This document shows positions 1 through 64,000 of a DNA stretch of 64,000 nt, in pieces (positions within the stretch are counted from its first letter, which is position 1; each line of letters begins with the position of its first letter). The translations under genes were made by a program, and so were the position numbers. The stretch spans positions 39,703-103,702 of the forward strand of contig JBAXEI010000002.1 of assembly GCA_037140515.1 (NCBI GenBank), written 5' to 3'. The notes under the pieces were generated by a model. That model was given only the letters and a program-made list of their open reading frames with translations, had not been told where the DNA came from and did not search any database. Source of the stretch: Candidatus Berkelbacteria bacterium (GTDB taxonomy: Bacteria > Patescibacteriota > UBA1384 > XYA2-FULL-43-10 > 1-14-0-10-43-13).

Positions 1-125
1 AAAAGCAACTTCTCGGTAATCTTTCTGTTCATGAGCGCGAAGTAATACAAGGGATTCATGATGACGAGGAGCGGCATATGCAAATAGCGAAGAAAATCGC
101 AGCTATTATTAAAAGTGAATTATGA
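1..125 (+). CDS. 3' end of an upstream gene running off the window. The C-terminus reads ...LSVHEREVIQGIHDDEERHMQIAKKIAAIIKSEL*. Function unknown.
   Basis: Open frame 3 from the window start to TGA at 123-125. ATGA overlap with the start of the next ORF. Confidence 0.3.
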   Translation, partial: KQLLGNLSVHEREVIQGIHDDEERHMQIAKKIAAIIKSEL

Positions 126-846
126 CCACCAAAACAACAACCCCAAAACTATATAATTCTGAGCAGGCTTCGATAGCTAATAAGATTAAATTTATTAAGA
201 TTATCGGTTTTGTTGGTATCCTTATAATCGGTGGATATAGTATTTCAAATTACATCATCAGAGATTACCCATTTGCGATCATGGAAAATATTTTGGTTCT
301 GCTGCTTATTTATTCGCTCACCCTTGTTTATAAAAATAAAGTTGATCGTGGCACTGATATTGGTGCATTTGTTTTGGCATATATCACATTGCATAATTTT
401 TCTACTGGTGGCTACTATGAAACAGGAATGCTTTGGACTTTCATGTTTCCTTCCCTGATCTTTGTCATTCAGGGAAAAAAAAGGGTCTTGTTTGGAATAT
501 TATATTATATTCATTCATTATTATAATGATTATCGGGCACATTTTTTACAATTTTCCAAGGCTACCATATTCTAACTTTATGCTAGTAAACCTAATTGTG
601 ATTTTGGCAATTGTCTCCGCAATTAGCTATTCAAAGCAATTGATTCTAGAAAGAGATCAAGATTTTTTGTCAGAAGGTGCTAAACAAGAGAAAAAAATCA
701 ATCAAAATTTAATCGAATCCTTGCAAAATCTTCAGTCAAGAAGTGATGAGCTTGAAAAGCTTAATAAATATATGACAGGTCGCGAATTGAAAATGATAGA
801 ACTTAAGAAGCGTGTTGCCGAACTTGAAAAAATAAATAAACAATAA
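122..846 (+). pseudogene. Multi-TM membrane protein with a C-terminal coiled coil. It is split into two overlapping ORFs (122..526 and 433..846) by an apparent +1 frameshift at an A8 homopolymer (475..482). Possibly phase-variable, or a sequencing error.
   Basis: ORF1 (frame 2) and ORF2 (frame 1) are both strongly hydrophobic and overlap by 94 nt. Adding one A in the A8 run joins ...FVIQGKK to KGLVWNIILYSFIIIMIIGH... with no break in the TM character. The ORF2 stop at 846 abuts the kinase start at 848. Confidence 0.45.
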
Positions 847-847
847 T

Positions 848-3181
848 ATGAAAATACGTAATAAAATCTTGATATTTTCCCTTGCCGTCACATTTTTTGT
901 GATGATTATTGTCATGGCGGACTCTTTTTATAACGTTGATTCAAATATTGTAAACAATGCAGAGTCAAAGCTCGAAGCCATTGCTTCAATTCAGGAAAAC
1001 AGAATAAACTCCGAGATAGAAAACCACAAAATTCAAGCAGGCTTAGTCTCGAGTAGGACTAGCTTGACTGATGATGTTGTAAATTACGATCTTACGCATG
1101 ATAAGAAGTATGTGGCCTCGCTGAAAACTCGCCTGCTGGACGTCATCAGCGCTGCACCTGATTTTAAAGCGGTCTATGTACTGGCTGACGACGGAAGTAT
1201 TATTACTGGTACTGATACTGTCGATCCTCTTGGTCGACTGACTGGCGGCGAACTTACCAACGCTAAGACTGATCGTCAAGTTTTCGTTTACGAATCGTCT
1301 ACGGCTATTAAGGACTTAGCGCTAACATCTCCAATCTCTCGAGATGGGAAATATGCCGGAATCGTCCTTATAATCACCGCCTCAGATGCGTTGCAAAAAA
1401 TTATGACGGATTATTCTGGTTTGGGAGAAACTGGGGAAACCATCATTGCGGTTAAAAATATTAATGGAGATGCTGAGTACATTCAGCCACCACGATTTGC
1501 AGACCAAAACTCTTCACTTGTAATATCGAAAGATAAGCGTACTGTCGCTGCCAACGTTGCACTGAATAAGGTTGAAGGTCTTTCTAAAAATAATATCAAT
1601 TATCGTGATCATGCTATTTATTCTGTTACTAGGTATATCGAAAGCGTTGGATGGGGGGTTGTTGTTCAAGTTGATAAGGCGGAGATATATCAACCGGTCT
1701 ACAGTCACGCAATACAGCTTGGATCTATTGCTGTTTTGCTGATAATCATAATGCTGTTTGTCTCCTTCAAGCTCGCAAATTCCATCGCACGTCCTTTGGA
1801 GACTCTGCGAACTAACGCTGATATAATAGCAAAAGGCGATTTGAATCTTGACGTTGTTGTTCGTTCTAGAGATGAAATTGGTGAACTCTCAAGATCATTT
1901 AGTCAGATGATGAAAGCGATTATCGCATCACGAGCTTCAGTGGATCAGCAGGTCATGGACCAAACCAAGGAAATTGTTGAAAAAGAAGCTTATATGCATG
2001 ATGAGCAAAAGGCAATTATCAATATTCTTGAAGATGTTGAAGAAGAAAAAGAAAATACCAAGAGAGAGAAGGATAGAATAAATACTATCTTACAAAGCAT
2101 CGGCGATGCTGTATTTGTGGTGGATCAGAATTTGAAAATACAATTGGTAAATCAGGTAACCATCGATCTGTCAGGCTATAGTGAGGATGAGCTAGTCGGC
2201 AAGAAATATACTGATGTTCTTCGCTTTATCCATGAAGACGCAAATTCTAAAGTTGAAATAGTAAATGATAAATTTGTAAATGATGCCATCTCGACTGGCA
2301 AGGTTCAGGAGATGTCGAACCATACTGTGATTGTTTGCAAAGACAAAAAGCGAATTCCTGTCTCTGATAGTTCCGCGCCGCTAAAGAATCAAGCGGGCGA
2401 AATTATCGGTTGCGTCGTGGTATTTCGTGATGTGACTCGTGAATATGAAATTGACAAGGCGAAGACTGAGTTTGTCTCTCTTGCCTCGCATCAGCTTCGT
2501 ACTCCACTTTCGGCAATTGGTTGGTATTCTGAGATGTTGGCAGATGGTGATGCTGGAAAGCTAAATGAAAAGCAGCAACAATATTTGCTTGAGATTACCA
2601 AGGGCAATAAGAGAATGGTTGAGCTGGTAAATTCTTTACTCAACGTTTCTAGGCTTGAGCTCGGCACATTCGTCGTAGACCCAGTTCCTACAAATATTGT
2701 TACAATTGCTGAGGAGTCGGTGAAGGAGCTAGTTGCACTTCTCGATGAGAAGAAGCTAAAAATTGAAGAAGACTATGGCAAAGAGATTCCGATGATCAAT
2801 CTTGATCCGAAGCTAACCAGAATCATTTTTCAAAATCTGCTATCCAATGCTGTCAAATATACGCCGAAGGGAAAAGTTTCTATTTCTGTTTCTCGGAGTG
2901 ATGGCAGCGTCGTGATCAAGGTTGCTGACACTGGGCTTGGTATTCCTCATCATCAGCAAAAAAGAATGTTTGAGAAGCTTTTCCGCGCTGACAACGTTCG
3001 CGTCTCGAATGTTGAAGGTACTGGTCTTGGTCTATATATTGTAAAAACAGTCATTGACAATGTCGGCGGTAGTATACGCTTTGAATCTAAAGAAAATGTC
3101 GGAACTACTTTTTATGTCAAGCTGCCACTAACTGGCATGAAAAAGAAGGAAGGTTCTCGAACTCTTGATCAGACAGAGTAG
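848..3181 (+). CDS. Sensor histidine kinase with an N-terminal TM, a ~260-aa extracytoplasmic sensor domain, a second TM, then HAMP, PAS, HisKA and HATPase_c domains.
   Basis: H-box SLASHQLRTPLSAI. N/G boxes NLLSNAVKYTPKG and GTGLGLYIVK. Two hydrophobic segments flank the large extracellular region. A PAS-like region sits between HAMP and the H-box. Confidence 0.9.
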   Translation: MKIRNKILIFSLAVTFFVMIIVMADSFYNVDSNIVNNAESKLEAIASIQENRINSEIENHKIQAGLVSSRTSLTDDVVNYDLTHDKKYVASLKTRLLDVISAAPDFKAVYVLADDGSIITGTDTVDPLGRLTGGELTNAKTDRQVFVYESSTAIKDLALTSPISRDGKYAGIVLIITASDALQKIMTDYSGLGETGETIIAVKNINGDAEYIQPPRFADQNSSLVISKDKRTVAANVALNKVEGLSKNNINYRDHAIYSVTRYIESVGWGVVVQVDKAEIYQPVYSHAIQLGSIAVLLIIIMLFVSFKLANSIARPLETLRTNADIIAKGDLNLDVVVRSRDEIGELSRSFSQMMKAIIASRASVDQQVMDQTKEIVEKEAYMHDEQKAIINILEDVEEEKENTKREKDRINTILQSIGDAVFVVDQNLKIQLVNQVTIDLSGYSEDELVGKKYTDVLRFIHEDANSKVEIVNDKFVNDAISTGKVQEMSNHTVIVCKDKKRIPVSDSSAPLKNQAGEIIGCVVVFRDVTREYEIDKAKTEFVSLASHQLRTPLSAIGWYSEMLADGDAGKLNEKQQQYLLEITKGNKRMVELVNSLLNVSRLELGTFVVDPVPTNIVTIAEESVKELVALLDEKKLKIEEDYGKEIPMINLDPKLTRIIFQNLLSNAVKYTPKGKVSISVSRSDGSVVIKVADTGLGIPHHQQKRMFEKLFRADNVRVSNVEGTGLGLYIVKTVIDNVGGSIRFESKENVGTTFYVKLPLTGMKKKEGSRTLDQTE

Positions 3182-3333
3182 TGTTGTTATTGCCAAATTA
3201 CTCTATTCTGATATCGATATCATAATAAAACATTACTAGATTTGATTTAAATTATATAAATACTAAATAAAATACTTGATTTATCAAAGTATAACAAGTA
3301 TGATAAGTATAACTATTTAAATTAAGGAATTTT

Positions 3334-3582
3334 ATGTTTGATCATAAATTATTTGGCACAGCCACCATCGGTGAGAAGGGACAGATCGTTATCCCTGTCG
3401 AAGCTCGTAACCTTCTTGATCTGAAGGTCGGGGATAAGTTGCTCGTTGTCTCTGGACCAGGAAATCATGGTTTACTTATCATGAAGCCAGATGTTATCAA
3501 GAAATTTGCACAAAAAATGAATGAAAAATTTGAGAAGCTACAATTTTTTGCAGACAGTGCTTCTGAAGAAGAAATAATATAA
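3334..3582 (+). CDS. AbrB/MazE/SpoVT-family DNA-binding protein (swapped-hairpin fold).
   Basis: N-terminal GEKGQIVIPVEARNLLDLKVGDKLLV matches the SpoVT/AbrB looped-hinge motif. 82 aa with an acidic tail. The upstream region is AT-rich and carries tandem 9-bp repeats. Confidence 0.6.
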   Translation: MFDHKLFGTATIGEKGQIVIPVEARNLLDLKVGDKLLVVSGPGNHGLLIMKPDVIKKFAQKMNEKFEKLQFFADSASEEEII

Positions 3583-3599
3583 ATATTAGCAGAGACCTT

Positions 3600-5396
3600 A
3601 TGACAAAATTAATTAGATTTCTAAAGCCTTACATTTGGCAGATAGTGATTCTGCTGATTTTAACCTACTTGCAGGTTATGGCGACGTTGGCGCTACCCGA
3701 CTATATGGCGAAAATTATTAACAACGGTATTTCGGGCAAGGACATCGGTCTTGTCTGGCATGACGGCTTCTGGATGCTTGGCATCTCTTTGGCTGGCGCT
3801 GCTTGTGCAGTGGGAGCAGGCTATCTTGCCTCAAAGATTGCTACAGGCTTCTCACGCGATCTTCGCGAAAGCGTATTTTCGCGAATTGAAAGCTTCTCAC
3901 TTGTAGAGTTCAACAAATTCTCAACATCCTCTTTGATTACTCGTTCAACCAACGATATCCAACAGATTCAGATGGTGGTCATCATGCTTCTCCGTATGGT
4001 TCTGTCGGCTCCTATTATGGCAGTCGGCGCGGTATTCAAGGCGTATCATATGGCGCCCTCGATGAGCTGGATTATCGCTTTAGCTGTTGTTGTCATGTTT
4101 GGAATCATCGGAGTAATTTTCTCGATCGCGATGCCTAAGTTCGAGCTGTTACAAAAACTTGTCGACAAACTAAATCTTGTTACCCGTCAGAACCTAACCG
4201 GACTTCGTGTTGTTCGTGCCTTCAATAATGAAACGATTGAGGAAGAAAAATTTGATAAGGTGAACAAAGATCTTACAGATACAAATTTATTTGTGAATAG
4301 ACTGATGGTGATAATGCAGCCGCTTATGACTTTAATCTTTAACTTTACGACTATTGGCATCATCTGGTATGGGGCCAAGTTGATTGGCAACGGTACACTC
4401 CAGATTGGCGATATGCTCGCCTTTATGCAATATGCAATGCAGGTGATTATGTCATTCTTAATGATCTCGATTATCTTTATTATGGTGCCAAGAGCTTCTG
4501 TTTCTGGCAAACGAATTGCTGAAGTTATTGAGACTTTGCCACTAATAACAGACCCTAAGAATCCTGTTAAGGTAGATGGAAAAGGCATAGGGTTGGTTGA
4601 ATTTAAAGATGTGACTTTTTCATACCCTGGAGCCGAATCGCCAGTAATTTCAAATATTTCATTTACTGCAAAGCCTGGCGAAACCACAGCGTTTATTGGT
4701 AGCACTGGTAGCGGTAAATCGACAATCATAAATCTTATCCCTCGTTTTTATGATGTGACTTCGGGTAGCGTCTCAATCGACGGAGTAGATGTTCGAGACT
4801 TTAAGCTGGAAGACTTGTATCGAAAGATTGGCTATGTGCCACAAAGAAGCGTTTTGTTTTCGGGTACAATAAAAAGTAATATTACTTATGGCAATCAGAG
4901 CGCCACTGATTCGGAAATAGCTAAAGCTGTAAAAACTTCTCAAGCAGAAGACTTCATTGGCAAAACAGAAAAGAGTCTCGAAACCTCCATCGCTCAGGCT
5001 GGGGCAAACATCTCTGGCGGGCAGAAGCAACGCCTATCTATCGCACGCGCATTAGTTAAGAAGCCGGAGATTTACATATTTGACGATTCTTTCTCAGCAT
5101 TGGATCTGAAAACAGATTCTGCGTTGCGTAAGGCCCTAGAGAATGAGACGAAGGATAGGACCGTTTTGATCATTGGCCAACGAATAAGTACGATTATGAA
5201 TGCAGATAATATTATAGTTTTCGAGGGTGGGAAAATTTGCGGTCAAGGCCGGCATGAACAGTTGATCAAGAGTTGTGAAGTCTATCGTGAAATCGCCAGC
5301 TCACAACTTTCCGATGAAGAATTGAAAAATATTGGCTTATCTCTTCACGAGGTGGACAAGACGGTAATGGAGTTGACACAGAAGGAGAGTGTATGA
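3600..5396 (+). CDS. ABC transporter permease/ATPase fusion (type I exporter half-transporter, MdlA/YheI-like).
   Basis: Six N-terminal TM helices. Walker A GSTGSGKST, signature ISGGQKQRLSIARAL, Walker B IYIFDDSFSALD. Confidence 0.9.
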   Translation: MTKLIRFLKPYIWQIVILLILTYLQVMATLALPDYMAKIINNGISGKDIGLVWHDGFWMLGISLAGAACAVGAGYLASKIATGFSRDLRESVFSRIESFSLVEFNKFSTSSLITRSTNDIQQIQMVVIMLLRMVLSAPIMAVGAVFKAYHMAPSMSWIIALAVVVMFGIIGVIFSIAMPKFELLQKLVDKLNLVTRQNLTGLRVVRAFNNETIEEEKFDKVNKDLTDTNLFVNRLMVIMQPLMTLIFNFTTIGIIWYGAKLIGNGTLQIGDMLAFMQYAMQVIMSFLMISIIFIMVPRASVSGKRIAEVIETLPLITDPKNPVKVDGKGIGLVEFKDVTFSYPGAESPVISNISFTAKPGETTAFIGSTGSGKSTIINLIPRFYDVTSGSVSIDGVDVRDFKLEDLYRKIGYVPQRSVLFSGTIKSNITYGNQSATDSEIAKAVKTSQAEDFIGKTEKSLETSIAQAGANISGGQKQRLSIARALVKKPEIYIFDDSFSALDLKTDSALRKALENETKDRTVLIIGQRISTIMNADNIIVFEGGKICGQGRHEQLIKSCEVYREIASSQLSDEELKNIGLSLHEVDKTVMELTQKESV

Positions 5397-7420
5397 GTAA
5401 GTATGAACAAAACGAAACAATTGTAGTCAAGAAGCCTGCAACCAAAGGTCCGCTAGGTGGAGGACCGATGGGTGGGATGATGGGCGGTGCGCCCGAAAAG
5501 CCAAAGAACTTCAAGAAGACAATGAAAACTCTCATTAGCTATATGAAGCCTTTTTGGATTCAAATCATCCTCGTCCTAGCCTTTGCTATTGCAAGCACAG
5601 TTTTTGCAATATTCAGCCCAAAAATCCTCGGACGTATGACTAATCAGATCGTCAACGACTACGTAAGTATGAAAATGTATGACGGAGTGATTGCAGGACT
5701 GCCTAAAGGCTTTGCTATCAAGCCGGGCATGACGGGGAAAGATTTAGTTAAATTCATGCCCGCTGAAGCTTTGAAAAAAATCCCTGCAGACAAGATGGGC
5801 ACACTAGAAAAGCTAGACCTGACGAAGCGGCCATCTATCAATTTCGGCGTACTAGGTGATATTGCGACACTCCTAATTACACTTTATTTGCTTGGTATTC
5901 TTTTCGGTTATCTTCAAGGCTGGATCATGTCTGCTGTTTCGCAGAAAATTACGTACAAATTCCGGAAAGATATTTCCGAAAAAATAAATCGCTTGCCCCT
6001 GAAGTATTTTGATAAAAAGACCTATGGCGAAGTGCTCAGCCGAGTGACGAACGATGTTGATACGGTGAGTCAATCCTTAAACCAAAGCCTTTCTCAGATT
6101 GTAACATCCGTGACGATGATTTTGGGAATACTCGTGATGATGTTGACGATCAGTTGGTCACTGACTCTTGTTTCAATTCTTTTGTTGCCGATAAGCTTCA
6201 TATTCCTTGGCAGTGTTATGAAAAAGTCGCAAAAATATTTCAAAGAGCAACAGGATTCGCTAGGTCATCTAAACGGTCATGTCGAGGAAATGTTTGGTGG
6301 CCATACAGTCATGAGAGTATTCAACGGAGAGAAGCAATCAGTTAGCAAATTTAATAAGATCAACAAGAGTCTCTACAATAGTGCTTGGAAATCACAGTTT
6401 CTCTCGGGATTACTTTTTCCAATACTCAATTTTATCGGAAACCTTGGTTTCGTTGGCGTTTCGGTACTCGGTGGATGGATGGTTATAAATGGTAAAATTC
6501 AAATCGGCGATGTTCAAGCCTTTATCCAGTATGTTCAGCAGTTCAATCAGCCAATTGCTCAGACCGCTAGCATCGCAAACGTTCTTCAATCTACCGCTGC
6601 GTCCGCTGAAAGAGTATTTGAATTTCTCGATGAAGAAGAGCAGGTTCCTGAAACTGCAACATCTGTAAAACCTATTGATGTGAAGGGTAAGATAGAATTT
6701 AAAAATGTTGTTTTCGGTTATGATCCAGAAAAGGTGATCATTAAGAATTTGAACGTTTGTATTGAGCCAGGACATCGCGTCGCGATCGTTGGTCCGACCG
6801 GAGCTGGCAAGACCACTTTGGTAAACCTGCTGATGCGCTTCTACGATGTTGATTCTGGCTCTATCGAAGTGGACGGCGTTGATGTTCGGAACATGAAGCG
6901 CTCAGACTTGCGAAAAATGTTTGGCATGGTGCTTCAAGATACTTGGCTTTTCAATGGCACGTTGAAAGAAAATATTACTTACGGCAAGGCTGATGCGACC
7001 AAAGCTGAGATAGAAGCCGCAGCTAAGGCTGCCCATGTTGACTATTTCGTCCATTCATTGCCAGACGGCTACAATATGGTTTTGAACGAGGAAGCAGATA
7101 ATATTTCTCAGGGTGAGAAGCAGCTTATTACAATCGCTAGGGCGATGCTAGCACACACACCGATGCTGATTCTCGACGAGGCGACAAGCTCGGTAGATAC
7201 TCGTACGGAGCTGCTTATCCAGAAGGCGATGGATAATCTAATGAAGGGCAAGACAAGTTTCGTTATTGCACACAGGCTATCCACAATTCGGGATGCTGAC
7301 CTTATACTTGTAATGGACGAAGGTAACGTCGTCGAACAGGGGACACACGAAGAGTTGCTTGCAAAAAAAGGATTTTACGCATCTTTGTATAACAGTCAAT
7401 TTCTGGTCACGGAAGTTTAA
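5393..7420 (+). CDS. ABC transporter permease/ATPase fusion (MdlB/YheH-like partner of the heterodimeric exporter). Carries a ~90-aa insertion in the first extracellular loop.
   Basis: Walker A GPTGAGKTT, signature SQGEKQLITIARAM, Walker B LILDEATSSVD. A 4-nt ATGA overlap with the upstream half-transporter suggests translational coupling. Confidence 0.9.
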   Translation: MSKYEQNETIVVKKPATKGPLGGGPMGGMMGGAPEKPKNFKKTMKTLISYMKPFWIQIILVLAFAIASTVFAIFSPKILGRMTNQIVNDYVSMKMYDGVIAGLPKGFAIKPGMTGKDLVKFMPAEALKKIPADKMGTLEKLDLTKRPSINFGVLGDIATLLITLYLLGILFGYLQGWIMSAVSQKITYKFRKDISEKINRLPLKYFDKKTYGEVLSRVTNDVDTVSQSLNQSLSQIVTSVTMILGILVMMLTISWSLTLVSILLLPISFIFLGSVMKKSQKYFKEQQDSLGHLNGHVEEMFGGHTVMRVFNGEKQSVSKFNKINKSLYNSAWKSQFLSGLLFPILNFIGNLGFVGVSVLGGWMVINGKIQIGDVQAFIQYVQQFNQPIAQTASIANVLQSTAASAERVFEFLDEEEQVPETATSVKPIDVKGKIEFKNVVFGYDPEKVIIKNLNVCIEPGHRVAIVGPTGAGKTTLVNLLMRFYDVDSGSIEVDGVDVRNMKRSDLRKMFGMVLQDTWLFNGTLKENITYGKADATKAEIEAAAKAAHVDYFVHSLPDGYNMVLNEEADNISQGEKQLITIARAMLAHTPMLILDEATSSVDTRTELLIQKAMDNLMKGKTSFVIAHRLSTIRDADLILVMDEGNVVEQGTHEELLAKKGFYASLYNSQFLVTEV

Positions 7421-7451
7421 TAAACAGTATTAATATCAAAATAAAAAGGAA

Positions 7452-9242
7452 ATGAAAATGGGAAAGTTTAGAGAAGGTTTGAGTAAAAATAGGAAGTGGT
7501 GGACGCTAGGGACGGTTTGTTTCGCTCTACTCATGATCGTGTTAGATGGCAACGTGGTGAATCTGGCAGTGCCAAGTATTATGAAAACTTTTAACGCTTC
7601 GATCGGTCAGATTGAGTGGGTGAATAACGCCTATCTTCTCACCTTTGCGATACTCCTGATCACGCTCGGTAGACTTGGGGATGAAGTCGGTAGAAAAAAG
7701 ATGTTCTTGGTTGGGCTTTTTTCCTTCATAATAGGCTCTTTTCTTTGTGCGGCAGCACCAAGTATCAATTACCTTATTGCTTTTCGTGTCATTCAGGGGA
7801 TCGGTGGCGCGGCCATGATGCCAGCGACACTGTCTCTGATCGCAGCCAATTTCGAAAAGAAAGAGCGTGGCGCAGCGATGGGTATCTGGGGCGCTGTATC
7901 TGGCCTTGGCATAGTCTTGGGTCCTATTCTTGGTGGCTACCTGACCGAGAAGGGTCTTGGTGTAAACATAAACAATCTACTGCATATCACGGATTTCTGG
8001 CGTTATGTTTTCTATATCAATATTCCTGTTGGCATTTTGGCAATAGTCTCATCATTTATGTTTATTTCTGAGTCGAAGGATAGTGAAAAGAAACATAAGT
8101 ATGATTTCGTAGGCATTTTCCTTTCCTCGATTGCTATCTTTTTATTGACCTTTGGGTTCATCGAAGGAGCGAAATTCGGTTGGTGGAAAGTGAATGAACA
8201 ATTCATACTTTTCGGTCAATCAATCGGCGCTGGGAGCATTAGTGTCATTCCTTTTCTTTTTTTACTTTCAATTTTGTTTATTATAGTCTTCGTACTTTTC
8301 GAAAAGACCAGGAAAGTAGATCCGCTTGTAGATATGAACTTGTTTAAGGCAAGAAATTTCTCGATTGGTAGCTTTGCGGCAGCAGTTCTAAGCTTTTCGA
8401 TGATGGGGTCATTTTTCCTACTTCCGCTATTTCTACAATCGATCATGGGCTTTACCGCGATTAAAACGGGCCAAGTCCTACTGCCTTTTGCAATCACAAT
8501 CATGATTATGGCGCCGATCGCTGGTCGTCTCGCAGATAAATTTGGTGGCAAATATCTGATTTCTGCCGGCATGGCTATCATGGCAATCGGCGGTTTCTAT
8601 ATCGGACATTTTCGACTAGACACACAGATAAATGAGCTTATTTTGCCTTTCATTATCATGGGTCTTGGTATGGGTATGTCGATGTCGCCACTTACAAATA
8701 TCACTCTTTTGGAAACACCAGAAGATGAAATCGGTGGTGCATCCGGTGTTATTTCGACTGCACGTCAAATTGGCTCTGTCATGGGCATCGCAATTCTTGC
8801 GGCATTTCTGCAGACAGTAATCGTCAGTAATATCCGTACAGACCTTACAAAAATTGATGGTCTCTCATCTTCTATTCAGACAGATATCGTCAATCAGGTG
8901 AAAAATGGCAACAACTATAATGCAAAAGACGGTCTCAGTGCTTTGCTCATGCAGTCGATGCAGCAGGACTTGAAAAATAAAGCTATCGAAATTCAAAAAG
9001 CGAATGATCCGAAGACCTTATCGTCACCGTCGGTGCAGTCTGAGACAAATGCCAAGATGCTAAAGTATCGAGATGAGACGATTCAAAAATACAAGAGTAT
9101 AGGAATGCAAATAGGCCAGGCGAGCAAGCAGAGCTATGTTGACGGTATAAATAAAACATTTTTTCTAGCATCGCTTATTGCGCTCTTTGGTGCATTGGTT
9201 GCTCTTCTCTTCAAGGGTGGTGTCAGGACAAAAGTAAACTAA
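7452..9242 (+). CDS. MFS transporter, DHA2 (EmrB/QacA-like, 14-TMS). Has a ~130-aa hydrophilic C-terminal extension ending in an extra TM.
   Basis: Conserved MFS motif region ITLGRLGDEVGRKKMFLVG and multiple TM segments. Downstream terminator. Confidence 0.85.
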   Translation: MKMGKFREGLSKNRKWWTLGTVCFALLMIVLDGNVVNLAVPSIMKTFNASIGQIEWVNNAYLLTFAILLITLGRLGDEVGRKKMFLVGLFSFIIGSFLCAAAPSINYLIAFRVIQGIGGAAMMPATLSLIAANFEKKERGAAMGIWGAVSGLGIVLGPILGGYLTEKGLGVNINNLLHITDFWRYVFYINIPVGILAIVSSFMFISESKDSEKKHKYDFVGIFLSSIAIFLLTFGFIEGAKFGWWKVNEQFILFGQSIGAGSISVIPFLFLLSILFIIVFVLFEKTRKVDPLVDMNLFKARNFSIGSFAAAVLSFSMMGSFFLLPLFLQSIMGFTAIKTGQVLLPFAITIMIMAPIAGRLADKFGGKYLISAGMAIMAIGGFYIGHFRLDTQINELILPFIIMGLGMGMSMSPLTNITLLETPEDEIGGASGVISTARQIGSVMGIAILAAFLQTVIVSNIRTDLTKIDGLSSSIQTDIVNQVKNGNNYNAKDGLSALLMQSMQQDLKNKAIEIQKANDPKTLSSPSVQSETNAKMLKYRDETIQKYKSIGMQIGQASKQSYVDGINKTFFLASLIALFGALVALLFKGGVRTKVN

Positions 9243-9264
9243 GCAATATTTGTAAATATTAAGA

Positions 9265-9292
9265 AATAGCTCTCCAGCAGGGCTATTTTTTA
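9265..9292 (+). terminator. Rho-independent terminator after the MFS gene.
   Basis: Stem atagc(tc)/ggctat with loop tccagcag, followed by TTTTTT. Confidence 0.45.
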
Positions 9293-9344
9293 ATCATAGC
9301 AAATTATGTGGATAAAGTGTTCGACTTATGTTCGTATTAGCTTT

Positions 9345-10583
9345 ATGCTAGTAATCATGAGCATTACCACTGAGCCAAAAGATTACAGCGTTTTATTTCT
9401 CGATATGAATTCATTTTTTGCCTCTGTCGAGCAACAAGTCCAGCCCACCCTTCGTGGTCGGCCCATCGGCGTTGCGCCTTATATCGGCAGGACAGGCTGC
9501 ATCATTGCGGCATCATACGAAGCGAAGCAAATGGGCGTAAAAATCTGCCAAGTCGGCGAGGCGAAGAAGATTTGTCCACAAATCGCAATTATCGAAGCGC
9601 AGCCTTCTCTCTACATGATTTATCATAAAAAGATAAAGAAAGTGATCGAGAGTTTTACGCCATATTTTGAGGCAAAAAGCGTTGACGAATTTGCTATTCA
9701 TCTCACGCCGATGGACCAAAATCGTGAGAAAGCGACCGAACTGGCGCTCAAGATGAAGAAGGCGATTGCTGAAGAAGTTGGGGATTATCTCAAATGTTCC
9801 ATCGGGATTGCGCCATCTGTATTTCTCGCGAAAATGGCGAGCGAGTTGAAGAAACCAGACGGCCTAACAGTTCTCGAGCTGAAGGATTTGGACAATTTTT
9901 ACCATTCGCTCAAACTTCAAGATCTTACGGGCATAAATTGGCGGACAGAAGCCTCGTTGCAACGTTTCAAGATAAATTCACCAGCAGATTTCTATGGTAA
10001 ATCGCTCGAAGAGCTTGTCCGATTGCTCAAGCACATGGGGCGGCTTTGGTATTTTCGATTACGCGGCTATGAAGTCGATGATCACGTGGTGAAGAGTAAG
10101 ACGATCGGACATTCACACGTTTTGGCTCCAGAATTTCGTACGAAAGACGGGGCAACGGCAATTCTCCGTAAACTAATTTTCAAGGCTGGCTATCGTCTGC
10201 GCAAAGAAGGCTACTGTGCAGGTGGTATTTCTCTCATGATAAATTTTCTTGATGGCCAATCTTTTTCGGTCAGCCGTAGATTTTCAGTTTTTTCCGACAA
10301 TCAGAGTTTTTTGCAAAATACTTATGAACTTTTGAAGGATTGTCCGTGGCGTGGACGGCCTATTTTGGTCGCTGTTTCCTCGTTTGATTTGCAAAGAAAA
10401 ACTAGTGAGCAGATTTCTATATTTGCAGATCTAGAAAAATCAAAGAGCCTTTCCCTCGTTCTGGACAAGATAAACGATGAATTTGGGGCTGAGACAGTTT
10501 TCCCCGCCTCAATGCACACTGCCAAAGATTCGGCGCCCGATCGTATTCCTTTTGGGAAGCCGCGATATGATATTTTACACTGA
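9345..10583 (+). CDS. dinB: DNA polymerase IV (Y-family translesion polymerase). The start is ambiguous among 9306, 9345 and 9357.
   Basis: LFLDMNSFFASVEQ catalytic motif. Also GIAPSVFLAKMAS and the little-finger domain. The track ORF begins at 9306. Confidence 0.85.
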   Translation: MLVIMSITTEPKDYSVLFLDMNSFFASVEQQVQPTLRGRPIGVAPYIGRTGCIIAASYEAKQMGVKICQVGEAKKICPQIAIIEAQPSLYMIYHKKIKKVIESFTPYFEAKSVDEFAIHLTPMDQNREKATELALKMKKAIAEEVGDYLKCSIGIAPSVFLAKMASELKKPDGLTVLELKDLDNFYHSLKLQDLTGINWRTEASLQRFKINSPADFYGKSLEELVRLLKHMGRLWYFRLRGYEVDDHVVKSKTIGHSHVLAPEFRTKDGATAILRKLIFKAGYRLRKEGYCAGGISLMINFLDGQSFSVSRRFSVFSDNQSFLQNTYELLKDCPWRGRPILVAVSSFDLQRKTSEQISIFADLEKSKSLSLVLDKINDEFGAETVFPASMHTAKDSAPDRIPFGKPRYDILH

Positions 10584-10617
10584 GATTTTTTTTGATTATG
10601 TAGCTATCAGTAAATAT

Positions 10618-10646
10618 TTGCGTAATACTTTGTGCTAGTTTATAAT
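10618..10646 (+). promoter_or_regulatory. Sigma70-like promoter upstream of the Gly-rich secreted protein gene.
   Basis: TTGCGT, 17-nt spacer, TATAAT. Lies about 70 nt upstream of the GTG start and its GAGGG RBS. Confidence 0.45.
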
Positions 10647-10716
10647 TAATTTAGAACATTTTTTTGTTTTTGTATTTGTGTAACCACAAGAAAAAGTACA
10701 TTTAAGCGAGGGGCAA

Positions 10717-13371
10717 GTGGCAAAAATCTCCATCACAAAAGTACTTAGAGCGCGCAGGAAAGTAAGAATCCTGACGGTTTTGTTGTGTGCATTTGTTTTT
10801 GCTTTTGCTGTATGGAAGATTGTCATCAATAATCCCTTTGGGACCAAGGCGTCGGCCGGTTGCAATACTGTGGACGGGGTTACGACTTGTACAATTGATC
10901 AGCCCGGCAAATTGGCTCCGATGGGCAATGGCGAAGTTTTTTGTACTGGCGATCTTGCTTACGATTGGGCTGGTCAAAAAGCGACCAGCTGTACTACAGG
11001 CCAGCAAACGGTGATATCTTCTGGCGCTTCGGTCGTCATCGCAAACACAGCTGCTGTGACAACATATTTCACAAACACTTTGAAAAATCTTACTATTCAG
11101 AGCGGCGGGACTGTCACCCATGAGCCGTTGGCAGCAGCGGACACTTCAAACCAAATTTTTGGAAAAAAGGTAAGTATTATCGCGACTGATTATATCAGGG
11201 TTGAAGATGGGGCAAAGATAAATGCAGATGGAAAAGGCTATCCTGGAAATGCGACTATGGCCACTCATTCTGATGGCTATCCGACTTATGACACTGGTGG
11301 CGGGCACGGTGGACTTGGCTATCAAGCCACCAACAAGTTTGCTTGGGGTGGCGGTGGTAGTAGCAGTGTCTCGACAGGAGGCACAGCCTCGAGCTACACA
11401 TCTCCTAGCGCGACTACACCCACACAGTTCCCGTCTTTATCTGGCTCTACGCTTTTGCATGGCGCTTCTGGCGGTGTAGCTTGTATCGATACTACTGCTT
11501 GCTTCACAGGTGGTAATGGCGGAGGCTACATTCATTTAGAAGCCCCAAAAGTTCAAATATTCCCTACGGCGCAGATAACAGCAAGCGGAAGTGCTCCAAA
11601 CTATACACCTACACTTATCCCGGCTGGTGGTGGCGCCGGCGGAACGATAGAAATTGCAGGACAAGGCGCAAATGGGATTGTGTCTTACTGGCCTGATCTT
11701 GGTGATCCAGCGGCGACAATAGTTCCTGGTGGTCTCTCTGCAACTGCTGCAAATAGTGGTAACTCAGGCAAATTTACGAATTCGTTGTCCTTCGGCTTGC
11801 CGCTGAGCAATATTTTCGTAGGCAGCATGCTGAATTCTCTTGGCGGTGCCGCGGCTCTATCTAGCTGGACTGGACATATGCCAGCTGGCGGCGGCGGTGG
11901 AGCCGGGGGAAAAGTAACTCTTAGCGGTAAATATGTCCCACTTTGTGAAATAAATGTGGCATCTGTTAAGAACACTAGCGGCCATTATTACATTCCTGCT
12001 GGTTGCGAAGGTAGTGACGTAATAATAAATGGGGATATAACTGTATATGCTGATGATGCGAAAGTGCTTCAGAATGATTCACTGGATGCGCGGACGGCTT
12101 GTACGGATCCAGCGATAACAAACTGTGATAGTCACAGAAAGTTTCAATCGCTTACATTATCAAACAATGCAAAGCTGACACATAACGGCGTGACTATCCC
12201 AGAGATGATATCTGATGATTCAAATGTCAACAAATCGCTGGCTGATGAAGTTTACGGCACAGCTCGCTGGAAAAAGGTGGATATTGAAACTGCTGGAGAT
12301 TTGATAATCAAAGATACTTCTAATATCAATGTTACTGGCAAAGGATATCCTGGCGGGGTTTTTTGCAATGCTTCAGGAACTGGCGTTTGTAGTACTACTT
12401 TGAATGCGAAGGCTGGCTATGGACCTGGAGGATCGTTTGGCGGTCAGTGGCCTTGGGGAGCTGGAACAACGAATTGTGGCTATGGCGCGAGCTACGGAAG
12501 CCTTGGCTCTGCCATGAAAGATTGTTTGACGAATCTTGTTGATACGTCTGTAGCGAAATACGGTGATGCCGACTTAAATTTAGCTAATAAACTTGAATTT
12601 GGATCTGGTGGCGGTGGTTTGCAAGTTCCTGCTGGTACTAATTCAACTTTGACTGGTGGCTCTGGTGGAGGCAGAATCAAACTTTTGATTAGCGGCACTT
12701 TAAATTTGTCTCCGGTAAATAATCCTAATGTAATACTAGCCAATGGTGGAAATGGGGCTTGTTACGGCGCAACGTCTCCTTCATGTGGGGCTGGTGGATC
12801 TGGCGGCTCAATTCTGATCAAATCGAAGTTCTTTTCGATTCCGAATACTGGTGTAGCCTTAGGTATTGAAGCTGGCGCGCCAAAAATGACTACGGCAACA
12901 CCAGGCTCAGTGTCTAGCGATGTTTATCTTCCGATATTTTTTCAAGCAAAGGGAGGAGACGGAGGCCTGGGCGGCGCCTCGCAGGGTGGTGGCGGCGGAG
13001 CTGGGCGAATAATGGTGAAGAAGCTACTCTTGAGCTCGACGCCAACATTAAAGAAAACGTTGACTGCTCAGAAAAGGGGAGGGGTTTCAAATTCATCTTT
13101 CGATCCATATACATTGCAAAAAGATGATGAAATAGGAGTCTTAGTTGAAGTCTATGGTGTCGAGGAGCCACTTGTATTTCGTGACAGCTGGCTAAAGTCT
13201 TCAAACGGGAGCTGCCAATATGTAAGTAATAGTGGCGAGTTTAACCTCACTAGCTCCCCTTGGCCTGCTGGAAGTGATAACGCTGATGGCTATAGTCTGA
13301 GCCTAGACTCTGGAATGAAAGATGCAGGCACAGGTGCTATTTTGATATCATATCAGTGTAAAGTCCAATAA
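10717..13371 (+). CDS. Secreted/membrane-anchored Gly-rich repeat protein, predicted beta-helix-like surface protein (paralog A). Function unknown.
   Basis: GTG start. N-terminal TM ILTVLLCAFVFAFAVW. Recurrent GGGG/GGxGGx blocks and GGGRIxL motifs, GKGYPG motifs, and a conserved two-Cys block CTDPAITNCDSHRKFQSLTLSNNAKLTHN shared with the next gene. Confidence 0.75.
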   Translation: MAKISITKVLRARRKVRILTVLLCAFVFAFAVWKIVINNPFGTKASAGCNTVDGVTTCTIDQPGKLAPMGNGEVFCTGDLAYDWAGQKATSCTTGQQTVISSGASVVIANTAAVTTYFTNTLKNLTIQSGGTVTHEPLAAADTSNQIFGKKVSIIATDYIRVEDGAKINADGKGYPGNATMATHSDGYPTYDTGGGHGGLGYQATNKFAWGGGGSSSVSTGGTASSYTSPSATTPTQFPSLSGSTLLHGASGGVACIDTTACFTGGNGGGYIHLEAPKVQIFPTAQITASGSAPNYTPTLIPAGGGAGGTIEIAGQGANGIVSYWPDLGDPAATIVPGGLSATAANSGNSGKFTNSLSFGLPLSNIFVGSMLNSLGGAAALSSWTGHMPAGGGGGAGGKVTLSGKYVPLCEINVASVKNTSGHYYIPAGCEGSDVIINGDITVYADDAKVLQNDSLDARTACTDPAITNCDSHRKFQSLTLSNNAKLTHNGVTIPEMISDDSNVNKSLADEVYGTARWKKVDIETAGDLIIKDTSNINVTGKGYPGGVFCNASGTGVCSTTLNAKAGYGPGGSFGGQWPWGAGTTNCGYGASYGSLGSAMKDCLTNLVDTSVAKYGDADLNLANKLEFGSGGGGLQVPAGTNSTLTGGSGGGRIKLLISGTLNLSPVNNPNVILANGGNGACYGATSPSCGAGGSGGSILIKSKFFSIPNTGVALGIEAGAPKMTTATPGSVSSDVYLPIFFQAKGGDGGLGGASQGGGGGAGRIMVKKLLLSSTPTLKKTLTAQKRGGVSNSSFDPYTLQKDDEIGVLVEVYGVEEPLVFRDSWLKSSNGSCQYVSNSGEFNLTSSPWPAGSDNADGYSLSLDSGMKDAGTGAILISYQCKVQ

Positions 13372-13373
13372 AT

Positions 13374-15917
13374 ATGAAAAAAACTTCAATATTCAAAATT
13401 TTAGCAAAGAGAAAAATCGTTCTATCTAGTGCGATATTTCTCGGCTTGGCGGCTGCTGTCCTTTCGGGCACATTTATCTTCTATCGATATTTTCAGCCAG
13501 TGAAAGCTGCAAATTCTTGTGCAGCTAATGTTTTGACGGTGAATACTGGAGCGACCGCAAAGATCGTAGATAATTTTTTGACTGGCTCAATTACGCCTTG
13601 CGATAACACAAATGTTTCTGGCTATGATATTACAGTTAGCGGTACTGGAGTGAAGCTGATACTGGCTGGATATAATACTTTCAAAAATATTTCAGTTTTG
13701 TCTAATGCTACAATAACCCATGAGGCGCTGTCCTCTCTAGATATTGAAACAGACGGTGCGAGTTTGCTGCCTACTGGCGAGGCCAAAAAAGTTCAAATGG
13801 TTATTTCTGGAACATTAACGCTCGATACCGGTGGCAAAATCTCGGCTGATGGTCTTGGCTATCCTGGCGGCACCGCTACTCACACTGCTGGCTTTGGCTT
13901 TGGCGGCGGTCAGGCTACTCAGGCTGCACTAGCTTCTACTGTTATCTTGGCTTTTGGTCCTGGCGGAGGTGCTTTCGGTGGTGTCGGCGGTAGTGGATTC
14001 TCCAATCCATCTCTGACAGCTGCGACGGGTACGGCTTACCCAAACTACTATGATCCGTATATTTTTCGCGCTGGCTCGGGCTCAGGATACAATGCGGGGC
14101 ATATAAATACTCCGGTTCCTGTTGTCGGTTCAAGCGGTGGAGGAAGGATATATGTTCGGGCTGGTACAATAAACATCAAAAGTGGCACTATTTCAGCAAA
14201 AGGTAGCACAGGGCTTGCGCAGATACGAAAATATACTCTAAATGTTGTGAACAGATATTCTTTTACGGGGGGTGGCGCCGGAGGCACAATCTGGCTAGTC
14301 GCTGATACTATTGTTGCGCCAAAAGGGGCCACAGGAGTCACGCCCGATGTGTCTGGCGGTGCTATCGGAGGTGACTATCAGATCACAACAACAAATAGTG
14401 CAGATGATAAAGTTATTGCATCGGCTATTCATGACGGAACAAACGGTGTGAGTGAAATATTTGTGGATAGCCAGGAGAAATCGGATTTATACAAAAATTA
14501 TTTTGGTTATTTAAGTACTGCTGGTGGTTTGCCATCGTCAGCAACAGCAACATTGACAGGTTCTCTGAAAGGCACAGCAGCTGGCGGCGGTGGGGGTGGT
14601 AGGATCCGTGTAGAGGCAAAAGTTGTTCGTCCGTCTTGTACTATTATCTCCGGAACTACTATTCCTGACTATTGTGAAAACGGAGATGTGGTCGTTGGCA
14701 ATGGTCTCACAATCAATATGGATGCCGTAACAGTTTTGCAAGATTCCACACGCACTCTGTGTACTGATCCGACTATTTCAAACTGCGATAGTGCTAGACA
14801 TTTTAACAGCCTTACGCTTCAGGGGAACGCGAAGCTTACCCATAATCCAATTACTTCTGGCGATCTATTAGTTGGCGGTACACCTTATACCACACTTCAA
14901 GGTGACTCATTGATAAAAGGTGCCGCTCGTTGGCGAAAAGTAGACATCACAGTTGATGACTATATAAGTCTGGCAACCGGTAGCTCGATAGACGTGAGTG
15001 AAAAAGGCTATACCGGCTCTAACAATACATCGGCTGCACTTGGACGAGCCGCAGGAGCGACAAATACCAATCAGGGCGGTGGCTATGCCGGAAAAGGCGC
15101 GGGGAATTCTCTGGTTAGTTATCCACCGGATTTCCAGACAAAGGTGATCAGTGGTAATTTTGATTATACGTCGACTTATTTAGATAGCGGCAAAACCTAT
15201 CCACTATTTGACGCTGGTTCTGGGGCTGGAACTGCAAGTGCTGGAGGCGGTGGTAGGATTCACTTAAATGCAAAGAGCTTGACACTTGCTCCAGGGTCTT
15301 CGATCTCGGCAAATGGTACTGGCGTGGCAGCAAGTATGGCAGCTGGTGCTGGCGGCATGATTTGGATAGATTCTCAGAGCTATAGCTTTCCATCTGATCT
15401 TCCTGAGGCAGTTGTCACTGGTGGAACTGGCGCAAATGTTGGAGAAAACGGCTATATCTATACAGATATCTTCACACCAAATCTTATTTCAGCAAATGGC
15501 GGCAGCACGACAAACGGATTCAACGGTGGCGGTGGACGAATAATAATTCATCAGACTGTTGCGACTCAGAATCAGCCAATCATTACGAAGAGTGTGAAAG
15601 TTGTTGAACGACCAGGGATGACAGGTACAGCGGTGACAGACCTAAATCCTTATGCTCTTATCCTTGACGATGTGATTGAAGTGACTATTGCGGTTACAGG
15701 TCTGACACCAGGCACACCAAACACTACTATTGATGAAAATGTTTTGGCCGCGCCGACTGGCCAATATTGTTCGCCAATTTCTGCTACCGCTGCAACTCCG
15801 GCGAGTCCAAGTACAGCTCCTACAATCTCGACAGGCATAAAGCTTTTGACTTGGACATTTACGCCAACAAACACAAGCTCGTCTATGACATATAAATGCA
15901 GGGTGGTGAAGTCATGA
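13374..15917 (+). CDS. Secreted/membrane-anchored Gly-rich repeat protein, tandem paralog B of 10717..13371.
   Basis: N-terminal TM. Motifs collinear with paralog A: ITHEALSSLD, ADGLGYPGG, CTDPTISNCDSARHFNSLTLQGNAKLTHN, ARWRKVDIT and the GGGRI repeats. Lies 2 nt after paralog A. Confidence 0.75.
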   Translation: MKKTSIFKILAKRKIVLSSAIFLGLAAAVLSGTFIFYRYFQPVKAANSCAANVLTVNTGATAKIVDNFLTGSITPCDNTNVSGYDITVSGTGVKLILAGYNTFKNISVLSNATITHEALSSLDIETDGASLLPTGEAKKVQMVISGTLTLDTGGKISADGLGYPGGTATHTAGFGFGGGQATQAALASTVILAFGPGGGAFGGVGGSGFSNPSLTAATGTAYPNYYDPYIFRAGSGSGYNAGHINTPVPVVGSSGGGRIYVRAGTINIKSGTISAKGSTGLAQIRKYTLNVVNRYSFTGGGAGGTIWLVADTIVAPKGATGVTPDVSGGAIGGDYQITTTNSADDKVIASAIHDGTNGVSEIFVDSQEKSDLYKNYFGYLSTAGGLPSSATATLTGSLKGTAAGGGGGGRIRVEAKVVRPSCTIISGTTIPDYCENGDVVVGNGLTINMDAVTVLQDSTRTLCTDPTISNCDSARHFNSLTLQGNAKLTHNPITSGDLLVGGTPYTTLQGDSLIKGAARWRKVDITVDDYISLATGSSIDVSEKGYTGSNNTSAALGRAAGATNTNQGGGYAGKGAGNSLVSYPPDFQTKVISGNFDYTSTYLDSGKTYPLFDAGSGAGTASAGGGGRIHLNAKSLTLAPGSSISANGTGVAASMAAGAGGMIWIDSQSYSFPSDLPEAVVTGGTGANVGENGYIYTDIFTPNLISANGGSTTNGFNGGGGRIIIHQTVATQNQPIITKSVKVVERPGMTGTAVTDLNPYALILDDVIEVTIAVTGLTPGTPNTTIDENVLAAPTGQYCSPISATAATPASPSTAPTISTGIKLLTWTFTPTNTSSSMTYKCRVVKS

Positions 15918-16846
15918 AACTTTTCAAGCTAACATTTTTATTAGTTTTACTTACAGTAGTCTTGCAGCCTGGTATTATTCGAGCTGCAAACAATTCTTTA
16001 CCAGATGTTATGTTTGGCAGTACGAAGCTGACCCAAAACGGAAAAAATTATTTTGGCGGAGTGACAGGCAACTACGCAGTTCTAAACAATTCCTCATCTC
16101 CAGATTTTGGTTTTCGCAATGATCAGAAGTGTGTGAAAAGCGATGGTACGCTGGTGATTCAGTCGATCACGTCGCCAAAATGCTTTGTCCTGACTAGTTC
16201 AAACTCAGCTGTAAACTTGCTTACGAGTCGCTCCTTTATTCGTATCGGTACTAACGACGAGCAGGCGATTTATGAGTTGCCGGCGCTATATTTTAGCAAG
16301 AGCACTATCGCTGGCGATGTATTTGGCAATATTGATTATAGTAAATTTTCTTTCTGGGGAAATAACACTTCTACTTCTGGTGATTCAGCTTGGACGACCA
16401 GTGGCTATGCGATGAATCCAAAATCACAATCTTCATGGCTAGACTCTAGCGGCAGCGGGACGACGGCGTACAACAGCTACTATGCCAAGATCAGGGCGAT
16501 GGCAGACAACGGGAAAGTTTTTTCGCCTGCTGATACTACATATTTAAACTCGAGCACTGACATTCATATTTATTTGCAGAGCAAAGACATTGCTAGTAGT
16601 TCTTCGGCAAATGACGAAACGAATCTTTATCCTGAAGGAAAGACGTGGATTGTTGATGCTACTTCTTATAACCCTACTACTAATGGTGATCTGAGCATTA
16701 GTAATACTTCTGGCAAAAGAAAAATTACATATCATGGCATTGGAACTATACTCGTAAAAGGAAACGTAGACGTTGCGGCAAACGTAGAAATCATGCCTGC
16801 AACTGATAAGGACAAGCTAGGAATTATCTCTATCGCAGGTGACTAA
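15914..16846 (+). CDS. Secreted protein of unknown function with an N-terminal signal peptide.
   Basis: MKLFKLTFLLVLLTVVLQPGIIRAANN looks like a cleavable signal peptide. S/T/N-rich. Overlaps the end of paralog B. The ORF track starts at 15896. Confidence 0.6.
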   Translation: MKLFKLTFLLVLLTVVLQPGIIRAANNSLPDVMFGSTKLTQNGKNYFGGVTGNYAVLNNSSSPDFGFRNDQKCVKSDGTLVIQSITSPKCFVLTSSNSAVNLLTSRSFIRIGTNDEQAIYELPALYFSKSTIAGDVFGNIDYSKFSFWGNNTSTSGDSAWTTSGYAMNPKSQSSWLDSSGSGTTAYNSYYAKIRAMADNGKVFSPADTTYLNSSTDIHIYLQSKDIASSSSANDETNLYPEGKTWIVDATSYNPTTNGDLSISNTSGKRKITYHGIGTILVKGNVDVAANVEIMPATDKDKLGIISIAGD

Positions 16847-16933
16847 TTAGTGCCTCGTCTGAAATCGATTTTTTGACTAAATACAAGTGCCAAAATTTCT
16901 TCTCTGAGACACAATATTATTGTGGAAAAGTAT

Positions 16934-16963
16934 TTGGTATTCTCGCATAAATTGGTCTATAAT
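16934..16963 (+). promoter_or_regulatory. Candidate promoter for the giant gene.
   Basis: TTGGTA, 18-nt spacer, TATAAT. A GGGGAGGG RBS sits at about 17000, ahead of the ATG at 17013. Confidence 0.3.
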
Positions 16964-17012
16964 TAGATTAATAAAAACTAACGTTTTTCATATTTCGGGG
17001 AGGGAAGCGTAG

Positions 17013-20000
17013 ATGCGAAAATTTAGCCCCATGAAAAGTCTCCAACAAATGCTTGGAGATATATCTAGTCGTACAAATGCGGCTCATTTTTTGCGCTCAA
17101 ATATCCACGAGAAAAAGCTAAATGGTGGAGTTAGCTTTCAAAAAGTTGTCTTAGTCACATTTGTTCTTGCAGCAGCTCTAATCTGCGGATTTTTGTACAA
17201 TAATCAACCACAAAAAGCGTATGCTGCAAATTGTCGGTGGACCGGTTCGGTAGGGAACGCAGACTGGATGACTGCGGGAAACTGGACAAGTTGCGCTAGT
17301 TTGGTTCCTCAATCAGGTGATTCAATAACCTTCGACTCTAGCGGTACACAGGTCGTAAATCTTAACAGCTCTACTTCTATTGCGAATTTGACCATCGCAA
17401 ATACATTTGCAGGCACTATCACAGTTGGCGGAGGCTATACTTTGACAGTGTCTACAAACTATCGTCAATATGCAGGAACTTTCAATGCTCCGGCTGCTGG
17501 GTCAATAAGGGTTGGCAACCAGTTTATGAATGACCAAGGCGTGTTTAACGCTAGTACCAGTCTTGTAGATCTCTATAATGTTACAAACGCAGGTTCTGCT
17601 GGTTTCTGGGGTAATACTACTTTTTACGACCTAAGCATCACGTCACCAACAGCAACCCCAGTTTTGTTCGAGCAGACTAGGACTCAAACAGTTCTTCATA
17701 ACTTTGTTGCGAAAGGTACTTCAAGCCAAAATCTTATTTTGACCAGAAATGCAGGCTCAAATTGGATCCTTGACCTAAAAGGAACGTATTCTATGGAATA
17801 CGTCTCAGTCAGCTATTCCACAAGCTTGAGAGCAGGATATCTAAATCCACCAAACTCTTTCAACGGACCTAGCAATACAGGCTGGTTTCCGCCGATCAAT
17901 GTATCTGGCTCATGCAGCTCGACTTCAGCTGAGACAGTTTATCTTGTTGTTAACGGCACTTTAAATACCCAATTTGCAACGACTGCTGGTGGTGCACCAT
18001 GCACATACACAATTTCTGGGGTATATAGACCAAATAAGGGAGATGTTATCCAGACTTTTGTGAACAAGATTGGCGCATCGGATCCGACTGATGCACAAAA
18101 AGCAGTTGCAGTTATGAAATACAATACGGCCGGCAATGATGTGACGGGCTTGGACTTGAGAGAAAAGACACTATCTATCGGTACTCTTGATTCACAGGTG
18201 GTTACATACTCAGACCTCAAAATGTACGACTATGTCAATACGACTACTCGTAAGAACATTCTATATGATTGCACTGACGCTTATGGACCTAATAATTTTT
18301 TCAATCTCATGTCCAAAGCCTCTGGTTACTCGCAACAGCTGACAGTCTATATCCCAAATGGTGGCACTTATTCGGGACAGACTAGCGGCTACCGGGTAGT
18401 CACGGAAACTGATTATCTTCAGATTGCCACTGGTGGGACGTACCTAGGCGCCAATGACTCGACGATGGATCTGAAAGCTACTGGCACGCCATTTACCAAA
18501 AGTGGTACTTTTGACCCAGGTACATCTAACTTCATCTACTCTGCTGCCGTTACAGTGACAGCAGCTACTTACTATGATCTTACACTTCTTGGTACTGGCT
18601 CAGACACTGTTCTCGCTGCCGGGACGTTGACTGCTCTGCGTAATTTCACTATCGGAAATGGTACAGCAACGACTGTCGTTCGAGCAAATACGAATAATCC
18701 GATAATCAATATTGGCGATTCGCTTGCTCGACCAACATTTCTGATTAGTAATGCTAGTACCTTCTACGCCTCACCCTCTGCTGTGATGAATGTTTACGGT
18801 AGCTTCACAGCGCACGGAACCTTTACGCACAACAACGGCACAGTAAATATTTTCTTGTCGACTGGCGATCACGGCCATATCACGGCTGATAATGCTCCTG
18901 TTTCGAAATTTTATAACCTAAACATTACTCGTGGAGCGACCGCTACTGTAGCTTACAAGATTTATTTTGATACTAACTTTACTGTCGATGGCAATCTTAC
19001 GATGAGAAACGATACAGATGTCAGACTTTATATTGAGAGCAAAACAGCTTCTATCGGCACTATCTCAGTGACAGGTGATATCATTTTCCCAGCAACACCA
19101 GCGAACACTGGTGGTATCTCTATCGGGGATAATATTTCTAGAGATTCTAATGGTAATCCTATATACGCTTCTTGGCCTTCAATTGATTTCAAAGGCAATT
19201 TCCGTCAATTGGATACAGATGTAAACCCAGGAGGATCAAGTATAGTGATCGCTGGTTATTTGACTGCATCGGGTTCCACCAATCAGCACTTTGAGCGTGC
19301 TCGGAGCACTTACAATGCTGGCACCGCATACCAACCGAGCTTTCTTTCTGGTGATCTGTCTTCGGTAACCTGGAAGATAAATAAACCCGTTGCAGGCACA
19401 TTTGTCATTCCGGACTCTGACTTTGTCTTCGATAATGTGGTGTGTGACGCAAACTATGATGCAGAGTTTCAGAAAAATGGTACAAACACTATTGCCTTGA
19501 ATAATTTTAATTACGGAAGTGATTGCAACTTTACCCAACCAAATGACGCAGACATGTTCTTGCTTTTTGGCAATTTCACTATGAATGCGGCTGGCAAAAC
19601 TTTCTCCATCAACCCTACTTTCAAGACACAATTTGGCTATCTGCTAAGCAAGTTTTTCTATGTTTCGGACTTTGTGAATGACGAAACTTGGTCAAAGGGT
19701 GACGTTGTCATAAACAATGGTACTCTTACTTTTCCGACAGCTTACGCTACTAAGATGCGCAGCCTGACTATGAATGCTGGAAATTTCAACGCTCCAGGAG
19801 GTACGGGAGAACTGATAATGTACTCGAACTTTACAATTGGTGCTGGCGCAACTTTCCATAATAATTTGGGTAAAGTTAAATTTTTGACTGACTATATTGG
19901 CAGCTACATTACTGTGGCCAACTCTGCGGCGAGCACGTTCTACACTCTAGACTTTGGCAGAACACTGACAACCAAAAGAATTGATTATACAGGTAACTGG

Positions 20001-23000
20001 GCTGGCGGCATAGAAATAAGGAGTGCCCTAGTCGTTGATAGCAACTTTCAAATATACAATAGCAGTGAAAGCCCACTAAACATTTCTAAGATTAATTCAG
20101 CCGACGCTCTCCCTGTGACAATAAATGGCAACTTCACACTTCTTCATACGGATGAGACGGGTGCAATAGGAATTGGCAATTCTAATGTACCAGCTACTTT
20201 TCCAACGTTTGATTTGAATAGAGATTTTTCATACGAAGAAAATACCGACACAGCAGGGGACGCGAAAGTCTATCTTTGTATGAAGTTCATCGTTTCTGGT
20301 ACTGTCGATCAGCATTTTACACGACTTAGAACTTTATATCCTTATGGGGTTACTCCTGACTATTTGGCCGGATATTTTGTTAACGTAACTTGGCAATTTA
20401 GAATGGGCGCTGGCGCCCATGTCATCGCCGATACAGACTTCATATTCAACGGCGTGGTTTGCGATGCCAATTATCGTGCAGAATTTTTGAAAAAAAATAG
20501 CAATAAGATTGCTCTGACAAATTTTCAGTATAACAACGGTTGTAACTTTATTCAGCCACTCGACGCAGTCGATAGCTTCCTTTGGTTCGGCGATTTCACG
20601 ATGAACGCTAATTCGACTTTCACAATCAATCCGCTGTTTAAGACCCAGTTTGGATTTATGCGTAGTAAATTCGGGATCAGTTTTGTGGGTAACCAAACTT
20701 ATCCTGAGCGTTGGTCGGGAGACAGTCTGCCATATTACTTCGACACAGGCACAAACGGTAATATTACTGTAAATAATGGCACTCTGGAGTTTCCGACTGG
20801 CTATGTAACAACGGCTGGTGGCGTGACGATAAACGGGGGAGTGCTGAAGGCTCCTGGAGGTGCAGGAAACCTGAGCGTCCACTACAATTTCGTACAGACT
20901 GGCGGTAGCTTTGTTCACCAAAATGGTTTGGTTACTTTGCTTGCTGATTATGCGAACAATACAGTATCTTCGATCAATAATTTATTGACGTTTTACAAGC
21001 TAGATATTACGAAGTATCTTGGCGATACATTCAGTATCTTACTAAAAAGTAATATTCAGACCGATAGCGATCTGACTTTTGGCAACAGGATGACGAGTTT
21101 AATTAACTATCCTCTAAATCACCTAATTTTTCGTAGTGAATCAAGCCTCAATCCTACAGTTACCGTAAAAGGAAATTTCATACTTCCTGACTACGGGAAT
21201 AGAAATTGTTCTACTTTTGGTGCAACAACATATCCAAATCAACTCAATGTCGATTTGTGGGGCGACCTGTCAGCGCCAGCGACGAACGCAGTTGTACTAG
21301 ACGCGAACTTCCACTTTGTGGGTGATCGTGAGCAGCAAATTGATGTAAACGCTCACCTGGAGAACGATGATACTTGGAAGGGTGTTTGGCTAAGCAATGG
21401 TAAATGGGAAATAAATAAGAGCTCTGCGTCCGGAAAAGTATCTCTAGCAAAAAACTTTATTGCGTCTAGCGTACATGGCATTATTGATAATAATAACGGT
21501 CACCCTCTGTATATGGATGTTAAGAAGGGTGTTCTTGACATGAACGGTAAGAATTTCGTTTTGCTCGGCCGGACAAATGATTTCATAGACGGTAGCGGCG
21601 GATTTGCAAACTTGGTTGATGTTACGCTTTCGGCGCAGGATGCAGGGACAATCAGGCTCCTGGGGACCGAACAAACCCCTAGGTTTGTTGTCCTCTCTAG
21701 ATTCTCAACTGTTGAATACTATGATCAGAATGCAAATGGTAGAGAGATAAAGAAATGGAACTATGGGAATCTCAAGATAAACGCGGTAAACGGCGTGACA
21801 AAGGGAAAGTACTCTTTGCCAGCCTCTCTCGTGGGCTATTGGAAGATGGATGAAAGTAGTTGGTCGGGCATAGGAAGTGTTAAAGATTCGACAATTCTGG
21901 CCAATAACGGAACCGCAGCCAATGGTGCCGCGCCGGTGACGGGCAAATATGGGAATTCCGGTAGTTTCAATTATAGTATGAATAGTCTGGTAGACGCTGG
22001 CTCGATACCAAATGTTGATTTGACAAATGAAGTGACTGTATCAACGTGGGTAAACTTTGACAGCTTTCCCTGTGACCAAGCCCAGGGCTTTTTCTCAAAG
22101 GATCATGATCTGACGCTATATGCTACTTGCAGGAGCTATAATGCAGTCACTAATTTCCCACCACGTTATAGTTTCGTGTTCTCGACACCTGGCGGTCTAG
22201 TTGGTTCACAGTTTGCTGCGCCAGTGACCGGTAATTGGTATCATGTTGTCGGTGTATATAAGCAATATGAATACATGAAGATATACGTAAACGGGGTTCT
22301 CTCTAGCACTACGCCTATTACAACCAAACGGTCTGAAACAGCTAGTAATTTTCGGATTGGTAGAGGCTACAGTGAGCGAGTCGATTGTGTTGGCTTCGGA
22401 AGTGCTAGTTGCGATAGCTGGAATAATGTAGATACTCTTAGTGGACGACTTGATGAGGCAAGGCTTTATTCTGTTGCTCTGACTGATCAGCAAATTGCTA
22501 ATTTGTATAATAATAATGATGCTGGTCCCTTACCTGGTACTAATATTCAAAACGATGTCTCGATTGTGGCCGGTACCCTTGACGGACAGGGTCGTGAAGC
22601 AAGCGTCGGTGGCAACTGGACCAACCAAGATACTTTCTTGTCGAAGGACGGCAAGGTAACCTTCACGTCTGCAGATAAGACAGACTTCGTGAATTCGATT
22701 GGTACGACTATTCCGGCTATCAAGCTACTTAATAACAACAATCAGCAGTGGGGAAGTGTTGGGTTCGACAGTGGTATTTCTGATGGTGGCCAGTGGAAGT
22801 TTGTGGATACGAACAATCATATAATCCTGCAAAACAATCTATATGTTGCAAATGGCAATGTTGCGACCGATGCAGCCGATCTAGATAATAAGCAGATGAC
22901 GGTCATGGGTGATGTTGTCCTGACTGGTGGCAAGCTGACGGCTCGTGGCTCTGTGATAAATGTCGGGGGTAATTGGTCAAACACGGGCGGCACTGGAGTT

Positions 23001-26000
23001 CTCGCATATGGTACGTCTACGGTGAAGTTTACGAAGGCTGATGGGCCACAAAATATTTCAGGCAACACTACTTTTTATAATCTGACAAAGCAAGTTTCGA
23101 CAGAGCAGCATTGGATATTTGCAAAAGATTCTGTTACTTCCGTCATGGGCAAGTGGACGGCAACTGGTACGCAAAACAATATTTTGTTTGTCGAGAAAGA
23201 CGGCGTTGCAAACAACGGTGATCATTGGAAAATCTGGCTAAATAACGTATCTTCTGGCAAGGATTTGCAGTGGCTTGCGGTACGTGATTCAAACAACATT
23301 TCAGTTCAAGAGATAAATGTTGCAGCTGATAAAGTATATGATCTTGGAAACAATATTCGCTGGATTTTTGGAGGTATTGATATATCCGGATCATGCAACC
23401 TCTATGATGAAGCTGTTACGACTTTTTGTGCTCCTGGCGCGAATATAGTTTCGGTGGCTGTAAATGATGAGATCCAGCCGATGAAAGGCAGTATCGCAGC
23501 TGATGGAACCTGGAGCGTCAGCGGTATCCTTGGTAAAGCGGCGGGTGCGACGATAACTGTTTATCTAGATGGTGTGGCAATAGAGAAACGTGCAAATCTA
23601 GTTGCTGTTTCGAACGCTACTAATATCATCAACGCTAAATTATTCGAAAATCATCTCACTATCGGAGCTGAGGGTAGCGCAATGATCAATAATGGTAATT
23701 TGGCACTGTTTGGCCACTCTATAGCGGCTGATGATGACATAATTTTCGATATAAATGTCTCAAGTAAAAAACTGACTCTTCTAAATACAGGAAAAGTTCT
23801 TCGAGACGAAGTCTTGTATGTTGGGGGGAACAATAGTTCTTTGTATCAGCCGAAATTTGGAACGATGACTGGTGATCTGATCACAGCGCCTAGCGTTCAT
23901 ATCGGGCCAAGTGCAAAGATGGATCTTTCAAATTGTACAGATATTGATGCATGTAAAATAAATGTTGATGGCGGAAACTGGAGAAACGATCTGACTGGTT
24001 CGTTTGCAGCTGGCTCTTCAACTGTCAATTTCTCTGGCACTGCAAATGATCAGGAGATAAAGACAGGTAATGCTGCCTCAAAATTCGATAAATCGGTAAT
24101 CAATGGCACGATTCAGACAAATAGCTGGGTTTCTCCTGACATAAATCCTTATCAATACCAAAAAGAGATTACGATCAACGGGCCATACTCAGCTGGCGGA
24201 AGTCCTAGTGCAACTCTTTCAAATGGCTTGGTCGCTGAGTACAAGATGAATGAAGCCTCTTGGACGACAAATGGCCCAGTTCTAGACTCGACAACAAATG
24301 GTGCAAACGGCATAAATACACGAGCAAATACAACAGATACTGGCAAATTTGGGCGAGGTGGTGATTTCAACGCCACGAATACAAGCTATGTTGCTTTGCC
24401 TGCTGCCGTAACTTCTGGCTTGAATAAGTTTACGATCTCGATGTGGGTAAACGAAACACAAGCTGGACCAGTTAACGATGACAGGACCCTGATTGGCAAT
24501 TTTAGCACCAGTAATGAAGGTTCTCTTCGTGTGACAAGTAGGGGCGGACGATTGGGAATGCTGGCCTCAAAAATGAATTCGAGCTACCTCAATACAGCTA
24601 ATACTTTTGATGGCACAGGCGTCTCCAGCACGGGGACATATAGCATTTCAAATAATAAGTGGAACCATGTTGTTGTGGTTGCTGATGGTATGCAGATATC
24701 TCTATATGCAAACAGTGAAGCTGACGGAAAAATGATACATCTCGGGTCAAGTCCAGCAGACAGAGGATTGACTGCTCTGTCAATGTACTTGGGCGCACAA
24801 AATTATAACAATTCTATTCCAGCAGCTTCTTACTACACCGGAAAAATTGATGATGTTAGGATTTACAATCGAGCACTCTCTGATGCGGAGATTGGGATAT
24901 TGGATCAGGCCTCGGAGGATAATTCTTTCGACGTAAATAAACTTAATCTTGTGGATTACAAGGCAGTTCTCGACGATGGCGAAGTTGCTCGTTACGATTT
25001 TGAAGACCAAGCAAATGTAGGTAAGGATGTTTCGGGAAATAGCAATAATGGAGTACCTACTGGAGATATTACTGCTTTTGGCAAATTTGGAAATGGTTTG
25101 AAGTTCACCGCAGATGGTCAGAATTTAAGCTTGGGCAAACCATCGATACCTGGCCCTGGAAGCGAATTTTCGGTTAGTACCTGGTTTTACCAAAGCGCAT
25201 ATGCCTTCAGCTCTCAATATCTTGTATCTCAGACCGACTCAGCTGGTTCGGGCTTCTCGATCTTTACCGGTGTCGCTGATACCTCGGGCAATTACGATGA
25301 CATTCTTGTTGGTGACGCTACAAATGATGCAACGGTATGGAAGGTCCCTGTCCTCTTCTCGGTCGGATCTGGCGCCTGGCACCATGTTGTAGTTGTCTCA
25401 AAGAAAAATGGAGCAGATCTATACTTCGACGGCATCTTGAAAGCCTCCAAGACTTCAGCTCTCTCATATGGAAATAACTCAGATAGCCTGGTCCTTGGCA
25501 AGAAAAATTTGACTGTATCTGGTGGTGACCTCAAGGGTGGGCTTGATGAATTCAGAATATATGATCGCTTGCTCACTTCGAGCGACGTTTCAACCTTGCA
25601 CACTAGCAACACAACTTCTGACTGGGCAAATTTCTATACACATGCATTAGAAACTGGACAAGATATTATATTTACTGCGAGTGACAAGACTACTCTCTTA
25701 CCATTTTACCGTGATAAATTCACAGCAAGTGGCCAAAATTCTCGCTTTGTTGTGAAAGTCCCGAGTGTCCCTGCAAATAGCTCAACGAATATCTATGCGT
25801 ACTATGGTAACACACACTCAGACAGGAGCGATGCAAGTTTGATCACTTCTGCTCTTCCTGCACCAAAAGGTGCATGGTCGCTTGATGAGGGAGTCGGAAC
25901 TACAGCAAAAGATGCTACCGCGAATGCTAATAATTGTTCTGTTGTTGCTCCGCCTGACTCTTGGACCGGTAGCGGCAAATCTGGCGCTGCGCTGGTTGGC

Positions 26001-29000
26001 GGAAACACAACGTTGAATTGGAACACGTGGAATTATGCCTTGTGCGGAAATGGGGCATCAATAAATTCAATTTCTGGTGCGATTACTCTTGAAGCCTGGG
26101 TAAACATGGCTTTTCCTGTGTCCCAAAATGTTAGTGGTAGCATCTTGTACAGAGAAAATTCTTACGATCTTGGTATCAGCTCTACATATACTGATTCTAT
26201 TAATATAGACAGGTACAAATTTAGTCTTTATACGAGCAGTGGATGGAAAACAATTTATTCCGACTTCACAGCTACGCCTGGAAAGTGGCAGCACGTTGTG
26301 GCGACTTGGGACAATGGTAGCAAAATCATGAAATTGTATGTCGACGGTGTTTTACGAGCTTCTGGGAGTGAGTATGTTGCCAATTCGCTAGCTGCTTCAT
26401 CGAGTGTCTTTAGTATCGGCGTTGGCCTCTATCAGAATTACGATAGGCTTCAAGGTCAAATTGATGATGCTAGAGTGTATAATGTTGCTCTCGATCCTGC
26501 ACAAATAGCATTGGACGCAATAAGTAAGCCTTTCTACTCACTCAACTCTGTGGCACCAGTCGCTACAAATACCGCGTACGCTCCAAGTATCTTGTTCAGT
26601 GATACTGAAGCCACTTGGCAAGCAGAATCAAACGGTACATGGATAACCTCTGATGATTTCCACGCAAATACACTCACACTTGGTGATGGAGGTCTAAATG
26701 CAGGTGTGGGCGATGTCCATATCTACAGTGATTTCTCTCAGGTGCAAGGAACTAAAACAAGTAAGTTTACTGCTCCTGGTGCAAACAAAACTATGTATGT
26801 TGGCGGAAACTTTACCCACACTAGCGGGCAATTTATAACAAATGGTGGAACGCTTGCCTTCAATTCAAAGGCTTCGGATGTCAAAAATATTAAGCTAAAT
26901 GGCATCTCTCCAGATAATTTGGCTTTTGATAGTGAAACAACAAACAGAGGACAATGGAAGTTTGCTGATACCGACACTGCGGTAGCCGTCGCAAACGATT
27001 TCACACTTGGTAAAACAGTAACTACCACGGCTGGCCTAGGCTCTGCGCCAATTACTACAAGATACATTTGGTATCCAGATGGTGCTCAGGGGATGATCAA
27101 GCAGGATACGGTAACAGGTATTAAGACATCCGTACCTGTACTACCTGGCGGGGGACTCTTCAACGTACATGGTAGTAGTGTCGACAAAGATGGAAACGCT
27201 TGGTTATCTTTTGACAACTATCCAGTCACAGGCTGGAACGGTTATCAGTCGATTAGAATTGATGCTGTGACAAATCAAATTACGAAATATCCTTCAGGCG
27301 GAGGGCCCATCGTAGTTGACTCTGCGGGCAATATTTGGATGTCGCAAGCTAGCTCGACAAATTATCTAATCAAATATAACTCTGCTGGTACTGAAGTCTG
27401 CCGAGGAACTACTAGCTATCATGCAAATGCAATGGCCGCAGATAGCAACGGAAATATTTGGGTGGCGGGAAATAATCAATATGGTATGGACGAGCTGCTC
27501 AAATTTGATCAGAGCTGTACTCAAAAAGTCATTGGTGACTCCTCGTCCCAACCTCTTGGTATCGCAGTCGATAGCGATAACAATGTCTGGGTTACTAGCA
27601 GTCTCGAGGGGGTTGTCAGAAAGATCAATGGCAACACTGGCGCCACAATGGCAATTGTTAGCACTGAGAATGGATATCCTGTTGGTGTTGCTATAGACGC
27701 GAATAATGATGTTTGGGTTGCAAACGATTCTAGCTATGGCACTGTAGTCAAGATAAGCCATACGACAAATACGGTGGTCAAAACTGTTGATGTCAGCGCT
27801 GGTCCATATGGTATTTCAATTTCAGGCGACGGAAAAGTTTGGACAACCCATTTGGGCTCAAATAATACAACCAAGATTGATCCAGTCACAGATACTGTTA
27901 CAAATTACCCTGCCTCCGGTGCTGTATTCACAGTCGGTGACATGACTGGTTTTGCATTGCAAAAATTTGTCTTGAAGAATGATACGCAAGTAGCTCTCGG
28001 GCTGGATCTTCAGGGAAAAACACTGACAACAAAAAATGTTAAAATTATCGACACGGGAAGAATTACAGTAAGTGAGCCTTCTTCGGTAATCGTTTCAGGC
28101 GACTGGCAAAATAATGCAGATGCCGAGACATTTAAGGACGCCACCGGATCCGCGAAGCCTTTATGGGTCGCAAATTTTAATGGCACTTCACAGCGCATTC
28201 TTGGAAATACAGTCTTTTCAACGCTGAAGTCTACAAACTTTACTGCTACTTTCAGAGAGATTGCTTTCGGTGCTGGCACCACAACAGAAGTTACTAAATA
28301 TTTGGATATTGAGGGCAAGAGCTCTTCGGCTAGATCTATCACTCTCAAGTCAACTGCTACTGGGAACAAGTGGAACATCAAGGTCTCTTCAATTTTGACG
28401 CCGAATCATCTAGTAGACTCTGTCAACCTATATGATTCGAATAATACAAATTCTGTTTATCTCTGCGCCTCGAATTCTAATGGTTCAACCACGGATAATA
28501 TTCGTTGGAATATTACTGCTATTTCTTCTGCACCGGGCGTTTGCGGACTGCCAATTTCGATCGTCATTTCTGGCAAAGATCGTGTGAAGGTAGGCGAAAC
28601 ATTCAGCCTTGACTGGGCTGTGGAAGAGGCCGATTCATGTGATTTCACCAGTAATCCCGTGAATGCTAGCTGGAATACTGCTAGAACAATTCCTCCGGCT
28701 GATGTTCACGATTGGACAGGTTCTGTCCCATTAGCTATCAGCAATACAACAACTTTCACTATGACATGCAAAAATTCAAGTAATCCTGGCGGTGTTGTTA
28801 AGACTAAGACGGTCTCGATAAATGGTGGAATTTGTACCTTCAACGATAACAATACTGTGAACGCGATGCTCTTCTGCGAGAATGCATTTAACTTAAAAGG
28901 CGACAATTCTACCTTTAACGGCGCTGTCAGCTCACAGAATATGTCTATCGACGGGGCAACGCAAAACAACAGATTCAACTATGAATATGATACAGACGGA

Positions 29001-29066
29001 AACGCACCTCCAGGATTTCGTTATTTGAATATTCCTAGACCAAGCGAGGTGGGCAACAAGCAGTAA
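17013..29066 (+). CDS. Giant (4017 aa) surface protein. It has a signal-anchor TM, an N/T/G-rich beta-rich region with internal tandem repeats, four LamG/concanavalin-A-like lectin modules, an NHL-like beta-propeller and a Cys-containing C-terminal domain. Putative adhesin.
   Basis: Single uninterrupted 12,054-nt ORF. TM at VVLVTFVLAAALICGF. Four modules each with W..HVV...Y..(L/V)Y.(D/N)G and (L/I)D(E/D)xR(I/L/V)Y, with repeated antisense ORFs only. NHL-like blades GNAWLSF, GNIWMSQ, GNIWVAGN, NNVWVTSS, NDVWVAND and GKVWTTH. Confidence 0.9.
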   Translation: MRKFSPMKSLQQMLGDISSRTNAAHFLRSNIHEKKLNGGVSFQKVVLVTFVLAAALICGFLYNNQPQKAYAANCRWTGSVGNADWMTAGNWTSCASLVPQSGDSITFDSSGTQVVNLNSSTSIANLTIANTFAGTITVGGGYTLTVSTNYRQYAGTFNAPAAGSIRVGNQFMNDQGVFNASTSLVDLYNVTNAGSAGFWGNTTFYDLSITSPTATPVLFEQTRTQTVLHNFVAKGTSSQNLILTRNAGSNWILDLKGTYSMEYVSVSYSTSLRAGYLNPPNSFNGPSNTGWFPPINVSGSCSSTSAETVYLVVNGTLNTQFATTAGGAPCTYTISGVYRPNKGDVIQTFVNKIGASDPTDAQKAVAVMKYNTAGNDVTGLDLREKTLSIGTLDSQVVTYSDLKMYDYVNTTTRKNILYDCTDAYGPNNFFNLMSKASGYSQQLTVYIPNGGTYSGQTSGYRVVTETDYLQIATGGTYLGANDSTMDLKATGTPFTKSGTFDPGTSNFIYSAAVTVTAATYYDLTLLGTGSDTVLAAGTLTALRNFTIGNGTATTVVRANTNNPIINIGDSLARPTFLISNASTFYASPSAVMNVYGSFTAHGTFTHNNGTVNIFLSTGDHGHITADNAPVSKFYNLNITRGATATVAYKIYFDTNFTVDGNLTMRNDTDVRLYIESKTASIGTISVTGDIIFPATPANTGGISIGDNISRDSNGNPIYASWPSIDFKGNFRQLDTDVNPGGSSIVIAGYLTASGSTNQHFERARSTYNAGTAYQPSFLSGDLSSVTWKINKPVAGTFVIPDSDFVFDNVVCDANYDAEFQKNGTNTIALNNFNYGSDCNFTQPNDADMFLLFGNFTMNAAGKTFSINPTFKTQFGYLLSKFFYVSDFVNDETWSKGDVVINNGTLTFPTAYATKMRSLTMNAGNFNAPGGTGELIMYSNFTIGAGATFHNNLGKVKFLTDYIGSYITVANSAASTFYTLDFGRTLTTKRIDYTGNWAGGIEIRSALVVDSNFQIYNSSESPLNISKINSADALPVTINGNFTLLHTDETGAIGIGNSNVPATFPTFDLNRDFSYEENTDTAGDAKVYLCMKFIVSGTVDQHFTRLRTLYPYGVTPDYLAGYFVNVTWQFRMGAGAHVIADTDFIFNGVVCDANYRAEFLKKNSNKIALTNFQYNNGCNFIQPLDAVDSFLWFGDFTMNANSTFTINPLFKTQFGFMRSKFGISFVGNQTYPERWSGDSLPYYFDTGTNGNITVNNGTLEFPTGYVTTAGGVTINGGVLKAPGGAGNLSVHYNFVQTGGSFVHQNGLVTLLADYANNTVSSINNLLTFYKLDITKYLGDTFSILLKSNIQTDSDLTFGNRMTSLINYPLNHLIFRSESSLNPTVTVKGNFILPDYGNRNCSTFGATTYPNQLNVDLWGDLSAPATNAVVLDANFHFVGDREQQIDVNAHLENDDTWKGVWLSNGKWEINKSSASGKVSLAKNFIASSVHGIIDNNNGHPLYMDVKKGVLDMNGKNFVLLGRTNDFIDGSGGFANLVDVTLSAQDAGTIRLLGTEQTPRFVVLSRFSTVEYYDQNANGREIKKWNYGNLKINAVNGVTKGKYSLPASLVGYWKMDESSWSGIGSVKDSTILANNGTAANGAAPVTGKYGNSGSFNYSMNSLVDAGSIPNVDLTNEVTVSTWVNFDSFPCDQAQGFFSKDHDLTLYATCRSYNAVTNFPPRYSFVFSTPGGLVGSQFAAPVTGNWYHVVGVYKQYEYMKIYVNGVLSSTTPITTKRSETASNFRIGRGYSERVDCVGFGSASCDSWNNVDTLSGRLDEARLYSVALTDQQIANLYNNNDAGPLPGTNIQNDVSIVAGTLDGQGREASVGGNWTNQDTFLSKDGKVTFTSADKTDFVNSIGTTIPAIKLLNNNNQQWGSVGFDSGISDGGQWKFVDTNNHIILQNNLYVANGNVATDAADLDNKQMTVMGDVVLTGGKLTARGSVINVGGNWSNTGGTGVLAYGTSTVKFTKADGPQNISGNTTFYNLTKQVSTEQHWIFAKDSVTSVMGKWTATGTQNNILFVEKDGVANNGDHWKIWLNNVSSGKDLQWLAVRDSNNISVQEINVAADKVYDLGNNIRWIFGGIDISGSCNLYDEAVTTFCAPGANIVSVAVNDEIQPMKGSIAADGTWSVSGILGKAAGATITVYLDGVAIEKRANLVAVSNATNIINAKLFENHLTIGAEGSAMINNGNLALFGHSIAADDDIIFDINVSSKKLTLLNTGKVLRDEVLYVGGNNSSLYQPKFGTMTGDLITAPSVHIGPSAKMDLSNCTDIDACKINVDGGNWRNDLTGSFAAGSSTVNFSGTANDQEIKTGNAASKFDKSVINGTIQTNSWVSPDINPYQYQKEITINGPYSAGGSPSATLSNGLVAEYKMNEASWTTNGPVLDSTTNGANGINTRANTTDTGKFGRGGDFNATNTSYVALPAAVTSGLNKFTISMWVNETQAGPVNDDRTLIGNFSTSNEGSLRVTSRGGRLGMLASKMNSSYLNTANTFDGTGVSSTGTYSISNNKWNHVVVVADGMQISLYANSEADGKMIHLGSSPADRGLTALSMYLGAQNYNNSIPAASYYTGKIDDVRIYNRALSDAEIGILDQASEDNSFDVNKLNLVDYKAVLDDGEVARYDFEDQANVGKDVSGNSNNGVPTGDITAFGKFGNGLKFTADGQNLSLGKPSIPGPGSEFSVSTWFYQSAYAFSSQYLVSQTDSAGSGFSIFTGVADTSGNYDDILVGDATNDATVWKVPVLFSVGSGAWHHVVVVSKKNGADLYFDGILKASKTSALSYGNNSDSLVLGKKNLTVSGGDLKGGLDEFRIYDRLLTSSDVSTLHTSNTTSDWANFYTHALETGQDIIFTASDKTTLLPFYRDKFTASGQNSRFVVKVPSVPANSSTNIYAYYGNTHSDRSDASLITSALPAPKGAWSLDEGVGTTAKDATANANNCSVVAPPDSWTGSGKSGAALVGGNTTLNWNTWNYALCGNGASINSISGAITLEAWVNMAFPVSQNVSGSILYRENSYDLGISSTYTDSINIDRYKFSLYTSSGWKTIYSDFTATPGKWQHVVATWDNGSKIMKLYVDGVLRASGSEYVANSLAASSSVFSIGVGLYQNYDRLQGQIDDARVYNVALDPAQIALDAISKPFYSLNSVAPVATNTAYAPSILFSDTEATWQAESNGTWITSDDFHANTLTLGDGGLNAGVGDVHIYSDFSQVQGTKTSKFTAPGANKTMYVGGNFTHTSGQFITNGGTLAFNSKASDVKNIKLNGISPDNLAFDSETTNRGQWKFADTDTAVAVANDFTLGKTVTTTAGLGSAPITTRYIWYPDGAQGMIKQDTVTGIKTSVPVLPGGGLFNVHGSSVDKDGNAWLSFDNYPVTGWNGYQSIRIDAVTNQITKYPSGGGPIVVDSAGNIWMSQASSTNYLIKYNSAGTEVCRGTTSYHANAMAADSNGNIWVAGNNQYGMDELLKFDQSCTQKVIGDSSSQPLGIAVDSDNNVWVTSSLEGVVRKINGNTGATMAIVSTENGYPVGVAIDANNDVWVANDSSYGTVVKISHTTNTVVKTVDVSAGPYGISISGDGKVWTTHLGSNNTTKIDPVTDTVTNYPASGAVFTVGDMTGFALQKFVLKNDTQVALGLDLQGKTLTTKNVKIIDTGRITVSEPSSVIVSGDWQNNADAETFKDATGSAKPLWVANFNGTSQRILGNTVFSTLKSTNFTATFREIAFGAGTTTEVTKYLDIEGKSSSARSITLKSTATGNKWNIKVSSILTPNHLVDSVNLYDSNNTNSVYLCASNSNGSTTDNIRWNITAISSAPGVCGLPISIVISGKDRVKVGETFSLDWAVEEADSCDFTSNPVNASWNTARTIPPADVHDWTGSVPLAISNTTTFTMTCKNSSNPGGVVKTKTVSINGGICTFNDNNTVNAMLFCENAFNLKGDNSTFNGAVSSQNMSIDGATQNNRFNYEYDTDGNAPPGFRYLNIPRPSEVGNKQ

Positions 29067-29141
29067 AATCAAATTGGCTATTGTTTAAAGAATAGTAATA
29101 TTATAAAATGTAGTAAGTAATAATGCGCACTAGGAGGGACA

Positions 29142-29822
29142 ATGGATTTGGAAAATGTGCTAAAGGGGCAGACCCCAGCACCGGCCACTTCTGGCCAATC
29201 GCCTGAGGCGGAGATCACACAATTTCAAGAGAAAAATAAAGTGAATATTTCACTGGTTTTACTTTGGTCTGCTGCGGCAATTGCCGTTCTCGGGACAGGT
29301 TTATTCTTCTTGCTAAGCTCAAGCGCTCACCAAGACGTTGTCGAGTATCAAAAAACATTGGTTGCCAAAGATGACGAGATTGAAAAGGGCAAGAAAAACG
29401 CAAATGAAAAGGAAATCGTATCAATAAAAGCAGTCGTCGCTCAGCTAAAAAATGCTGAAGCAAACCGTTTCTCAATGGTTGATTTTTTGCCTTTGTTTTT
29501 CGCTCATGTAGATAAAAATGTAACTCTAAATACTCTAGCAGTCTCAAGCGAAGGTGTAATCAGCTTCACAGGCAATACCGATAGCTTCAAATCGGCCGCT
29601 GAACAGGTTATGGCTTTGAAGGCATGGAAAATCAAGGATACTGAAGCGCTTTCGGGTGTGAACCTCGGGGCTGTCTCAGCAACTCGAAGTGAGGATGGCA
29701 AGGTTACTGTTCCTATCGCTATAAACGCTACGTTTGATAAGAAATTGCTCCCAGACGCGATTGCATTAGTGCCTTCGACTAGCGGCACAACAACAGGAGG
29801 TTCAAATGCCAAAGTTCAATAA
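29142..29822 (+). CDS. Bitopic membrane protein, PilN-like type IV pilus alignment/assembly protein (tentative).
   Basis: Short cytoplasmic N-terminus, one TM (ISLVLLWSAAAIAVLGTGLFFLL), a coiled-coil segment and then an extracytoplasmic domain. First gene of the pilus operon. Confidence 0.45.
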   Translation: MDLENVLKGQTPAPATSGQSPEAEITQFQEKNKVNISLVLLWSAAAIAVLGTGLFFLLSSSAHQDVVEYQKTLVAKDDEIEKGKKNANEKEIVSIKAVVAQLKNAEANRFSMVDFLPLFFAHVDKNVTLNTLAVSSEGVISFTGNTDSFKSAAEQVMALKAWKIKDTEALSGVNLGAVSATRSEDGKVTVPIAINATFDKKLLPDAIALVPSTSGTTTGGSNAKVQ

Positions 29823-30336
29823 CGAGAGATTCCAAGCTGTTTGTGCGGTTTTCATAGCAATTGCAGCGATTGTAGTCTGCTGGCAGTATGCGCTCCCATC
29901 ATACAACAAGAACGTATCAGATCAAGCAAAATATAAGGCTGATGTAGCTGCTGCCGACATTAAGCTCGCTTCTGTCAAGAAAAATGAGAAGGTTTTTAAC
30001 GACTCACAGACCAGCGCAACTATCAATTTACTCAACATTGCAATTCCTGAGGACAAGGATTTACCAAATCTTATAACAGAGCTAGAGGCAATCGCGACAA
30101 ATCATGGCATGTTTATCCCTGCGCCATCTATTACTGACGGCACAGACAACACAGTTATGATTTCTTTTGGAATATCCGGGACGCTACAGGAGCTAACAGA
30201 TTTCATGACAACAATCCAAAAAGATTTACGATTTTTCAATATCAAGAGCGTCAGCATGTCAACCTCAAAGGACATCGTAAACATGTCCCTCTCAATAGAA
30301 GCATACAAACGTGCTAGTAGCGCTGTGGCCAAATAA
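29806..30336 (+). CDS. Bitopic membrane protein, PilO-like (tentative).
   Basis: N-terminal TM AVCAVFIAIAAIVVCW. Overlaps the upstream gene by 17 nt. Lies in the pilus operon. Confidence 0.4.
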   Translation: MPKFNNERFQAVCAVFIAIAAIVVCWQYALPSYNKNVSDQAKYKADVAAADIKLASVKKNEKVFNDSQTSATINLLNIAIPEDKDLPNLITELEAIATNHGMFIPAPSITDGTDNTVMISFGISGTLQELTDFMTTIQKDLRFFNIKSVSMSTSKDIVNMSLSIEAYKRASSAVAK

Positions 30337-30347
30337 AGGAGAAAGCT

Positions 30348-30620
30348 ATGAAGACAAAATTAGATCCTAAAATTTTATCGCTTATCGGCGGCATCGCGGC
30401 CGTAGTCCTAGTGATTGGCGCATTTTTGTACATGTGGCAAAACGGTAAACCTGTAGCAGGGGAAAAAATAATCACAGATGTAAAATACAAGACTGTCGAA
30501 ATCGGTACGACTATTGCCGACGCCCAGATTATGATGAACAAATTATCGTCAAAAGCCACGCTACCAGTGACAGCACCGACAGCAGATAAAATTGGCAAAG
30601 ACAATCCATTTACTCCATAA
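30348..30620 (+). CDS. Small single-TM protein, possibly a PilP-like pilus accessory component.
   Basis: 90 aa with TM ILSLIGGIAAVVLVIGAFLYMW. Sits between the PilO-like gene and pilB. Confidence 0.35.
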   Translation: MKTKLDPKILSLIGGIAAVVLVIGAFLYMWQNGKPVAGEKIITDVKYKTVEIGTTIADAQIMMNKLSSKATLPVTAPTADKIGKDNPFTP

Positions 30621-30710
30621 ACTACGTATCTCTGACTTCCATCTAGAAAATTGTTTTGCTGAATAAAACAGTTTTGTTTCGGTAGAATTTAATCATCAAA
30701 AGTTTTTTGA

Positions 30711-33185
30711 ATGCCAACACAAACACAGAATTATAACTATCTCGATCCAGCTCTTACCAGCCAATCAGTTCTGGACGTTTTTGTGCTACAGGATTTGATT
30801 GATCCTGAGGATGCTAGGAAGCTGCAGAAGAAGCTAAAGACCAATCGTGAAATTGAGAATTTTTTGTTAAAAACAAAAATTGTTACCAAAGAAACGATCA
30901 ACAAGGCCTATGGCATCATGCTAAAACTGCCTTTTATCGAGATAAAAAATTTGGATATTCCTGAGTCAGTTTTGTCTATGGTTCCGGAGAAATTAGCACG
31001 AAAATACCAAATTATTCCGATCGGTATAGAGGACAATTTAGTTCGTGTCGCGACCGCCAATCCTGCCGATCTATTAGTCGGCTATGACACGGGAATCGGC
31101 AAGCTATTCGCAGAAAAAAAGTTGGAAATCGAGCTTTTTCTTACAGGAACAGCTGATTTCGAAGAAGCGGTCAAACAGTATCGAAAAGGTTATGAAAACG
31201 ATCTGCTGGTAAAGAAGGGCAGCGTACCTGCTATTTATTTGCGAAACCAGACGATCAAAGAGCAGTACCTGGACAAGATACCTCGAGATTTTATCGAAAA
31301 GTATAGAATGGTTGTTTTTGGTCAAAACAAAAAAGGCACATACCTTATCGCATGCGAGAAGCCAGATGATCCCGAGACGTTGAAAATTCTCAATTTCATA
31401 AGAAGTGAAAACAACATAAATTTTGAAAAATTTGGTACCTCTCGAGAAGATATAGACTTTGTAATCAATCTTTTGAACAATCCAAGCGGAGCACGCCAAA
31501 CACATGGTTCTCTCACTATAGAGACCAAATCTGCAGAAAATACGAATTGGGCAAATGACTCTGCAACTAGTACTGAGATGGCAAAGCTCAAAGGTCAAAA
31601 AGTTCAGAGAGGCAACACTGGTCCAACGCTGAAGGATGTATTCAAAAGCATGGTTAATACATCTTCGGAGGATACTTCTGGCGATATTACCATTGATAGC
31701 ACTGAAACAGAGAAAGAATACGAGGAAAGTCTTCATGAGACAGATATTGTTGAAGACAAAGGTGAAGTATCACCCAAAAATGATTTAGCCTCAACAACAG
31801 GTGCTCCCGAAGCTACTTCGGAAGTACTCCCTGACAATGAAAACCCTGAGGTGAAAAAGTCTGCTGATGCTCCGGAAGAAGCCTCTGATACTGAGGGGGA
31901 GATGGGCTCTTGGGTTGATGACAAAGACCTCGGGTCATTACTAACAAAAGAAATTCTGACAGAAGCCGATTTAGCCGAGGCCTCAAAACAAGGCTCTGTT
32001 CCACATATTGTGGCTGCTGTCCTCGACTATGCTCTAAATAATCGGTCTTCCGATGTCCACGTTGAGCCCGAGGCAAAAGTATTGCGAATTCGATGTCGTG
32101 TTGATGGAATCTTGAAAGATATTATGAAACTACCAATGAAGTTTCACCCTCCGTTTGTGAGTCGAATTAAGATCATGTCAAAACTGAAAATTGATGAAAC
32201 TAGAATTCCACAAGATGGACGATTTGATACTATATTCAAGGAGAGAGAAGTTGATGTTCGTGTTTCGACTTTGCCGACTGTTCATGGTGAAAAGATCGTG
32301 ATGAGAGTTTTGGACAAGAGTCAAGGGATTCTTTCTCTTGAAGATCTTGGTATGCAGGGTAGCGCATTTGAGGAGACAATAGCCGCTATCAAGAAACCAT
32401 ATGGCGTAATCCTCGCTACCGGTCCTACTGGCTCAGGTAAATCCACGACACTATATGCGGTCTTGAACAGAATTAGTTTGCCGGGTGTGAATATTGTGAC
32501 GCTTGAGGATCCAGTCGAGTACGAAATACCAGGGATAAATCAGTGTCAGATAAAGCCAGAAATCGGCTTCACCTTCGCTTCAGGCTTGAGAAGCATTTTG
32601 CGCCAAGATCCAAATGTGATCATGGTTGGTGAGATCCGCGATGGTGAAACCGCTGGCATGGTTACGCATGCGGCTTTGACCGGCCACTTGGTTCTCTCGA
32701 CCTTGCATACAAACGATACTGCTGGAGCTCTGCCTCGCATGATAAATATGGGCGTAGAACCTTTTCTCATTACTTCCTCGATAAATCTCATAGTGGCACA
32801 GCGTTTGGTCCGAAGAATATGTCCGAAATGTAAAGAGGAGATGGTGGTCCCACAGAAGCTAATGGATGAGCTGAAGGCTGAGCTTGATCTGATTCCGGCG
32901 ACAAACGTAAAAGACCGAGAAAGAATTCCAGCGGAGCTAAAGCTTTATCATGGCAGAGGATGTTCTGACTGTCACGATGGCTACAAAGGCCGCGTTGGCA
33001 TATATGAAGTCATGACGATGAATCCAGATATTGAGGAGCTTGCAATAGAGAAAAAATCTGCAAATGATATCAAGGAAGCATCAATCAAAAATGGCATGAT
33101 CACGATGAAACAGGACGGAATCATCAAAGCATTTATGGGCGAGACAACCGTCGATGAGATCTTCCAAGCGGTTGTGGCTGATTAG
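30711..33185 (+). CDS. pilB: Type IV pilus assembly ATPase (PilB/GspE family) with a duplicated N-terminal GSPII_E_N domain and a ~170-aa acidic low-complexity insertion.
   Basis: Walker A ILATGPTGSGKSTTL. Asp/His boxes. Tetracysteine motif CPKCKEE...CSDCHDGYKGRVGIYEV. The N-terminal N1 domain ends near aa 250 and a second N1-like domain resumes at about aa 430. Confidence 0.9.
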   Translation: MPTQTQNYNYLDPALTSQSVLDVFVLQDLIDPEDARKLQKKLKTNREIENFLLKTKIVTKETINKAYGIMLKLPFIEIKNLDIPESVLSMVPEKLARKYQIIPIGIEDNLVRVATANPADLLVGYDTGIGKLFAEKKLEIELFLTGTADFEEAVKQYRKGYENDLLVKKGSVPAIYLRNQTIKEQYLDKIPRDFIEKYRMVVFGQNKKGTYLIACEKPDDPETLKILNFIRSENNINFEKFGTSREDIDFVINLLNNPSGARQTHGSLTIETKSAENTNWANDSATSTEMAKLKGQKVQRGNTGPTLKDVFKSMVNTSSEDTSGDITIDSTETEKEYEESLHETDIVEDKGEVSPKNDLASTTGAPEATSEVLPDNENPEVKKSADAPEEASDTEGEMGSWVDDKDLGSLLTKEILTEADLAEASKQGSVPHIVAAVLDYALNNRSSDVHVEPEAKVLRIRCRVDGILKDIMKLPMKFHPPFVSRIKIMSKLKIDETRIPQDGRFDTIFKEREVDVRVSTLPTVHGEKIVMRVLDKSQGILSLEDLGMQGSAFEETIAAIKKPYGVILATGPTGSGKSTTLYAVLNRISLPGVNIVTLEDPVEYEIPGINQCQIKPEIGFTFASGLRSILRQDPNVIMVGEIRDGETAGMVTHAALTGHLVLSTLHTNDTAGALPRMINMGVEPFLITSSINLIVAQRLVRRICPKCKEEMVVPQKLMDELKAELDLIPATNVKDRERIPAELKLYHGRGCSDCHDGYKGRVGIYEVMTMNPDIEELAIEKKSANDIKEASIKNGMITMKQDGIIKAFMGETTVDEIFQAVVAD

Positions 33186-33252
33186 CAAATTTCTTGCATG
33201 TGGAGAATAATATAGATATACTGTAAACAGAATATAAAGACTTTGGAGGGGT

Positions 33253-34320
33253 ATGACAGAGACAAAAGGTAGCGAGATTTCGACATATCTGAACTATGCT
33301 ATCAGTAACAATGCATCAGATATTCACATAAACGTTGGCGTGCCAGTAAACGTTCGTATTGATGGTAAGCTTATGCCTATTCCAGAGGCCTTGAAGGTTG
33401 ATGAGCTCAAGGCAAAGGAGCTGGTTTCCGCATTTACTCCGCCAGATATGCTTTTGTCGCTCAAGCAGAAACGGGAGATAGACTTTTCGTTTGGTTTCCA
33501 GAGCATGCGTTTTCGTGCGAATGTCTTTTATCAAAAAGGTTCTATCTGTGCTTCATTGCGTTTGATTCCAAAAGAGCTTCGTAGCTTCGCTGACCTTGGT
33601 CTGCCGCCAATTCTTGAAAAGTTTACAGAGCACAGCCAAGGGTTTGTAATCATCACCGGTCCTACTGGCTCAGGTAAGTCAACAACTCTCGCTGCTATGA
33701 TCGACAAGATAAATAGCGAAAAGCGAAAACACATTATCACTATCGAAGATCCTATAGAGTATGTATTTGAGCACAAACAATCTCTTATTTCGCAGCGTGA
33801 AGTCGGCTCAGATACAAATTCCTTCGCTCGAGCACTACGCTCTTCGCTTCGTGAAGATCCAGATGTCGTTCTGATCGGTGAAATGCGAGATCTCGAAACT
33901 ATCGAGGCGGCTATCACTCTTGCTGAAACAGGTCACCTAGTTCTTACGACTTTGCATACAAACTCTGCTGCTCAAACTGCAGACCGTATCGTAAATGTCT
34001 TCCCACCTCACATGCAGCAACAAATTTCTAGTCAGCTTGCATCAGTTCTTCTTGGGGTCGTTTCTCAGCGTTTGATTCCGAAGATAAATGGCGGACGCGT
34101 TATGGCTGCTGAGATCATGATTGCAAACACCGCTATCAAAAGCTTGATCCGTGATGGCAAGAATTACCAAATTCCAAATGTCATCTCGACTTCAGCCGCT
34201 GATGGTATGATCAGTCTCGATAAAGTGCTTGCAGAGTATGTTTCAAGAGGGGATATCTCACTTGAAGAAGCGCTAAACTTTTCACTTGATCCAAAAACTT
34301 TCAAGATGATGGTATACTAA
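33253..34320 (+). CDS. pilT: Type IV pilus retraction ATPase (twitching motility protein).
   Basis: FVIITGPTGSGKSTTLAAMIDKIN, ITIEDPIEYVF, GEMRDLETIEAAITLAETGHLVLTTLHTNSAAQTADRI. 355 aa and no N-terminal extension. Confidence 0.9.
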   Translation: MTETKGSEISTYLNYAISNNASDIHINVGVPVNVRIDGKLMPIPEALKVDELKAKELVSAFTPPDMLLSLKQKREIDFSFGFQSMRFRANVFYQKGSICASLRLIPKELRSFADLGLPPILEKFTEHSQGFVIITGPTGSGKSTTLAAMIDKINSEKRKHIITIEDPIEYVFEHKQSLISQREVGSDTNSFARALRSSLREDPDVVLIGEMRDLETIEAAITLAETGHLVLTTLHTNSAAQTADRIVNVFPPHMQQQISSQLASVLLGVVSQRLIPKINGGRVMAAEIMIANTAIKSLIRDGKNYQIPNVISTSAADGMISLDKVLAEYVSRGDISLEEALNFSLDPKTFKMMVY

Positions 34321-34343
34321 TATCAATTAATCACACCCAATAA

Positions 34344-35546
34344 ATGCCACGTTATCTTTACAAGGCAAAAAACAATAAGAGCGAGATTGTAACTGGTACA
34401 GTTCGCGCAGACAATCAGATCGAAGCTGAGAAGCTTTTGGTTCGGCATGACTTTGTGCCTATTGAGATTACACCAGAGCAGAAAAAAAGCTTTGGCTCTA
34501 TGCTTTTCAACAAAGTATCGGTCAAGGACAAGGCAGTTTTCTCGCGTCAGCTCGCTACAATGCTAAATGCTGGCTTACCACTGACCAAGGCGATCAGTAT
34601 TCTCGCAAAACAGGCAAAAACAGAGCATTTACGTCAAATATTTGTTGATATTTATACTGATCTTCAAGAAGGCTACAATTTTTCATCGGCCTTATCCAAG
34701 CATCCCGAGGCATTTGATCGTGTCTTTGTAAGTATCGTGAATTCCGGCGAAACGACCGGTAAACTCGACGTTGTTTTGAGCGAGCTAGCTGAGCAAATGG
34801 AAAATGATAGCTCATTTCTGAGCAAGGTTTACTCCGCGCTGTATTACCCTGCATTTATCTTTGTCGCACTTATCGGCGCTGCAGTAGTCATGATGATTAT
34901 GGTCGTCCCTAAGCTAAAAGGAATGTTTACCGAAAACGCGACCGAGCTGCCTGTAATTACGAAAATACTACTTTCTATGTCCGCCTTTATGGTTTCATAT
35001 TGGTGGCTACTTCTTATTATATTGGTCGCGCTTATAGTCTTTTTGAAATCGTGGCTCGGCACAGAGAAAGGTTCTAGAGCTATTCACTCTCTTCAGATTA
35101 CTATTCCAGGACTAAAAAATATCTTTGAAGGTATTTATATGTACCGCTTTACTAGGACACTGGCGATGCTTATTGGCGCTGGCGTCCCTTTGCTTGATGC
35201 GCTTCACATCAGCGCTACTGTTATGGATAATCCACTCTACGAAGACGCGATCAATCGTGTCTCCTCGCAGGTAGAAAAAGGTATGTCTCTATCTACTCAG
35301 CTCATGAAAGAAAAGTATTTTCCACCACTTGTCGGTAATATGGCGGCAGTTGGTGAAGAGACGGGTGAGCTGGATAAAGTTCTGATAAAAGTTTCTGAGT
35401 ACTACGCTCAGGCGACGTCTGATCTGACGAAGGCTGTGACTTCGCTTGTCGAACCAGCGGTCCTTTTGCTGGTCGCTGCTGGTGTTGTTTTTCTCGTATT
35501 TGCAATCTATATGCCAGTCATACAGATGAGTAATTTTGGTGGCTAA
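34344..35546 (+). CDS. pilC: Type IV pilus platform protein (PilC/GspF family).
   Basis: Two T2SSF repeats, three TM segments and conserved GxxLxxALxI regions. Confidence 0.9.
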   Translation: MPRYLYKAKNNKSEIVTGTVRADNQIEAEKLLVRHDFVPIEITPEQKKSFGSMLFNKVSVKDKAVFSRQLATMLNAGLPLTKAISILAKQAKTEHLRQIFVDIYTDLQEGYNFSSALSKHPEAFDRVFVSIVNSGETTGKLDVVLSELAEQMENDSSFLSKVYSALYYPAFIFVALIGAAVVMMIMVVPKLKGMFTENATELPVITKILLSMSAFMVSYWWLLLIILVALIVFLKSWLGTEKGSRAIHSLQITIPGLKNIFEGIYMYRFTRTLAMLIGAGVPLLDALHISATVMDNPLYEDAINRVSSQVEKGMSLSTQLMKEKYFPPLVGNMAAVGEETGELDKVLIKVSEYYAQATSDLTKAVTSLVEPAVLLLVAAGVVFLVFAIYMPVIQMSNFGG

Positions 35547-35715
35547 TATTTGCATGGTTTTTGGAAATAGCTTATAATATTTATAAATAAATTATCAATA
35601 TTAATGTCTTTGCTCGGTCGATCAAAGCTTTATATAAAAAATTTGCTTCTTGTTAAGCAGACTTGAAGCAAGCAGATATCTGCTTTTAGAAAATATGAAA
35701 ATGGAGGGAAGAAAA

Positions 35716-36177
35716 ATGAAAAAGTTAAAAGGTTTTACGCTTGTAGAGCTTTTGGTAGTTATCGCGGTCATTGGTATCTTGTCAGCTGTAGTTATCTTGA
35801 ACACAAACAGTGCCAAGGTAAAAGCTAGAGAAGCCAACATGAAGACAACTCTCGATACTGTCCAAAATATCGGTGTCTTGTGTGCTGACGGTACTACGGT
35901 TGGTAATCTAGATTCCGCTGACGCCTATGTTGCAAAGTCAACTGGTACGACAACGACTCCAGCTATTTGCAACGGTGCAAGTCCAGCTATCACTGATGTC
36001 TGGCCTGTACCTGAGTCTGGCTACTACTATGCAGTCAAGAGCGGTAGTTCCGCAGACCCTACACTCAAGGATTGGCGTATCTATGCTTCTAAGGTTGGAA
36101 CAGCAGGAACCTATGTTTCAACAGACACACCAGTGATAATGTGCTCTGCTTCGAAGTGTTCAACCAATGCGTTTTAG
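35716..36177 (+). CDS. Type IV major pilin (class III signal peptide).
   Basis: MKKLKGF/TLVELLVVIAVIGILSAVV prepilin leader with the G-1/F+1/E+5 signature. C-terminal Cys pair. GGAGGG RBS. The ORF track begins upstream at 35650. Confidence 0.85.
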   Translation: MKKLKGFTLVELLVVIAVIGILSAVVILNTNSAKVKAREANMKTTLDTVQNIGVLCADGTTVGNLDSADAYVAKSTGTTTTPAICNGASPAITDVWPVPESGYYYAVKSGSSADPTLKDWRIYASKVGTAGTYVSTDTPVIMCSASKCSTNAF

Positions 36178-36193
36178 TTTTACGTTCTTTTAC

Positions 36194-36217
36194 GTTCGGC
36201 AAAGATCTTTGCCGAAC
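36194..36217 (+). terminator. Perfect 24-bp palindrome/hairpin immediately after the pilin gene. A possible terminator or protein-binding site, though it lacks a T-run.
   Basis: gttcggcaaaga|tctttgccgaac. A 12-bp perfect inverted repeat centred on agatct. Confidence 0.35.
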
Positions 36218-36439
36218 TAAAAGAGGGCAAAGTTTACAAATAGATAGATAATCGAGAGTCGGGACTTGCGGCTTAGGACCAAGGGCTCGGTATTATATCT
36301 TGTCATCCCGTACTGCGGCATGAGATACGGGATCTTGAGCAAAATTTCAAAAAGTATACGCGCAAGATTCCTGCTTCCGCAGGAATGACATGAAAAAAGC
36401 TATCACTAACGCAAGCCCACTTGCAGAAATGGATTTACG

Positions 36440-37216
36440 ATGGATGCATACTATTTAATTTTCTTATTTATATTGGGCCTAGCGATCGGCTCTTTTCTAA
36501 ATGTCGTCATTTTCCGAATGGATGAGCTGAAGACGATTCTTTATGATCGTTCGCATTGCCCATCTTGCAAGAAAATACTCAAATGGTATGACCTAATTCC
36601 TTTTCTTTCATTTGTAATGCTCCGGGCGAAGTGCCGATATTGTGGTAAGGGGATTTCTTATCAATATCCTATAGTTGAGCTATGCACGGGACTACTATTT
36701 GCCTTTCTTTTCTTATTCTTTGGTATTAGCTGGACTCTAGTCGTCTACCTAATAATTTTTTGCATTCTTATTGTTGTCTTCGTTTATGACTTGAAGACAC
36801 AAACTGTGCCAGAGATATTCGTTTGGATCGCTCTAATACTGTCTGCGGCTTTTGGCTGGTACTTTGGCCATTTTAGTTTTATTGAAATGATTCTTGGTGG
36901 CTTGGTCGGCGGCGGATTTCTTGCAATATTGGTCTTGGCTTCGAAGGAAAAGTGGATGGGCGCCGGAGATATTAAGATCGGCTTGATCCTAGGCTTTTTG
37001 CTTGGCTACCCAAACGCACTGTTTGCTATGTTTTCTGCCTTTGTCCTTGGCTCGCTTGTCGGCCTCTTGTATGTCTATCTGAAAAATAAATCTATTAAGC
37101 GTGAATATCTGAAAGAATCTCTGCCTTTTGCACCATTTCTGATCTTCGCGACACTTATCGGTCTCGTTTATGGGCCACAGATTGTTGCATGGTATTTGGG
37201 CGGAATGTATTACTAA
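36440..37216 (+). CDS. pilD: Prepilin peptidase (A24 family, PilD).
   Basis: N-terminal CPSC...CRYC zinc motif. Catalytic Asp boxes VYDLKTQTVP and GAGDIKIG. Eight TM segments. Confidence 0.9.
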   Translation: MDAYYLIFLFILGLAIGSFLNVVIFRMDELKTILYDRSHCPSCKKILKWYDLIPFLSFVMLRAKCRYCGKGISYQYPIVELCTGLLFAFLFLFFGISWTLVVYLIIFCILIVVFVYDLKTQTVPEIFVWIALILSAAFGWYFGHFSFIEMILGGLVGGGFLAILVLASKEKWMGAGDIKIGLILGFLLGYPNALFAMFSAFVLGSLVGLLYVYLKNKSIKREYLKESLPFAPFLIFATLIGLVYGPQIVAWYLGGMYY

Positions 37217-37232
37217 AGCCTTGGAGGGCAAT

Positions 37233-37766
37233 ATGAAATCACGAAAAGCATTTACTCTCATCGAGCTACTGGTCGTCATTGCTGTGATCGGTATACTCTC
37301 TGCTGTAGTTGCTATCAGCACAAATGGCGCAAAGATAAAGGCTCGTGATGCACAGAGAAAAGGGGACCTGCTAAAAATTGCTTCTGCGCTGGAAATATAC
37401 AGAACGGATAATAAGTCCTATCCGTCATACTCGACTACTGCGAAACAGACTGTGCTTAATCTTGCACTTACTAATTCTCTAGTCCCCACATATCTCCCAA
37501 CCATGCCTACTGATCCTCAGAATAGCTCTTCTGTTTATTACGATCAGCAGTATGTATATACTTCTGATAGCACTACGGCGAATCCAGCCGTTCCAGTAAA
37601 ATCAACAAAATTCTCATTGTATGCTGTGCTCGAGAGGCCAAGCTCTGCCGACACTGCTACTGTACCAGTGCAGGCCACGACGTTGTGTCCAAAGTTTCCC
37701 TCCGGTAATCAAGTTTCTTCTCCTGTGAAATCGCCATCATATGCCGTAGTCGGAAATTGTAAATAA
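37233..37766 (+). CDS. Pilin-like/pseudopilin protein (minor pilin).
   Basis: MKSRKAFTLIELLVVIAVIGILSAVV prepilin leader. The ORF track starts at 37170, overlapping pilD. Confidence 0.75.
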   Translation: MKSRKAFTLIELLVVIAVIGILSAVVAISTNGAKIKARDAQRKGDLLKIASALEIYRTDNKSYPSYSTTAKQTVLNLALTNSLVPTYLPTMPTDPQNSSSVYYDQQYVYTSDSTTANPAVPVKSTKFSLYAVLERPSSADTATVPVQATTLCPKFPSGNQVSSPVKSPSYAVVGNCK

Positions 37767-38378
37767 ATGATGAAAAAGGCATACACACTAATCGAGCTTT
37801 TGGTCGTAATCTCCATAATCGGCTTTATGGCTATCTATTGTGTTCCTGCTTTTGCGAAGTTTGGCCGTAGTAGTGATTTCAAACAGAAGTCAGATGAGGT
37901 GAAAATTCTGATGCAGCGAACTTATGCGCTCTCCAGAAGCCCAGAAAATACGAGAGTACAGTACTATCGTATGAGGGTTGATAGTCAAGCGTTTGTTCTT
38001 GAGAGAACTGAAAAAGTCTCGCCTGTACTTTCTGCTGACTGGACTGAAGTCAGTCGAGTAGAGAAGCTGCTAAATAGTCCCGCAGGATCAGGTACGGCAA
38101 ATAACCTTCAAACAATTCAATGTGATAATGCACCCGGAAACACTGCTTGCGTGATACTTACATGTTCTGTCAATCCACAAAAGAAGTGTGATATCTCAAC
38201 TATTCCAACTGCGCCAATCACTACAATGTCCCAGATATCTCTTCGCGATTATAAAATATCTGGGATGAAAAACTTAGCCAACTTCACTTTCGAAGGAGTG
38301 AACAAGGATGGTGCTTATGATAGTGGCTTTAAGAGCAACAGCCCCTTTAATGTAGTGTTGACCTATACCCAAATATGA
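37767..38378 (+). CDS. Minor pilin/pseudopilin.
   Basis: MMKKAYTLIELLVVISIIGFMA prepilin leader. Confidence 0.7.
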   Translation: MMKKAYTLIELLVVISIIGFMAIYCVPAFAKFGRSSDFKQKSDEVKILMQRTYALSRSPENTRVQYYRMRVDSQAFVLERTEKVSPVLSADWTEVSRVEKLLNSPAGSGTANNLQTIQCDNAPGNTACVILTCSVNPQKKCDISTIPTAPITTMSQISLRDYKISGMKNLANFTFEGVNKDGAYDSGFKSNSPFNVVLTYTQI

Positions 38379-38944
38379 TGATGAAAAATACAAAAAAAGC
38401 TTTTAGTCTTATCGAAGTCCTGCTTGCAGCGACTATTATTGTGATACTACTCTATGCGCTTGTGGCAGCAGGCAGATCAGCTCTTCGGAACTCATCGTCA
38501 ATACATGAAAAAGCTCAAGCAATGTTACTGGCTCAGCAAGGTCTTGAGATTGTTCGTCAAATCCGTGATACAAATTGGATCGACGCAAATCAGCAGAATT
38601 GGAGCAACTTTTCCTTTGATACTACTGAAAAGTGGAGAGACAAAAGTGGCTCAGATATGAAAATTAAATTTGATTCACTTTCTGAGGCGAAGAGGCCATT
38701 CCTCGATGTTTTAGCCGCACCTGCCGATTATGAAATTATTTCCGTAGATAATCTTGAGTACCATAGGATAGTCAAGTATGTGAAGCTTGCTTCTGCAAAT
38801 ATGCCAGAGGGCATCGGTAGCGGAGGAGCGATCCAGCCCGCGGATAATGCCGTGAAGGTAACCGTCACCGTCAGCTGGGATACAGGGACACCACAATCGC
38901 TTAGCATCAGCGAAGTATTAACAAATTGGCGACCAAATTACTAA
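38375..38944 (+). CDS. Minor pilin/pseudopilin (PilW/GspJ-like).
   Basis: KKAFSLIEVLLAATIIVILL N-methylation-type leader. Overlaps the upstream gene by 4 nt. Confidence 0.65.
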   Translation: MMMKNTKKAFSLIEVLLAATIIVILLYALVAAGRSALRNSSSIHEKAQAMLLAQQGLEIVRQIRDTNWIDANQQNWSNFSFDTTEKWRDKSGSDMKIKFDSLSEAKRPFLDVLAAPADYEIISVDNLEYHRIVKYVKLASANMPEGIGSGGAIQPADNAVKVTVTVSWDTGTPQSLSISEVLTNWRPNY

Positions 38945-38945
38945 A

Positions 38946-39707
38946 ATGACTCAAAAAACCAACAAAAAATCAAAAGCGTTCACTCTTCTTGAGCTGCTAG
39001 TCGCCACAACTATTTTTGGCATTGTGATGATGATGGCGATGAGCGCTATTACAGATAGTGCAAACTATTTGGCGAAGCTCAAGGCGATGCGTGTTGCCTC
39101 TGAAGAATCCAGAAGAATTGCGGATATTCTTGGCGAAAATATCAAGAACGCAAATAGCGAGATTAGCGTCACGTTCACCTCTGGCGGTATAGTACATACT
39201 GGCGAGCTATACAAATCTGGCATAGCCTTATTTAGTTGTACAGCAGCTGGAGCGTGCGATGCTACTCATTCTACTATTTTCGACCAATCGATGAGCGATT
39301 CAAACGCAGCTGCATTTGGTGCAAACACTCTTGTTCTCGGCGAAAAAGACACTAGTGGCAATCTTGTTTACAAGGTGTATTACAATAATAAGGATGAAGC
39401 TGAGCCAAAGCTATACTATTGGGAAGGAAGTTCCTTGGTTCTTGACTATAATTTTTTTAGTACTCTGATGGTAGATGCAAACGTGATCGCAGGTGGTGCG
39501 GTTGCCGATCTCGATTTACAAAATAATATTATAATAAAATTTGGGGGATATGCACCAAATAGCGTTACTATGCTGGACTCTGCGCAGCGTCAGCAATCCT
39601 ATGTTTTTTACAATATAAACGTAAATACTCGCGGTACTGGCCTGAAACGGCAAGAGCTTTTCAATATCAACGTCTTGTCTGGCGTTACCTCTAGGAATTA
39701 TAACTAA
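38946..39707 (+). CDS. Minor pilin/pseudopilin.
   Basis: KSKAFTLLELLVATTIFGIVMMMAM leader. Confidence 0.7.
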   Translation: MTQKTNKKSKAFTLLELLVATTIFGIVMMMAMSAITDSANYLAKLKAMRVASEESRRIADILGENIKNANSEISVTFTSGGIVHTGELYKSGIALFSCTAAGACDATHSTIFDQSMSDSNAAAFGANTLVLGEKDTSGNLVYKVYYNNKDEAEPKLYYWEGSSLVLDYNFFSTLMVDANVIAGGAVADLDLQNNIIIKFGGYAPNSVTMLDSAQRQQSYVFYNINVNTRGTGLKRQELFNINVLSGVTSRNYN

Positions 39708-39806
39708 TGATCGGGCTACGTGTGCTGGTTTTCCAAGTAATTGCTTGCTAGTTTCACCATTTTGAGCTATTTTTAGATAGATAAACTATTTATTTTGGAG
39801 ATCACT

Positions 39807-40802
39807 ATGACAAAAAGAATATTCTCAGGCATTCAACCTAGCGGCATTATCCATCTGGGTAATTATCTCGGCGCGATCAAACAGTGGGTAGATACACAGG
39901 ATACAGCTGATCAAGCGATTTTTTGCGTTGTAGATCTTCATGCGATTACTGTTCCTCAGGATCCGAAGGCTCTGCAACAAAATATTCTAAACGCCGCTGC
40001 ACTCTACATCGCTTGCGGTGTGAATCCAGAAAAAGCCGTGATATATGTTCAGTCTAGTGTGCCACAACATTCTGAGCTGATGTGGATCCTGAACACAATC
40101 GCGACAATGGGCGAACTTTCACGGATGACTCAGTTCAAGGAGAAGTCTGCGAAGAATACAAATTCTGACTCTGTGGGTGTTGGTTTGTTCGACTATCCAG
40201 TACTGATGGCTGCTGACATCCTCCTATATGGTACAACTCACGTTCCTGTCGGTCATGATCAGAAACAGCATGTTGAGCTAGCTAGAGACTTGGCGCAGAG
40301 ATTCAATTCTCGATTTGGCGAGACTTTTGTAGTTCCAGAGCCAATAATCAAGAAAGAAAGCGCACGGATTATGGGACTTGATGATCCGACAAAGAAGATG
40401 AGCAAATCAGCTTCTTCACCGCTAAATTATATCGCGATGACTGATGATGCAGAGACAATCCGCAATAAGTTCAAGCGTGCTGTTACAGATTCTGGCAGCG
40501 AAATAGTTGCTCGTGAGGATAAGCCTGCTATCACAAATTTACTTAATATTCTGAGTGAAGTCTCTGGAAAATCAGTTGCAGAACTTGAGAAAAATTTTGC
40601 AGGCATTGGCTACGGTGATTTCAAGATGGCAGTCGCAGAGGCAGTTATCGAGTATCTCAAACCAATTCAGGACAAGTATTTCGAATTGTTGAAAGACGAG
40701 TCCAAGCTGAAAGCAATCTTGCGAGAAGGTGCCGAGCGAATCGCACCGATTGCCAAAAAAACGCTCAAAGAAGTTCAGGAAAAAGTAGGCTTGGGAATCT
40801 AA
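39807..40802 (+). CDS. trpS: Tryptophanyl-tRNA synthetase.
   Basis: Class I HIGH-like GIQPSGIIHLGNYLG and KMSKS motifs. GGAG RBS 7 nt upstream of the ATG at 39807 (the track begins at 39795). Confidence 0.9.
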   Translation: MTKRIFSGIQPSGIIHLGNYLGAIKQWVDTQDTADQAIFCVVDLHAITVPQDPKALQQNILNAAALYIACGVNPEKAVIYVQSSVPQHSELMWILNTIATMGELSRMTQFKEKSAKNTNSDSVGVGLFDYPVLMAADILLYGTTHVPVGHDQKQHVELARDLAQRFNSRFGETFVVPEPIIKKESARIMGLDDPTKKMSKSASSPLNYIAMTDDAETIRNKFKRAVTDSGSEIVAREDKPAITNLLNILSEVSGKSVAELEKNFAGIGYGDFKMAVAEAVIEYLKPIQDKYFELLKDESKLKAILREGAERIAPIAKKTLKEVQEKVGLGI

Positions 40803-40807
40803 TATAT

Positions 40808-41260
40808 ATGGATACAATTTACATAAATACAGATGGGGGATCGAGGGGCAATCCAGGGCCAGCGGGTATTGGAATCATCTTTTTTGATGACCAAAGCAAA
40901 CAGATGCATAGCCACAAGGAGTGTATTGGCGATGGCACAAATAATGAAGCGGAGTATACCGCCATCATCCGAGCACTTGAGATTTTGCTCAAAAGTAAAT
41001 GGTTTGCGGACAATAACTTGGCTGATAAAAAGGTGATTTGTCGTCTCGATTCGAAGCTTGTAGTCGAGCAGATAAATGGCAATTGGAAGGTGAAAGAAGC
41101 CCGTCTGAAGGACTACGTGACAAAAATCCGTGCAATGGTAGACCAGATGCATCTACATATCTCTTTTGTTCACATTCCTCGAGAAGAAAATTCTGCCGCT
41201 GACGCCTTGGTAAACCTTGCTCTGGACGAGCAGGCAAAGAATCTAAATAGCTTAACCTAA
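40808..41260 (+). CDS. rnhA: Ribonuclease HI.
   Basis: INTDGGSRGNPGPAGIGI, NNEAEYTAIIRALE and catalytic DSKLVV...HIPREEN..AD. Confidence 0.85.
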   Translation: MDTIYINTDGGSRGNPGPAGIGIIFFDDQSKQMHSHKECIGDGTNNEAEYTAIIRALEILLKSKWFADNNLADKKVICRLDSKLVVEQINGNWKVKEARLKDYVTKIRAMVDQMHLHISFVHIPREENSAADALVNLALDEQAKNLNSLT

Positions 41261-41267
41261 AAATATT

Positions 41268-41489
41268 ATGAAAATAACCGTACGCGTAATTCCAAACGCG
41301 AAAACGCTAAAAGTCGAGAAGCATAGCGATGGAACCTTGAAGGTCTGGGTCACTGGCAAGCCATTTCGTGGTGCTGCGACGCTAGAAGTGATTGACGCGC
41401 TATCTGCCTTTTACAAAATTCCAAAAAGTCTTATCACTATCGTAAAGGGTCTTACTTCACGAAATAAGGTTTTTGATATCGACAATTAG
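41268..41489 (+). CDS. DUF167/YggU-family small protein.
   Basis: ITVRVIPNAK...LKVWVTGKP.RGAATLEVIDALSAFYKIPKSLITIVKGLTSRNK matches the YggU pattern. Confidence 0.6.
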   Translation: MKITVRVIPNAKTLKVEKHSDGTLKVWVTGKPFRGAATLEVIDALSAFYKIPKSLITIVKGLTSRNKVFDIDN

Positions 41490-41553
41490 TTTTTCTAGAC
41501 CTGCTGTGAAATCGGGTGTATGATATAGAAGAACAAAAAATGGAGGGAAATAG

Positions 41554-42168
41554 ATGAAACTAAAAAAGGGTTTTACGCTCGTAGAACTTCTTGTCGTCAT
41601 TGCAGTGATCGGCATTCTTTCTGCTGTTGTAGTTCTAAATACAAACAGTGCAAAGAGTAAAGCACGTGACGCGATCAGGCTTTCTGATATGGCTACTTTG
41701 AAGACGTCTTTAGGCTTATATTTAGAAGCAAATGGAAAATACCCTGACCAGCGTCCGAGCCCTGATCCAAGCACGACTTGTTTGACGAACTGTGTTATCA
41801 GCCGTAGCGACACAGCTATGGATGGTAATCCCGGTAAGTATATTTCCGACATGGATACGTATTTCCCAGGTGGCCTCCCAAACGATCCGATAAATAAGTC
41901 AAACGGATCTGGCAATTATTTTTATTCGTATCAAGCTATTGTAGTAGTTTCCGCGGTTTCGCCACCATGTGATGTCTCAAAATATTCTCGTCGCATTCTT
42001 TTGGGCGTAAGGACCTTTGAATCAATACCTGCTTATACACGTCATCCGAAAAGTCCGATTCAAGAAGCACAGGCAGAATGTTGGCCATCAGCTAATGACT
42101 CAACCTGGGTAACAAATGGTAGCAATATGCTGCGAGAATGGGGATACACAGTTCTTGAAGAGAAATAA
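41554..42168 (+). CDS. Type IV major pilin, paralog of 35716..36177.
   Basis: MKLKKGFTLVELLVVIAVIGILSAVVVLNTNSAKSKARDA is nearly identical to the N-terminus of the other pilin. Same AAAATGGAGGGAA leader. Confidence 0.85.
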   Translation: MKLKKGFTLVELLVVIAVIGILSAVVVLNTNSAKSKARDAIRLSDMATLKTSLGLYLEANGKYPDQRPSPDPSTTCLTNCVISRSDTAMDGNPGKYISDMDTYFPGGLPNDPINKSNGSGNYFYSYQAIVVVSAVSPPCDVSKYSRRILLGVRTFESIPAYTRHPKSPIQEAQAECWPSANDSTWVTNGSNMLREWGYTVLEEK

Positions 42169-42185
42169 TTTTTCAATAATTTAGT

Positions 42186-43952
42186 ATGAAATACTGGCCT
42201 TATATTACAATGATATTGTTCCTTATGGGGATCAGTATTTTCGTAGTTATATATGGCGAGAAAAGTCAAAGAAATAACACTGCTGCGAAGTCTTCTGTCG
42301 TGGATAGCTCGCCCGCTGATAGCGCCAAAAATCAAAAGCAAAAAATATTTGCAGTGACGGTGCCTCATCATGATTTGGTTGCGGCTGATCGGAGCAAATA
42401 CCTAGCTGAAATCGCAAAAATCGAATCGCCAAAGACTATTATCTTGGTTTCGCCCAATCACTTCGATACTGGCAAAAGTGATATTTTGACTACTGAAAAG
42501 ATTTGGGACCTTGGTGAAAAAAAGATAAACCCAGCAGATGATATTATCAGCAAGTTGCCTTCTGAATTGGTCGGCAATGATGAAAATGCGTTCCTTGGTG
42601 AGCATGGCATCAAAAATATCCTGCCTGATATTGCCAATTATTTCCCTAACGCTAAAATCGTACCAATAATCATCAAACAAGACACAGCAAAAGGAAAAGT
42701 GGCTCTGCTAGCTGATAATTTAGTAAGAAATTGCAAAGAAGACTGTTTGCTTATCACCTCCGTAGACGATTCGCACTATCAGCCAGCGTCTCTTTCTGAG
42801 CTTCATGACAGTCTGACAATCAGAGCGTTGAACAATGTAGATGATGATTTGATTTGGCGAGCGGAAGTAGATTCGAATCAATCACTTGCGCTACTGATCG
42901 CTTGGTCAAAAGCTCATGATGCAAATAAATTTAGTATCTACAAAAATACAAATTCTGGAATTATTGCTGGCGATCGTGATGTCGAGGCGACTAGCTATAT
43001 TTTTGGTGATTTTGCAGTTGGAGAAAAGAATGCAACCATTGGTGATGAAGTTACTTTTACCATAGCAGGCGACTCGATGTTCGACCGAGCGGTTGATTAC
43101 AAATTTCGTGATAACAAAATATTTGATATTTTTGCAAATTTCGGCGACAGAGTTCTCGCTGGTACCGATCTCTCTCTACTAAATCTTGAAGGCCCGATCA
43201 GCGCTGAGCCGATTGTAGCTGACCAGACTGACTCACTGATATTTAATTTTCCGCCAAAAACTGTAGATGTACTGAAATGGTTAGATATAAATGCGGTGAG
43301 CTTAGCTAATAATCATACAATGAATGCGGGCAAGACAGGATTTGCTAACACTCAGAAAGTGCTAAAAGAAAAAGATATATTGCCGATCGGTTCGGCAACT
43401 TCTTTTGACGAAACTTCTATTGCCAGATTTGGCTCTGGAGTTACAAAACTGAGTGTTATCACTATCGAGTCGCTTGAGGTGAGCAAGGATTTGACAGAGA
43501 TCGTAAAAGCAGAAAAAAATGCTGGCAATCGAGTCTTGATCATGCCACATTGGGGCACAGAATACGAACCAATTCATTCAGCTTCGCAGGAAAAGCTTGC
43601 ACATAGCTGGATAGACGCAGGCGCTGACATTGTGATCGGCTCGCATCCACACGTTGTTCAAGATGCCGAATTATACAAGTCTAGAGCAATTTTTTACTCA
43701 ATTGGAAATTTTGTTTTTGACCAAACTTGGTCTGAGCCAACTCAGAAGGGTCTAATTATTGCCGGGAAATTTAAGGGTGATAGTTTAGATCTAGTATTAT
43801 TGCCGATTGTGAGCAAGAAAATCCAACCACAGCTACTTCGTGGGGCAGAAAAGACCGATTTTATTACCAAATTTCGTAACGATCTCGGTTTGTCCACTAG
43901 CAGTACAGGTCTTGGTTATGATAAAATTACTATACAACTAAGTAACAAATAA
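42186..43952 (+). CDS. Membrane-anchored fusion protein with an N-terminal Memo1/AmmeMemoRadiSam-B-like domain and a C-terminal CapA (PGA_cap) metallophosphoesterase-like domain.
   Basis: N-terminal TM. Memo-like motifs VTVPHHDL, ILVSPNHF and TSVDDSHY. CapA-like motifs IAGDSMFDR, NAVSLANNHTMNAG, MPHWGTEY and IGSHPHVVQ. Confidence 0.6.
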   Translation: MKYWPYITMILFLMGISIFVVIYGEKSQRNNTAAKSSVVDSSPADSAKNQKQKIFAVTVPHHDLVAADRSKYLAEIAKIESPKTIILVSPNHFDTGKSDILTTEKIWDLGEKKINPADDIISKLPSELVGNDENAFLGEHGIKNILPDIANYFPNAKIVPIIIKQDTAKGKVALLADNLVRNCKEDCLLITSVDDSHYQPASLSELHDSLTIRALNNVDDDLIWRAEVDSNQSLALLIAWSKAHDANKFSIYKNTNSGIIAGDRDVEATSYIFGDFAVGEKNATIGDEVTFTIAGDSMFDRAVDYKFRDNKIFDIFANFGDRVLAGTDLSLLNLEGPISAEPIVADQTDSLIFNFPPKTVDVLKWLDINAVSLANNHTMNAGKTGFANTQKVLKEKDILPIGSATSFDETSIARFGSGVTKLSVITIESLEVSKDLTEIVKAEKNAGNRVLIMPHWGTEYEPIHSASQEKLAHSWIDAGADIVIGSHPHVVQDAELYKSRAIFYSIGNFVFDQTWSEPTQKGLIIAGKFKGDSLDLVLLPIVSKKIQPQLLRGAEKTDFITKFRNDLGLSTSSTGLGYDKITIQLSNK

Positions 43953-43972
43953 TGTTCTATAAATGGAGGGAA

Positions 43973-45667
43973 ATGACAAAGAGAGAAAAGATTTTATTAT
44001 GGAGTCTGATTGGGGTTCTTATATTATCAAGTGCCGGCTTAGTCTATGCATATCGAGATAGCATTCCTTTCTTGCACAAGGATAAAGGTGTTTCTTTGGA
44101 TGTAGCCCCTGTCGCGAGCGGGAGTACTGTGTCCACAGGTAGCGTTGCCACTGGAAATGCTGCTACTGGTAGCGTTGCTGTTAGCACTGGTTCTGTGGCT
44201 ACTGGCACTACTGTCGTGTCTGATATCAAGTGGGTTACGCCTGCAAAGATTGCAGATCCTGGCGTTATCAAATTGTCTTATGATTCGAGTTACTCGACAT
44301 ATTATAAGGTCGCGAATTATACAGACGGCGGCGAGATGATCCTAGGCTTGATTCCGCCAGATGGTCCAGGCGCAAGCTCGATCATTCGATTCAAAAAGAC
44401 GACCGATAGCAAATATTATTATCTGAAAAATAGCTCAACAAATCCAACTGATTCGCTTGAATCAACATTTTTGGTAGATTATGGCACAAAGACTTTTGTT
44501 GATACGAAAACTGCAGCTTATGCAGACCTCGCGAGTCCAGATAAGATTGTCCTAGATAGCAAGACTACGCTTAAGCTTGTCGGCGGGATTGGTACCTCAC
44601 AGCTTTTCTCAGACCTAATAGAGCCAAAGCTTCTGACGACCACTGCCTCTGGCCCAATTTATCGAGTTATTACTGGCGATAACACACAGCCATACCTGAA
44701 CAGAAGCTTGTATTTGAAGCATGCTGATGGCACAATTTCTGGCTACGTCGAGAGCATTGCCTTTCTAACAGATAGTGGCGTTGCAAATATTACCCTCACC
44801 ACTGGGACTAAAGATGCTGCAGCATACAACACAAACAGTACTGCTGGCTGTGGAGGACCGGTTCTTACGACAATACTTACATCGACAAGTGATATCGCAA
44901 ATCGTGTCACAGTCTATGGCACGACCTCAACAGGTGATAAAGTCTACACTTTGACTAGCCAGTCAGATGTGATTGCAACAACTGCGTACAACAACTATTC
45001 TACAGGACGAGGCGCAGATGCGATTACTTTTGCTCAGTATTTTAGCAAACCAGCACTATTCTTGTGGAAAGATGGCCTCAACGACTACGTTCTTTTCATG
45101 AATAATGAAGTCGGACCAATGGGCGAGTGCGGCAAACCAGTAGTCTATTTGTACCCGACTGAGACTACAAGCATTAGCGTAAAAGTAGGTGCAACGATCA
45201 CCAAGAGCGAGCCACAATACAATGATGGCTGGAATGTTTTGGCTCAGCCAAGTGGCCAGCTTACACAGAACGGTGTATCTTATCCAAATCTTTTCTGGGA
45301 GGGTATCGGAAATGGCACTTATCCAGCAATTGACTCGGGGTTTGTTGTGAAGTCGAGTGACATCGAATCAACTTTATCTAGCCATTTGACACTTCTTGGC
45401 TTAAATACTCAGGAAAAAGCAGATTTCATGGAGTATTGGCTACCAAAAATGCCAAAAACGGCTTATACGAGACTGACTTGGCTGGGAACAAAAGATATGG
45501 ATCGTCTTGCACCACTCACTGTGACTCCAGCACCAGAAACCAAGATCAGAATCTTCTTAGACTTCCAAGGATTGGATAAGATGATTGATTTGAAACCTCA
45601 GCACCTATCAGCGCCATCTCGAATCGGTTACACGCTTGTCGAGTGGGGCGGGCTACTTGTAAAATAG
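43973..45667 (+). CDS. Membrane-anchored/secreted protein of unknown function.
   Basis: TM ILLWSLIGVLILSSAGLVYAY. Short TGSVA-type repeats. GGAGGG RBS before the ATG at 43973 (the track begins at 43952). Confidence 0.55.
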   Translation: MTKREKILLWSLIGVLILSSAGLVYAYRDSIPFLHKDKGVSLDVAPVASGSTVSTGSVATGNAATGSVAVSTGSVATGTTVVSDIKWVTPAKIADPGVIKLSYDSSYSTYYKVANYTDGGEMILGLIPPDGPGASSIIRFKKTTDSKYYYLKNSSTNPTDSLESTFLVDYGTKTFVDTKTAAYADLASPDKIVLDSKTTLKLVGGIGTSQLFSDLIEPKLLTTTASGPIYRVITGDNTQPYLNRSLYLKHADGTISGYVESIAFLTDSGVANITLTTGTKDAAAYNTNSTAGCGGPVLTTILTSTSDIANRVTVYGTTSTGDKVYTLTSQSDVIATTAYNNYSTGRGADAITFAQYFSKPALFLWKDGLNDYVLFMNNEVGPMGECGKPVVYLYPTETTSISVKVGATITKSEPQYNDGWNVLAQPSGQLTQNGVSYPNLFWEGIGNGTYPAIDSGFVVKSSDIESTLSSHLTLLGLNTQEKADFMEYWLPKMPKTAYTRLTWLGTKDMDRLAPLTVTPAPETKIRIFLDFQGLDKMIDLKPQHLSAPSRIGYTLVEWGGLLVK

Positions 45668-45793
45668 TGATCTGGCGATATATATAAATCAGCTTCTGAA
45701 AAGGAGCTGATTTATATATTACTACTTGTAAGCTAGTCTTCGGTGTGTTTGAACGATCTAGCGCCAAACAATATTTTCAGCTAGAGTATTTCT

Positions 45794-46909
45794 ATGCCAA
45801 CGAAAATTCGAACATTTGATTTTAGTCTTTTGGTCTTGCCGATCATTTTTACCACGGTAGGGGTCTCTTTGATCTATAGCTTGGTAATGGGCACGGCAAA
45901 TGATGGTTTGGGCCTAAAGCAGGGGATGATCGCGATAGTAGGTTTGGCGATGATGTTAGTTTTTTCATTTTCTGATTATCGATATTTCAAGGGCACCGCT
46001 TGGATATTCTATGCGGTTTCTCTGATTCTTCTGGTCTGGGTATATATCTTTGGTAAGTCGGTAAATGGTGCGATGAACTGGATTGATCTGAAGATATTTC
46101 GGTTACAGCCCTCTGAGCTAGAAAAAATCAGCTTGATATTCACTCTTTCTGCATATTTTTCAAACAAAACCAATAAAATTAAGTGGCAGCACATTTTGGT
46201 TTCTCTCCTTATTTTGCTGGTCCCACTGGCATTGATATTGTTGGAGCCAGATCTTGGTACAGCGATAATAATTTGTTTTATCTATATCACGATATTGCTC
46301 GCGTCAAAGCCAACGAAATCGCAAATTGCTGTGATTGTTGGAGTCGTCTTAGCTATCTTTATCTGTGCTTTTCTTGCTTTCAAAGGTACGAAACCATTTC
46401 AGAACGTCTTGCATGATTACCAGAGACAGCGAATCGCTGTTTTTCTCAAACCTGATCTTGATCCATATGGTCGGGGATATAATGTGAAGCAAGCGCAGAT
46501 TACCATTGGTTCGGGCAACCTAATCGGCAAAGGCTTGGGCAAAGGTTCACAATCTCAGCTTCAGTTTCTGCCAGAAGCACATACAGACTTCATTTTTGCT
46601 GGAATCGCTGAATCGTTTGGATTTCTTGGAACTTCAGTTTTCCTTGTGCTTTATTGCTTTTTGTTAACAAGAATTCTAGAAATTGGCGCTCGCGCACGTG
46701 ATAATTTTGGTATGCTCTGCGCTTTTGGAGTTTTTGGTATGTTCTTTTTTCAAGCGCTTATCAGCGTTGGGATGAATATTGGATTTTTGCCAGTAACAGG
46801 GATTCCTCTGCCTTTTATGAGCTATGGCGGAACGTCGCTTCTTGTCTCGATGATGGCAGTCGGTCTGATCCAGAGCGTTTTTATCCGCCACGAAAAAATA
46901 ACATTTTAA
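45794..46909 (+). CDS. SEDS-family peptidoglycan glycosyltransferase (FtsW/RodA).
   Basis: GSQSQLQFLPEAHTDFIFAGIAESFGF and PVTGIPLPFMSYGGTSLL. Confidence 0.85.
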   Translation: MPTKIRTFDFSLLVLPIIFTTVGVSLIYSLVMGTANDGLGLKQGMIAIVGLAMMLVFSFSDYRYFKGTAWIFYAVSLILLVWVYIFGKSVNGAMNWIDLKIFRLQPSELEKISLIFTLSAYFSNKTNKIKWQHILVSLLILLVPLALILLEPDLGTAIIICFIYITILLASKPTKSQIAVIVGVVLAIFICAFLAFKGTKPFQNVLHDYQRQRIAVFLKPDLDPYGRGYNVKQAQITIGSGNLIGKGLGKGSQSQLQFLPEAHTDFIFAGIAESFGFLGTSVFLVLYCFLLTRILEIGARARDNFGMLCAFGVFGMFFFQALISVGMNIGFLPVTGIPLPFMSYGGTSLLVSMMAVGLIQSVFIRHEKITF

Positions 46910-46913
46910 TGTA

Positions 46914-46941
46914 TTGACAATTTGGCTCTATCTGATAATAT
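46914..46941 (+). promoter_or_regulatory. Promoter for rplU.
   Basis: TTGACA, 16-nt spacer, extended TGnTAATAT. A hairpin agccc-cac-gggct followed by TTTTTT (46955..46975) lies in the leader. Confidence 0.45.
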
Positions 46942-46992
46942 ATATCTTATAGATAGCCCCACGGGCTTTTTTAAGTTAGGAGTAGAAAAAAC

Positions 46993-47304
46993 ATGTTTGC
47001 AATCATTTCAAGTAAAGGTGTTCAATACCGAGTTGAAGAAGGTAAAGAATACAAAATCGACATTTTGGAAGAGCCTTCCGATAAGAAGCTCATTTTTTCT
47101 GATGTCTTGATCGTTGATACTGACAAAGGTACTAAAGTCGGAGCTCCTTTTATCGAAGGTGCTACTGTCGAAGCTGAATTCATCGGCGATGCCAGCACTA
47201 AGAAAGTAAAATCAACTAAGTTCAGACCAAAGAAGAGATATCAACGAAATCTGGGTCACAAACAGCACTTTACGTTGATCAAGGTTCTCTCTATCAAAGC
47301 ATAA
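46993..47304 (+). CDS. rplU: 50S ribosomal protein L21.
   Basis: MFAIISSKGVQYRVEEG... typical L21. Confidence 0.9.
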   Translation: MFAIISSKGVQYRVEEGKEYKIDILEEPSDKKLIFSDVLIVDTDKGTKVGAPFIEGATVEAEFIGDASTKKVKSTKFRPKKRYQRNLGHKQHFTLIKVLSIKA

Positions 47305-47306
47305 TT

Positions 47307-47501
47307 ATGAAAAACGCCATATTTGATTATTTCAAAGGGGTGTGGAACGAACTTACAAAAGTTACGTGGCCAACAAGAAAAGTAGTTATCAATCATACAA
47401 TTATAGTTATAATCTCAGCTGTGATAGCGATATCTCTGACTGCGGCAATCGATTTTGGACTTGCTCGGTTGGTTGAATACGTTGTTCAGCATAGGAGTTA
47501 G
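47307..47501 (+). CDS. secE: Preprotein translocase subunit SecE.
   Basis: VTWPTRKVVINHTIIVIISAVIAISLTAAIDFGLARLV matches the SecE TM/C-terminal region. Confidence 0.8.
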   Translation: MKNAIFDYFKGVWNELTKVTWPTRKVVINHTIIVIISAVIAISLTAAIDFGLARLVEYVVQHRS

Positions 47502-47508
47502 GGGATTT

Positions 47509-48111
47509 ATGGATAAAGAAAAAGACGAAACAAAAATTGAAGAGCCTGTTGAAGGTTCGAAAAAGTTTCTTACAATGAAGCAAACTGGTGAAAGAAACTG
47601 GTATGTTATCCATACTTACTCTGGCTATGAGGAGCAAGTAGGCGAATCGCTGAAGCAGCGAATTGAATCTTTGAACATGCAAGAAAAGATCTTTGATGTT
47701 ATCGTGCCAAAAGAGAAACAGATTGAAATCAAAAACGGTAAAAGAAAAATCATTGAAAAGAAGATTTTTCCTGGCTACGTCATGGTAGATATGATTGTCA
47801 CTGATGACTCTTGGTACGTTGTCCGAAATACACCAAATGTTACCGGCTTTATCGGTTTCGGTGTTCGACCAACTCCAATGTCGAAGGAAGAGATTGACAG
47901 AATCAAGAAGAGAATGGGCGTTGAAGAGCCAAAATACCAGATCGATCTTCGTGTAAATGATCTCGTAAAGATTACTGACGGCGCTCTAAAGGGCTTCGAA
48001 GGCAAGATTGAAGAAGTCGATCAAGATAAGGGCAAAGCTAAAGTCTTAGTCAACATGTTTGGTCGCGAAACTCCAGTCAATTTGGACTTTTTGCAAGTTA
48101 TAAAAGTATAA
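47509..48111 (+). CDS. nusG: Transcription termination/antitermination factor NusG.
   Basis: WYVIHTYSGYEEQV, the NGN domain and the KOW motif KITDGALKGFEGKIEEVD. The track ORF starts at 47455 inside secE. Confidence 0.85.
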   Translation: MDKEKDETKIEEPVEGSKKFLTMKQTGERNWYVIHTYSGYEEQVGESLKQRIESLNMQEKIFDVIVPKEKQIEIKNGKRKIIEKKIFPGYVMVDMIVTDDSWYVVRNTPNVTGFIGFGVRPTPMSKEEIDRIKKRMGVEEPKYQIDLRVNDLVKITDGALKGFEGKIEEVDQDKGKAKVLVNMFGRETPVNLDFLQVIKV

Positions 48112-48207
48112 TCAGTCAAAATCGTTTCATTGTTATATTGTCAAATTGCTGGCTTCTAGCGATTACATATATAGCTGAGATGGTGTCAAATATAAATAAG
48201 GAAAAAG

Positions 48208-48633
48208 ATGGCAAAAGCAATAAAAGCAATAATCAAACTACAATGTTCTGCTGGTAAAGCAAATCCTGCTCCTCCAGTCGGTCCAGCACTCGGTCAACAT
48301 GGCGTGAATATCATGGAATTCTGCACCAAGTTCAACGAAGCTACAAGAGAAAAAGGTGATACAATCATACCTGTAGAAATTACAGTGTATGAAGACAGAA
48401 CTTTCTCTCTAGTTTATAAGCAACCGCCTGCAGCAATTCTGATCATGAAAGCAATCAAAGCAGCAAAAGGCTCAGACAATTCCAAGAAGACAAAAGTAGG
48501 CATTTTGACTCAGGTACAGCTTGAAGAGATTGCAAAAGAGAAAATGAGTGACCTAAATGCAAATGATATCGAAGCCGCTAAAAAAGTGATTGCAGGTACT
48601 GCTCGAAGTATGGGCGTTGAGATCGAAAAGTAA
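48208..48633 (+). CDS. rplK: 50S ribosomal protein L11.
   Basis: [33 protein letters not shown]. Confidence 0.95.
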
Positions 48634-48665
48634 TTTTGAAAAAGTTGAGACAGATATAAAAAAAG

Positions 48666-48694
48666 AAGCCCGAGAAACTCGGGATTCTTTTTTG
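48666..48694 (+). terminator. Rho-independent terminator after rplK.
   Basis: cccgag-aaa-ctcggg then attcttttttg. Two copies of the palindrome gtctgcagac follow. Confidence 0.6.
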
Positions 48695-48800
48695 TATATA
48701 ATAGGTGCCGTCTGCAGACCGAAGCGAAAGGAGGGGCAACACTTCTAGTCTGCAGACAACGATATTCATACATTGTCATAATAACCAAAGATAGTATATA

Positions 48801-50660
48801 TTGTCAAATATGAAAGAATTGCAAAAAATTGAATACGAAGTAGGAAGTAATCATACAATAAACTCTGTGTTAGAAACATTGAGTAATTTTGGTTATGAGA
48901 TAGTTCAAAATATTGAGAGCTCAGCCGAAGCATCTAAAGCTGGCGGAAATATACAAATATTTCCAGTAAATTTTGTAAATCCAATAAGGCTGGAGTTCTT
49001 TGGAGACAATATTGACGCAATTGTTGAGTTTGATAAATCAAGTAATAAGAAGATTCGGTCTCACAATTTCGTTGACTTGAACAAAAATACTTTGACTCTG
49101 GATGATAATTCAGCAATTCGCCCCGGTGATTTTATTGTTCATGAAGATCATGGAATCGGCGAATTTAGATATCGAAGCGCTCGGATAATCGCCGATGAGA
49201 TTGTGCATTATGTGAACATATCATACTTAAATAATGCGCTATTATGTGTACCAAGCGATCAAATTCCGAAAATATCTAGATATATTGGTGTAGGTCGAGC
49301 TAAGCCAAAGCTAAGTCGCCTTGGCAGTCCTGTTTGGAAGAAAACTTATCAAAAAACTTATGAAAATGCATTGCTTTTGGCGAAAGAGCTTCTCATAGTT
49401 TATGCAAAACGTCACATTGCCAGAAAAACTCCGCGATATATTAATTATGATTGGGAAAATGAAGTAGAAAAGACTTTTCGTTTCGCACAGACCCCAGATC
49501 AAAATGCAGCAATCAAAGATGTCTATAGCGATATGACCAAAAATGTACTAATGGATCGCTTGATTTGTGGTGACGTTGGCTTTGGCAAAACTGAAGTTGC
49601 AATTAGAGCTGCAGTACAAGCGGTCGCAAATGGATTTCAAGTTGTGATCTTAGTGCCGACAACTATTCTTGCAGAACAGCACAATGAGACTCTTAGAGCC
49701 CGTTTGAAGGATTTGCCGATTTCCGTCGAACATATTAGCCGATTGGTCGAACCAAAAATTCAAAATGAAATTATCGAAAAAACCAAAAATGGTTTGGTTG
49801 ATATTCTTGTTGGAACTCATAGGCTCGTAAAGGGTAGTGTCGAGTTCAAGAACTTAGGGCTTCTTATCATTGATGAGGAGCAAAAATTTGGCGTTAAGGA
49901 TAAGGAAAAGCTAAAGAAATTCCGAGAAGATCTTGATGTTATTTCGTTGACTGCAACCCCAATCCCGCGAACTCTATATATGGCGCTTTCGGGGATTCGT
50001 GAGATATCGCAGATTCAGTCAGTCCCATTTGGCAGACAGAGCATTGAGACTGCTGTCATCCCTTTTGAGAAAAAATCAGTGCTAGACTATTTAAAAAACG
50101 AAAAAGCACGTGGTGGACAGAGCTATTATTTGCATAACGAAGTAGCGACTATTCAGAGCGTCCAGAAGTGGCTATGTAAGGAACTGCCTGATTGTAAAAT
50201 CGAGGCCGGCCATGGTCAGATGAGCGAAACGAAGCTTGGCGAAAATATGCGCGAGTTTGCAGCCGGAGAAATTGATATATTGGTTTGTTCAACAATCATC
50301 GAAAATGGTCTCGATCTGCCAAATGTAAATACGATGATTGTCGACGAAGCTGATCGTTTTGGTTTGTCTCAACTATATCAGATCAGAGGTAGAATCGGAC
50401 GAAGCAGCAAGAAGGCTTATGGCGTTTTCACCTATCAGAATAAGAAGCTGACTCCAAATGCCGTAAGACGCCTCAAGGTCTTGGCCGAGAATACTGAGCT
50501 TGGTGTTGGCTATAATTTCGCGATTGAGGATTTGGAAATACGTGGCGGAGGGAATATACTAGGAAAAGAGCAGCATGGAAATATGGAGGCAGTGGGTTTG
50601 ATGCTCTACTCGAAACTGTTGAAATTAGCAGTGGAAAAGTTGAAAAAAGAAGCTGCATAG
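48801..50660 (+). CDS. mfd: Transcription-repair coupling factor, compact form. It lacks the N-terminal UvrB-homology D1a/D1b and much of the C-terminal D7.
   Basis: RID/CarD_TRCF region FIVHEDHGIGEFRYRS. SF2 helicase motifs GDVGFGKTEVA, DEEQKFG, TATPIPRT and QIRGRIGRS. Confidence 0.8.
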   Translation: MSNMKELQKIEYEVGSNHTINSVLETLSNFGYEIVQNIESSAEASKAGGNIQIFPVNFVNPIRLEFFGDNIDAIVEFDKSSNKKIRSHNFVDLNKNTLTLDDNSAIRPGDFIVHEDHGIGEFRYRSARIIADEIVHYVNISYLNNALLCVPSDQIPKISRYIGVGRAKPKLSRLGSPVWKKTYQKTYENALLLAKELLIVYAKRHIARKTPRYINYDWENEVEKTFRFAQTPDQNAAIKDVYSDMTKNVLMDRLICGDVGFGKTEVAIRAAVQAVANGFQVVILVPTTILAEQHNETLRARLKDLPISVEHISRLVEPKIQNEIIEKTKNGLVDILVGTHRLVKGSVEFKNLGLLIIDEEQKFGVKDKEKLKKFREDLDVISLTATPIPRTLYMALSGIREISQIQSVPFGRQSIETAVIPFEKKSVLDYLKNEKARGGQSYYLHNEVATIQSVQKWLCKELPDCKIEAGHGQMSETKLGENMREFAAGEIDILVCSTIIENGLDLPNVNTMIVDEADRFGLSQLYQIRGRIGRSSKKAYGVFTYQNKKLTPNAVRRLKVLAENTELGVGYNFAIEDLEIRGGGNILGKEQHGNMEAVGLMLYSKLLKLAVEKLKKEAA

Positions 50661-50683
50661 AATAAATTAATAGGTGAGGGTCC

Positions 50684-51775
50684 ATGACAATACTGAATAA
50701 AAACAAATGTTTGCTTGGACTCATAAGTCACCCGAATATTGGAATTCAAACGATCAAAAAGATTCTCCTTGCCTATGATAATGATATTGATAAGGCCTGG
50801 AATGCGCATCAAGATGATTTAGCAAAACGCCTTGATAGAAAGATCATACTTTTGCTTACGGATGCGAGAAACAAATTTGATCCGGATACCGAAATAGAGA
50901 AACTTGCAAAGCTCGATGTTGGCTATGTGACGATGTATGACAAAGCCTATCCAGAGCTGCTAAAGCAACTATATGATTTTCCACCTGTGCTATTTGTAAA
51001 AGGAAATATTGAGGTGCTCAAAGCAAAAAGTCTTGGTGTTGTCGGCAGCAGAAAATACACAAATTATGGTGCTAAAATGTCTCATAAATTTTCAAAAGAG
51101 TGTGCCGAAAACGGCTTAGTCATTGTTTCTGGCTTAGCCCTTGGTATAGATGCGATCGCACATCAAGCCGCGGTTGACGCAGGAACGCCTACTATTGGGG
51201 TCCTAGGGTGCGGCCTTGACCGAGTTTATCCAGTTAGCAATTATCATCTTGGGGAAGCAATAATACGAGGCGGTGGTGCCATAGTCTCCGAATATCCTCT
51301 TGGTACACCCCCAATGAAGCAAAACTTTCCGCAAAGAAATAGAATAATCGCTGGCCTTAGTGTCGGCACATTAGTCATCGAAGCGGCAGAACACTCAGGA
51401 GCTCTGATTACTGCTTATTCAGCACTCGAAAACAATAGAGACGTTTTTGCGATACCTGGAAATATCGATGCTGAAACTTCATATGGAACTAATGAGCTTC
51501 TAAAAAAGGGTGCAAAGTTGGTGACAAAAGTCGAGGATATCCTTGAAGAAATGAATATCAAGATAGCAGACAATCATACAAAGTATGAAGAATATATTCC
51601 GAATACGCCAGAGGAAAAGATAGTATTTAGCTTATTAAAAGTAGATTCTAAGTCAGCCGATGAAATGGTTGCGGAGACAAAAATGAATGTTATCGCGTTA
51701 AATGCGACATTGTCTTTAATGGAGCTAAGTGGAGCAATCCAAAACATTGGTGGTGGCAGATATAAACTGAAATAA
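50684..51775 (+). CDS. dprA: DNA processing protein A (SMF).
   Basis: GSRKYTNYG..., GLALGIDAIAHQAAVDAG, IGVLGCGLDRVYP. Confidence 0.85.
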   Translation: MTILNKNKCLLGLISHPNIGIQTIKKILLAYDNDIDKAWNAHQDDLAKRLDRKIILLLTDARNKFDPDTEIEKLAKLDVGYVTMYDKAYPELLKQLYDFPPVLFVKGNIEVLKAKSLGVVGSRKYTNYGAKMSHKFSKECAENGLVIVSGLALGIDAIAHQAAVDAGTPTIGVLGCGLDRVYPVSNYHLGEAIIRGGGAIVSEYPLGTPPMKQNFPQRNRIIAGLSVGTLVIEAAEHSGALITAYSALENNRDVFAIPGNIDAETSYGTNELLKKGAKLVTKVEDILEEMNIKIADNHTKYEEYIPNTPEEKIVFSLLKVDSKSADEMVAETKMNVIALNATLSLMELSGAIQNIGGGRYKLK

Positions 51776-51913
51776 TTTTATTATTTTATCATTTTAATAC
51801 AATTTATTAATTCAGAGAATTTGCAATAATATAGATCTGATTTGATTTTTATTCATAATGTTGTTAATTTATCTAAAGTGTTCGAAAAAATAAAAGGAAG
51901 GGAAAGAACAAAA

Positions 51914-54094
51914 ATGAATCTAGTGATCGTCGAGTCGCCAGCAAAGGCGAAAACAATCGAAAAATATCTAGGCAAAGATTTCAAAGTCTTGGCCTCTTTT
52001 GGTCATGTCCGTGATTTACCAGAAAAAAACATTGGTATTGATATAGAAAATAATTATGAACCAAAATATGAAGTTTTAGCGAAAGCAAAGAAAACACTTG
52101 CTGCTCTCAAGGATGCATTGAAAAAATCAGATATGGTCTATCTCGCGACTGACTTGGACCGAGAAGGAGAAGCTATTTCTTGGCATTTGACTCATGCGCT
52201 TGGTTTGAAGCTTTCAAGCGATAAAGTAAAAAGAATTGTTTTTCATGAAATTACAAAATCAGCACTCGAAAACGCTGTTGCGAATCCAAGAGGCTTGGAT
52301 CTAAACCTTGTTGACGCACAACAGGGTCGTAGAGTTCTTGATCGACTTGTTGGCTATAAGCTCAGTCCACTTCTTTGGAAAAAGGTAAAAAAGGGCCTTT
52401 CGGCCGGCCGTGTTCAGTCCGTGGCTGTTCGGCTCGTAGTCGAGCGTGAACGTGAGATTAAGAATTTTGTTCCTGTCGAATATTGGTTTCTGGGCGTTAG
52501 CTTAGCCGATCAGAAAAAGAAAGATGTCTTTACTGCATCCTTGGTTCAAGTAGATGGCAAGCCAGTCGGCAAAATGACGATCAAGACAAAGGACGAAGCC
52601 GACAAAATAGAGAAAGATTTAGAGGGCGCTTCATACAAAGTCATACAAGTTAAACATGACGACTCTATCCGTAAACCGTCTGGGCCATTTACAACTTCCA
52701 CGCTTCAAATGGAATCTTCTCGAAAGCTCGGTTACTCTCCGAAACAGACTATGATGATTGCTCAGCACCTTTATGAAGCTGGTCACATCACTTATATGAG
52801 AACTGACTCAACAAATATATCTGCCGATGCTGTAGCAGCAATCAATACAACAATTACATCTCAATTTGGCGAAAAATATTTGAATAAGGGTAATAGATCT
52901 TTTGCAACCAATACGAAACATGCGCAAGAGGCTCATGAAGCGATTCGCCCAACTCATTTTGACAAGATGGAAGTCTCTAACGATAGGCAGGAGCAAAAGC
53001 TTTATGAGCTGATCTGGAGACGAACGGTTGCTACTCAGATGGGGGACGCAATATTTGATATTATTACAGTCAAGATTGAAGCAAAAGCGACTAAGGATTT
53101 TATTTTTGATGCGAAAGGTGAGGTAATAAAATTTGACGGCTTTATGAAACTATATCTAGAAGGAAAAGATGAAGAATCTGAAGATAATATTTCAAAAATC
53201 CCAAATCTTGCCGAGGGTGAACTGCTCGATTTCATCAAAATGTTGAAAAATCAAAAATTCACAGAGGGTCCAAAAAGATATAGCGAAGCAATGCTTGTGA
53301 AGAAGCTTGAGAGTCTTGGCATCGGTCGTCCGTCGACCTACGCGCCAACGCTTGAGACAATCCAAAATCGTGGCTATACAGAACTAATCGATAAAAAATT
53401 TCAACCTACTGAGATCGGAACTATTGTAAATGATCTGCTTGTCGCAAATTTTCCTATCGTCGTCGATTATAAGTTTACCGCAAACATGGAAGACGAGTTT
53501 GATGAGGTCGCAGAAGGAAAACTTGATTGGCATAAAGTCATTGATGAATTCTATGTTCCTTTTGCGAAGACTCTAAAAGAAAAAGATAAAGAACTAAATA
53601 AAAGCGACATCATGCCCTTAGAGGAACTAGAAGAGGAATGTCCAAACTGTGGCAAGAAGCTTGTAGTTCGTTTCGGACGCTTTGGCAAATTTATTGCATG
53701 TCCAGGATATCCTGAGTGTAAATACTCTCGTCCGCTCGAGACAAAAGCAGAAGAGAAGAGCTCAGAGGTCTCGGATGGTGAGGGCGGTATGGAGAGTCTT
53801 GTTGATGCTGAAAAAGAAAAATGCGAGAAATGTGGTGGCAAGATGATGCTCAAGGAAGGGCGTTTCGGTAAATTTCTTGCTTGTGAAAATTATCCAACAT
53901 GCAAAAATACAAAGGCTATTGTAGGCAAAACTGGTATCAAATGTCCGAAATGCGAGAAGGGCGAAATAATTGAGAAGAAAACAAAAAGACGTCGGAGCTT
54001 CTGGGGCTGTTCACGATATCCTGACTGTGACTATGCAACTTGGGATAATCCAACAGTCAAGAAAGATGAAACAACCGCTGAGCAAGGAGTATGA
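51914..54094 (+). CDS. topA: DNA topoisomerase I with three C-terminal C4 zinc ribbons.
   Basis: MNLVIVESPAKAKTIEKYLG Toprim, the active-site Tyr region, and three CxxC...CxxC modules. The track ORF begins at 51842. Confidence 0.9.
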   Translation: MNLVIVESPAKAKTIEKYLGKDFKVLASFGHVRDLPEKNIGIDIENNYEPKYEVLAKAKKTLAALKDALKKSDMVYLATDLDREGEAISWHLTHALGLKLSSDKVKRIVFHEITKSALENAVANPRGLDLNLVDAQQGRRVLDRLVGYKLSPLLWKKVKKGLSAGRVQSVAVRLVVEREREIKNFVPVEYWFLGVSLADQKKKDVFTASLVQVDGKPVGKMTIKTKDEADKIEKDLEGASYKVIQVKHDDSIRKPSGPFTTSTLQMESSRKLGYSPKQTMMIAQHLYEAGHITYMRTDSTNISADAVAAINTTITSQFGEKYLNKGNRSFATNTKHAQEAHEAIRPTHFDKMEVSNDRQEQKLYELIWRRTVATQMGDAIFDIITVKIEAKATKDFIFDAKGEVIKFDGFMKLYLEGKDEESEDNISKIPNLAEGELLDFIKMLKNQKFTEGPKRYSEAMLVKKLESLGIGRPSTYAPTLETIQNRGYTELIDKKFQPTEIGTIVNDLLVANFPIVVDYKFTANMEDEFDEVAEGKLDWHKVIDEFYVPFAKTLKEKDKELNKSDIMPLEELEEECPNCGKKLVVRFGRFGKFIACPGYPECKYSRPLETKAEEKSSEVSDGEGGMESLVDAEKEKCEKCGGKMMLKEGRFGKFLACENYPTCKNTKAIVGKTGIKCPKCEKGEIIEKKTKRRRSFWGCSRYPDCDYATWDNPTVKKDETTAEQGV

Positions 54095-54705
54095 TGATTG
54101 ATCCTGTGATGAAAAAAGCCGCTATAGATTTGGCCTGCGAAATTACAAACAAATGCGGTGACGTGATGCATGGTGTTTCGCATCTCGAAAGTGTTCTCAA
54201 CTATTCAAATATGATTGTCAAAAGTTATCCTGAGGCTGATCTTGATATATTAGAAATTTCAGTTTGGTGGCATGATGTTGGTCGTTTGTATCTTGATCGT
54301 GGCCACGCTCTGAAAAGCATGGAAATGGCGATCGAAAGTCTGACGAAGATTGGTTTTGATGCTTCTGACGTCGAAAAAATTAGTATTGCTATCGAGAGTC
54401 ACAGTAATAGTAGCGAAAAAAAGCCATCCACTATCGAGGGAATAATTCTTAAAGATGCTGACAAATTGGATTTCTTGACTTCTTTACGTTGGCAAATAGG
54501 AATGGACAACGATAGAACCAAGGAAATAGAGATTGGAATTGACAAGATACCGTTGATTCTCACTGATATTCTAATATTACCCGAGTCAAAAGAAATCTAC
54601 GCTGAATTATTTACGAATCTGGTAAATTATCTAAAGAAATCTGACAATCCTTTTATCAATAAATATAAACCGACGATTGCTAAACGTTGGCAGGTTAATA
54701 TCTAA
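54091..54705 (+). CDS. HD-domain phosphohydrolase-like protein.
   Basis: HGVSHLESV...WHDVGRL...KDADKLD suggests an HD motif. ATGA overlap with the topA stop. Confidence 0.55.
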   Translation: MMIDPVMKKAAIDLACEITNKCGDVMHGVSHLESVLNYSNMIVKSYPEADLDILEISVWWHDVGRLYLDRGHALKSMEMAIESLTKIGFDASDVEKISIAIESHSNSSEKKPSTIEGIILKDADKLDFLTSLRWQIGMDNDRTKEIEIGIDKIPLILTDILILPESKEIYAELFTNLVNYLKKSDNPFINKYKPTIAKRWQVNI

Positions 54706-54708
54706 AAT

Positions 54709-55308
54709 ATGCTTCCAAAATCAGTTCAAAATCTTATAGACGAATTTTCGAAATTGCCTGGTGTCGGCCCGAAATCGGCTGCTAGACTCGCTTTTTACTT
54801 GCTGACGAAGCCAAAGTCTGATGTTGAGTCTCTCGGCAAAAGCATCTTGGGCCTTGTTGAAAATCTTAAATACTGCGATATCTGCTACAATATTGCCGAG
54901 ACTGAAGTTTGTGCAATTTGTAGCAATTCCGAAAGAGATCCTTCAATCATAACCGTGGTCGAAGAACCTTTGGACGTGATCGCGCTTGAGAAATCTCTGG
55001 GAATTAACGGCCTTTATCATGTGCTCGGGGGCGTGATTTCACCGATCAACGGTGTCAGTCCTGAAGATTTGCGAATTGATCAGCTTATCCGGCGAGTTCA
55101 AAATGGTGAGATCAAAGAGATAGTGCTTGCGACTAATCCGAACCTTGAGGGAGAGGCAACAGCTGCGTATCTTAAAAATAAAATTTTCGCAGTAAATTCT
55201 GAGATCAAAATTACTCGGATCGCTCGTGGGCTCCCAATCGGTGGTGATCTGGAATATGCCGACGAGGTGACACTGAAGCGTTCGCTAGAAGGGCGTAGGG
55301 ACTACTAA
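54709..55308 (+). CDS. recR: Recombination protein RecR.
   Basis: HhH LPGVGPKSAARLAFYLL, C4 zinc finger CDICYNIAETEVCAICSN, and a Toprim domain. Confidence 0.9.
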   Translation: MLPKSVQNLIDEFSKLPGVGPKSAARLAFYLLTKPKSDVESLGKSILGLVENLKYCDICYNIAETEVCAICSNSERDPSIITVVEEPLDVIALEKSLGINGLYHVLGGVISPINGVSPEDLRIDQLIRRVQNGEIKEIVLATNPNLEGEATAAYLKNKIFAVNSEIKITRIARGLPIGGDLEYADEVTLKRSLEGRRDY

Positions 55309-55386
55309 ATTGGCCAGAATAATTTGTTGAAAAAGTAGTCAGGGACTGATAAAATTCTTGAATTAAAAATAGGTGGATAACTCTTC

Positions 55387-55416
55387 TTGACAATCAGCTA
55401 CATTGATCGCTAAAAT
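55387..55416 (+). promoter_or_regulatory. Near-consensus sigma70 promoter for the small Zn-ribbon protein gene.
   Basis: TTGACA, 18-nt spacer, TAAAAT. Confidence 0.5.
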
Positions 55417-55459
55417 CCAATGCAGTTGATGAAAAATTAAAACAAAAAGAAGAGGTCAA

Positions 55460-55696
55460 ATGAGGGAAGAAAAATTCTGCTGTCCAAACTTAGATTGTGG
55501 CTTTACTAGCTACAATAGTGGTGAGTGTCCTGAGTGTGGAAAAGAATTGGACAAGATCAAAGGCGACGATTATGCATCTTTCAATAGCGAAACAGAAGAA
55601 GACAGTCCAGCAGAAGTAATGATGAGCGACTTCGACGATGATCCAGACGTGACGTCTTGGTATAAGGACGAAGAAGGCTCATATTCAGCCATGTAA
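55460..55696 (+). CDS. Small zinc-ribbon protein with a highly acidic C-terminus.
   Basis: CPNLDCG...CPECG 4-Cys ribbon. D/E-rich tail. Has its own promoter and terminator. Confidence 0.5.
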   Translation: MREEKFCCPNLDCGFTSYNSGECPECGKELDKIKGDDYASFNSETEEDSPAEVMMSDFDDDPDVTSWYKDEEGSYSAM

Positions 55697-55705
55697 TTCC
55701 ACTAA

Positions 55706-55739
55706 AACTCGAGGGAACTCTACGCCTCGAGTTTTTTTA
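55706..55739 (+). terminator. Rho-independent terminator.
   Basis: Perfect 9-bp stem aactcgagg/cctcgagtt with a 10-nt loop, followed by TTTTTTT. Confidence 0.65.
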
Positions 55740-55805
55740 TTGGAAATGAGCTGAAATTATGCTAGAATAATATTAGATTGTCAAAGAATTAACGAGAATA
55801 ATCAT

Positions 55806-57152
55806 ATGAAACTATACAACACGCTGTCGGCTAAAATTGAAGAATTCAAAACTATCGAGGGCAAGAAAATCCGAATGTACACATGCGGTCCAACAGTTTA
55901 TGATACCGCCCATATTGGCAATCTCCGCAAATACCTTTGCGACGATATTTTGGTGCGATTGCTCAAATTTGAAGGTTCTGAGATCAAGAGAGTAATGAAT
56001 ATTACTGATATCGATGACAAGACGATCAAGCGTGCTGAGGGCGTCAAAAAAGATTTTGATATTTTAATCAGAAAATACGAAAATCAGTTTCTTGCAGATC
56101 TAGATTCTCTAAATGTTTTACGACCAGACAAAGTAACGCGTGCGACTGAGTATGTCGAGGACATGGCGGCTTTTGTTGAGGACCTTTTGAAAAAGGGCTT
56201 TGCTTATAAAACTTCTGATGGCTCTGTATATTTCTCTCTCGAAAAGTTCCCATCTTACGGAGAGCTTTCAAAGCTGGATAAGCGCGAGATTAAGGTCGGA
56301 GCTAGAATAAATTCTGATGAATATGAGAAGGAGAATCCTTCCGACTTCGTGATCTGGAAGGCTTGGGATGAAGCTGATGGAGAGATTTTTTGGAACACTT
56401 CACTCGGCAAGGGTCGTCCAGGTTGGCACCTAGAGTGCTCGACAATGAGCATGAAGGAGCTCGGCGAAACGATCGATATTCATACTGGCGGTATTGATAA
56501 TATTTTTCCGCATCATGAAAATGAAATTGCTCAATCTGAAGCCCGAAGCGGTAAGAAGTTTGTAAACTTCTGGGTTCATAGCGAAATGTTGATGGTAGAT
56601 AGTCGCAAGATGAGCAAAAGCTTGAATAATTTTTATAAATTGGCCGACATTATCGAAAAAGGATATTCTCCAATGGACTTTCGATATTTGGTGCTTACTG
56701 CCCAATATCGTTCTAAGCTAAACTTCACCTGGGATGGTTTGGAATCTGCAAAAAACAGCCGCGCTCGTCTAGTGCGCTTGGTTCAGGAGTTCGCAAAGGC
56801 AGATAAGGGCGAAGCTAATGAAGGTTACATTGCAAAATTCAAAACATATTTGGAAAATGATATTGATCTGCCAAATGCAATCGCTGTCCTTTGGGAAGTT
56901 GCTCGCGATGAGAGTATTTTTGCTGGATCGAGATATGCAACAATGCTTAGGTTTGATGAGGTGCTTGGCTTGAAGCTTGGCGAAAAAGATGCTCTTGAAA
57001 TCCCAGCAAATATTCTAGAAATCGCAAATGAAAGAAAAGCAGCACGAGAGAACAAAGATTACGCCAAATCTGATGAATTACGGGATAAGATTGCGGCTCT
57101 TGGCTATATAATCGAAGACAAAAACAATGAGTTCACAATCTCTCCAAAATAA
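55806..57152 (+). CDS. cysS: Cysteinyl-tRNA synthetase.
   Basis: CGPTVYDTAHIGN (HIGH-class) and KMSKSLNN. Confidence 0.9.
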   Translation: MKLYNTLSAKIEEFKTIEGKKIRMYTCGPTVYDTAHIGNLRKYLCDDILVRLLKFEGSEIKRVMNITDIDDKTIKRAEGVKKDFDILIRKYENQFLADLDSLNVLRPDKVTRATEYVEDMAAFVEDLLKKGFAYKTSDGSVYFSLEKFPSYGELSKLDKREIKVGARINSDEYEKENPSDFVIWKAWDEADGEIFWNTSLGKGRPGWHLECSTMSMKELGETIDIHTGGIDNIFPHHENEIAQSEARSGKKFVNFWVHSEMLMVDSRKMSKSLNNFYKLADIIEKGYSPMDFRYLVLTAQYRSKLNFTWDGLESAKNSRARLVRLVQEFAKADKGEANEGYIAKFKTYLENDIDLPNAIAVLWEVARDESIFAGSRYATMLRFDEVLGLKLGEKDALEIPANILEIANERKAARENKDYAKSDELRDKIAALGYIIEDKNNEFTISPK

Positions 57153-58131
57153 TTTTTGGAACAAACTACATAAACCGTTTAAGGTGCTCGCACCGATGGC
57201 TGGCTATACTGACAGCGCTTTTCGGTTGCTTTGCCGCGAGCTTGGCGCTGATGTGGTTGTTTCAGAGCTAGTCTCAGCTGATGCGATTTTTCATCAATCA
57301 AAATATTGGTACAAAGATGAAAATAACACTTGGCTTTCAAAGCGCGGCAAAGATGAAACACTTGAAATGTTGAAGTTTGACGAGGCGGAACGGCCATATG
57401 TTATTCAGCTTTTTGGTAAATTTCCAGATAAGTTTGCTTTCGCCGCGAAGTGGGTGAGCGAAAATTTGAGACCCGATGGGATTGACATCAATATGGGCTG
57501 TCCAGCCAGAAAAGTCGTAAATAGCGATCATGGTGCCGCACTCCTGAAAAATCCTGAGCTAGCGGTACAAATCGTGAAAGCGGTCAAAGAAAATACCGAT
57601 TTGCCAGTTTCGGTAAAAACGCGCCTTGGTTGGGACCATGATGATCAGATACTCGAATTCGCGCCGCAATTGCTGCGTGCTGGGATCAGCGCACTGACGA
57701 TTCACGGCAGAACCTATAAAGACGCCTTCAAAGGCGCCGCTCGTTGGGACAATATTTATGAAGTCAAAAAGATGTTTGGCGATGAGCTAATCGTAATCGG
57801 TAACGGCGATATATCATCGTATGAACAATTAAGCACTTTAGCAAAAGATCCTTTTGGCGAGACAAGGCTTGACGGCTTGATGGTCGGCCGGGCCGCCTTT
57901 GGCAAGCCTTGGATCTTTTCGAAAGAAAGTATGACAAATGATGAACTGAAGATGATTATTTTGAAACAAGCACGATATATGTTAAAAATTAAGGGAGATT
58001 TCGGCATGATCGAGTTCCGAAAGCACCTTGTGAAATATATCACTGGCTTCGTAGGAGCTAAGGATCTACGAAAGAAGGCAGTGACCGTTACAAGTTTTGA
58101 AGACGTTGAGAGCCTAGTGAGCGAACTTTAG
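57127..58131 (+). CDS. dus: tRNA-dihydrouridine synthase.
   Basis: LAPMAGYTDSAFR, DINMGCPARKV and HGRT. Overlaps the cysS end by 26 nt. Confidence 0.85.
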   Translation: MSSQSLQNNFWNKLHKPFKVLAPMAGYTDSAFRLLCRELGADVVVSELVSADAIFHQSKYWYKDENNTWLSKRGKDETLEMLKFDEAERPYVIQLFGKFPDKFAFAAKWVSENLRPDGIDINMGCPARKVVNSDHGAALLKNPELAVQIVKAVKENTDLPVSVKTRLGWDHDDQILEFAPQLLRAGISALTIHGRTYKDAFKGAARWDNIYEVKKMFGDELIVIGNGDISSYEQLSTLAKDPFGETRLDGLMVGRAAFGKPWIFSKESMTNDELKMIILKQARYMLKIKGDFGMIEFRKHLVKYITGFVGAKDLRKKAVTVTSFEDVESLVSEL

Positions 58132-58141
58132 ACACGAGGTA

Positions 58142-58170
58142 TTGACATAGTTGAGGATTTGTGGTAAAAT
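58142..58170 (+). promoter_or_regulatory. Near-consensus promoter with an extended -10. It has no adjacent CDS, so it is a candidate sRNA promoter.
   Basis: TTGACA, 17-nt spacer, TGgTAAAAT. Located 11 nt after the dus stop and 520 nt upstream of the next CDS. Confidence 0.5.
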
Positions 58171-58422
58171 TGCTCTAACAAGGGGAAATTTACCCGACAT
58201 CAAAGACAATCTATAGAAGTTTGCTTGTAGCAAGGATGGGGATCGTGCTGGACAGATTGTTTATCTGTGCGTACGTCAAAAACCTTGCTTTTTTGTTTTC
58301 TTATTTCTGACTGGGATCTTGGGATATTAGGATGATAGATTTATAGATTGACCGGCAATGAAGGTCCGTTAAAAAAAGTGGATCTGGCTAAGTTAGTCTC
58401 TGTCATTTCTCACCTTTCTCCT

Positions 58423-58453
58423 GGTTAGAACTAAGCGCGCAAAACAAGCAAAT
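58423..58453 (+). repeat. 31-bp direct repeat, copy 1 (ggttagaactaagcgcgcaaaacaagcaaat).
   Basis: Exact 31/31 identity with 58520..58550. Confidence 0.8.
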
Positions 58454-58519
58454 TCATGAATAAATTTCATCGTCTGGATCCCACCTCTCAAGCCACAGGC
58501 TGGGATGACAGGAAGGGGA

Positions 58520-58550
58520 GGTTAGAACTAAGCGCGCAAAACAAGCAAAT
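58520..58550 (+). repeat. 31-bp direct repeat, copy 2.
   Basis: Exact copy. 66 bp separate the two copies. Confidence 0.8.
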
Positions 58551-58690
58551 AATTTTGATAAGAATGTGATGGTTTCATACTATTCATGCTTATCAAAATA
58601 AAACTCATGAAAATGAGTTGATAACGCAACTGACTTTGTGAATCGAAGATTTGCAAAGTAGTATCCCAAAATTTGTTTGGAGGAAATGCC

Positions 58691-59803
58691 ATGAAGCTTA
58701 TCACAACAGCTTGTCTGGTCATCTTATTACTTGTAGTGGCTCTTGCACCTGTGAGAGCTTCTGTAGCAAGTAGCATTGCAGCACCGCTGTACAACAGTAC
58801 AACGGTCCTGAATAATGCCGGGTTTAATCCGGTGGTCAAGTCCGCGGCTAGCGCCGAGAACAAGACTCCGGACGCAACATTACGTACAGGCACTTGGAGC
58901 ACGAACATCATTGTTCCGAAGTCCAGTGCAATGGCGCAGTTTAGATTTTTACTCATCGACATGAAAATTCAGGGTTTCGACCTTGGAAAATATACTGGAG
59001 TGAAAGTAAAAATCGACGACTCGATGATCAGCAAAGAGTCGATCAATCCTAATAAGTTAAAATCCGAATCAAAAAAAGGCGAAGTCTATGCAAACCCCGA
59101 AGGGGCTTACAAAGGCTCAACCCAATTTTGTAAGGGAAATTTGACACAGGGAGCTTTAACGCTTCGCGCCGACGGCGTTTTAGTTGTAGACACTAGCAAG
59201 CTGGATTTAGACCAGTACTGCTTAGAGTTTTCGCTAACTCACGAAGGCAAAGTAGTTAAAGATGATTGGCTCATCTGGATTCACATCACTAATCGTGAAA
59301 AGATGACAGACACCAATTCGTTTTACTTTACCCTTGTCAATCCTTCCAACTATCTTGACGATTACTGTCAGGCACAAGCCGGCACAAATTATCAGGATTC
59401 AGTTGGAAGACTCCAATCGGTTGCATTTTCGTCATATTATGATGAAATATTGAAACCGTATTGGAACTTGATCGATACCCCGATTTCTGCCAACTTAAAG
59501 GCAAATGCGCTTTGGCGCGATGTCAATAATGAGGCGAAGCCCCTGCAAAATACTGCTCCCGTCACAAAGGATTGTACCCATTGGGTACGACTCCAGAAGG
59601 ACGGAAAAGCGTTTAGCGGTTGGGTGAATCTGAAGGTGTCGGAAAATCAGGATGAACCTTCTTTGATCCAAGGCCCATTGATTCTTTTCAATGGTGCTAA
59701 GGTCGGTCCACAGAAAATGTGGATAAGAGAAGAAGGCAAGGATGCTTGGACGGTAAAAGTTATCGATGTCCGCCCGAATGGCGTGACCACAGTGACCCTG
59801 TAA
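58691..59803 (+). CDS. Secreted protein of unknown function (signal peptide).
   Basis: MKLITTACLVILLLVVALAPVRASVA. GGAGG RBS 7 nt upstream of the ATG at 58691 (the track starts at a TTG at 58673). GC-richer than neighbouring genes. Confidence 0.65.
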   Translation: MKLITTACLVILLLVVALAPVRASVASSIAAPLYNSTTVLNNAGFNPVVKSAASAENKTPDATLRTGTWSTNIIVPKSSAMAQFRFLLIDMKIQGFDLGKYTGVKVKIDDSMISKESINPNKLKSESKKGEVYANPEGAYKGSTQFCKGNLTQGALTLRADGVLVVDTSKLDLDQYCLEFSLTHEGKVVKDDWLIWIHITNREKMTDTNSFYFTLVNPSNYLDDYCQAQAGTNYQDSVGRLQSVAFSSYYDEILKPYWNLIDTPISANLKANALWRDVNNEAKPLQNTAPVTKDCTHWVRLQKDGKAFSGWVNLKVSENQDEPSLIQGPLILFNGAKVGPQKMWIREEGKDAWTVKVIDVRPNGVTTVTL

Positions 59804-59810
59804 GGAGGGC

Positions 59811-60725
59811 GTGATGAGTAAATTCCTAACTTTGGCCATGGCGCTACTGCTTGCAGTGGCCTCGTGGTCCGCCCGTCCCGCGGGCGAACTTCCCTTATTT
59901 GACAAAATCTGCCACACGAACCCTGTTCTTGAACGGGGTCTCGGTCCAGAAATCGTCACAAAGGGTTATTCTATCCAGGCACTTGGTCGCTATGATCGCG
60001 ATGGTAGACCGATGACTTATTATGAGTCATGGACTTCCGGACGGTCCGGCGAAGTGACCTGGTGTCGTTTCCGTGTTGGTGAAGCAGTCGAAGCAAAGAA
60101 AACAGGAGTTCGAGACATAGTTCTCGAAAAAATCCTTTTCGGCGTAGAGACCTGGGAAGCCAAACGAATCGTCCGATGTGGCAATCCTACAGCAATAACT
60201 TTCTATTTATGGAAAGTAAAACCTGTGGCAGCCTCAAAAAACGGTTTAAACGGTAAAAACGGCCGAAACGGTCATGACGGTAAACCCGGTCCAAAAGGTG
60301 ATCGTGGCGAAACCGGCCGACCAGGCCGAGATGGAGTTGACGGCAAAGATGGTGCACAAGGCGAACAAGGACCTCCAGGTCCTCCTGCCGAAGTGTATTA
60401 TCCGCCGCAAACCCCCTTACCTCCAGTTTTAACCAATGAGTCATACGCACCCGAATTTCGGGTAAACTATGGCTCAAGCGAATTTCGCCAAGGTCTTCAG
60501 ATCTTTGGCGCGATCGCGATCGTCCCAACACCTGCTCCTGGCAAGGATGGGCTGAATGGTCAAAACGGGAAAAACGGTTTAAACGGTAACAATGGCAATA
60601 ACGGCTTAAACGGCCTACCTGGCCCAGCCGGTCCTCAGGGACCCGCCGGCCCATGTGGTCCAGTTGGTCCGACATATTGCCCGCCACTGCCAATCGGCAC
60701 AACCCCGCCACAACCTAATCTTTAG
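59811..60725 (+). CDS. Secreted collagen-like (Gly-X-Y triple-helix repeat) protein.
   Basis: Signal peptide. Two Gly-X-Y tracts of roughly 17 and 14 triplets, e.g. GKPGPKGDRGETGRPGRDGVDGKDGAQGEQGPPGPP and GKDGLNGQNGKNGLNGNNGNNGLNGLPGPAGPQGPAGPCGPVGP. Pro-rich C-terminus. AGGAGGG RBS. Confidence 0.75.
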   Translation: MMSKFLTLAMALLLAVASWSARPAGELPLFDKICHTNPVLERGLGPEIVTKGYSIQALGRYDRDGRPMTYYESWTSGRSGEVTWCRFRVGEAVEAKKTGVRDIVLEKILFGVETWEAKRIVRCGNPTAITFYLWKVKPVAASKNGLNGKNGRNGHDGKPGPKGDRGETGRPGRDGVDGKDGAQGEQGPPGPPAEVYYPPQTPLPPVLTNESYAPEFRVNYGSSEFRQGLQIFGAIAIVPTPAPGKDGLNGQNGKNGLNGNNGNNGLNGLPGPAGPQGPAGPCGPVGPTYCPPLPIGTTPPQPNL

Positions 60726-60884
60726 GTTTCTGGCACAATTATCCGAGGAACACTCTCTCTAAGTGAAAGAGTGTTCCCACATCTTAAGACAATAATTGAT
60801 TTTATTGCCTTAAGTATGTGAAAATACACGTAGAAAATTTTATTATCAAAGCTACGAAAAAAACACTATTAATTAGGAGAAAAA

Positions 60885-62072
60885 ATGAACTGTACTGAAA
60901 ACAAAACCAGCACAAAGTCAAAAATCGCTATTGCGCTTTTGGCGGTCGCTGGAGTCTTAGCAGGCGTATTGGCACCATTGGCTTCGGTCAAAGCTGTTGA
61001 TACTGTCGGCCCACGTTTCAACGTCTTGCCAGATGATTACAAGACTTTGCGCGGTGGAAACAAAACAAAAAATGAGCTGTCGAGAAATGCAGTAGTAACT
61101 GGCGTTGCTGGTGATACTGTCTCTGGCTTGGTCTATTACCACAATGATGTCTTGAACACCACTGCCAATAACACCAAAGTCAAAGTAACTTTTCCTGCAC
61201 AGACAACAAATAAAAAAGCGACTGTTTCTGTAAATCTGTCTGCTGACAATGCTGAAAACATTATCAACGACACGATGGAGATTCAGTTGGATCAGGACGC
61301 AAAACTAACATTCGTCCAGGGTTCAGTTCAGTGGTTACCAAACTTCACTGATACGACTAAGCCTGCTGTTGCCCTTCCAAACGGTCAAACAGGTAACGAA
61401 ATTATCACTCCAAATGGTGTTAATCTCGGTGGTATCAACGGTTGTTGGAATTATATCGGTTATGTCTATTTCTTAGTCAAAACTGATAAAATCGACCAAA
61501 AATTACCGGCTCTGAAGATTGAGAAAACTGTTCGTGACTTTACCGTAAATGAAGCAACTTTTGTAAAAGAGAATGAAGCCAAACCAGGCGATGTTCTTGA
61601 ATACAAGATCAGCTATTCAAATACAGGTGAAGGCCCAGCTGCAAACGTAACTGTAAGTGACGTTTTGCCAGCAAATGTAACATATCTTGCCAACACAACT
61701 GTTCTAAACGACGGTACTGGTGAGAAAATGGTTGCAGATGGTATCGCTCAAAGTGGTATCAGCCTTGGCGCAATTGCCAACGGCACTTCGGGCTATGTAA
61801 AGTTCAAAGCCCAAATCAGTTCTACTGTTGCTGCGGATCAAACATTGACGAATACTGGTTATCTTCTGTTCAACAAGCAAAACTTGTCTGATACAGCGAA
61901 AACCAAAATCGTAGTCAGTGTGATCGTCACTCCGGGTCAGCCTGGTGCTGGCAATCCATTGCCTCAGACTGGTGCAGAGACTTATATCATCACTGCGTTA
62001 ATCGTAGCTGCTGGATATGTCACTGCTAAATATCTGAAAAAAAGAAAAGAACTCGCAGAGTTGATCAAATAA
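60885..62072 (+). CDS. Cell-wall-anchored surface protein with a DUF11 repeat domain and a C-terminal LPQTG sortase sorting signal.
   Basis: Signal peptide. DUF11-like region GDVLEYKISYSNTGEGPAANVTVSDVLPANVTYL. C-terminal LPQTGAETYIITALIVAAGYVTAKYLKKRKEL, read as LPxTG plus a hydrophobic stretch plus a positively charged tail. Confidence 0.8.
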   Translation: MNCTENKTSTKSKIAIALLAVAGVLAGVLAPLASVKAVDTVGPRFNVLPDDYKTLRGGNKTKNELSRNAVVTGVAGDTVSGLVYYHNDVLNTTANNTKVKVTFPAQTTNKKATVSVNLSADNAENIINDTMEIQLDQDAKLTFVQGSVQWLPNFTDTTKPAVALPNGQTGNEIITPNGVNLGGINGCWNYIGYVYFLVKTDKIDQKLPALKIEKTVRDFTVNEATFVKENEAKPGDVLEYKISYSNTGEGPAANVTVSDVLPANVTYLANTTVLNDGTGEKMVADGIAQSGISLGAIANGTSGYVKFKAQISSTVAADQTLTNTGYLLFNKQNLSDTAKTKIVVSVIVTPGQPGAGNPLPQTGAETYIITALIVAAGYVTAKYLKKRKELAELIK

Positions 62073-62091
62073 CTTTGTAGAGAATATATAC

Positions 62092-62130
62092 AAAACCGCT
62101 CCGACTTATGTTGGGGCGGTTTTGTTTTGT
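62092..62130 (+). terminator. Rho-independent terminator.
   Basis: aaaccgctcc...ggggcggttt stem, followed by TTTGTTTTG. Confidence 0.55.
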
Positions 62131-62172
62131 ATTACAATTATGCTAAAGTGTAGATATTAATAAGGCAGATTT

Positions 62173-63207
62173 ATGGGATTGAAAGAAAAGCTCGAAGATC
62201 TAAAGATGATCTTGAAAATCGATAAGAAAAAATCTGAAATCGCTCAGATCGAAAAAGAGATGAATGAGCCTGATTTTTGGTTGGATGAAAAAAACGCTAA
62301 CGAAAAAAGTCGCAAACTGAAGAATCTGAAGGACGAAATCAAAGAGTTTATGGACGTTTATGAGATCGCTGAGATTGCTAACGACGAAGAGTTGGAGTCG
62401 ATGCGAGACGAGATCGAGAAGCTTGAGCTCTACTCAATGTTTACAGGCAAATACGATGATCATAATGCGATTATTAACTTTTACGCTGGCGCAGGTGGCG
62501 ATGATGCCCAAGATTGGACCGAAATGTTGCTGAAGATGTATTTGCGTTGGGCAGAAAGCAATGGCTTCCGTGCGATGATTATCAACGAATCACGTGGCAC
62601 AGAAGCGGGGATAAAGAGCGCCACGATCGAAGTTCATGGTCTCTATGCCTATGGAAAACTGAAGGTGGAATCTGGGGTGCATCGGCTTGTCAGACAGTCC
62701 CCATTTAACGCAAAAGCGCTTCGTCAGACATCTTTTGCCCTTGTTCAGGTGTTGCCCGAGATTGAGCAAGAAACAGAGCTTATAATCGATTCTAAGGACA
62801 TTCGGATGGACGTCTTTCGGTCCGGTGGCAATGGCGGACAATCAGTCAATACGACTGATTCGGCTGTGCGTCTGACGCATATTCCAACAGGGATTGTAGT
62901 CGGCTGTCAGAATGAGCGAAGCCAGTTACAAAATCGTGAAAATGCGATGAAAGTACTTCGTTCGCGATTGGCCCAGCTTATGCTTGAGCAACAAAAGGAG
63001 CGCTTGGAGGAGCTAAAAGGCGATTTCTCTTCGCCAGAGTGGGGAAATCAGATTCGTTCTTATGTTCTTCATCCGTACAAAATGGTCAAGGATCATCGAA
63101 CTAATTTCGAGTCCAAAAATCCAGACGATGTTTTGGCAGGAAACTTGAATGGCTTCATTGAGGCTCAGCTCAGACAGCTGATGAAATCAAAAACGACTGT
63201 TGAATAA
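62173..63207 (+). CDS. prfB: Peptide chain release factor 2, encoded as one uninterrupted ORF with no +1 programmed frameshift site.
   Basis: SPF tripeptide (RQSPFNA) and GGQ motif. Ends ...HPYKMVKDHRT. Confidence 0.9.
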   Translation: MGLKEKLEDLKMILKIDKKKSEIAQIEKEMNEPDFWLDEKNANEKSRKLKNLKDEIKEFMDVYEIAEIANDEELESMRDEIEKLELYSMFTGKYDDHNAIINFYAGAGGDDAQDWTEMLLKMYLRWAESNGFRAMIINESRGTEAGIKSATIEVHGLYAYGKLKVESGVHRLVRQSPFNAKALRQTSFALVQVLPEIEQETELIIDSKDIRMDVFRSGGNGGQSVNTTDSAVRLTHIPTGIVVGCQNERSQLQNRENAMKVLRSRLAQLMLEQQKERLEELKGDFSSPEWGNQIRSYVLHPYKMVKDHRTNFESKNPDDVLAGNLNGFIEAQLRQLMKSKTTVE

Positions 63208-63251
63208 AGTAAAAGTTTAGACGAATATTATATTAACTACAGTGAGGGGAT

Positions 63252-64000
63252 ATGGACAAATACCTAGCAATCTTTCAGGGATTAAAAGCACCAGCGATAC
63301 CAGATATTTCTGGCTTTAATATCAAGAGCAACGAACTGCTTTTGATTATACTTGCAATTTTAATTCTGTCATTTGTTATCGATCTCTTGCTTGTTAATTC
63401 GGTTTTTGGTCGAAGTTATCGGGTTTTCGTTGCTTTTGGCGTGATTGTGCACGAATTCTCGCACGCTCTGTTATGTATTCTTATGGGCGCGAAAATTACG
63501 AAGATTGCGCTTTTTGATAAACAGGGTGGTAGTGTTGAGCATACCAAGCCGCTTGTTCCGATCATCGGCCAGGTTCTGATTTCTCTTGCGCCGTTTTACT
63601 TAGGCGCAGTTGCAATATATTTTCTTTCGCTCTGGATCGGTTTGAAGCAAGTCGACCTAGGTAGCATTAGCCTGACTTTTGATGGGGCAATTCACTTTTT
63701 CAAATCGTTGATCGGAACAATTAATTTCTCGGATTACAAAAACTGGCTGGTCATCTATTTTGTTTTGTCGATTGCAGTCACGATGACTCCAAGCAAGCAA
63801 GATATCAAAAATGTGGCTTTTTCGCTTATTTTTATAGGCTTGGTGATTTATGCCATTTATCATTTTACGGCAATTCGTTTCAGCTTCGCTTGGCTACCAA
63901 TCGAAAAAATCACCGTGCTTTTGTCGACAGTGCTTGTTTTGTTGATTTTGTCTCTGCTTTTGAGTATCATTGTGTTTGCTGTTTCGAAAATGTTGAAACG
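63252..64000 (+). CDS. Polytopic membrane protein with an HExxH motif, putative membrane-embedded metalloprotease-like. Partial, running off the window end.
   Basis: Translated by hand: ...VFVAFGVIVHEFSHALLCILMGAKI... with at least 6 TM segments. No stop before position 64000. RBS GAGGGG. Confidence 0.45.
   Translation, partial: MDKYLAIFQGLKAPAIPDISGFNIKSNELLLIILAILILSFVIDLLLVNSVFGRSYRVFVAFGVIVHEFSHALLCILMGAKITKIALFDKQGGSVEHTKPLVPIIGQVLISLAPFYLGAVAIYFLSLWIGLKQVDLGSISLTFDGAIHFFKSLIGTINFSDYKNWLVIYFVLSIAVTMTPSKQDIKNVAFSLIFIGLVIYAIYHFTAIRFSFAWLPIEKITVLLSTVLVLLILSLLLSIIVFAVSKMLK

Follow-up and report, generated by a model that had tools for sequence, protein, structure and literature searches.

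A type IV pilus operon of a Candidatus Berkelbacteria-type bacterium begins with two unannotated, fast-evolving protein families

Introduction

PilY1 and MshQ are large, Sec-exported non-pilin adhesins of Gram-negative type IV pili (T4P) that are encoded in T4P clusters, carry LamG, DUF2341 and propeller-type content and are thought to sit at the pilus tip with minor pilins. LamG-type modules are reportedly found on adhesive minor pilins of T4P. TcpF and CofJ are cargo proteins of Gram-negative type IVb pili, whose machinery acts on them as a T2SS-like exporter. The tapirins are beta-helix cellulose-binding proteins encoded beside a T4P locus (10.1101/359786). Those of Caldicellulosiruptor (Calkro_0844 and Calkro_0845, with consecutive locus tags and characterised together; PDB 4wa0 and 6n2c) are exported non-pilins with a beta-helix core from a bacterium without an outer membrane. 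T4P are among the few machines enriched across CPR bacteria, which lack both an outer membrane and PilQ (PMC6744442).

Here, a 64,000-nt stretch of DNA (the window) from a Candidatus Berkelbacteria-type CPR bacterium was analysed, in which three genes, A, B and C, precede a gene for a 4017-aa protein (the giant gene) and a set of pil genes. A and B resemble the tapirins in gene position next to a T4P locus, since they stand at the 5' end of the pil operon both here and in about 14 related loci. Unlike them, they are Gly-rich, consist of two modules, bear a conserved N-terminal signal and have a partner protein, C. A profile of A searched against PDB (E≤1) detected no homology to the N- or C-terminal tapirin domains. 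The LamG, DUF2341 and propeller-like parts of the giant are the kind of content associated with MshQ and PilY1, but neither the PilY1/PilC domain nor an MshQ model matched it in Pfam and NCBIfam, and A, B and C, unlike PilY1 and MshQ, have no propeller. The attachment through a split DUF7305 domain proposed below is not described for PilY1. The locus also resembles a system in Omnitrophota (10.1101/2023.11.21.568195), where ultra-small or predatory bacteria encode giant exported adhesion-domain proteins next to a pilus or secretion apparatus; that phylum, its domains and its machinery (which has GspD) are different, and the study describes no small partner linked to the giants through a split domain.

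Results

A, B and C are the first genes of a type IV pilus operon

A check of the open reading frames placed A, B, C and the giant gene on the + strand, in agreement with an earlier sequence-only reading of this DNA. The genes of the locus are as follows.

10717 to 13371, + strand: gene A, 884 aa, GTG start behind GAGGGG
13374 to 15917, + strand: gene B, 847 aa, tandem paralogue after a 2-nt gap, with a two-module plan like that of A
15914 to 16846, + strand: gene C, 310 aa, Sec-type signal peptide, truncated ("short") member of DUF7305 type
17013 to 29066, + strand: giant gene, 4017 aa
29142 to 29822, + strand: PilN-like protein, 37% identical to its L003 counterpart; homologues have weak Pfam PilN matches
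29806 to 30336, + strand: PilO (Pfam)
30348 to 30620, + strand: small ORF for a 90-aa protein with a single transmembrane segment; counterparts in L003 and L015-L020
30711 to 39707, + strand: PilB (MshEN+T2SSE), PilT, PilC, pilin, prepilin peptidase PilD and four minor pilins (Pfam)

The 2-nt gap between A and B, the ATGA overlap of B and C and the pil genes downstream of the giant gene on the same strand (PilN, PilO, PilB, PilT, PilC, pilin, PilD and minor pilins) show that A, B and C are the first three, translationally coupled genes of a T4P operon. The sequence-only reading had taken them for a dedicated surface module; a free-standing unit was not borne out, and it is the pil linkage that is conserved. 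No PilM domain was found by Pfam in the window or in the related loci with precomputed Pfam annotation. A 316-aa signal-peptide protein had been proposed after B; the corresponding frame (15896 to 16846) exists and its product is exported, but translation likely starts at the ATG at 15914, which overlaps the B stop and yields a 310-aa protein with an identical database entry (P0238).

Promoter-like elements were found at two positions.

10618 to 10646, + strand: TTGCGT-17-TATAAT upstream of A, read directly from the sequence
16934 to 16963, + strand: TTGGTA-18-TATAAT within the 166 nt that separate C from the giant gene, 10 of 12 matches, a consensus match only

The -35 element upstream of A has only three of six consensus matches and fell below the threshold of the consensus scan, which therefore did not list it. 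Nevertheless, TTGC-17-TATAAT is conserved upstream of the orthologues in L001 and L017, and partly in L015, as is the Shine-Dalgarno sequence GGCGAGGGG, although the proteins are only ~30-57% identical. The conservation of both elements despite this divergence supports the promoter noted in the sequence-only reading.

Gene order is conserved while A, B, C and the giant diverge rapidly

The order of one or two A-family genes, a C-family gene with or without a tail-bearing protein (see below), PilN, PilO, a ~90-aa protein, PilB, PilT and PilC was found in L003/4, L005, L006, L007, L009, L011 and L015-L020. About 14 loci, which belong to Saccharibacteria, Berkelbacteria and unclassified Patescibacteria, share the core order of A-family, C-family, PilN and PilO; the co-location in relatives on which the sequence-only reading depended was thus confirmed, with A-type and C-type genes adjoining each other. 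L012 is the only pil-linked locus whose operon does not open with the A-family gene. A was duplicated independently in L018 and L011, its copy number varies, and family members contain one or two modules.

Against the closest relative, L001, flanking genes of the window showed 69-95% identity, whereas A (57%), B (52%), C (50%) and the giant (~41%) evolve fast, in the manner of surface proteins. The giant gene occurs only in the window and in L001; elsewhere its place is taken by proteins of 482-734 aa or by nothing, and it is lineage-specific cargo.

In a library clustered at 50% identity, a profile of the A family matched 991 representatives at E≤0.001, of which 158 at E≤1e-30. Some of the weaker matches are to Gly-rich modules of giant proteins from other phyla, and A-type modules stand in tandem in giant proteins of Fibrobacteraceae and Holophagales. 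All core A- and C-family members with a source name are labelled hypothetical. The family of A and B is unannotated and abundant in metagenomes.

A and B are paralogues with two Gly-rich, putatively beta-helical modules

A and B are 30% identical over 601 aa (BLASTP with composition correction, E=1e-36), which bears out the paralogy seen in the sequence-only reading. The reported richness in Gly, Thr, Ala and Ser was likewise recovered (A: G 15.8, A 9.6, T 9.3, S 9.8%; B: G 14.4, T 12.2, A 10.2, S 9.3%), with four GGGG blocks in A and three in B. Most of the shared motifs also held: A has ADGKGYPG and B ADGLGYPG, GGGRI occurs once in A (besides one GGGYI) and four times in B, and both carry a two-Cys block with the consensus CTDPxI(T/S)NCDSxRxFxSLTL...AKLTHN. 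The claimed (T/I)THEPL was not exact, as A has VTHEPL, and the limits of the two-Cys blocks are close to, but not the same as, those first given (12108-12200 and 14759-14850).

12100 to 12186, + strand: two-Cys block of A (CTDPAITNCDSHRKFQSLTLSNNAKLTHN), at the start of module 2
14760 to 14846, + strand: two-Cys block of B (CTDPTISNCDSARHFNSLTLQGNAKLTHN)

Residues C470, R474, F476, S478, L479, L487 and H489 of this block are invariant in the A-family alignment (A2). Both proteins follow one plan: an N-terminal export signal that is conserved, a pair of Gly-rich modules with a putative beta-helix fold, and a small beta domain at the C-terminus. In A, these are a signal or anchor (residues 1-45), module 1 (~48-403), module 2 (~418-770) and a beta-sandwich-like domain of ~110 aa (771-884) ending in YxCxVQ; the modules of B span 1-421 and 421-845. 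Invariant polar residues of the family are T134, H135, D142, K150, K151, Y175 and H184 in module 1 and H489, R517, K520, D522 and Y544 in module 2. The AF2 model of A was of moderate confidence (pTM 0.60, pLDDT 63.8), and the Foldseek comparison with PDB, a check proposed for the beta-helix fold, gave no significant match.

The absence of a recognisable family held up as well, since no characterised family was matched in Pfam, NCBIfam or PDB profile searches. Scans of A, B and C with Pfam and NCBIfam found only a sub-threshold match of B to AgmC_N, 40 family members had no Pfam match, and a PDB profile search with A returned no chain at E≤1 except a chance match to an unrelated copper protein. 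The AgmC match (the N-terminal domain of a Myxococcus gliding protein) was rejected, as it reached 22 bits (E=6.5e-5) against an NCBIfam NF047640 cutoff of 275 and lies in a Gly-rich stretch; A did not match this model. PE-PGRS identity was rejected for want of any defining feature. TpsA or autotransporter passengers (EtpA, HMW1, FHA, Pet, IgA1 protease) were also discarded: no TPS or autotransporter Pfam match was found at E≤1, Foldseek matches were not significant, and such passengers need an outer-membrane TpsB or beta-barrel translocator, whereas CPR bacteria have no outer membrane. Type IV pilin or pseudopilin identity was dismissed for A, B, C and the giant, none of which matched N_methyl (class III signal peptide, G/FTLxE), a domain matched by six true pilins in the window. 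PilN carries an INLLP-type PilM-binding motif at its N-terminus, which the MAKISI start of A resembles only loosely; A and B had no Pfam PilN match, and a separate PilN-like gene lies at 29142.

The A family has a conserved putative export signal

A, B, C and the giant have a single hydrophobic segment apiece, located at the N-terminus, in agreement with the membrane or signal segments assigned earlier to A, B and C. The segment of A is distinctive.

10717 to 10851, + strand: conserved putative export signal of A, made up of MAKISIxKVLxxRRKxRxLT, a hydrophobic helix of ~20 aa and NPxxxKA with invariant Ala45

It is the best-conserved part of the A family (0.59 versus 0.29-0.52 elsewhere), and a MAKISI-type start was present in 68 of 152 representatives. 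Ala occupies -1 at the fixed position 45, -3 carries a small or aliphatic residue, and a helix is predicted at 6-38 in the AF2 model of A. The motif MAKISIxxVLxxRRKxR was seen only in this family, apart from a loose resemblance in the N-terminus of the giant. Conserved-motif signal peptides of Gram-positive surface proteins include YSIRK-G/S and KxYKxGKxW. Like the signal of A, they belong to large surface proteins and place a long conserved n-region ahead of a hydrophobic core and cleavage site of the ordinary kind, but their motifs differ. The strong conservation of the A N-terminus could also mean a membrane-anchored role in the machine, contrary to an adhesin or adaptor role.

A DUF7305 domain appears to be divided between C and the giant

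Pfam DUF7305 (PF23981), an uncharacterised domain on which a literature search found no paper, was matched by all eight long or fused C-family members (E≤0.1, best 5e-9); the L006 protein scored 35.5 bits and P0249 26.3 bits, against a gathering score of 27 bits. C from the window gave no Pfam match by itself. It lacks the C-terminal ~85 residues of the domain, as the long members run on past ...KLGIIS (alignment A4), and the missing part corresponds to the end of the giant.

28791 to 29063, + strand: tail of the giant, residues 3927-4017, the C-terminal part of the DUF7305 domain absent from C

This tail is 39-43% identical to the tails of long C members (BLASTP, E=6e-14 to 2e-16), matches a tail profile HMM at 1e-43 and takes up the C-terminal half of the DUF7305 match. 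By sequence, the domain of the window thus appears to be divided, with its N-terminal part in C and its C-terminal part in the giant. Outside the tail, BLASTP found no similarity of C, A or B to the body of the giant. The single module of A, B, C and the giant proposed earlier is therefore upheld in so far as C and the giant share one split domain, but the giant is kept only in the closest relative.

Wherever C is tail-less (the window, L007, L015, L016 and L019), a signal-peptide protein with the tail at its C-terminus is encoded next (five of five testable loci), and C proteins that keep the tail had no tail-bearing partner (L003/4, L005, L009, L017 and L018). LamG was inserted inside C in L006, L011 and L020. 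In L008, a MAG, a single 1104-aa protein combines two A-type modules with a C-type DUF7305 region (Cfam E=4.5e-9); its gene lies among housekeeping genes with no adjacent pil genes, so A- and C-type proteins can exist without an adjacent T4P locus. The fusion itself speaks for a link between A and C; its location counts against a pilus-associated adhesin or adaptor. A PDB search with a profile of long C returned antibody chains only, and the AF2 model of C was poor (pLDDT 49.7).

The giant has an N-terminal hydrophobic anchor, four LamG_3 stretches, DUF2341 and a propeller-like Vgb_lyase/NHL region at 3432-3632 (Pfam). A partial NCBIfam match to TafC, a subunit of the haloarchaeal Tat-fimbria, was found (2.4e-25) and, being partial, is treated as domain-level similarity only. 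The PilY1/Neisseria_PilC propeller domain had no Pfam match in A, B, C or the giant.

Discussion

In the reading that we favour, at about an even chance, A, B and C, with the giant, form a fast-evolving non-pilin adhesin and adaptor set associated with the pilus and functionally like tapirins or PilY1/MshQ. After Sec export, C would serve as an adaptor, and its incomplete beta-rich domain may be completed by non-covalent binding of the giant's tail. Other lineages would draw the tail from a smaller variable protein or from C itself. Interchangeable adhesin cargo would thereby be mounted on a constant base. A and B may be rigid beta-helical stalk or adhesin subunits acting with C, and the whole set would be made together with the pilus and serve pilus-dependent attachment to a host or substrate. 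Because the models of A and C are moderate and poor, the proposed completion of C draws on gene architecture rather than on structure.

A different role, which we hold to be unlikely, would make A and B, perhaps with C, structural parts of the pilus machine, held in the membrane by the N-terminal helix and spanning the envelope beside PilN and PilO to guide the pilus through a wall without a secretin. The constant position of the A-family gene directly before C-PilN-PilO and the absence of PilQ from CPR bacteria (PMC6744442) fit this role. So do the first 20 residues of A, near-invariant in 68 representatives, which is unusual for a mere signal peptide; this cytoplasmic peptide might contact a cytoplasmic partner where no pilM is adjacent, whereas the Southlakia T4P1 locus starts with PilM-PilN-PilO. 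However, PilM could be encoded elsewhere in the genome, and the signal-peptidase-type (-3,-1) site at position 45 suggests that the N-terminus is cleaved off. The much faster divergence of A, B and C than of flanking genes, the variable module and copy numbers, the tandem use of the same module in giant surface proteins of other phyla and the L008 fusion away from any pil genes also speak against a machine part. An independent adhesin or S-layer-like module, lying beside the pilus genes by chance, seems quite improbable. All four proteins are exported and rich in Gly, Thr and Ser, the set has its own conserved promoter, and the L008 fusion is not beside pil genes; yet about 14 loci, representing at least two CPR lineages, keep the adjacency to PilN-PilO-PilB while the proteins diverged to ~27-30% identity, and the giant gene is not conserved. 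The S-layer part of the sequence-only reading failed, as no SLH or other S-layer anchoring or lattice domain was matched in Pfam or NCBIfam and a position inside pil genes is atypical for S-layer genes.

An enzymatic role is very improbable for A and B; they would then be, for instance, beta-helical depolymerases of polysaccharides or cell walls, resembling phage tailspikes or pectate lyases in fold, and would open the host's or the cell's own envelope for the pilus or for feeding. The invariant polar residues of each module would suit a catalytic role, and the Omnitrophota giant proteins beside T2SS/T4P-like loci have been linked to cell-wall degradation (10.1101/2023.11.21.568195), but these residues are located where each module begins and may serve to cap or stabilise the helix, and no catalytic Pfam or NCBIfam family and no PDB sequence was matched. 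We give least credence to the four proteins being cargo comparable to TcpF or CofJ, which the T4P machinery would secrete or present by working like a T2SS exporter: they are non-pilins with Sec signals co-encoded with a complete T4P/T2SS-type machine, but CPR bacteria have no outer membrane to cross (PMC6744442).

The adhesin and adaptor reading can be extended, with considerable reservation, to an unrecognised plug-in system on the essential T4P of Berkelbacteria- and Saccharibacteria-type CPR bacteria. Here, the incomplete DUF7305 adaptor C would receive tail-tagged, interchangeable adhesins of 480 to more than 4000 residues, and the A family, with its putative beta-helix and dedicated conserved export signal, would provide a stalk or envelope-spanning support. 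If so, adhesins would be docked in a new way, through complementation of a split domain, and the proteins would make up a new class of accessory factors of T4P. Published lists of CPR pilus components (PilB, T, C, M, N, O, D and pilins) include neither the A nor the C family. As two unannotated, fast-evolving families heading a pilus operon, they are testable candidates for the host-recognition apparatus. Furthermore, the recurrent rule that a truncated C is followed by a variable protein bearing the tail suggests a route by which adhesin specificity may be exchanged between lineages.

A tandem Gly-rich gene pair opens a type IV pilus locus

The four open reading frames described in the sequence-only reading were reproduced at their positions, all on the forward strand. 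They encode the tandem Gly-rich paralogues A and B, the truncated DUF7305-type secreted protein C and a giant LamG/propeller protein, and are followed by type IV pilus (T4P) genes:

10717-13371, + strand, gene A, 884 aa, GTG start with GAGGGG just upstream
13374-15917, + strand, gene B, 847 aa
15896-16846, + strand, gene C as a 316-aa ORF
17013-29066, + strand, giant gene, 4017 aa
29142-39707, full T4P gene set from PilN-like to four minor pilins, including PilD
41554-42168, extra orphan pilin gene, behind TrpRS/TyrRS-type and RNase H genes

The order 3' of the giant gene was PilN-like, PilO, a 90-aa single-TM gene, PilB (MshEN+T2SSE), PilT, PilC, pilin, prepilin peptidase and the four minor pilins. 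The start of C is probably the ATG at 15914, which forms an ATGA overlap with the TGA of B and gives a 310-aa product, identical to a protein present in public data. The TTGCGT-17-TATAAT element described upstream of A was located at 10618-10646, with a weak -35 part. It is probably a promoter, because TTGC-17-TATAAT and the Shine-Dalgarno sequence GGCGAGGGG were kept upstream of orthologues with a protein identity of only ~30-57%. Non-ATG starts were frequent in A-family genes (GTG at 10717 in the window; TTG at about 10058 in L001, the closest relative of the window, and at 7375 in the related locus L017), and the strongly conserved GGCGAGGGG preceded these starts.

Related loci from other genomes (L001-L020) were annotated with BLAST, custom HMMs and precomputed Pfam calls. 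About 14 of them, from Saccharibacteria, Berkelbacteria and unclassified Patescibacteria, shared a common order of (DinB), one or two A-family genes, a C-family gene, PilN, PilO, a ~90-aa gene, PilB, PilT, PilC and onwards, with identities falling to 27-30% for A and about 32% for C. The earlier proposal of a surface module together with the giant gene thus stood in part: the A-C adjacency was kept, but the pilus context had been missed and the giant gene occurred only in the window and L001 among the loci compared. Searches for PilM in the window and the related syntenic loci gave none, nor did the window yield a secretin; by contrast, in Southlakia, a cultivated Saccharibacterium, the T4P1 locus opens with PilM-PilN-PilO.

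The DinB/Pol IV (IMS) gene lies directly upstream of A (9306-10583) for no obvious functional reason, an adjacency conserved across lineages and present in most of the related loci (L001, L009, L011 and L015-L020); in L003/L004, DinB is reduced to a 112-aa fragment. PilB (30711-33185, 824 aa) carries a long, acidic, low-complexity Ser/Thr/Glu-rich insert at about residues 270-420, between the MshEN and ATPase domains, and is encoded by two ORFs split near the insert point in L006 (425+511 aa) and L011 (411+516 aa). Elsewhere, the gene at 42186-43952 unusually joins a Memo-like domain to a CapA-like PGA_cap domain (poly-gamma-glutamate capsule synthesis); 3' of it come a membrane-anchored protein of 571 aa that belongs to no known family, and then FtsW/RodA. 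A second exported-protein cluster (58673-62072) encodes proteins of 376 aa (no known family), 304 aa (collagen-triple-helix-repeat) and 395 aa (DUF11/DUF7619). All ORFs with a family assignment in the window (1-64000) were on the + strand and the cumulative GC skew climbed almost monotonically across the 64 kb, indicating extreme gene co-orientation on one replichore.

The A family is large and built from a repeated Gly-rich module

A and B proved to be paralogues, with 30% identity across 601 residues (E=1e-36, BLASTP with compositional adjustment), and their Gly/Ala/Thr/Ser richness was evident (Gly 15.8% in A and 14.4% in B). The two-Cys block occurred in both (12100-12186 in A, 14760-14846 in B), as did the quoted motifs, with the single slip that A has VTHEPL. 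A, B, C and the giant protein all carried exactly one hydrophobic segment, at the N-terminus. A single-module profile built from ~500-aa relatives matched A twice (residues 1-403 and 418-884) and B twice as well; direct BLAST of the N-half against the C-half (E=1e-5) supported an internal duplication. At the head of each module stands a conserved stretch, (Cys-block)-LTH(E/N)-...-KKVDI-...-(D/S)GKGYPG, followed by Gly-rich rungs (GGGRIxL / GGGAGG(T/S)I), and the protein ends in a beta domain of ~110 residues that contains a conserved pair of Cys. An AlphaFold2 model of A, from an alignment of 7 sequences, showed an N-terminal helix (6-38) and confident beta segments (pLDDT 63.8, pTM 0.60). Foldseek of A against the PDB gave no significant match, and searches of Pfam, NCBIfam and PDB sequences gave no family for A-type proteins. 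The description as beta-helix-like proteins of no known family was therefore upheld, with moderate structural confidence.

A word-indexed search retrieved only 6 relatives. A full HMMER search with the family profile gave far more, with 991 representatives passing E<=0.001 and 158 of them reaching E<=1e-30. One-module forms of ~500 aa were frequent among the matches listed, and the named members, which came from MAGs of Patescibacteria, Berkelbacteria or Saccharibacteria, were all labelled 'hypothetical protein'; near-identical copies of A (MEI7792047.1) and C (MEI7792049.1) came from a Candidatus Berkelbacteria MAG, which places the window. In remoter matches, the A-type module was repeated within giant proteins of other phyla. 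Giant proteins of one Fibrobacteraceae MAG (L014 2567-20020; 5817 aa, with the module at least 9 times in tandem) and one Holophagales MAG (L013 2996-19407) contained it, showing that it is not restricted to CPR, the group including Berkelbacteria and Saccharibacteria.

Conservation within the family was highest over residues 1-45, which consist of MAKISIxKVLxxRRKxRxLT, a hydrophobic core and NPxxxKA; this motif opens 68 of the 152 representatives. Ala is fixed at position 45, and position -3 is small or aliphatic, a pattern that fits cleavage by signal peptidase I. The N-terminus may be a cleavable signal of a specialised kind, comparable to the signal peptides with conserved motifs that occur on Gram-positive surface proteins, or it may be a retained anchor carrying a functional cytoplasmic peptide. 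The giant protein and B are loosely similar at their N-termini (MRKFSPMKSL and MKKTSIFKIL, respectively).

C and the giant protein share one split domain

Alignment of C with 13 relatives separated two classes: short forms of ~310 aa ending in ...KLGIIS(I)xx, and long forms of 367-421 aa continuing as ...C.F.G...I.AM.FC....F.YDY...PPGF.YLN.P...EVGN. All eight of the forms checked against Pfam, long or fused, matched DUF7305. The long-form extension proved homologous to the C-terminal ~90 residues of the giant protein (3927-4017, the tail; 39-43% identity, E=6e-14 to 2e-16). With C-core and tail HMMs run across all loci, the short C of five loci (window, L007, L015, L016 and L019) was in every case followed by a separate signal-peptide protein ending in the tail (4017, 482, 732, 734 and 537 aa, respectively). 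L001 also had a short C, and its giant extends past the end of the locus examined. Long forms (L003/L004, L005, L009, L017 and L018) lacked a tail-bearing partner, and L006, L011 and L020 each encoded one protein with LamG domains inserted within C. Recurrence with different partners ruled out an assembly artefact as the source of the split.

These patterns suggest that the C domain is completed in trans by the tail, which would make C a constant adaptor on which variable adhesin-like cargo docks; the content of this cargo includes LamG, InlB-B-repeat-like (Flg_new_2), propeller and DUF2341 elements. The AlphaFold2 model of C was poor. In NCBIfam, four stretches of the giant protein partially matched TafC, a haloarchaeal subunit of Tat-dependent fimbriae (E=2.4e-25, far below the cutoff), probably reflecting a common adhesin-type domain. 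The LamG-C fusion of L011 also matched TafC weakly. L015 (5190-5891) and L016 (7955-8656) each encode an additional membrane protein between the short C and the tail protein; it is 233 aa long and highly basic, with a weak DUF5667 match.

A and C are linked and diverge rapidly

In the window, A/B and C adjoin and are translationally coupled, and the two families were neighbours in all pil-linked loci but one: in L012 an A-like gene lies 3' of the pilins and a gene of C type was not detected. In L008 (9734-13048), two A-type modules and a DUF7305 region of C type (C-family profile, E=4.5e-9) are fused in a single 1104-aa protein; its gene lies in housekeeping surroundings, between DHH-family (nrnA-like) and PNPase genes, and is distant from any pil gene. 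Gene fusion is usually a sign of proteins working together, and would mark A and C as such partners.

Protein identity between the window and L001 was 95% for the MFS transporter, 93% for DinB, 87% for the sensor kinase, 69-71% for two ABC transporters, 57% for A, 52% for B, 50% for C and ~41% for the giant protein. These low values for A, B, C and the giant, and repeated independent duplication of A (L018, L011), would fit surface-exposed recognition proteins. In L001 a MazE-type antitoxin gene (2537-2803) separates the sensor kinase from the first ABC transporter; the matching gap in the window (3181-3600) holds no ORF of at least 120 aa.

Possible roles in the CPR pilus

In the likeliest reading, to which we give roughly even chances, A/B, C and the tail-bearing cargo form a non-pilin extracellular accessory or adhesin set of the CPR pilus. 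They would be functionally comparable to PilY1/MshQ-type adhesins and to tapirins, beta-helix proteins adjoining the Caldicellulosiruptor T4P locus (10.1101/359786). Membership of the tapirin, TpsA/autotransporter, pilin and PilY1 families was rejected by sequence.

The conserved place of A beside PilN and PilO would also suit an envelope-spanning part of the pilus machine, which appears unlikely given a module that recurs within giant proteins of other phyla. A surface or S-layer module unrelated to the pilus is less probable again: the L008 fusion does lie apart from pil genes, the ~14 syntenic loci do not, and the S-layer-like identity suggested earlier failed, as the proteins are not members of S-layer families by sequence. 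There is a slim chance that the predicted beta-helix belongs to an enzyme, and the slimmest is that these proteins are cargo secreted in a T4P-dependent manner.

The A and C families were absent from the CPR T4P components in PMC6744442, PMC10633639, PMC11623550 and PMC11880426, and a literature search found no mention of DUF7305. Non-pilin adhesins encoded with T4P are already known as a general kind; the A family, the C family and the split-domain rule, by which a pilus-linked adaptor may receive variable cargo, appear to be undescribed.

Follow-up and report, generated by a model that had tools for sequence, protein, structure and literature searches.

A giant adhesin-like surface protein encoded directly upstream of the type IV pilus operon of Candidatus Berkelbacteria shares a conserved C-terminal tail with unrelated proteins

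Results

Gene organization of the locus

The window, that is, the whole stretch of 64,000 nucleotides of Candidatus Berkelbacteria DNA that was analyzed, carries a 12-kb reading frame between genes for Gly-rich exported proteins and a type IV pilus operon, with the following features:

10717 to 13371, plus strand: 884-aa exported, Gly-rich, beta-helix-like surface protein with one N-terminal hydrophobic segment and no Pfam match
13374 to 15917, plus strand: 847-aa Gly-rich surface protein, paralogue of the 884-aa protein; its orthologue is 51% identical
15896 to 16846, plus strand: 316-aa secreted protein with a signal peptide, a beta-solenoid that lacks the tail and is proposed to dock the tail of the giant protein
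16910 to 16924, no strand assigned: perfect palindrome CACAATATTATTGTG, candidate operator, upstream of the giant gene and identical in the orthologous intergenic region of the related locus L081
16934 to 16963, plus strand: promoter-like TTGGTA-18-TATAAT, the best match in a 20-kb scan (10/12), kept in L081
17013 to 29066, plus strand: giant ORF of 4017 aa, a single ATG-started reading frame translated without internal stop
29078 to 29141, plus strand: element upstream of pilN, promoter-like TTGT.T / TATA[AG]AAT plus a ribosome-binding site, conserved in the window and in the related loci L081, L089, and L085
29142 to 29822, plus strand: pilN-like gene for 226 aa, so named solely from its position and its topology (a single TM segment, aa 32-62)
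29806 to 30336, plus strand: PilO (PF04350, 26.2 bits against a cut-off of 22)
30348 to 30620, plus strand: 90-aa single-TM protein, kept in the operon
30711 to 35546, plus strand: PilB (with MshEN domains), PilT, and PilC (T2SSE 3e-126, T2SSE 1e-53, and T2SSF 2e-58)
35650 to 39707, plus strand: major pilin, prepilin peptidase PilD, and four minor pilins (N_methyl and Peptidase_A24 matches)

The 884-aa protein is 28-31% identical to the product of the next gene and only 57% identical to its L081 orthologue, while the 847-aa protein gave a weak and partial match to AgmC_N. The pilN-like gene overlaps the PilO gene by 17 nt, and its product matched none of the HMM families searched. Six pilin genes in the window match PF07963 and/or TIGR02532. 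No Rfam or tRNA features were found.

The description of the giant gene as a single uninterrupted 12-kb ORF, made in the first-pass annotation from the letters alone, was borne out. The 4017 codons contain neither stops nor frameshifts, a GGAGGG ribosome-binding site lies 9 nt 5' of the ATG, and exactly the same protein is encoded on eight independently assembled metagenome contigs and deposited at NCBI as MEI7792050.1 ("DUF2341 domain-containing protein", Candidatus Berkelbacteria), which together exclude a frameshift or assembly artefact. Tandem or long direct DNA repeats were sought within the gene and none were found, so there is no hint of phase variation or collapse.

The giant gene ends at 29066 and the pilN-like ATG begins at 29142 on the same strand, which agrees with the 75-bp gap reported earlier. 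The co-transcription with the pilus genes that had been proposed from this spacing is nevertheless doubtful: the giant gene and pilN are each preceded by a conserved promoter-like element, and in relatives a GIY-YIG gene (L081) or an insertion of ~400 bp (L085) intervenes between the gene in the giant's position and pilN. Besides, the ~60 bp 5' of pilN are alike in four loci even though the content further upstream differs. The giant gene is probably transcribed from its own promoter.

Domain architecture of the giant protein

The encoded protein is composed of a long beta-rich stalk, four LamG domains, a propeller, and a terminal Ig-like domain followed by a short tail (all coordinates on the plus strand; P0032 is the orthologue used for comparison):

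17013 to 17237, plus strand: conserved N-terminal region (44-aa hydrophilic extension, hydrophobic aa 38-64, and an AYA/AN site after them), sharing 69% identity with P0032, compared with 49% for the whole protein
17208 to 17897, plus strand: right-handed beta-helix module 1 (aa 66-295)
17898 to 18272, plus strand: inserted all-beta domain (aa 296-420), putatively Ig-like from its strand pattern (AF2 model of low to medium confidence)
18345 to 18992, plus strand: beta-helix module 2 (aa 445-660; AF2 pLDDT 72-92)
18816 to 21020, plus strand: ~340-aa module in two copies (aa 602-945 and 946-1336; self-BLAST 36-53% identity, E 1e-38 to 1e-43)
21828 to 22529, plus strand: LamG domain 1 (PF13385, E 3.2e-20, 73.2 bits)
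22530 to 24212, plus strand: middle stalk (aa 1840-2400), which has sequence motifs of beta-helix and Ig-like type, 54% identical to P0032
24219 to 24899, plus strand: LamG domain 2 (PF13385, E 3.3e-22, 79.7 bits)
24978 to 25598, plus strand: LamG domain 3 (PF13385, E 5.5e-21, 75.7 bits)
25656 to 25823, plus strand: DUF2341 domain (aa 2882-2937; PF10102, 41.3 bits against a cut-off of 23.4)
25857 to 26522, plus strand: LamG domain 4, pentraxin-like (PF13385, E 3.3e-25, 89.4 bits; Pentaxin 25.3 bits)
27138 to 27947, plus strand: six-blade NHL beta-propeller, PknD-type, with PDB matches to Pizza6 and PknD, 31% identical to P0032
28533 to 28820, plus strand: Cys-containing Ig-like domain, 36% identical to P0032
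28821 to 29063, plus strand: C-terminal tail (aa 3937-4017), the last beta-solenoid coils and then the near-invariant peptide DGNAPPGFRYLNIPRPSEVGNKQ

Only one segment, aa 38-64, is strongly hydrophobic, and the rest of the protein has no TM segment. The N-terminal hydrophobic segment read earlier as a signal anchor is thus present, but it may equally be an extended signal peptide. The N-terminus reads GG|VSFQK, with Lys where pilins need Glu5, and the class III signal is missing (no match to N_methyl PF07963 or TIGR02532), which rules out the identification of the giant protein as a pilin.

The four LamG modules and the six-blade NHL-like propeller (~27.15-27.88 kb) that had been recognized by eye were recovered by the Pfam search, which returned Laminin_G_3 four times as well as NHL. 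When searched separately, each of the four LamG segments exceeded the PF13385 gathering threshold of 27.6 bits, and the whole protein scored 238.9 bits (E 3e-71). The PF13385 superfamily has no single conserved binding motif; the modules are lectin-type by family, and sugar binding is predicted. The propeller (aa 3433-3637 in the PDB alignments) matched the Pizza6 designs and PknD (1rwi) with E 8e-14 to 2e-10 and NHL PF01436 with 24.7 bits (cut-off 20), extending over ~27.14-27.95 kb. A homologue search with aa 3380-4017, among whose matches the query's own cluster was missing, returned generic NHL propellers only. Six cysteines (3818, 3844, 3876, 3919, 3941, and 3955) account for those noted previously in the C-terminal part. 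The DUF2341 domain, from which the NCBI name of the protein derives, was absent from the first-pass annotation.

The predicted beta-helix-like region was also supported, both by the AF2 model of module 2 and by fold matching, in which adhesins were the best predicted matches of the beta-helix, with tapirins among the top ones. In the AF2 model of the inserted domain, beta-strands extend to about aa 396 and pLDDT falls below 50 past about aa 389; homologues of this domain occur in further large proteins. The duplication of the ~340-aa module, unmentioned previously, appears in self-BLAST as an alignment of aa 602-985 with aa 946-1336, and P0032 carries one copy only. The middle stalk had no Pfam match over aa 1840-2400, and resembles aa 200-300 and aa 3236-3330 of the same protein (self-BLAST).

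Several other identities were considered. The PilY1/Neisseria_PilC propeller family was absent at E <= 0.1 in Pfam, and neither the TPS secretion domain PF05860 nor the FhaB family was found in the giant protein. Virginiamycin B lyase (PF24684) was rejected as an enzyme assignment at 47.0 bits, below the gathering threshold of 50 (the orthologue P0032 scores 87.6), and the similarity is treated as a common propeller fold. The haloarchaeal Tat-fimbriae protein TafC (NF052521) scored 89.5 bits against a cut-off of 410, a partial match confined to the LamG parts. The giant shows no sequence homology to the cellulose-binding beta-helix at the C-terminus of tapirins. No glycoside-hydrolase, polysaccharide-lyase, or peptidase family rose above threshold across the 4017 aa, and SLH, S-layer, and cell-wall-binding families were not detected. 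Among sorting signals, LPXTG, PEP-CTERM, PGF-CTERM, and T9SS CTD were all missing and the last 160 aa contain no hydrophobic segment; PGF-CTERM-like sorting was discarded because no hydrophobic helix comes after the 'PGF' of the tail.

A conserved tail in the position upstream of pilN

The protein ends in ...PPGFRYLNIPRPSEVGNKQ, and this C-terminal tail is the part best preserved among relatives. It is 75% identical to that of P0032 (88% over the last 17 aa) and 63-65% identical to the tails of P0183 and of a 734-aa protein in locus L089, two proteins that resemble the giant nowhere else. Upstream of pilN, relatives carry either a 3673-aa orthologue, the unrelated 734-aa Ig-repeat protein (L089), or a fusion of a 316-like protein with the tail (P0183; L085/86). 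Whatever the cargo, a tail of ~80 aa ends the pilN-upstream protein in all four loci, which come from one narrow clade represented in a handful of lake and other metagenomes. This comparison shows that the pilN-proximal position goes with the tail and not with the body of the giant, which is exchangeable cargo. The Cys pattern of the giant's Ig domain looks by eye like that of the repeats in the 734-aa protein; BLAST at E<=1e-4 aligned the tail alone.

Synonymous changes at conserved codons amount to 36-44% in the tail and 48-52% in PilT. Recent recombination as the source of the tail's sameness was rejected because synonymous sites have diverged about as in PilT; the tail is conserved as protein, by purifying selection of a strength like that acting on PilT. 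The tail alone matched no profile family, and no viral relatives of it were found. A PHROG search returned no matches.

The P0183 fusion relates the tail to the 316-aa protein encoded next to the giant gene. The alignment of the 316-aa protein with the N-terminal part of P0183 runs to the very end of the 316-aa protein, where P0183 goes straight on into a giant-type tail; the tail-less orthologues in L081 and L089 stop at the same point, so that the 316-like proteins of three loci end exactly where the fusion junction lies. The fusion itself represents one lineage, on two N-terminally truncated contigs of ~1.8 kb each. In a medium-confidence monomer model built on a four-sequence alignment, the P0183 tail would extend the 316-like beta-solenoid. 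DUF7305 (PF23981, gathering threshold 27 bits) matched weakly across the junction of the 316-like part and the tail (E 0.0024-0.058), with sub-threshold scores of 18.2 bits for the L089 composite (E 0.0024), 15.2 for the L081 composite, and 13.7 for P0183; the composite of the window's own 316-aa protein and tail gave no DUF7305 match.

Relatives and rates of change

Full-length relatives of the giant are very rare, with two clusters among 1.84 billion representatives. A scan of GTDB genomes with the alignment of the full-length protein, in which GYWKMDE of LamG served as the key motif, returned distant LamG proteins only (22-36% identity) and no orthologue, and metagenome match L090 proved to be a false positive, an aldehyde dehydrogenase. 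With respect to the conserved synteny with pil genes anticipated earlier, it is kept in the sole full-length orthologue, but the distant LamG-containing proteins, many of them large and all in other genomes, have a pil gene within 10 kb in 4 of 75 loci; adjacency is therefore not a general property of LamG proteins, and it is the tail, not the body, that is bound to the position.

The genes from the ABC transporter through the minor pilins are collinear among relatives, and their products differ widely in conservation. Identity reaches 95% for the MFS protein, 93% for DinB, 94% for PilT, 85% for PilB, 83% for PilC, and 85% for PilD, compared with 51-57% for the three upstream surface proteins, 43-49% for the giant, and 38-55% for the pilins (38% for the major pilin). 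Compared with P0032, the giant differs most in the propeller and the Ig domain and least at its two termini. The giant protein thus evolves fast, as is typical of interaction proteins.

Discussion

Our results suggest that the giant protein is a Sec-exported, very long fibrillar surface adhesin of the Candidatus Berkelbacteria cell, docked through its C-terminal tail and acting alongside the type IV pilus, a reading to which we assign a probability of about 0.55. Adhesion or host recognition is the best reading of the beta-helix adhesin fold, the four LamG domains, the propeller, and the fast evolution. The adhesin role that the first-pass annotation had proposed for this exported, multi-domain, lectin-like surface protein is thus retained. 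The beta-helix stalk, with its inserted Ig-like domains, would project the LamG and propeller modules off the cell, where glycans or other structures on the surface of a host bacterium or a particle may be their targets. The propeller and the terminal Ig domain could be the specificity determinants, since they are the fastest-diverging parts. In attachment, the giant would work next to the pilus and not as a subunit of its filament.

A closer bond with the pilus has to be weighed, namely that the tail-bearing proteins are non-pilin adhesins of the pilus tip or shaft, like PilY1/PilC or tapirins, with the tail meeting the minor-pilin complex with or without the 316-aa protein. The fixed place of the tail gene directly upstream of pilN in four loci with any cargo, the PilT-like conservation of the tail peptide, the C-terminal beta-propeller that recalls PilY1 and the PilX2 of TM7x (PMC11623550), and the tapirins, which are beta-helix adhesins beside a type IV pilus locus (10.1101/359786) and top fold matches, all speak for such an arrangement, yet we consider it unlikely. 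The prepilin signal and a PilY1/PilC family match are both absent, the pilins diverge (38-55%) while the tail is near-invariant, which is odd for an interface between the two, and the minor pilin genes lie 8-10 kb downstream instead of adjoining. Moreover, the tail gene and pilN can be separated by insertions, and a cargo of 4017 aa must cross the envelope independently of the pilus.

Less probable again is a surface-tethered polysaccharide-degrading or predatory enzyme, in which the beta-helix (pectate-lyase or tailspike-like), the LamG modules (glucanase-like), and the Vgb-lyase-like propeller would digest host wall or extracellular polysaccharides. Omnitrophota giant proteins beside T2SS/T4P-like loci have been proposed to digest prey walls (10.1101/2023.11.21.568195), and PF13385 belongs to the 'concanavalin A-like lectin/glucanases' superfamily. 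However, the 47 bits of Vgb_lyase remain under its 50-bit cut-off and non-catalytic PknD-type sensor propellers match better, all glycoside-hydrolase, polysaccharide-lyase, and peptidase families were below threshold, and the best fold matches are adhesins. The least probable alternative, an S-layer-like or fibrillar coat formed by the giant and its three Gly-rich neighbours, with the tail as a cell-wall retention module and the pilus adjacency accidental, could draw on the four consecutive exported beta-rich proteins, on a collinearity that makes adjacency alone weak evidence, and on the rarity of pil genes beside distant LamG proteins, but coat proteins are not usually swapped at one locus for unrelated proteins of 734 to 4017 aa, SLH, S-layer, and cell-wall-binding families went undetected, and the domain set is typical of adhesins.

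Within the preferred reading of a docked surface adhesin, the way in which the tail might dock can be sketched from the fusion. By Rosetta-stone logic, the giant's tail may supply the final coils missing from the truncated 316-aa beta-solenoid, and completing it would dock the giant to the 316-aa protein as an adaptor, while the near-invariant terminal peptide could bind a conserved partner in the envelope or the pilus machinery. We tentatively put forward a previously undescribed plug-in adhesin system as a possible, though not the expected, outcome: the ~80-aa tail would attach interchangeable cargoes, from a 734-aa Ig-repeat protein to a 4017-aa fibre, to the tail-less adaptor through fold complementation, the complex would be tied to the envelope or to the type IV pilus machinery by the invariant peptide, and cargo swaps at one pilN-upstream slot could change host specificity. 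If the tail is indeed a general docking device, this would explain the exchange of very different adhesins at one pilus-side position.

To our knowledge, Berkelbacteria have no cultured representative, and host recognition by uncultivated CPR/Patescibacteria is largely unexplained outside a few Saccharibacteria, in which type IV pili and lectin-like minor pilins have been implicated. The locus offers a concrete candidate for a host-recognition fibre in Berkelbacteria, whose fast-evolving parts can be named (propeller and Ig domain), and its short, strongly conserved C-terminal module with a partner protein makes the attachment or sorting mechanism directly testable.

Several known systems resemble parts of this picture. 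The propeller of PilY1 has seven blades, compared with six NHL blades in the giant, whose gene lies upstream of pilN and not among the minor pilins; like the PilY1/PilC tip adhesins, the giant is a large non-pilin with a C-terminal beta-propeller, encoded in a pilus gene cluster and, as proposed here, adhesive. The PilC of Streptococcus sanguinis carries a lectin module. In another genome (L076), pilins with LamG modules start with GFTLIELLVV, end in the LamG signature, and adjoin pil operons; the giant shares with such modular lectin pilins the LamG-type modules for adhesion in a type IV pilus system, but it has no class III signal and carries its LamG domains in a chain of 4017 aa that is not a pilin. 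Modular pilins have been described as a class for S. sanguinis PilB (PMC8179133). In Saccharibacteria TM7x, binding to the host is mediated by minor pilins that are lectin-like (PMC11623550); there, the L-type lectin-like PilX1 and the beta-propeller PilX2 of Nanosynbacter lyticus link both folds to type IV pili in a CPR episymbiont and are likewise proposed to bind host glycans (PMC11623550; PMC12206443). Unlike the giant, which has no prepilin signal, they are small pilins with (non-)canonical prepilin signals that are built into the filament, and the giant is about 10-20 times larger and holds both fold types in one chain.

The tapirins of Caldicellulosiruptor (10.1101/359786; PDB 6n2c, 6n2b, and 4wa0) are also non-pilin beta-helix surface adhesins, from a monoderm bacterium, but they are ~600-aa cellulose binders that lack LamG domains, a propeller, and the shared tail, and no sequence similarity to the giant was detected. 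The Omnitrophota giants likewise belong to ultrasmall bacteria with huge surface proteins beside type IV filament machinery, and their attachment and carbohydrate domains were recognized only by structure prediction (10.1101/2023.11.21.568195), a further likeness; they come from another phylum with another domain set, are 10-20 times larger, and have many TM segments, SecA-like helicase domains, and antiparallel beta-helices.

The closest known relatives in kind are the giant Patescibacteria proteins with FhaB and/or DUF2341 domains, already a noted class (PMC11809585). They share with the Berkelbacteria protein the phylum, a length above 4000 aa, DUF2341, a beta-helix stalk, a lack of full-length homologues, apparently reshuffled domains, and a role in adhesion or host interaction deduced for both. 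The Berkelbacteria protein differs in having no FhaB/TPS match, in its order of four LamG domains, DUF2341, NHL propeller, Ig domain, and tail, in its fixed position upstream of pilN, and in a tail common to unrelated cargo proteins. The earlier statement that proteins of this kind are poorly described or undescribed thus applies to the exact architecture, which is nearly unique, but not to the class (PMC11809585), and the protein is best read as a not yet known variant of the giant adhesin-like proteins of Patescibacteria/CPR. Modules of its N-terminal part are found again, 5-13 times, in other proteins with lengths of 1300-5600 aa, one of which carries a TPS domain and another GLUG motifs.

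Results

Structure and setting of the giant protein

The window is an ordinary stretch of CPR chromosome (tRNA synthetases, TopA, DprA, RecR, NusG, L11, L21, RF), in which the following features are discussed:

10717-13371 and 13374-15917, a pair of exported paralogues of ~850 aa, Gly-rich and beta-helix-like, lying directly upstream
15896..16846 (+), secreted 316-aa protein
16910-16924, perfect 15-bp palindrome CACAATATTATTGTG
16934-16963, promoter-like site TTGGTA-18-TATAAT
17013..29066 (+), giant protein
29142-40802, stretch with the pil operon
41554-45667, orphan prepilin-type gene (204 aa), Memo + PGA_cap fusion (588 aa) and a 571-aa protein for which no family match was found, in that order
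59811-62072, putative surface proteins with collagen-triple-helix repeats (304 aa) and DUF11/DUF7619 (395 aa)

The first-pass annotation had described a single uninterrupted 12-kb ORF, and this was confirmed, as the sole long ORF of the interval encodes 4017 residues in a stop-free translation and has a GGAGGG 9 nt 5' of its ATG. Frameshift, chimera and repeat collapse can be excluded, since the identical protein occurs on eight independently assembled ENA and JGI metagenome contigs, is on record as MEI7792050.1 ("DUF2341 domain-containing protein", Candidatus Berkelbacteria MAG, 413.6-kb contig), and a search for tandem or long direct DNA repeats in the gene returned none.

The protein has a single strong hydrophobic segment (aa 38-64), beyond which no further convincing TM segment was found, and its N-terminal segment may be cleaved. 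A Pfam scan of aa 1-1600 gave zero matches; an exhaustive HMMER scan with aa 1-1200 showed its ~200-aa modules recurring, 2-13 per protein, in many proteins 1300-5600 aa long, among them one with a TPS domain and one with GLUG motifs, and aa 602-985 and 946-1336 form a diverged internal duplication. The four LamG modules recognized earlier lie at the positions given for them and each exceed the PF13385 threshold separately, and DUF2341 lies between LamG3 and LamG4. The predicted NHL-like region proved to be a six-blade propeller of the PknD sensor type (aa ~3376-3645), on which the Vgb-lyase model stayed under its cut-off. At the C-terminus come another beta-helix-type module (assigned by sequence motifs alone), an Ig-like domain containing the anticipated Cys, and an 80-aa tail, of which the window holds one copy.

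Relatives and rates of divergence

Among 1.84 billion cluster representatives, the N-terminal architecture was found in only two clusters, namely the giant's own, which the exhaustive HMMER search recovered, and that of P0032, a 3673-aa orthologue with 49% identity and the same domain order, in which the duplicated module occurs only once. L081, the locus of P0032, is collinear with the window from the ABC transporter through the minor pilins, and its orthologues fall into two classes, conserved (MFS 95%, DinB 93%, PilT 94%, PilB 85%, PilC 83%, PilD 85% identity) versus divergent (43-49% for the giant, 51-57% for the three exported proteins encoded upstream of it, 38% for the major pilin and 55% for one minor pilin). 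By these identities, the giant is one of a fast-evolving, surface-exposed set. Within the protein, identity is lowest in the propeller, at 31%, and in the Ig domain, at 36%; it is highest at the two ends, with 69% over the first 75 aa and 75% over the final 77 aa, of which the last 17 reach 88%.

The two ~850-aa Gly-rich proteins are also fast-evolving (51-57% identity to orthologues), and a family search with them gave nothing except a weak partial match to AgmC_N (gliding motility).

A conserved tail upstream of pilN

A profile of the giant's C-terminal region retrieved P0183 (contigs L085/L086), the N-terminal part of which aligns to the 316-aa protein, including its last residue (44% identity, E 2e-43), and passes without a break into the tail of the giant (63% identity, E 3e-29, with the final 23 aa identical). 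Next after this fused ORF comes the pilN-like gene, the intervening giant gene being absent. The 316-like proteins of the window, L081 and a further locus, L089, all end in ...KLGI(I/M)(S/A)I.., which is the exact fusion junction.

L089, another relative (PilT 95%, DinB 89% identity), recovered by a metagenome scan with the tail, has an orthologue of the 316-aa protein that comprises 309 aa and lacks the tail, followed upstream of pilN by a 734-aa protein whose tail is 65% identical to the giant's, with nothing else in common. This protein carries a cleavable signal peptide, Cys-containing Ig-like repeats and an InlB-B-repeat-like domain. It is selection on the protein, and not recent DNA exchange, that conserves the tail: synonymous differences affect 36-44% of its conserved codons vs 48-52% in PilT. 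A search for viral relatives of the tail found none.

Two other features of L089 were observed. A single 976-aa version replaces the two Gly-rich proteins, and a 233-aa single-TM protein (7351-8052; DUF5667, 27.6 bits) lies between the 316-like and 734-aa genes, overlapping both, with no counterpart in the window.

Transcription and the pil operon

Across 20 kb, no sequence matched the sigma-70 pattern better than the promoter-like site, which lies ~50 nt 5' of the start codon of the giant and is kept in L081; the adjacent palindrome is kept as well and is identical there. Words resembling the palindrome (TATTGT / AATATTAT) also occur upstream of pilN (29078-29110), so that a common operator is possible.

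Co-transcription with the pilus machinery had been suggested, and no terminator-like hairpin was found in the 75-bp gap in front of pilN. However, four loci share a conserved stretch of ~60 bp upstream of pilN, with a TTGT.T / TATA[AG]AAT motif, regardless of what lies before it. In L081, pilN is separated from the orthologue of the giant by a 96-aa GIY-YIG gene (21128-21418) that has GC-rich, hairpin-like inverted repeats on either side and resembles a small mobile element; in L085, a ~400-bp non-coding, GC-rich, repeat-like insert (750-1157) separates pilN from the fused 316-like::tail gene, and the last ~60 bp 5' of pilN are still conserved. Because of this promoter-like element and these insertions, obligatory co-transcription is unlikely; co-regulation is possible.

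The pilN-like gene was assigned by topology and overlap with pilO alone, without HMM support. PilM homologues were looked for in the operon and beside it, and none was detected; pilO is followed by a conserved gene for a 90-aa single-TM protein.

Discussion

In Patescibacteria, giant proteins that have FhaB-like and/or DUF2341 domains and lack full-length homologues are presumed to act in adhesion (PMC11809585), and giant proteins adjoin T2SS/T4P-like loci in Omnitrophota (10.1101/2023.11.21.568195). Saccharibacteria bind hosts via lectin-like and propeller minor pilins (PMC11623550), and tapirins, which are adhesins built on a beta-helix, have their genes beside type IV pilus loci (10.1101/359786). 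Given these precedents, the giant belongs to an already known kind of protein; the earlier view of it as poorly described or undescribed holds for the architecture, confined to two clusters, but not for comparable giants. What is new at this locus is the tail common to unrelated cargo at a fixed position, together with a solenoid either split from or fused with the 316-aa protein. The adhesin itself will not surprise a specialist, but through the tail the way in which adhesins are attached in uncultivated CPR bacteria becomes testable.

We favour, with a probability of about 0.55, an exported fibrillar adhesin in which a beta-helix stalk would present the LamG and propeller modules to host or particle glycans, and the tail would serve for attachment or assembly. 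Read as a Rosetta stone, the fusion suggests that this tail may complete the solenoid of the 316-aa neighbour and thereby dock the protein.

That the giant is instead borne on the pilus, as a tip or shaft adhesin, is unlikely. A tethered polysaccharide-degrading enzyme is more doubtful still, and a structural coat protein is the least probable reading.

Co-localisation with pilus genes is kept in L081. Only 4/75 GTDB-genome loci with distant LamG-containing proteins have pil genes within 10 kb. One of these four, L076, carries LamG modules on bona fide pilins starting GFTLIELLVV, a known "modular pilin" solution that the giant does not follow.

Several known identities were rejected for the giant. 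It is not a pilin (class III signal absent; GG|VSFQK, with Lys at +5; no N_methyl or TIGR02532 match), a TafC equivalog (89.5 bits vs a cut-off of 410) or PilY1/PilC, and it falls outside TPS/FhaB because the TPS domain is absent. Known C-terminal sorting signals were sought in it and none was found.

In L076 (8510-15938), the MAG label of which ("uncultured Gammaproteobacteria") may be wrong, PilB and PilT are ~50% identical to those of the window, and several GFTLIELLVV pilins lie downstream of a PilB-PilT-PilC-PilD cluster, at least one of them, a modular LamG pilin, ending in a LamG signature, ...DDARIYNRALSAGEVGLLYNSG.

Follow-up and report, generated by a model that had tools for sequence, protein, structure and literature searches.

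The window analysed here, a stretch of 64,000 nucleotides, contains a genuine, intact and retractable type IV pilus (T4P) cluster of Candidatus Berkelbacteria. It matches a deposited Candidatus Berkelbacteria MAG (locus tags WCI57_010xx) whose PGAP annotation already names PilO, PilT and the pilins. Between positions 29142 and 42168 the genes are arranged in the order pilN-like, pilO, a 90-aa open reading frame (orf90), pilB, pilT, pilC, pilA1, pilD and four prepilin genes, with a second pilin gene, pilA2, beyond trpS, rnhA and a DUF167 gene; all catalytic motifs of the pilus machinery are intact. Very probably, these genes build the retractile, type IVa-like pilus of a CPR bacterium with a monoderm-type envelope; they are orthologous in their order to T4P-1 of TM7x (Saccharibacteria), and the pilus would serve mainly in attachment and movement. 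Its most unusual points are that pilM is not found next to the cluster and that a giant lectin-rich surface protein is a constant companion of the pilus genes. The features of the extended locus are as follows.

10717-13371, +, g884, membrane-anchored glycine-rich, beta-rich surface protein, paralogue of g847
13374-15917, +, g847, second glycine-rich surface protein, identical to NCBI WCI57_01015
15896-16846, +, g316, Sec-signal protein of 316 aa, aligns to P0001 residues 1-305 and ends ...DKLGIISIAGD
17013-29066, +, giant surface protein of 4017 aa with N-terminal membrane anchor, four LamG/ConA-like domains and DUF2341 (Pfam)
29142-29822, +, PilN-like bitopic protein with 38-aa cytoplasmic N-terminus, one TM helix (about residue 39) and external domain
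29806-30336, +, PilO (PF04350, 1e-5, 26.2 bits against a cut-off of 22; PilO in PGAP)
30348-30620, +, orf90, small bitopic protein between pilO and pilB, C-terminal motif LP(V/I)..P...K.G..NPF
30711-33185, +, PilB extension ATPase, 824 aa (PF00437, 3e-126, plus MshEN)
33253-34320, +, PilT retraction ATPase, 355 aa (TIGR01420, 443.2 bits against a cut-off of 319.1, model positions 2-342 of 343)
34344-35546, +, PilC platform protein, two T2SSF domains (PF00482, 1.8e-58)
35698-35710, +, 13-mer AAAATGGAGGGAA, strong Shine-Dalgarno site of pilA1
35716-36177, +, pilA1, 153-aa prepilin with four Cys, leader MKKLKG/FTLVELL
36189-36222, +, strong hairpin just after the pilA1 stop codon (inverted repeat I20)
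36440-37216, +, PilD prepilin peptidase and N-methyltransferase (PF06750, A24_N_bact, 7.5e-33; PF01478, Peptidase_A24, 9e-13)
37233-37766, +, min1, GspG-like pilin, leader MKSRKA/FTLIELL (N_methyl plus T2SSG; TIGR01710, 3e-14)
37767-38378, +, min2, minor pilin, leader MMKKA/YTLIELL
38375-38944, +, min3, minor pilin, weakly PilV/GspI-like, leader MMMKNTKKA/FSLIEVL
38946-39707, +, min4, largest minor pilin, 253 aa, leader MTQKTNKKSKA/FTLLELL
41537-41549, +, second copy of the 13-mer AAAATGGAGGGAA, ribosome-binding site (RBS) of pilA2
41554-42168, +, pilA2, 204-aa orphan prepilin after trpS-rnhA-DUF167, leader MKLKKG/FTLVELL

All genes named in the first-pass annotation are found on the + strand at these positions, as judged by Pfam and NCBIfam matches. 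Its description of the locus as complete is right for the genes that it named, but holds only on condition that the pilus can do without PilM or that another part of the genome encodes it; likewise, the cluster is contiguous from pilN to min4, but trpS, an RNase H gene and a DUF167 gene (39807-41489) intervene before pilA2. The boundary at 29142 was drawn too narrowly: the conserved unit starts upstream, with the surface-protein genes at 10717-29066. The order from pilN to the pilins is repeated in 11 related Patescibacteria genomes and in four more metagenomic loci that reach beyond pilN (L020, L022, L023 and L024). In 11 close relatives trpS, rnhA and DUF167 are as syntenic as the upstream surface genes, so part of the locus conservation is mere genome collinearity.

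The core machinery is identified by what is directly observed: which genes are present, their intact motifs, their synteny and the families to which they belong. The ORF at 29142-29822 has no Pfam match of its own; its positional orthologue in L013 matches PilN (PF05137, 1.2e-8, 35.3 bits, cut-off 22.8), and PF05137 matches at the pilN slot are also precomputed for L019, L020, L022 and L024. No INLLP-type PilM-binding motif was seen on reading the PilN-like N-termini. The small protein orf90 is present in nine of the 11 related loci and in L020, L022, L023 and L024. In PilB, two MshEN/GSPII-like domains at the N-terminus are followed by an acidic linker rich in Ser and Thr (about 150 aa, 266-420) and by the N2+CTD ATPase, which has its Walker A at 571, Walker B at 633, His box at 657 and, as a tetracysteine motif, CxxC at 704 and 751. 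It matches PDB PilB and PilF at 1e-114 to 1e-116, and TIGR02538 at 1.6e-161 with 538.7 bits, the latter under the trusted cut-off of 675.65 because the N-terminus is divergent. PilT carries Walker A, Walker B, His box and AIKSLIRD motifs and is no pseudogene: several independent assemblies yield the identical 355-aa product, on 11 contigs in all, and the NCBI annotation is likewise PilT (MEI7792055.1). The earlier argument from PilT to a retractile pilus is upheld by this bona fide PilT. PilD has two CxxC motifs and the catalytic Asp residues D117 and GAGD177.

Parts of this machinery resemble other systems, and the genes might encode a type II secretion-like or Com-type pseudopilus and not an extended surface pilus, a reading that we consider highly improbable. 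The best NCBIfam score of PilC is to GspF (337.7 bits), PilB scores nearly equally against the GspE (515 bits) and PilB (539 bits) models, min1 and both PilA proteins match the GspG model, and in the PGAP annotation pilA1 is a 'type II secretion system protein'. However, the GspE, GspF and GspG matches all lie under the trusted cut-offs, GspC, GspD, GspL and GspM are absent and no outer membrane has to be crossed; a type II secretion system was rejected on these sub-threshold likenesses and missing components. A ComG pseudopilus was rejected on scores under the cut-offs for ComGA (237.7 against 300 bits), ComGB (146.8 against 240) and ComGC (about 24 against 75), and is also contradicted by PilT, PilN and PilO, which Com systems lack. 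The combination of PilN, PilO and a PilT above the TIGR01420 cut-off is characteristic of type IVa pili (T4aP), and the collinear TM7x locus makes real pili, as seen by cryo-ET.

The window contains no secretin (PilQ) domain, as is to be expected, since PilQ is not found in CPR (PMC6744442). At 60885-62072, a DUF11 protein carries an LPQTG sortase signal, which suggests a monoderm-type envelope. The first-pass annotation held that the absence of both PilM and PilQ fits a Gram-positive-type envelope; neither gene is in the window and the envelope does appear to be of monoderm type, but the reasoning from PilM is faulty. PilM is a cytoplasmic protein and is present in T4P systems of monoderms. 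As it also belongs to the CPR T4P gene set (PMC6744442) and is present in both TM7x loci, the missing pilM next to pilN is a deviation and not an expectation. No window ORF matches PilM_2 or GspL, and pilM is likewise absent where Pfam annotation was precomputed (L001, L020 and L022-L024); in the 11 related loci, a reading of the ORFs that precede pilN shows secreted proteins, none of them PilM-like. Either the machine runs without PilM or pilM lies elsewhere in the genome.

Six N_methyl prepilins are encoded at the locus (PF07963 and TIGR02532 matches). Whether their leaders bear a PilD-cleavable G-1/E+5 signature had been raised earlier: E+5 is found in all six, G-1 only in pilA1 and pilA2, and A-1 in the other four, where cleavage by PilD is assumed; at +1, five have F and one has Y. 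The pilA1 start given earlier, TTG 35650, is corrected to ATG 35716 (153 aa). The pilA1 product, most likely the major pilin, is encoded in the slot of TM7x pilA1. In pilA2 the globular domain also has four Cys and is unrelated to that of pilA1, the near-identity noted earlier holding for the N-terminus (35 of 40 residues in common), with no likeness beyond it; an orphan pilin at the same position occurs in L007 and L013. Described earlier as a plain 'minor' pilin, min1 carries a third paralogous copy of the N-terminal helix seen in pilA1 and pilA2: it has 29 of 40 N-terminal residues in common with pilA1 (counted by hand), and a 119-nt DNA repeat family (D1) is common to the two genes. The last of the four, min4, is the positional counterpart of TM7x PilX1.

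The leader previously noticed upstream of both pilins is also present, the 13-mer AAAATGGAGGGAA occurring exactly twice, at 35698 and 41537; allowing one mismatch there are three matches, against 0.16 expected from shuffles. It is the Shine-Dalgarno region. A strong GGAGG RBS precedes pilA1, min1 and pilA2, and GGAGG also precedes the 4017-aa giant gene; within the window, the full GGAGG RBS is found only at genes of the extended pilus locus, the giant included. A promoter-like TTTGCA-18-TATAAT site lies before pilA1 at 35549-35578, and a promoter/terminator scan gave no enrichment over shuffles. The 262-nt pilA1-pilD spacer is structured (folding z = -4.06), and neither it nor its hairpin matches an Rfam family. 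The hairpin is probably a terminator/attenuator or an mRNA-stabilising element; together with the GGAGG sites and the promoter-like site, it may be read as a sign of high pilin expression.

Among the surface proteins encoded upstream of pilN is a conserved secreted beta-solenoid family, found immediately upstream of pilN in all 17 loci examined, with outer flanks that differ in some. A family profile search retrieved 258 clusters among 1.84 billion representatives, and all five diverse members sampled adjoin pilN. The C-terminal half of the family yields a confident beta-solenoid model (pLDDT above 90). By alignment, the family is split here between two genes: g316 supplies the N-terminal 300 or so residues (the first beta-solenoid rungs), a truncated form of about 300-320 aa that recurs in about 18 clusters, and the C-terminal 85 or so residues of the LamG-rich giant align to P0001 residues 306-388, the last rungs and PPGFRYLNIP tail of the family. 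The giant is intact in an independent assembly and in NCBI (MEI7792050.1), and has an NHL/Vgb-lyase-like beta-propeller region that matches Vgb_lyase, NHL and Reg_prop only. LamG inserts occur in 27 of 42 long family members, and VWA, FG-GAP, RCC1 or fn3 inserts are also found. Matches to DUF7305 are weak: family relatives score 12.7-37.5 bits against it (PF23981; gathering cut-off 27; L005 26.1, P0010 37.5) and 13 of the 42 long members match it at E<=1e-3; neither window piece, g316 or the giant, gives any match on its own. Pfam and NCBIfam give no match for g884, homologues of which precede the pilus genes in L005, L006, L008, L009, L013 and L014. The last 100 or so residues of g847 are common to ORFs of about 800 aa that precede the pilus operon in other lineages, with matches in L024 (789 aa) and L022 (480+ aa) at E about 1e-6, and in L010 and L011 a g847-like region, a VWA domain and the beta-solenoid family are fused in one protein.

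Synteny and domain content are what link these proteins to the pilus, and on that basis g884, g847, g316 and the giant most likely supply a host-binding adhesin module that works with it. The genes at 10717-29066 could instead be unrelated to the pilus, fast-evolving adhesins or S-layer-like proteins held in place by inherited gene order, which we think rather doubtful. The equal synteny of trpS, rnhA and DUF167, clearly without pilus function, is what such inheritance would produce; the upstream proteins have no pilin signal or pilus-family match, and the AF2 model (pLDDT 61) and fold search for g847 are poor and uninformative, respectively. Yet the family gene stays adjacent to pilN on the same strand even where the outer flanks differ (DNA pol III delta', PSP1 and TPR in L020/L023), and both the adjacency among diverse family members and the restriction of the GGAGG RBS to the extended locus argue for an association. 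The TM7x pilus loci, moreover, hold analogous lectin- or propeller-bearing proteins without PilD signals, PilX1 and PilX2, of which PilX2 is needed for host binding (PMC11623550).

TM7x T4P-1, the 'thick', essential, twitching system (PMC11623550), has the identical order from pilN to the fourth post-pilD pilin, with a small unnamed gene, TM7x_00430, placed in the orf90 slot from a locus-tag gap. Both have a single PilT (356 aa in TM7x, 355 here), a PilC of similar length (404 and 400 aa), further pilin genes elsewhere in the genome, lectin-type modules associated with the locus and a monoderm-type envelope with no secretin. They differ upstream of pilN, where TM7x has pilM and this locus has beta-solenoid family gene(s), and in PilB, which has 586 aa in TM7x and 824 here, including two MshEN-like domains as well as an acidic linker. 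TM7x PilX1 (380 aa) has a jelly-roll lectin-like domain without a PilD signal, whereas min4 (253 aa) has retained a class III signal and lacks a large lectin domain; the lectin (LamG) modules are here on a non-pilin Sec-type protein. The TM7x T4P-1 pili have been imaged and tied to twitching and essentiality (PMC11623550).

The diderm T4aP systems of Pseudomonas, Myxococcus and Neisseria have PilB, PilT, PilC, PilD, PilN and PilO in common with this locus, together with a major pilin and a four-gene minor-pilin block, but also have PilM, PilP and PilQ, none of which is found here. In concept the accessory protein would parallel PilY1, a large Sec-exported adhesin that is no pilin, has variable (VWA) and conserved C-terminal domains and is encoded alongside the pilus genes; unlike the PilY1 propeller, the conserved part of the accessory protein is a beta-solenoid, and no PilY1 domain (Pfam Neisseria_PilC / PilY1) is found in g316, the giant, g884 or g847 at E<=1. 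Streptococcus sanguinis T4P offer a monoderm context with PilT and two paralogous major-type pilins with near-identical N-termini (PilE1 and PilE2). There, vWA (PilB) and concanavalin-like lectin (PilC) modules of minor pilins are reportedly used in adhesion; these modules are grafted onto true pilins, whereas here they are on non-pilin proteins. S. sanguinis also has PilM, and pilA2 is here set apart from the operon.

The earlier proposal, DNA uptake and/or host attachment, stands better in its second half. That the locus is primarily a competence pilus, capturing DNA and pulling it to ComEC for DprA/RecA recombination or nucleotide scavenging, is in our view unlikely. PilT-driven retraction is a known mechanism of DNA capture in T4aP-dependent competence, and dprA is in the window. 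The supposed neighbourhood of dprA, mfd, recR and dinB carries little weight, however: dprA comes 8.5 kb after pilA2, from which PGA_cap/Memo, an unknown ORF, ftsW, nusG, rplK and mfd separate it, and adjoins topA, a common housekeeping pairing. No comEC, comEA or comF is found in the window. CPR genomes are enriched in ComEC and DprA together with T4P (PMC6744442) and Saccharibacteria are naturally competent (PMC10633639); in S. epibionticum, however, T4P genes are essential and comEC dispensable (PMC10633639), and TM7x T4P-2 makes no contribution to competence (PMC11623550). A further pointer is ComZ of Thermus thermophilus, a beta-solenoid tip pilin and DNA receptor, which the C-terminal half of the pilus-adjacent family weakly resembles (PDB 6QVI: E 0.086; 145 columns superposed, rmsd 3.3, 20% identity; PMC6561018). 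ComZ has a pilin domain and class III signal, whereas the family has neither and carries a Sec-type signal; there is no sequence-level match between the two, and the family profile found no PDB sequence. Since ice-binding beta-solenoids match as well or better, the resemblance is one of fold and not evidence of homology or DNA binding, and the accessory modules (LamG, VWA, FG-GAP) are of lectin or adhesin type, not DNA-binding.

For a pilus of attachment and movement, we infer the subunit roles, the adhesin function and the biological role as follows. PilD would cut the short basic leaders off the six prepilins, after G-1 in pilA1 and pilA2 and after A-1 in the other four, and would also N-methylate them. 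The four downstream pilins would prime assembly and finish at the tip, while PilB would polymerise pilA1 as the major subunit on a PilC platform held by PilN and PilO, and probably orf90 too; pilA2, and possibly min1, may be alternative or co-polymerising subunits. Depolymerisation of the fibre by PilT would then generate the pulling force. T4P and Com genes together are a hallmark of CPR (PMC6744442), and a type IV pilus cluster is an ordinary feature for Candidatus Berkelbacteria, which are uncultured ultra-small bacteria. Most likely the pilus serves chiefly for attaching to a host cell or surface and moving on it, with DNA capture for ComEC/DprA-dependent uptake as a possible secondary function.

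All of the predicted genes of the 64-kb window are carried on the + strand, and those between 29142 and 42168 encode a type IV pilus (T4P) machinery together with its pilins. The components of the cluster are as follows.

29142-29822, + strand: PilN-like, 226-aa bitopic protein with no family match of its own
29806-30336, + strand: PilO (PF04350, 26.2 bits; cut-off 22)
30348-30620, + strand: orf90, a 90-aa bitopic ORF of no family
30711-33185, + strand: PilB, 824 aa (PF00437, 3e-126; MshEN twice)
33253-34320, + strand: PilT, 355 aa (TIGR01420, 443 bits; cut-off 319)
34344-35546, + strand: PilC (two T2SSF domains)
35716-36177, + strand: pilA1, prepilin
36440-37216, + strand: PilD (A24_N_bact and Peptidase_A24)
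37233-39707, + strand: min1 to min4, four further prepilins (N_methyl)
39807-41489, + strand: trpS, RNase H and DUF167, housekeeping genes
41554-42168, + strand: pilA2, prepilin

The first-pass annotation had recognized a T4P cluster at this site and interpreted it as a retractile pilus; the observation is confirmed, and this core interpretation is right. The Walker A, Walker B and His boxes of PilB and PilT are all intact, as are the tetracysteine motif of PilB, the AIKSLIRD motif of PilT, and the two CxxC motifs, D117 and GAGD of PilD. PilN owes its identity to orthologues in the same slot that match PF05137 (35.3 bits against 22.8 in related locus L013), and precomputed Pfam annotations agree in four more loci. 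It had been considered that pilT might prove to be a pseudogene, but this is not so, because the identical PilT recurs on 11 contigs from several assemblies. The proteins of the window are identical to those of a MAG deposited as 'Candidatus Berkelbacteria bacterium' (WCI57_01015 to about WCI57_011xx; MEI7792049-MEI7792074), for which GenBank already gives the PGAP labels PilO, PilT, 'type II/IV secretion system protein' and pilins, while PilN, orf90 and the upstream surface-protein gene g316 are labelled 'hypothetical protein'. As a pilus locus, this is an ordinary example of a well-known CPR system that has already been machine-annotated.

Two smaller genes of the cluster deserve comment. 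In orf90 and its ~88-aa orthologues between pilO and pilB in L020, L022, L023 and L024, the C-terminus conserves the motif N..(L/I)P(V/I)..P...K.G..NPF; in TM7x the corresponding position is taken by a gene without a name. Speculatively, the NPF motif brings to mind PilP, and orf90 may be a minimal PilNO-binding partner; a role as PilP analogue finds no Pfam or HMM support. The DUF167 gene is present in two copies downstream of rnhA in related locus L006 (21097-21309 and 21939-22121), the products being 71% and 70% identical to that of the window.

The six prepilins begin as follows, with leader and mature start separated by a slash.

pilA1: MKKLKG / FTLVELL
pilA2: MKLKKG / FTLVELL
min1: MKSRKA / FTLIELL
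min2: MMKKA / YTLIELL
min3: MMMKNTKKA / FSLIEVL
min4: MTQKTNKKSKA / FTLLELL

The concern that these leaders might lack a G-1/E+5 signature is not substantiated: E+5 is found in 6/6 pilins, residue -1 is glycine in pilA1 and pilA2 and alanine in the other four, and both leader types are seen again in relatives. The major-type pilins pilA1 and pilA2 have 35 of 40 N-terminal residues in common and nothing beyond. A third paralogue is min1, which forms with them a 119-nt repeat family (68-73% identity), has 29 of 40 residues in common with pilA1 by manual count, and is GspG-like (TIGR01710, 3e-14).

Upstream of pilA1 and pilA2, the sequence AAAATGGAGGGAA had been described as a shared leader. It is real and occurs in two exact copies (three matches with at most one mismatch in all, where 0.16 are expected), but it amounts to a strong Shine-Dalgarno site, and the similarity is gone after about 24 nt. 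A common promoter of the two genes was considered and rejected, since their upstream likeness is confined to this 24-nt stretch around the ribosome-binding site (RBS). In six related genomes, pilin genes have comparable GGAGG(G/A)AA sites in front of them. Of the 37 genes of the window, only 7 have a full GGAGG in the 25 nt upstream of the start, all on the + strand (starts 17013, 29142, 29806, 33253, 35716, 37233 and 41554) and all within the extended pilus locus (7/17 genes versus 0/20 others; Fisher p about 0.002); a recognizable Shine-Dalgarno site is absent from most other window genes. A third copy of the pilin RBS 13-mer, TAAATGGAGGGAA, with one mismatch, is located at 43960-43972, within the 5' end of ORF 43952-45667 as annotated; the true start of this 571-aa exported protein may be the ATG at 43973. 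Neither sigma-70 promoters (24 found, 28 expected from shuffles) nor terminators (13 found, 10.7 expected) are enriched in the window.

The 262-nt spacer between pilA1 and pilD (36175-36440) is unusually structured, with a minimum free energy of -78.8 kcal/mol (z = -4.06) and three hairpins, among them ATTCCTGC-TTCC-GCAGGAATGAC; a strong hairpin (36189-36222) lies 3' of pilA1. This arrangement fits a highly expressed major-pilin gene. The ATTCCTGC-TTCC-GCAGGAATGAC hairpin of the spacer is single-copy in the window and resembles small palindromic repeat elements. The window contains no tRNA and no Rfam match at gathering thresholds; the spacer matches no Rfam family, an FtrB match within it being at chance level (E 0.44), and a search of the spacer for remnants of a pilin pseudogene found none.

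T4P are the best-supported host-contact organelles of CPR/Patescibacteria epibionts and are essential in two cultivated Saccharibacteria models. CPR genomes are enriched in co-localized PilB, PilT, PilC, PilO, PilN, PilM, PilD and pilins, have no PilQ, and carry ComEC and DprA (PMC6744442). In the saccharibacterium TM7x, T4P-1 is an essential 'thick' pilus tied to twitching (PMC11623550), and S. epibionticum can dispense with comEC but not with its T4P genes (PMC10633639). A retractile adhesion and motility pilus is therefore the best reading of the window locus. The pilus may also capture DNA, but the window gives no indication of it: the nearness of dprA, from which DNA uptake had been proposed, does not support it, since dprA lies 8.5 kb past pilA2, behind unrelated housekeeping genes and adjoining topA, and neither comEC nor comEA is present in the window. 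Compared with TM7x, the window locus is without pilM, and its PilB is enlarged (824 aa; 586 in TM7x), with two MshEN-like domains and an acidic linker of ~150 aa.

No PilM/GspL match is found when all window ORFs of at least 110 aa are compared with Pfam. Three proteins of ~300-400 aa and of no assigned function (g316, orf571 and the product of ORF 58673-59803) were considered as PilM and rejected, being secreted and not actin-like. Nor does a PilM-like ORF precede pilN in 11 related genomic loci, or PilM appear in the precomputed Pfam annotations of metagenomic loci. The first-pass annotation took the lack of PilM to fit a Gram-positive-type envelope; this argument fails, since PilM, a cytoplasmic protein, is present in monoderm T4P systems as well as in TM7x.

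Several neighbouring genes also encode surface or otherwise unusual proteins. A DUF11 surface protein (60885-62072) has at its C-terminus a classical cell-wall sorting signal for sortase, made up of LPQTG, a stretch of hydrophobic residues and KKRKE, which supports a monoderm-type wall. Next to a collagen-triple-helix-repeat protein (59811-60725; PF01391, 1e-16), a 376-aa secreted protein of no family (58673-59803) is encoded, the two making up a further surface-protein cluster. Directly after pilA2, a gene at 42186-43952 encodes a fusion of Memo-like and PGA_cap (capsule synthesis) domains, and L009 and L014 likewise have a PGA_cap homologue in the vicinity of their pilus loci. Mfd (48801-50660) has only 619 aa, about half the usual length, and retains UvrB_inter, CarD_TRCF_RID, DEAD and Helicase_C, with the usual N- and C-terminal domains missing.

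The gene directly before pilN ends in a conserved segment of ~85 aa (...GNNKIxAxxFC...GSFVAxxF...F.YDY...PPGFRYLNMPxPxExGN) in 11/11 related genomes, and likewise in the window, where it encodes a giant protein of 4017 aa (17013-29066). In six relatives, the segment is the C-terminus of one compact or expanded protein, the N-terminal ~300 residues of which are homologous to g316 (15896-16846); four relatives share with the window a break at one position (...KLGIIxxxG and stop), and the C-terminal piece is then encoded by a gene of its own further downstream. When 1.84 billion representatives were searched with a profile built on the compact form, 258 clusters matched (E<=1e-3), comprising forms of ~370-390 aa, about 18 truncated forms of ~300-320 aa like g316, and forms of 600-1430 aa. 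LamG is present in 27/42 long forms, with VWA, FG-GAP, RCC1 or fn3 in others; DUF7305, which is mentioned in none of the papers searched, is matched at E<=1e-3 in 13/42. All five diverse members with retrieved contigs lie directly upstream of pilN, including at loci with outer flanks unrelated to those of the window, and the four contigs that are long enough run on into pilO, the ~88-aa ORF and pilB; the contigs of split-form members P0020 and P0098 (~2 kb) are uninformative on context. The family gene is usually preceded by an ORF of ~800 aa that has its C-terminus in common with g847, another surface-protein gene of the window, and in L010 and L011 a single polypeptide combines the solenoid with a VWA domain and a g847-like region. 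Only six homologues of g847 were found; its AF2 model has a pLDDT of 61 and gives Foldseek probabilities of at most 0.06, save for scattered partial matches of ~130 columns to unrelated proteins (up to 0.84).

AF2 predicts the C-terminal half of the compact form to be a beta-solenoid (pLDDT above 90; 78 overall), whose Foldseek neighbours include ice-binding solenoids and that of ComZ, a tip pilin of Thermus (E 0.03-0.09). Homology to ComZ was rejected, as the family profile matches no PDB sequence and ice-binding proteins match equally well. With no sequence-level link to ComZ and no pilin domain in the family, the resemblance is one of predicted fold only; the signals of the family proteins are Sec-type, not class III. 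Long internal duplications are visible in the translation of the giant at about aa 700-1350 (for example, ...TWKINKPVAGTFVIPDSDFVFDNVVCDANYDAEFQKNG... and ...TWQFRMGAGAHVIADTDFIFNGVVCDANYRAEFLKKN...), and its sequence suggests growth by tandem module duplication.

A functional precedent for pilus-linked adhesin proteins is provided by PilX1 (a lectin-like jelly roll) and PilX2 (an RCC1 propeller) of TM7x, which are encoded in pilus loci without PilD signals, PilX2 being required for host binding (PMC11623550). Unlike PilX1, the fourth pilin of the window retains a class III signal and has no lectin-like domain. From synteny, gene fusions and domain content, we infer that g884, g847, g316 and the giant, the surface-protein genes upstream of pilN (10717-29066), probably form a pilus-linked adhesin module. 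A more specific model, which we advance as a long shot, is that this Berkelbacteria-type lineage runs a T4aP without PilM and binds its host through a modular beta-solenoid protein, not a pilin, encoded in the usual pilM slot, with the giant docked to g316. The solenoid would be split over two genes, g316 supplying the first rungs and the giant, with its LamG and propeller regions, the last rungs and the invariant PPGFRYLNxP tail. Beta-solenoid complementation would then dock the lectin array of the giant non-covalently, so that the array would be presented together with the pilus or pulled along by it, and exchange of inserts (LamG, VWA, FG-GAP, RCC1) would redirect the host range.

The window locus carries the characterized T4P-1 architecture over to Berkelbacteria. 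More interesting, though unproven, are its arrangement without pilM, the increased size of its PilB, and the conserved modular beta-solenoid adhesin family, split here and expanded to a LamG-rich giant. They raise the questions of whether PilN/PilO machines are functional without an adjacent PilM, or any PilM, and whether the pilus-linked determinant of host recognition is a small family of secreted, lineage-restricted beta-solenoids with exchangeable lectin and VWA modules. If the latter is true, the variable inserts would allow host specificity to be read from the genomes of uncultured CPR bacteria.
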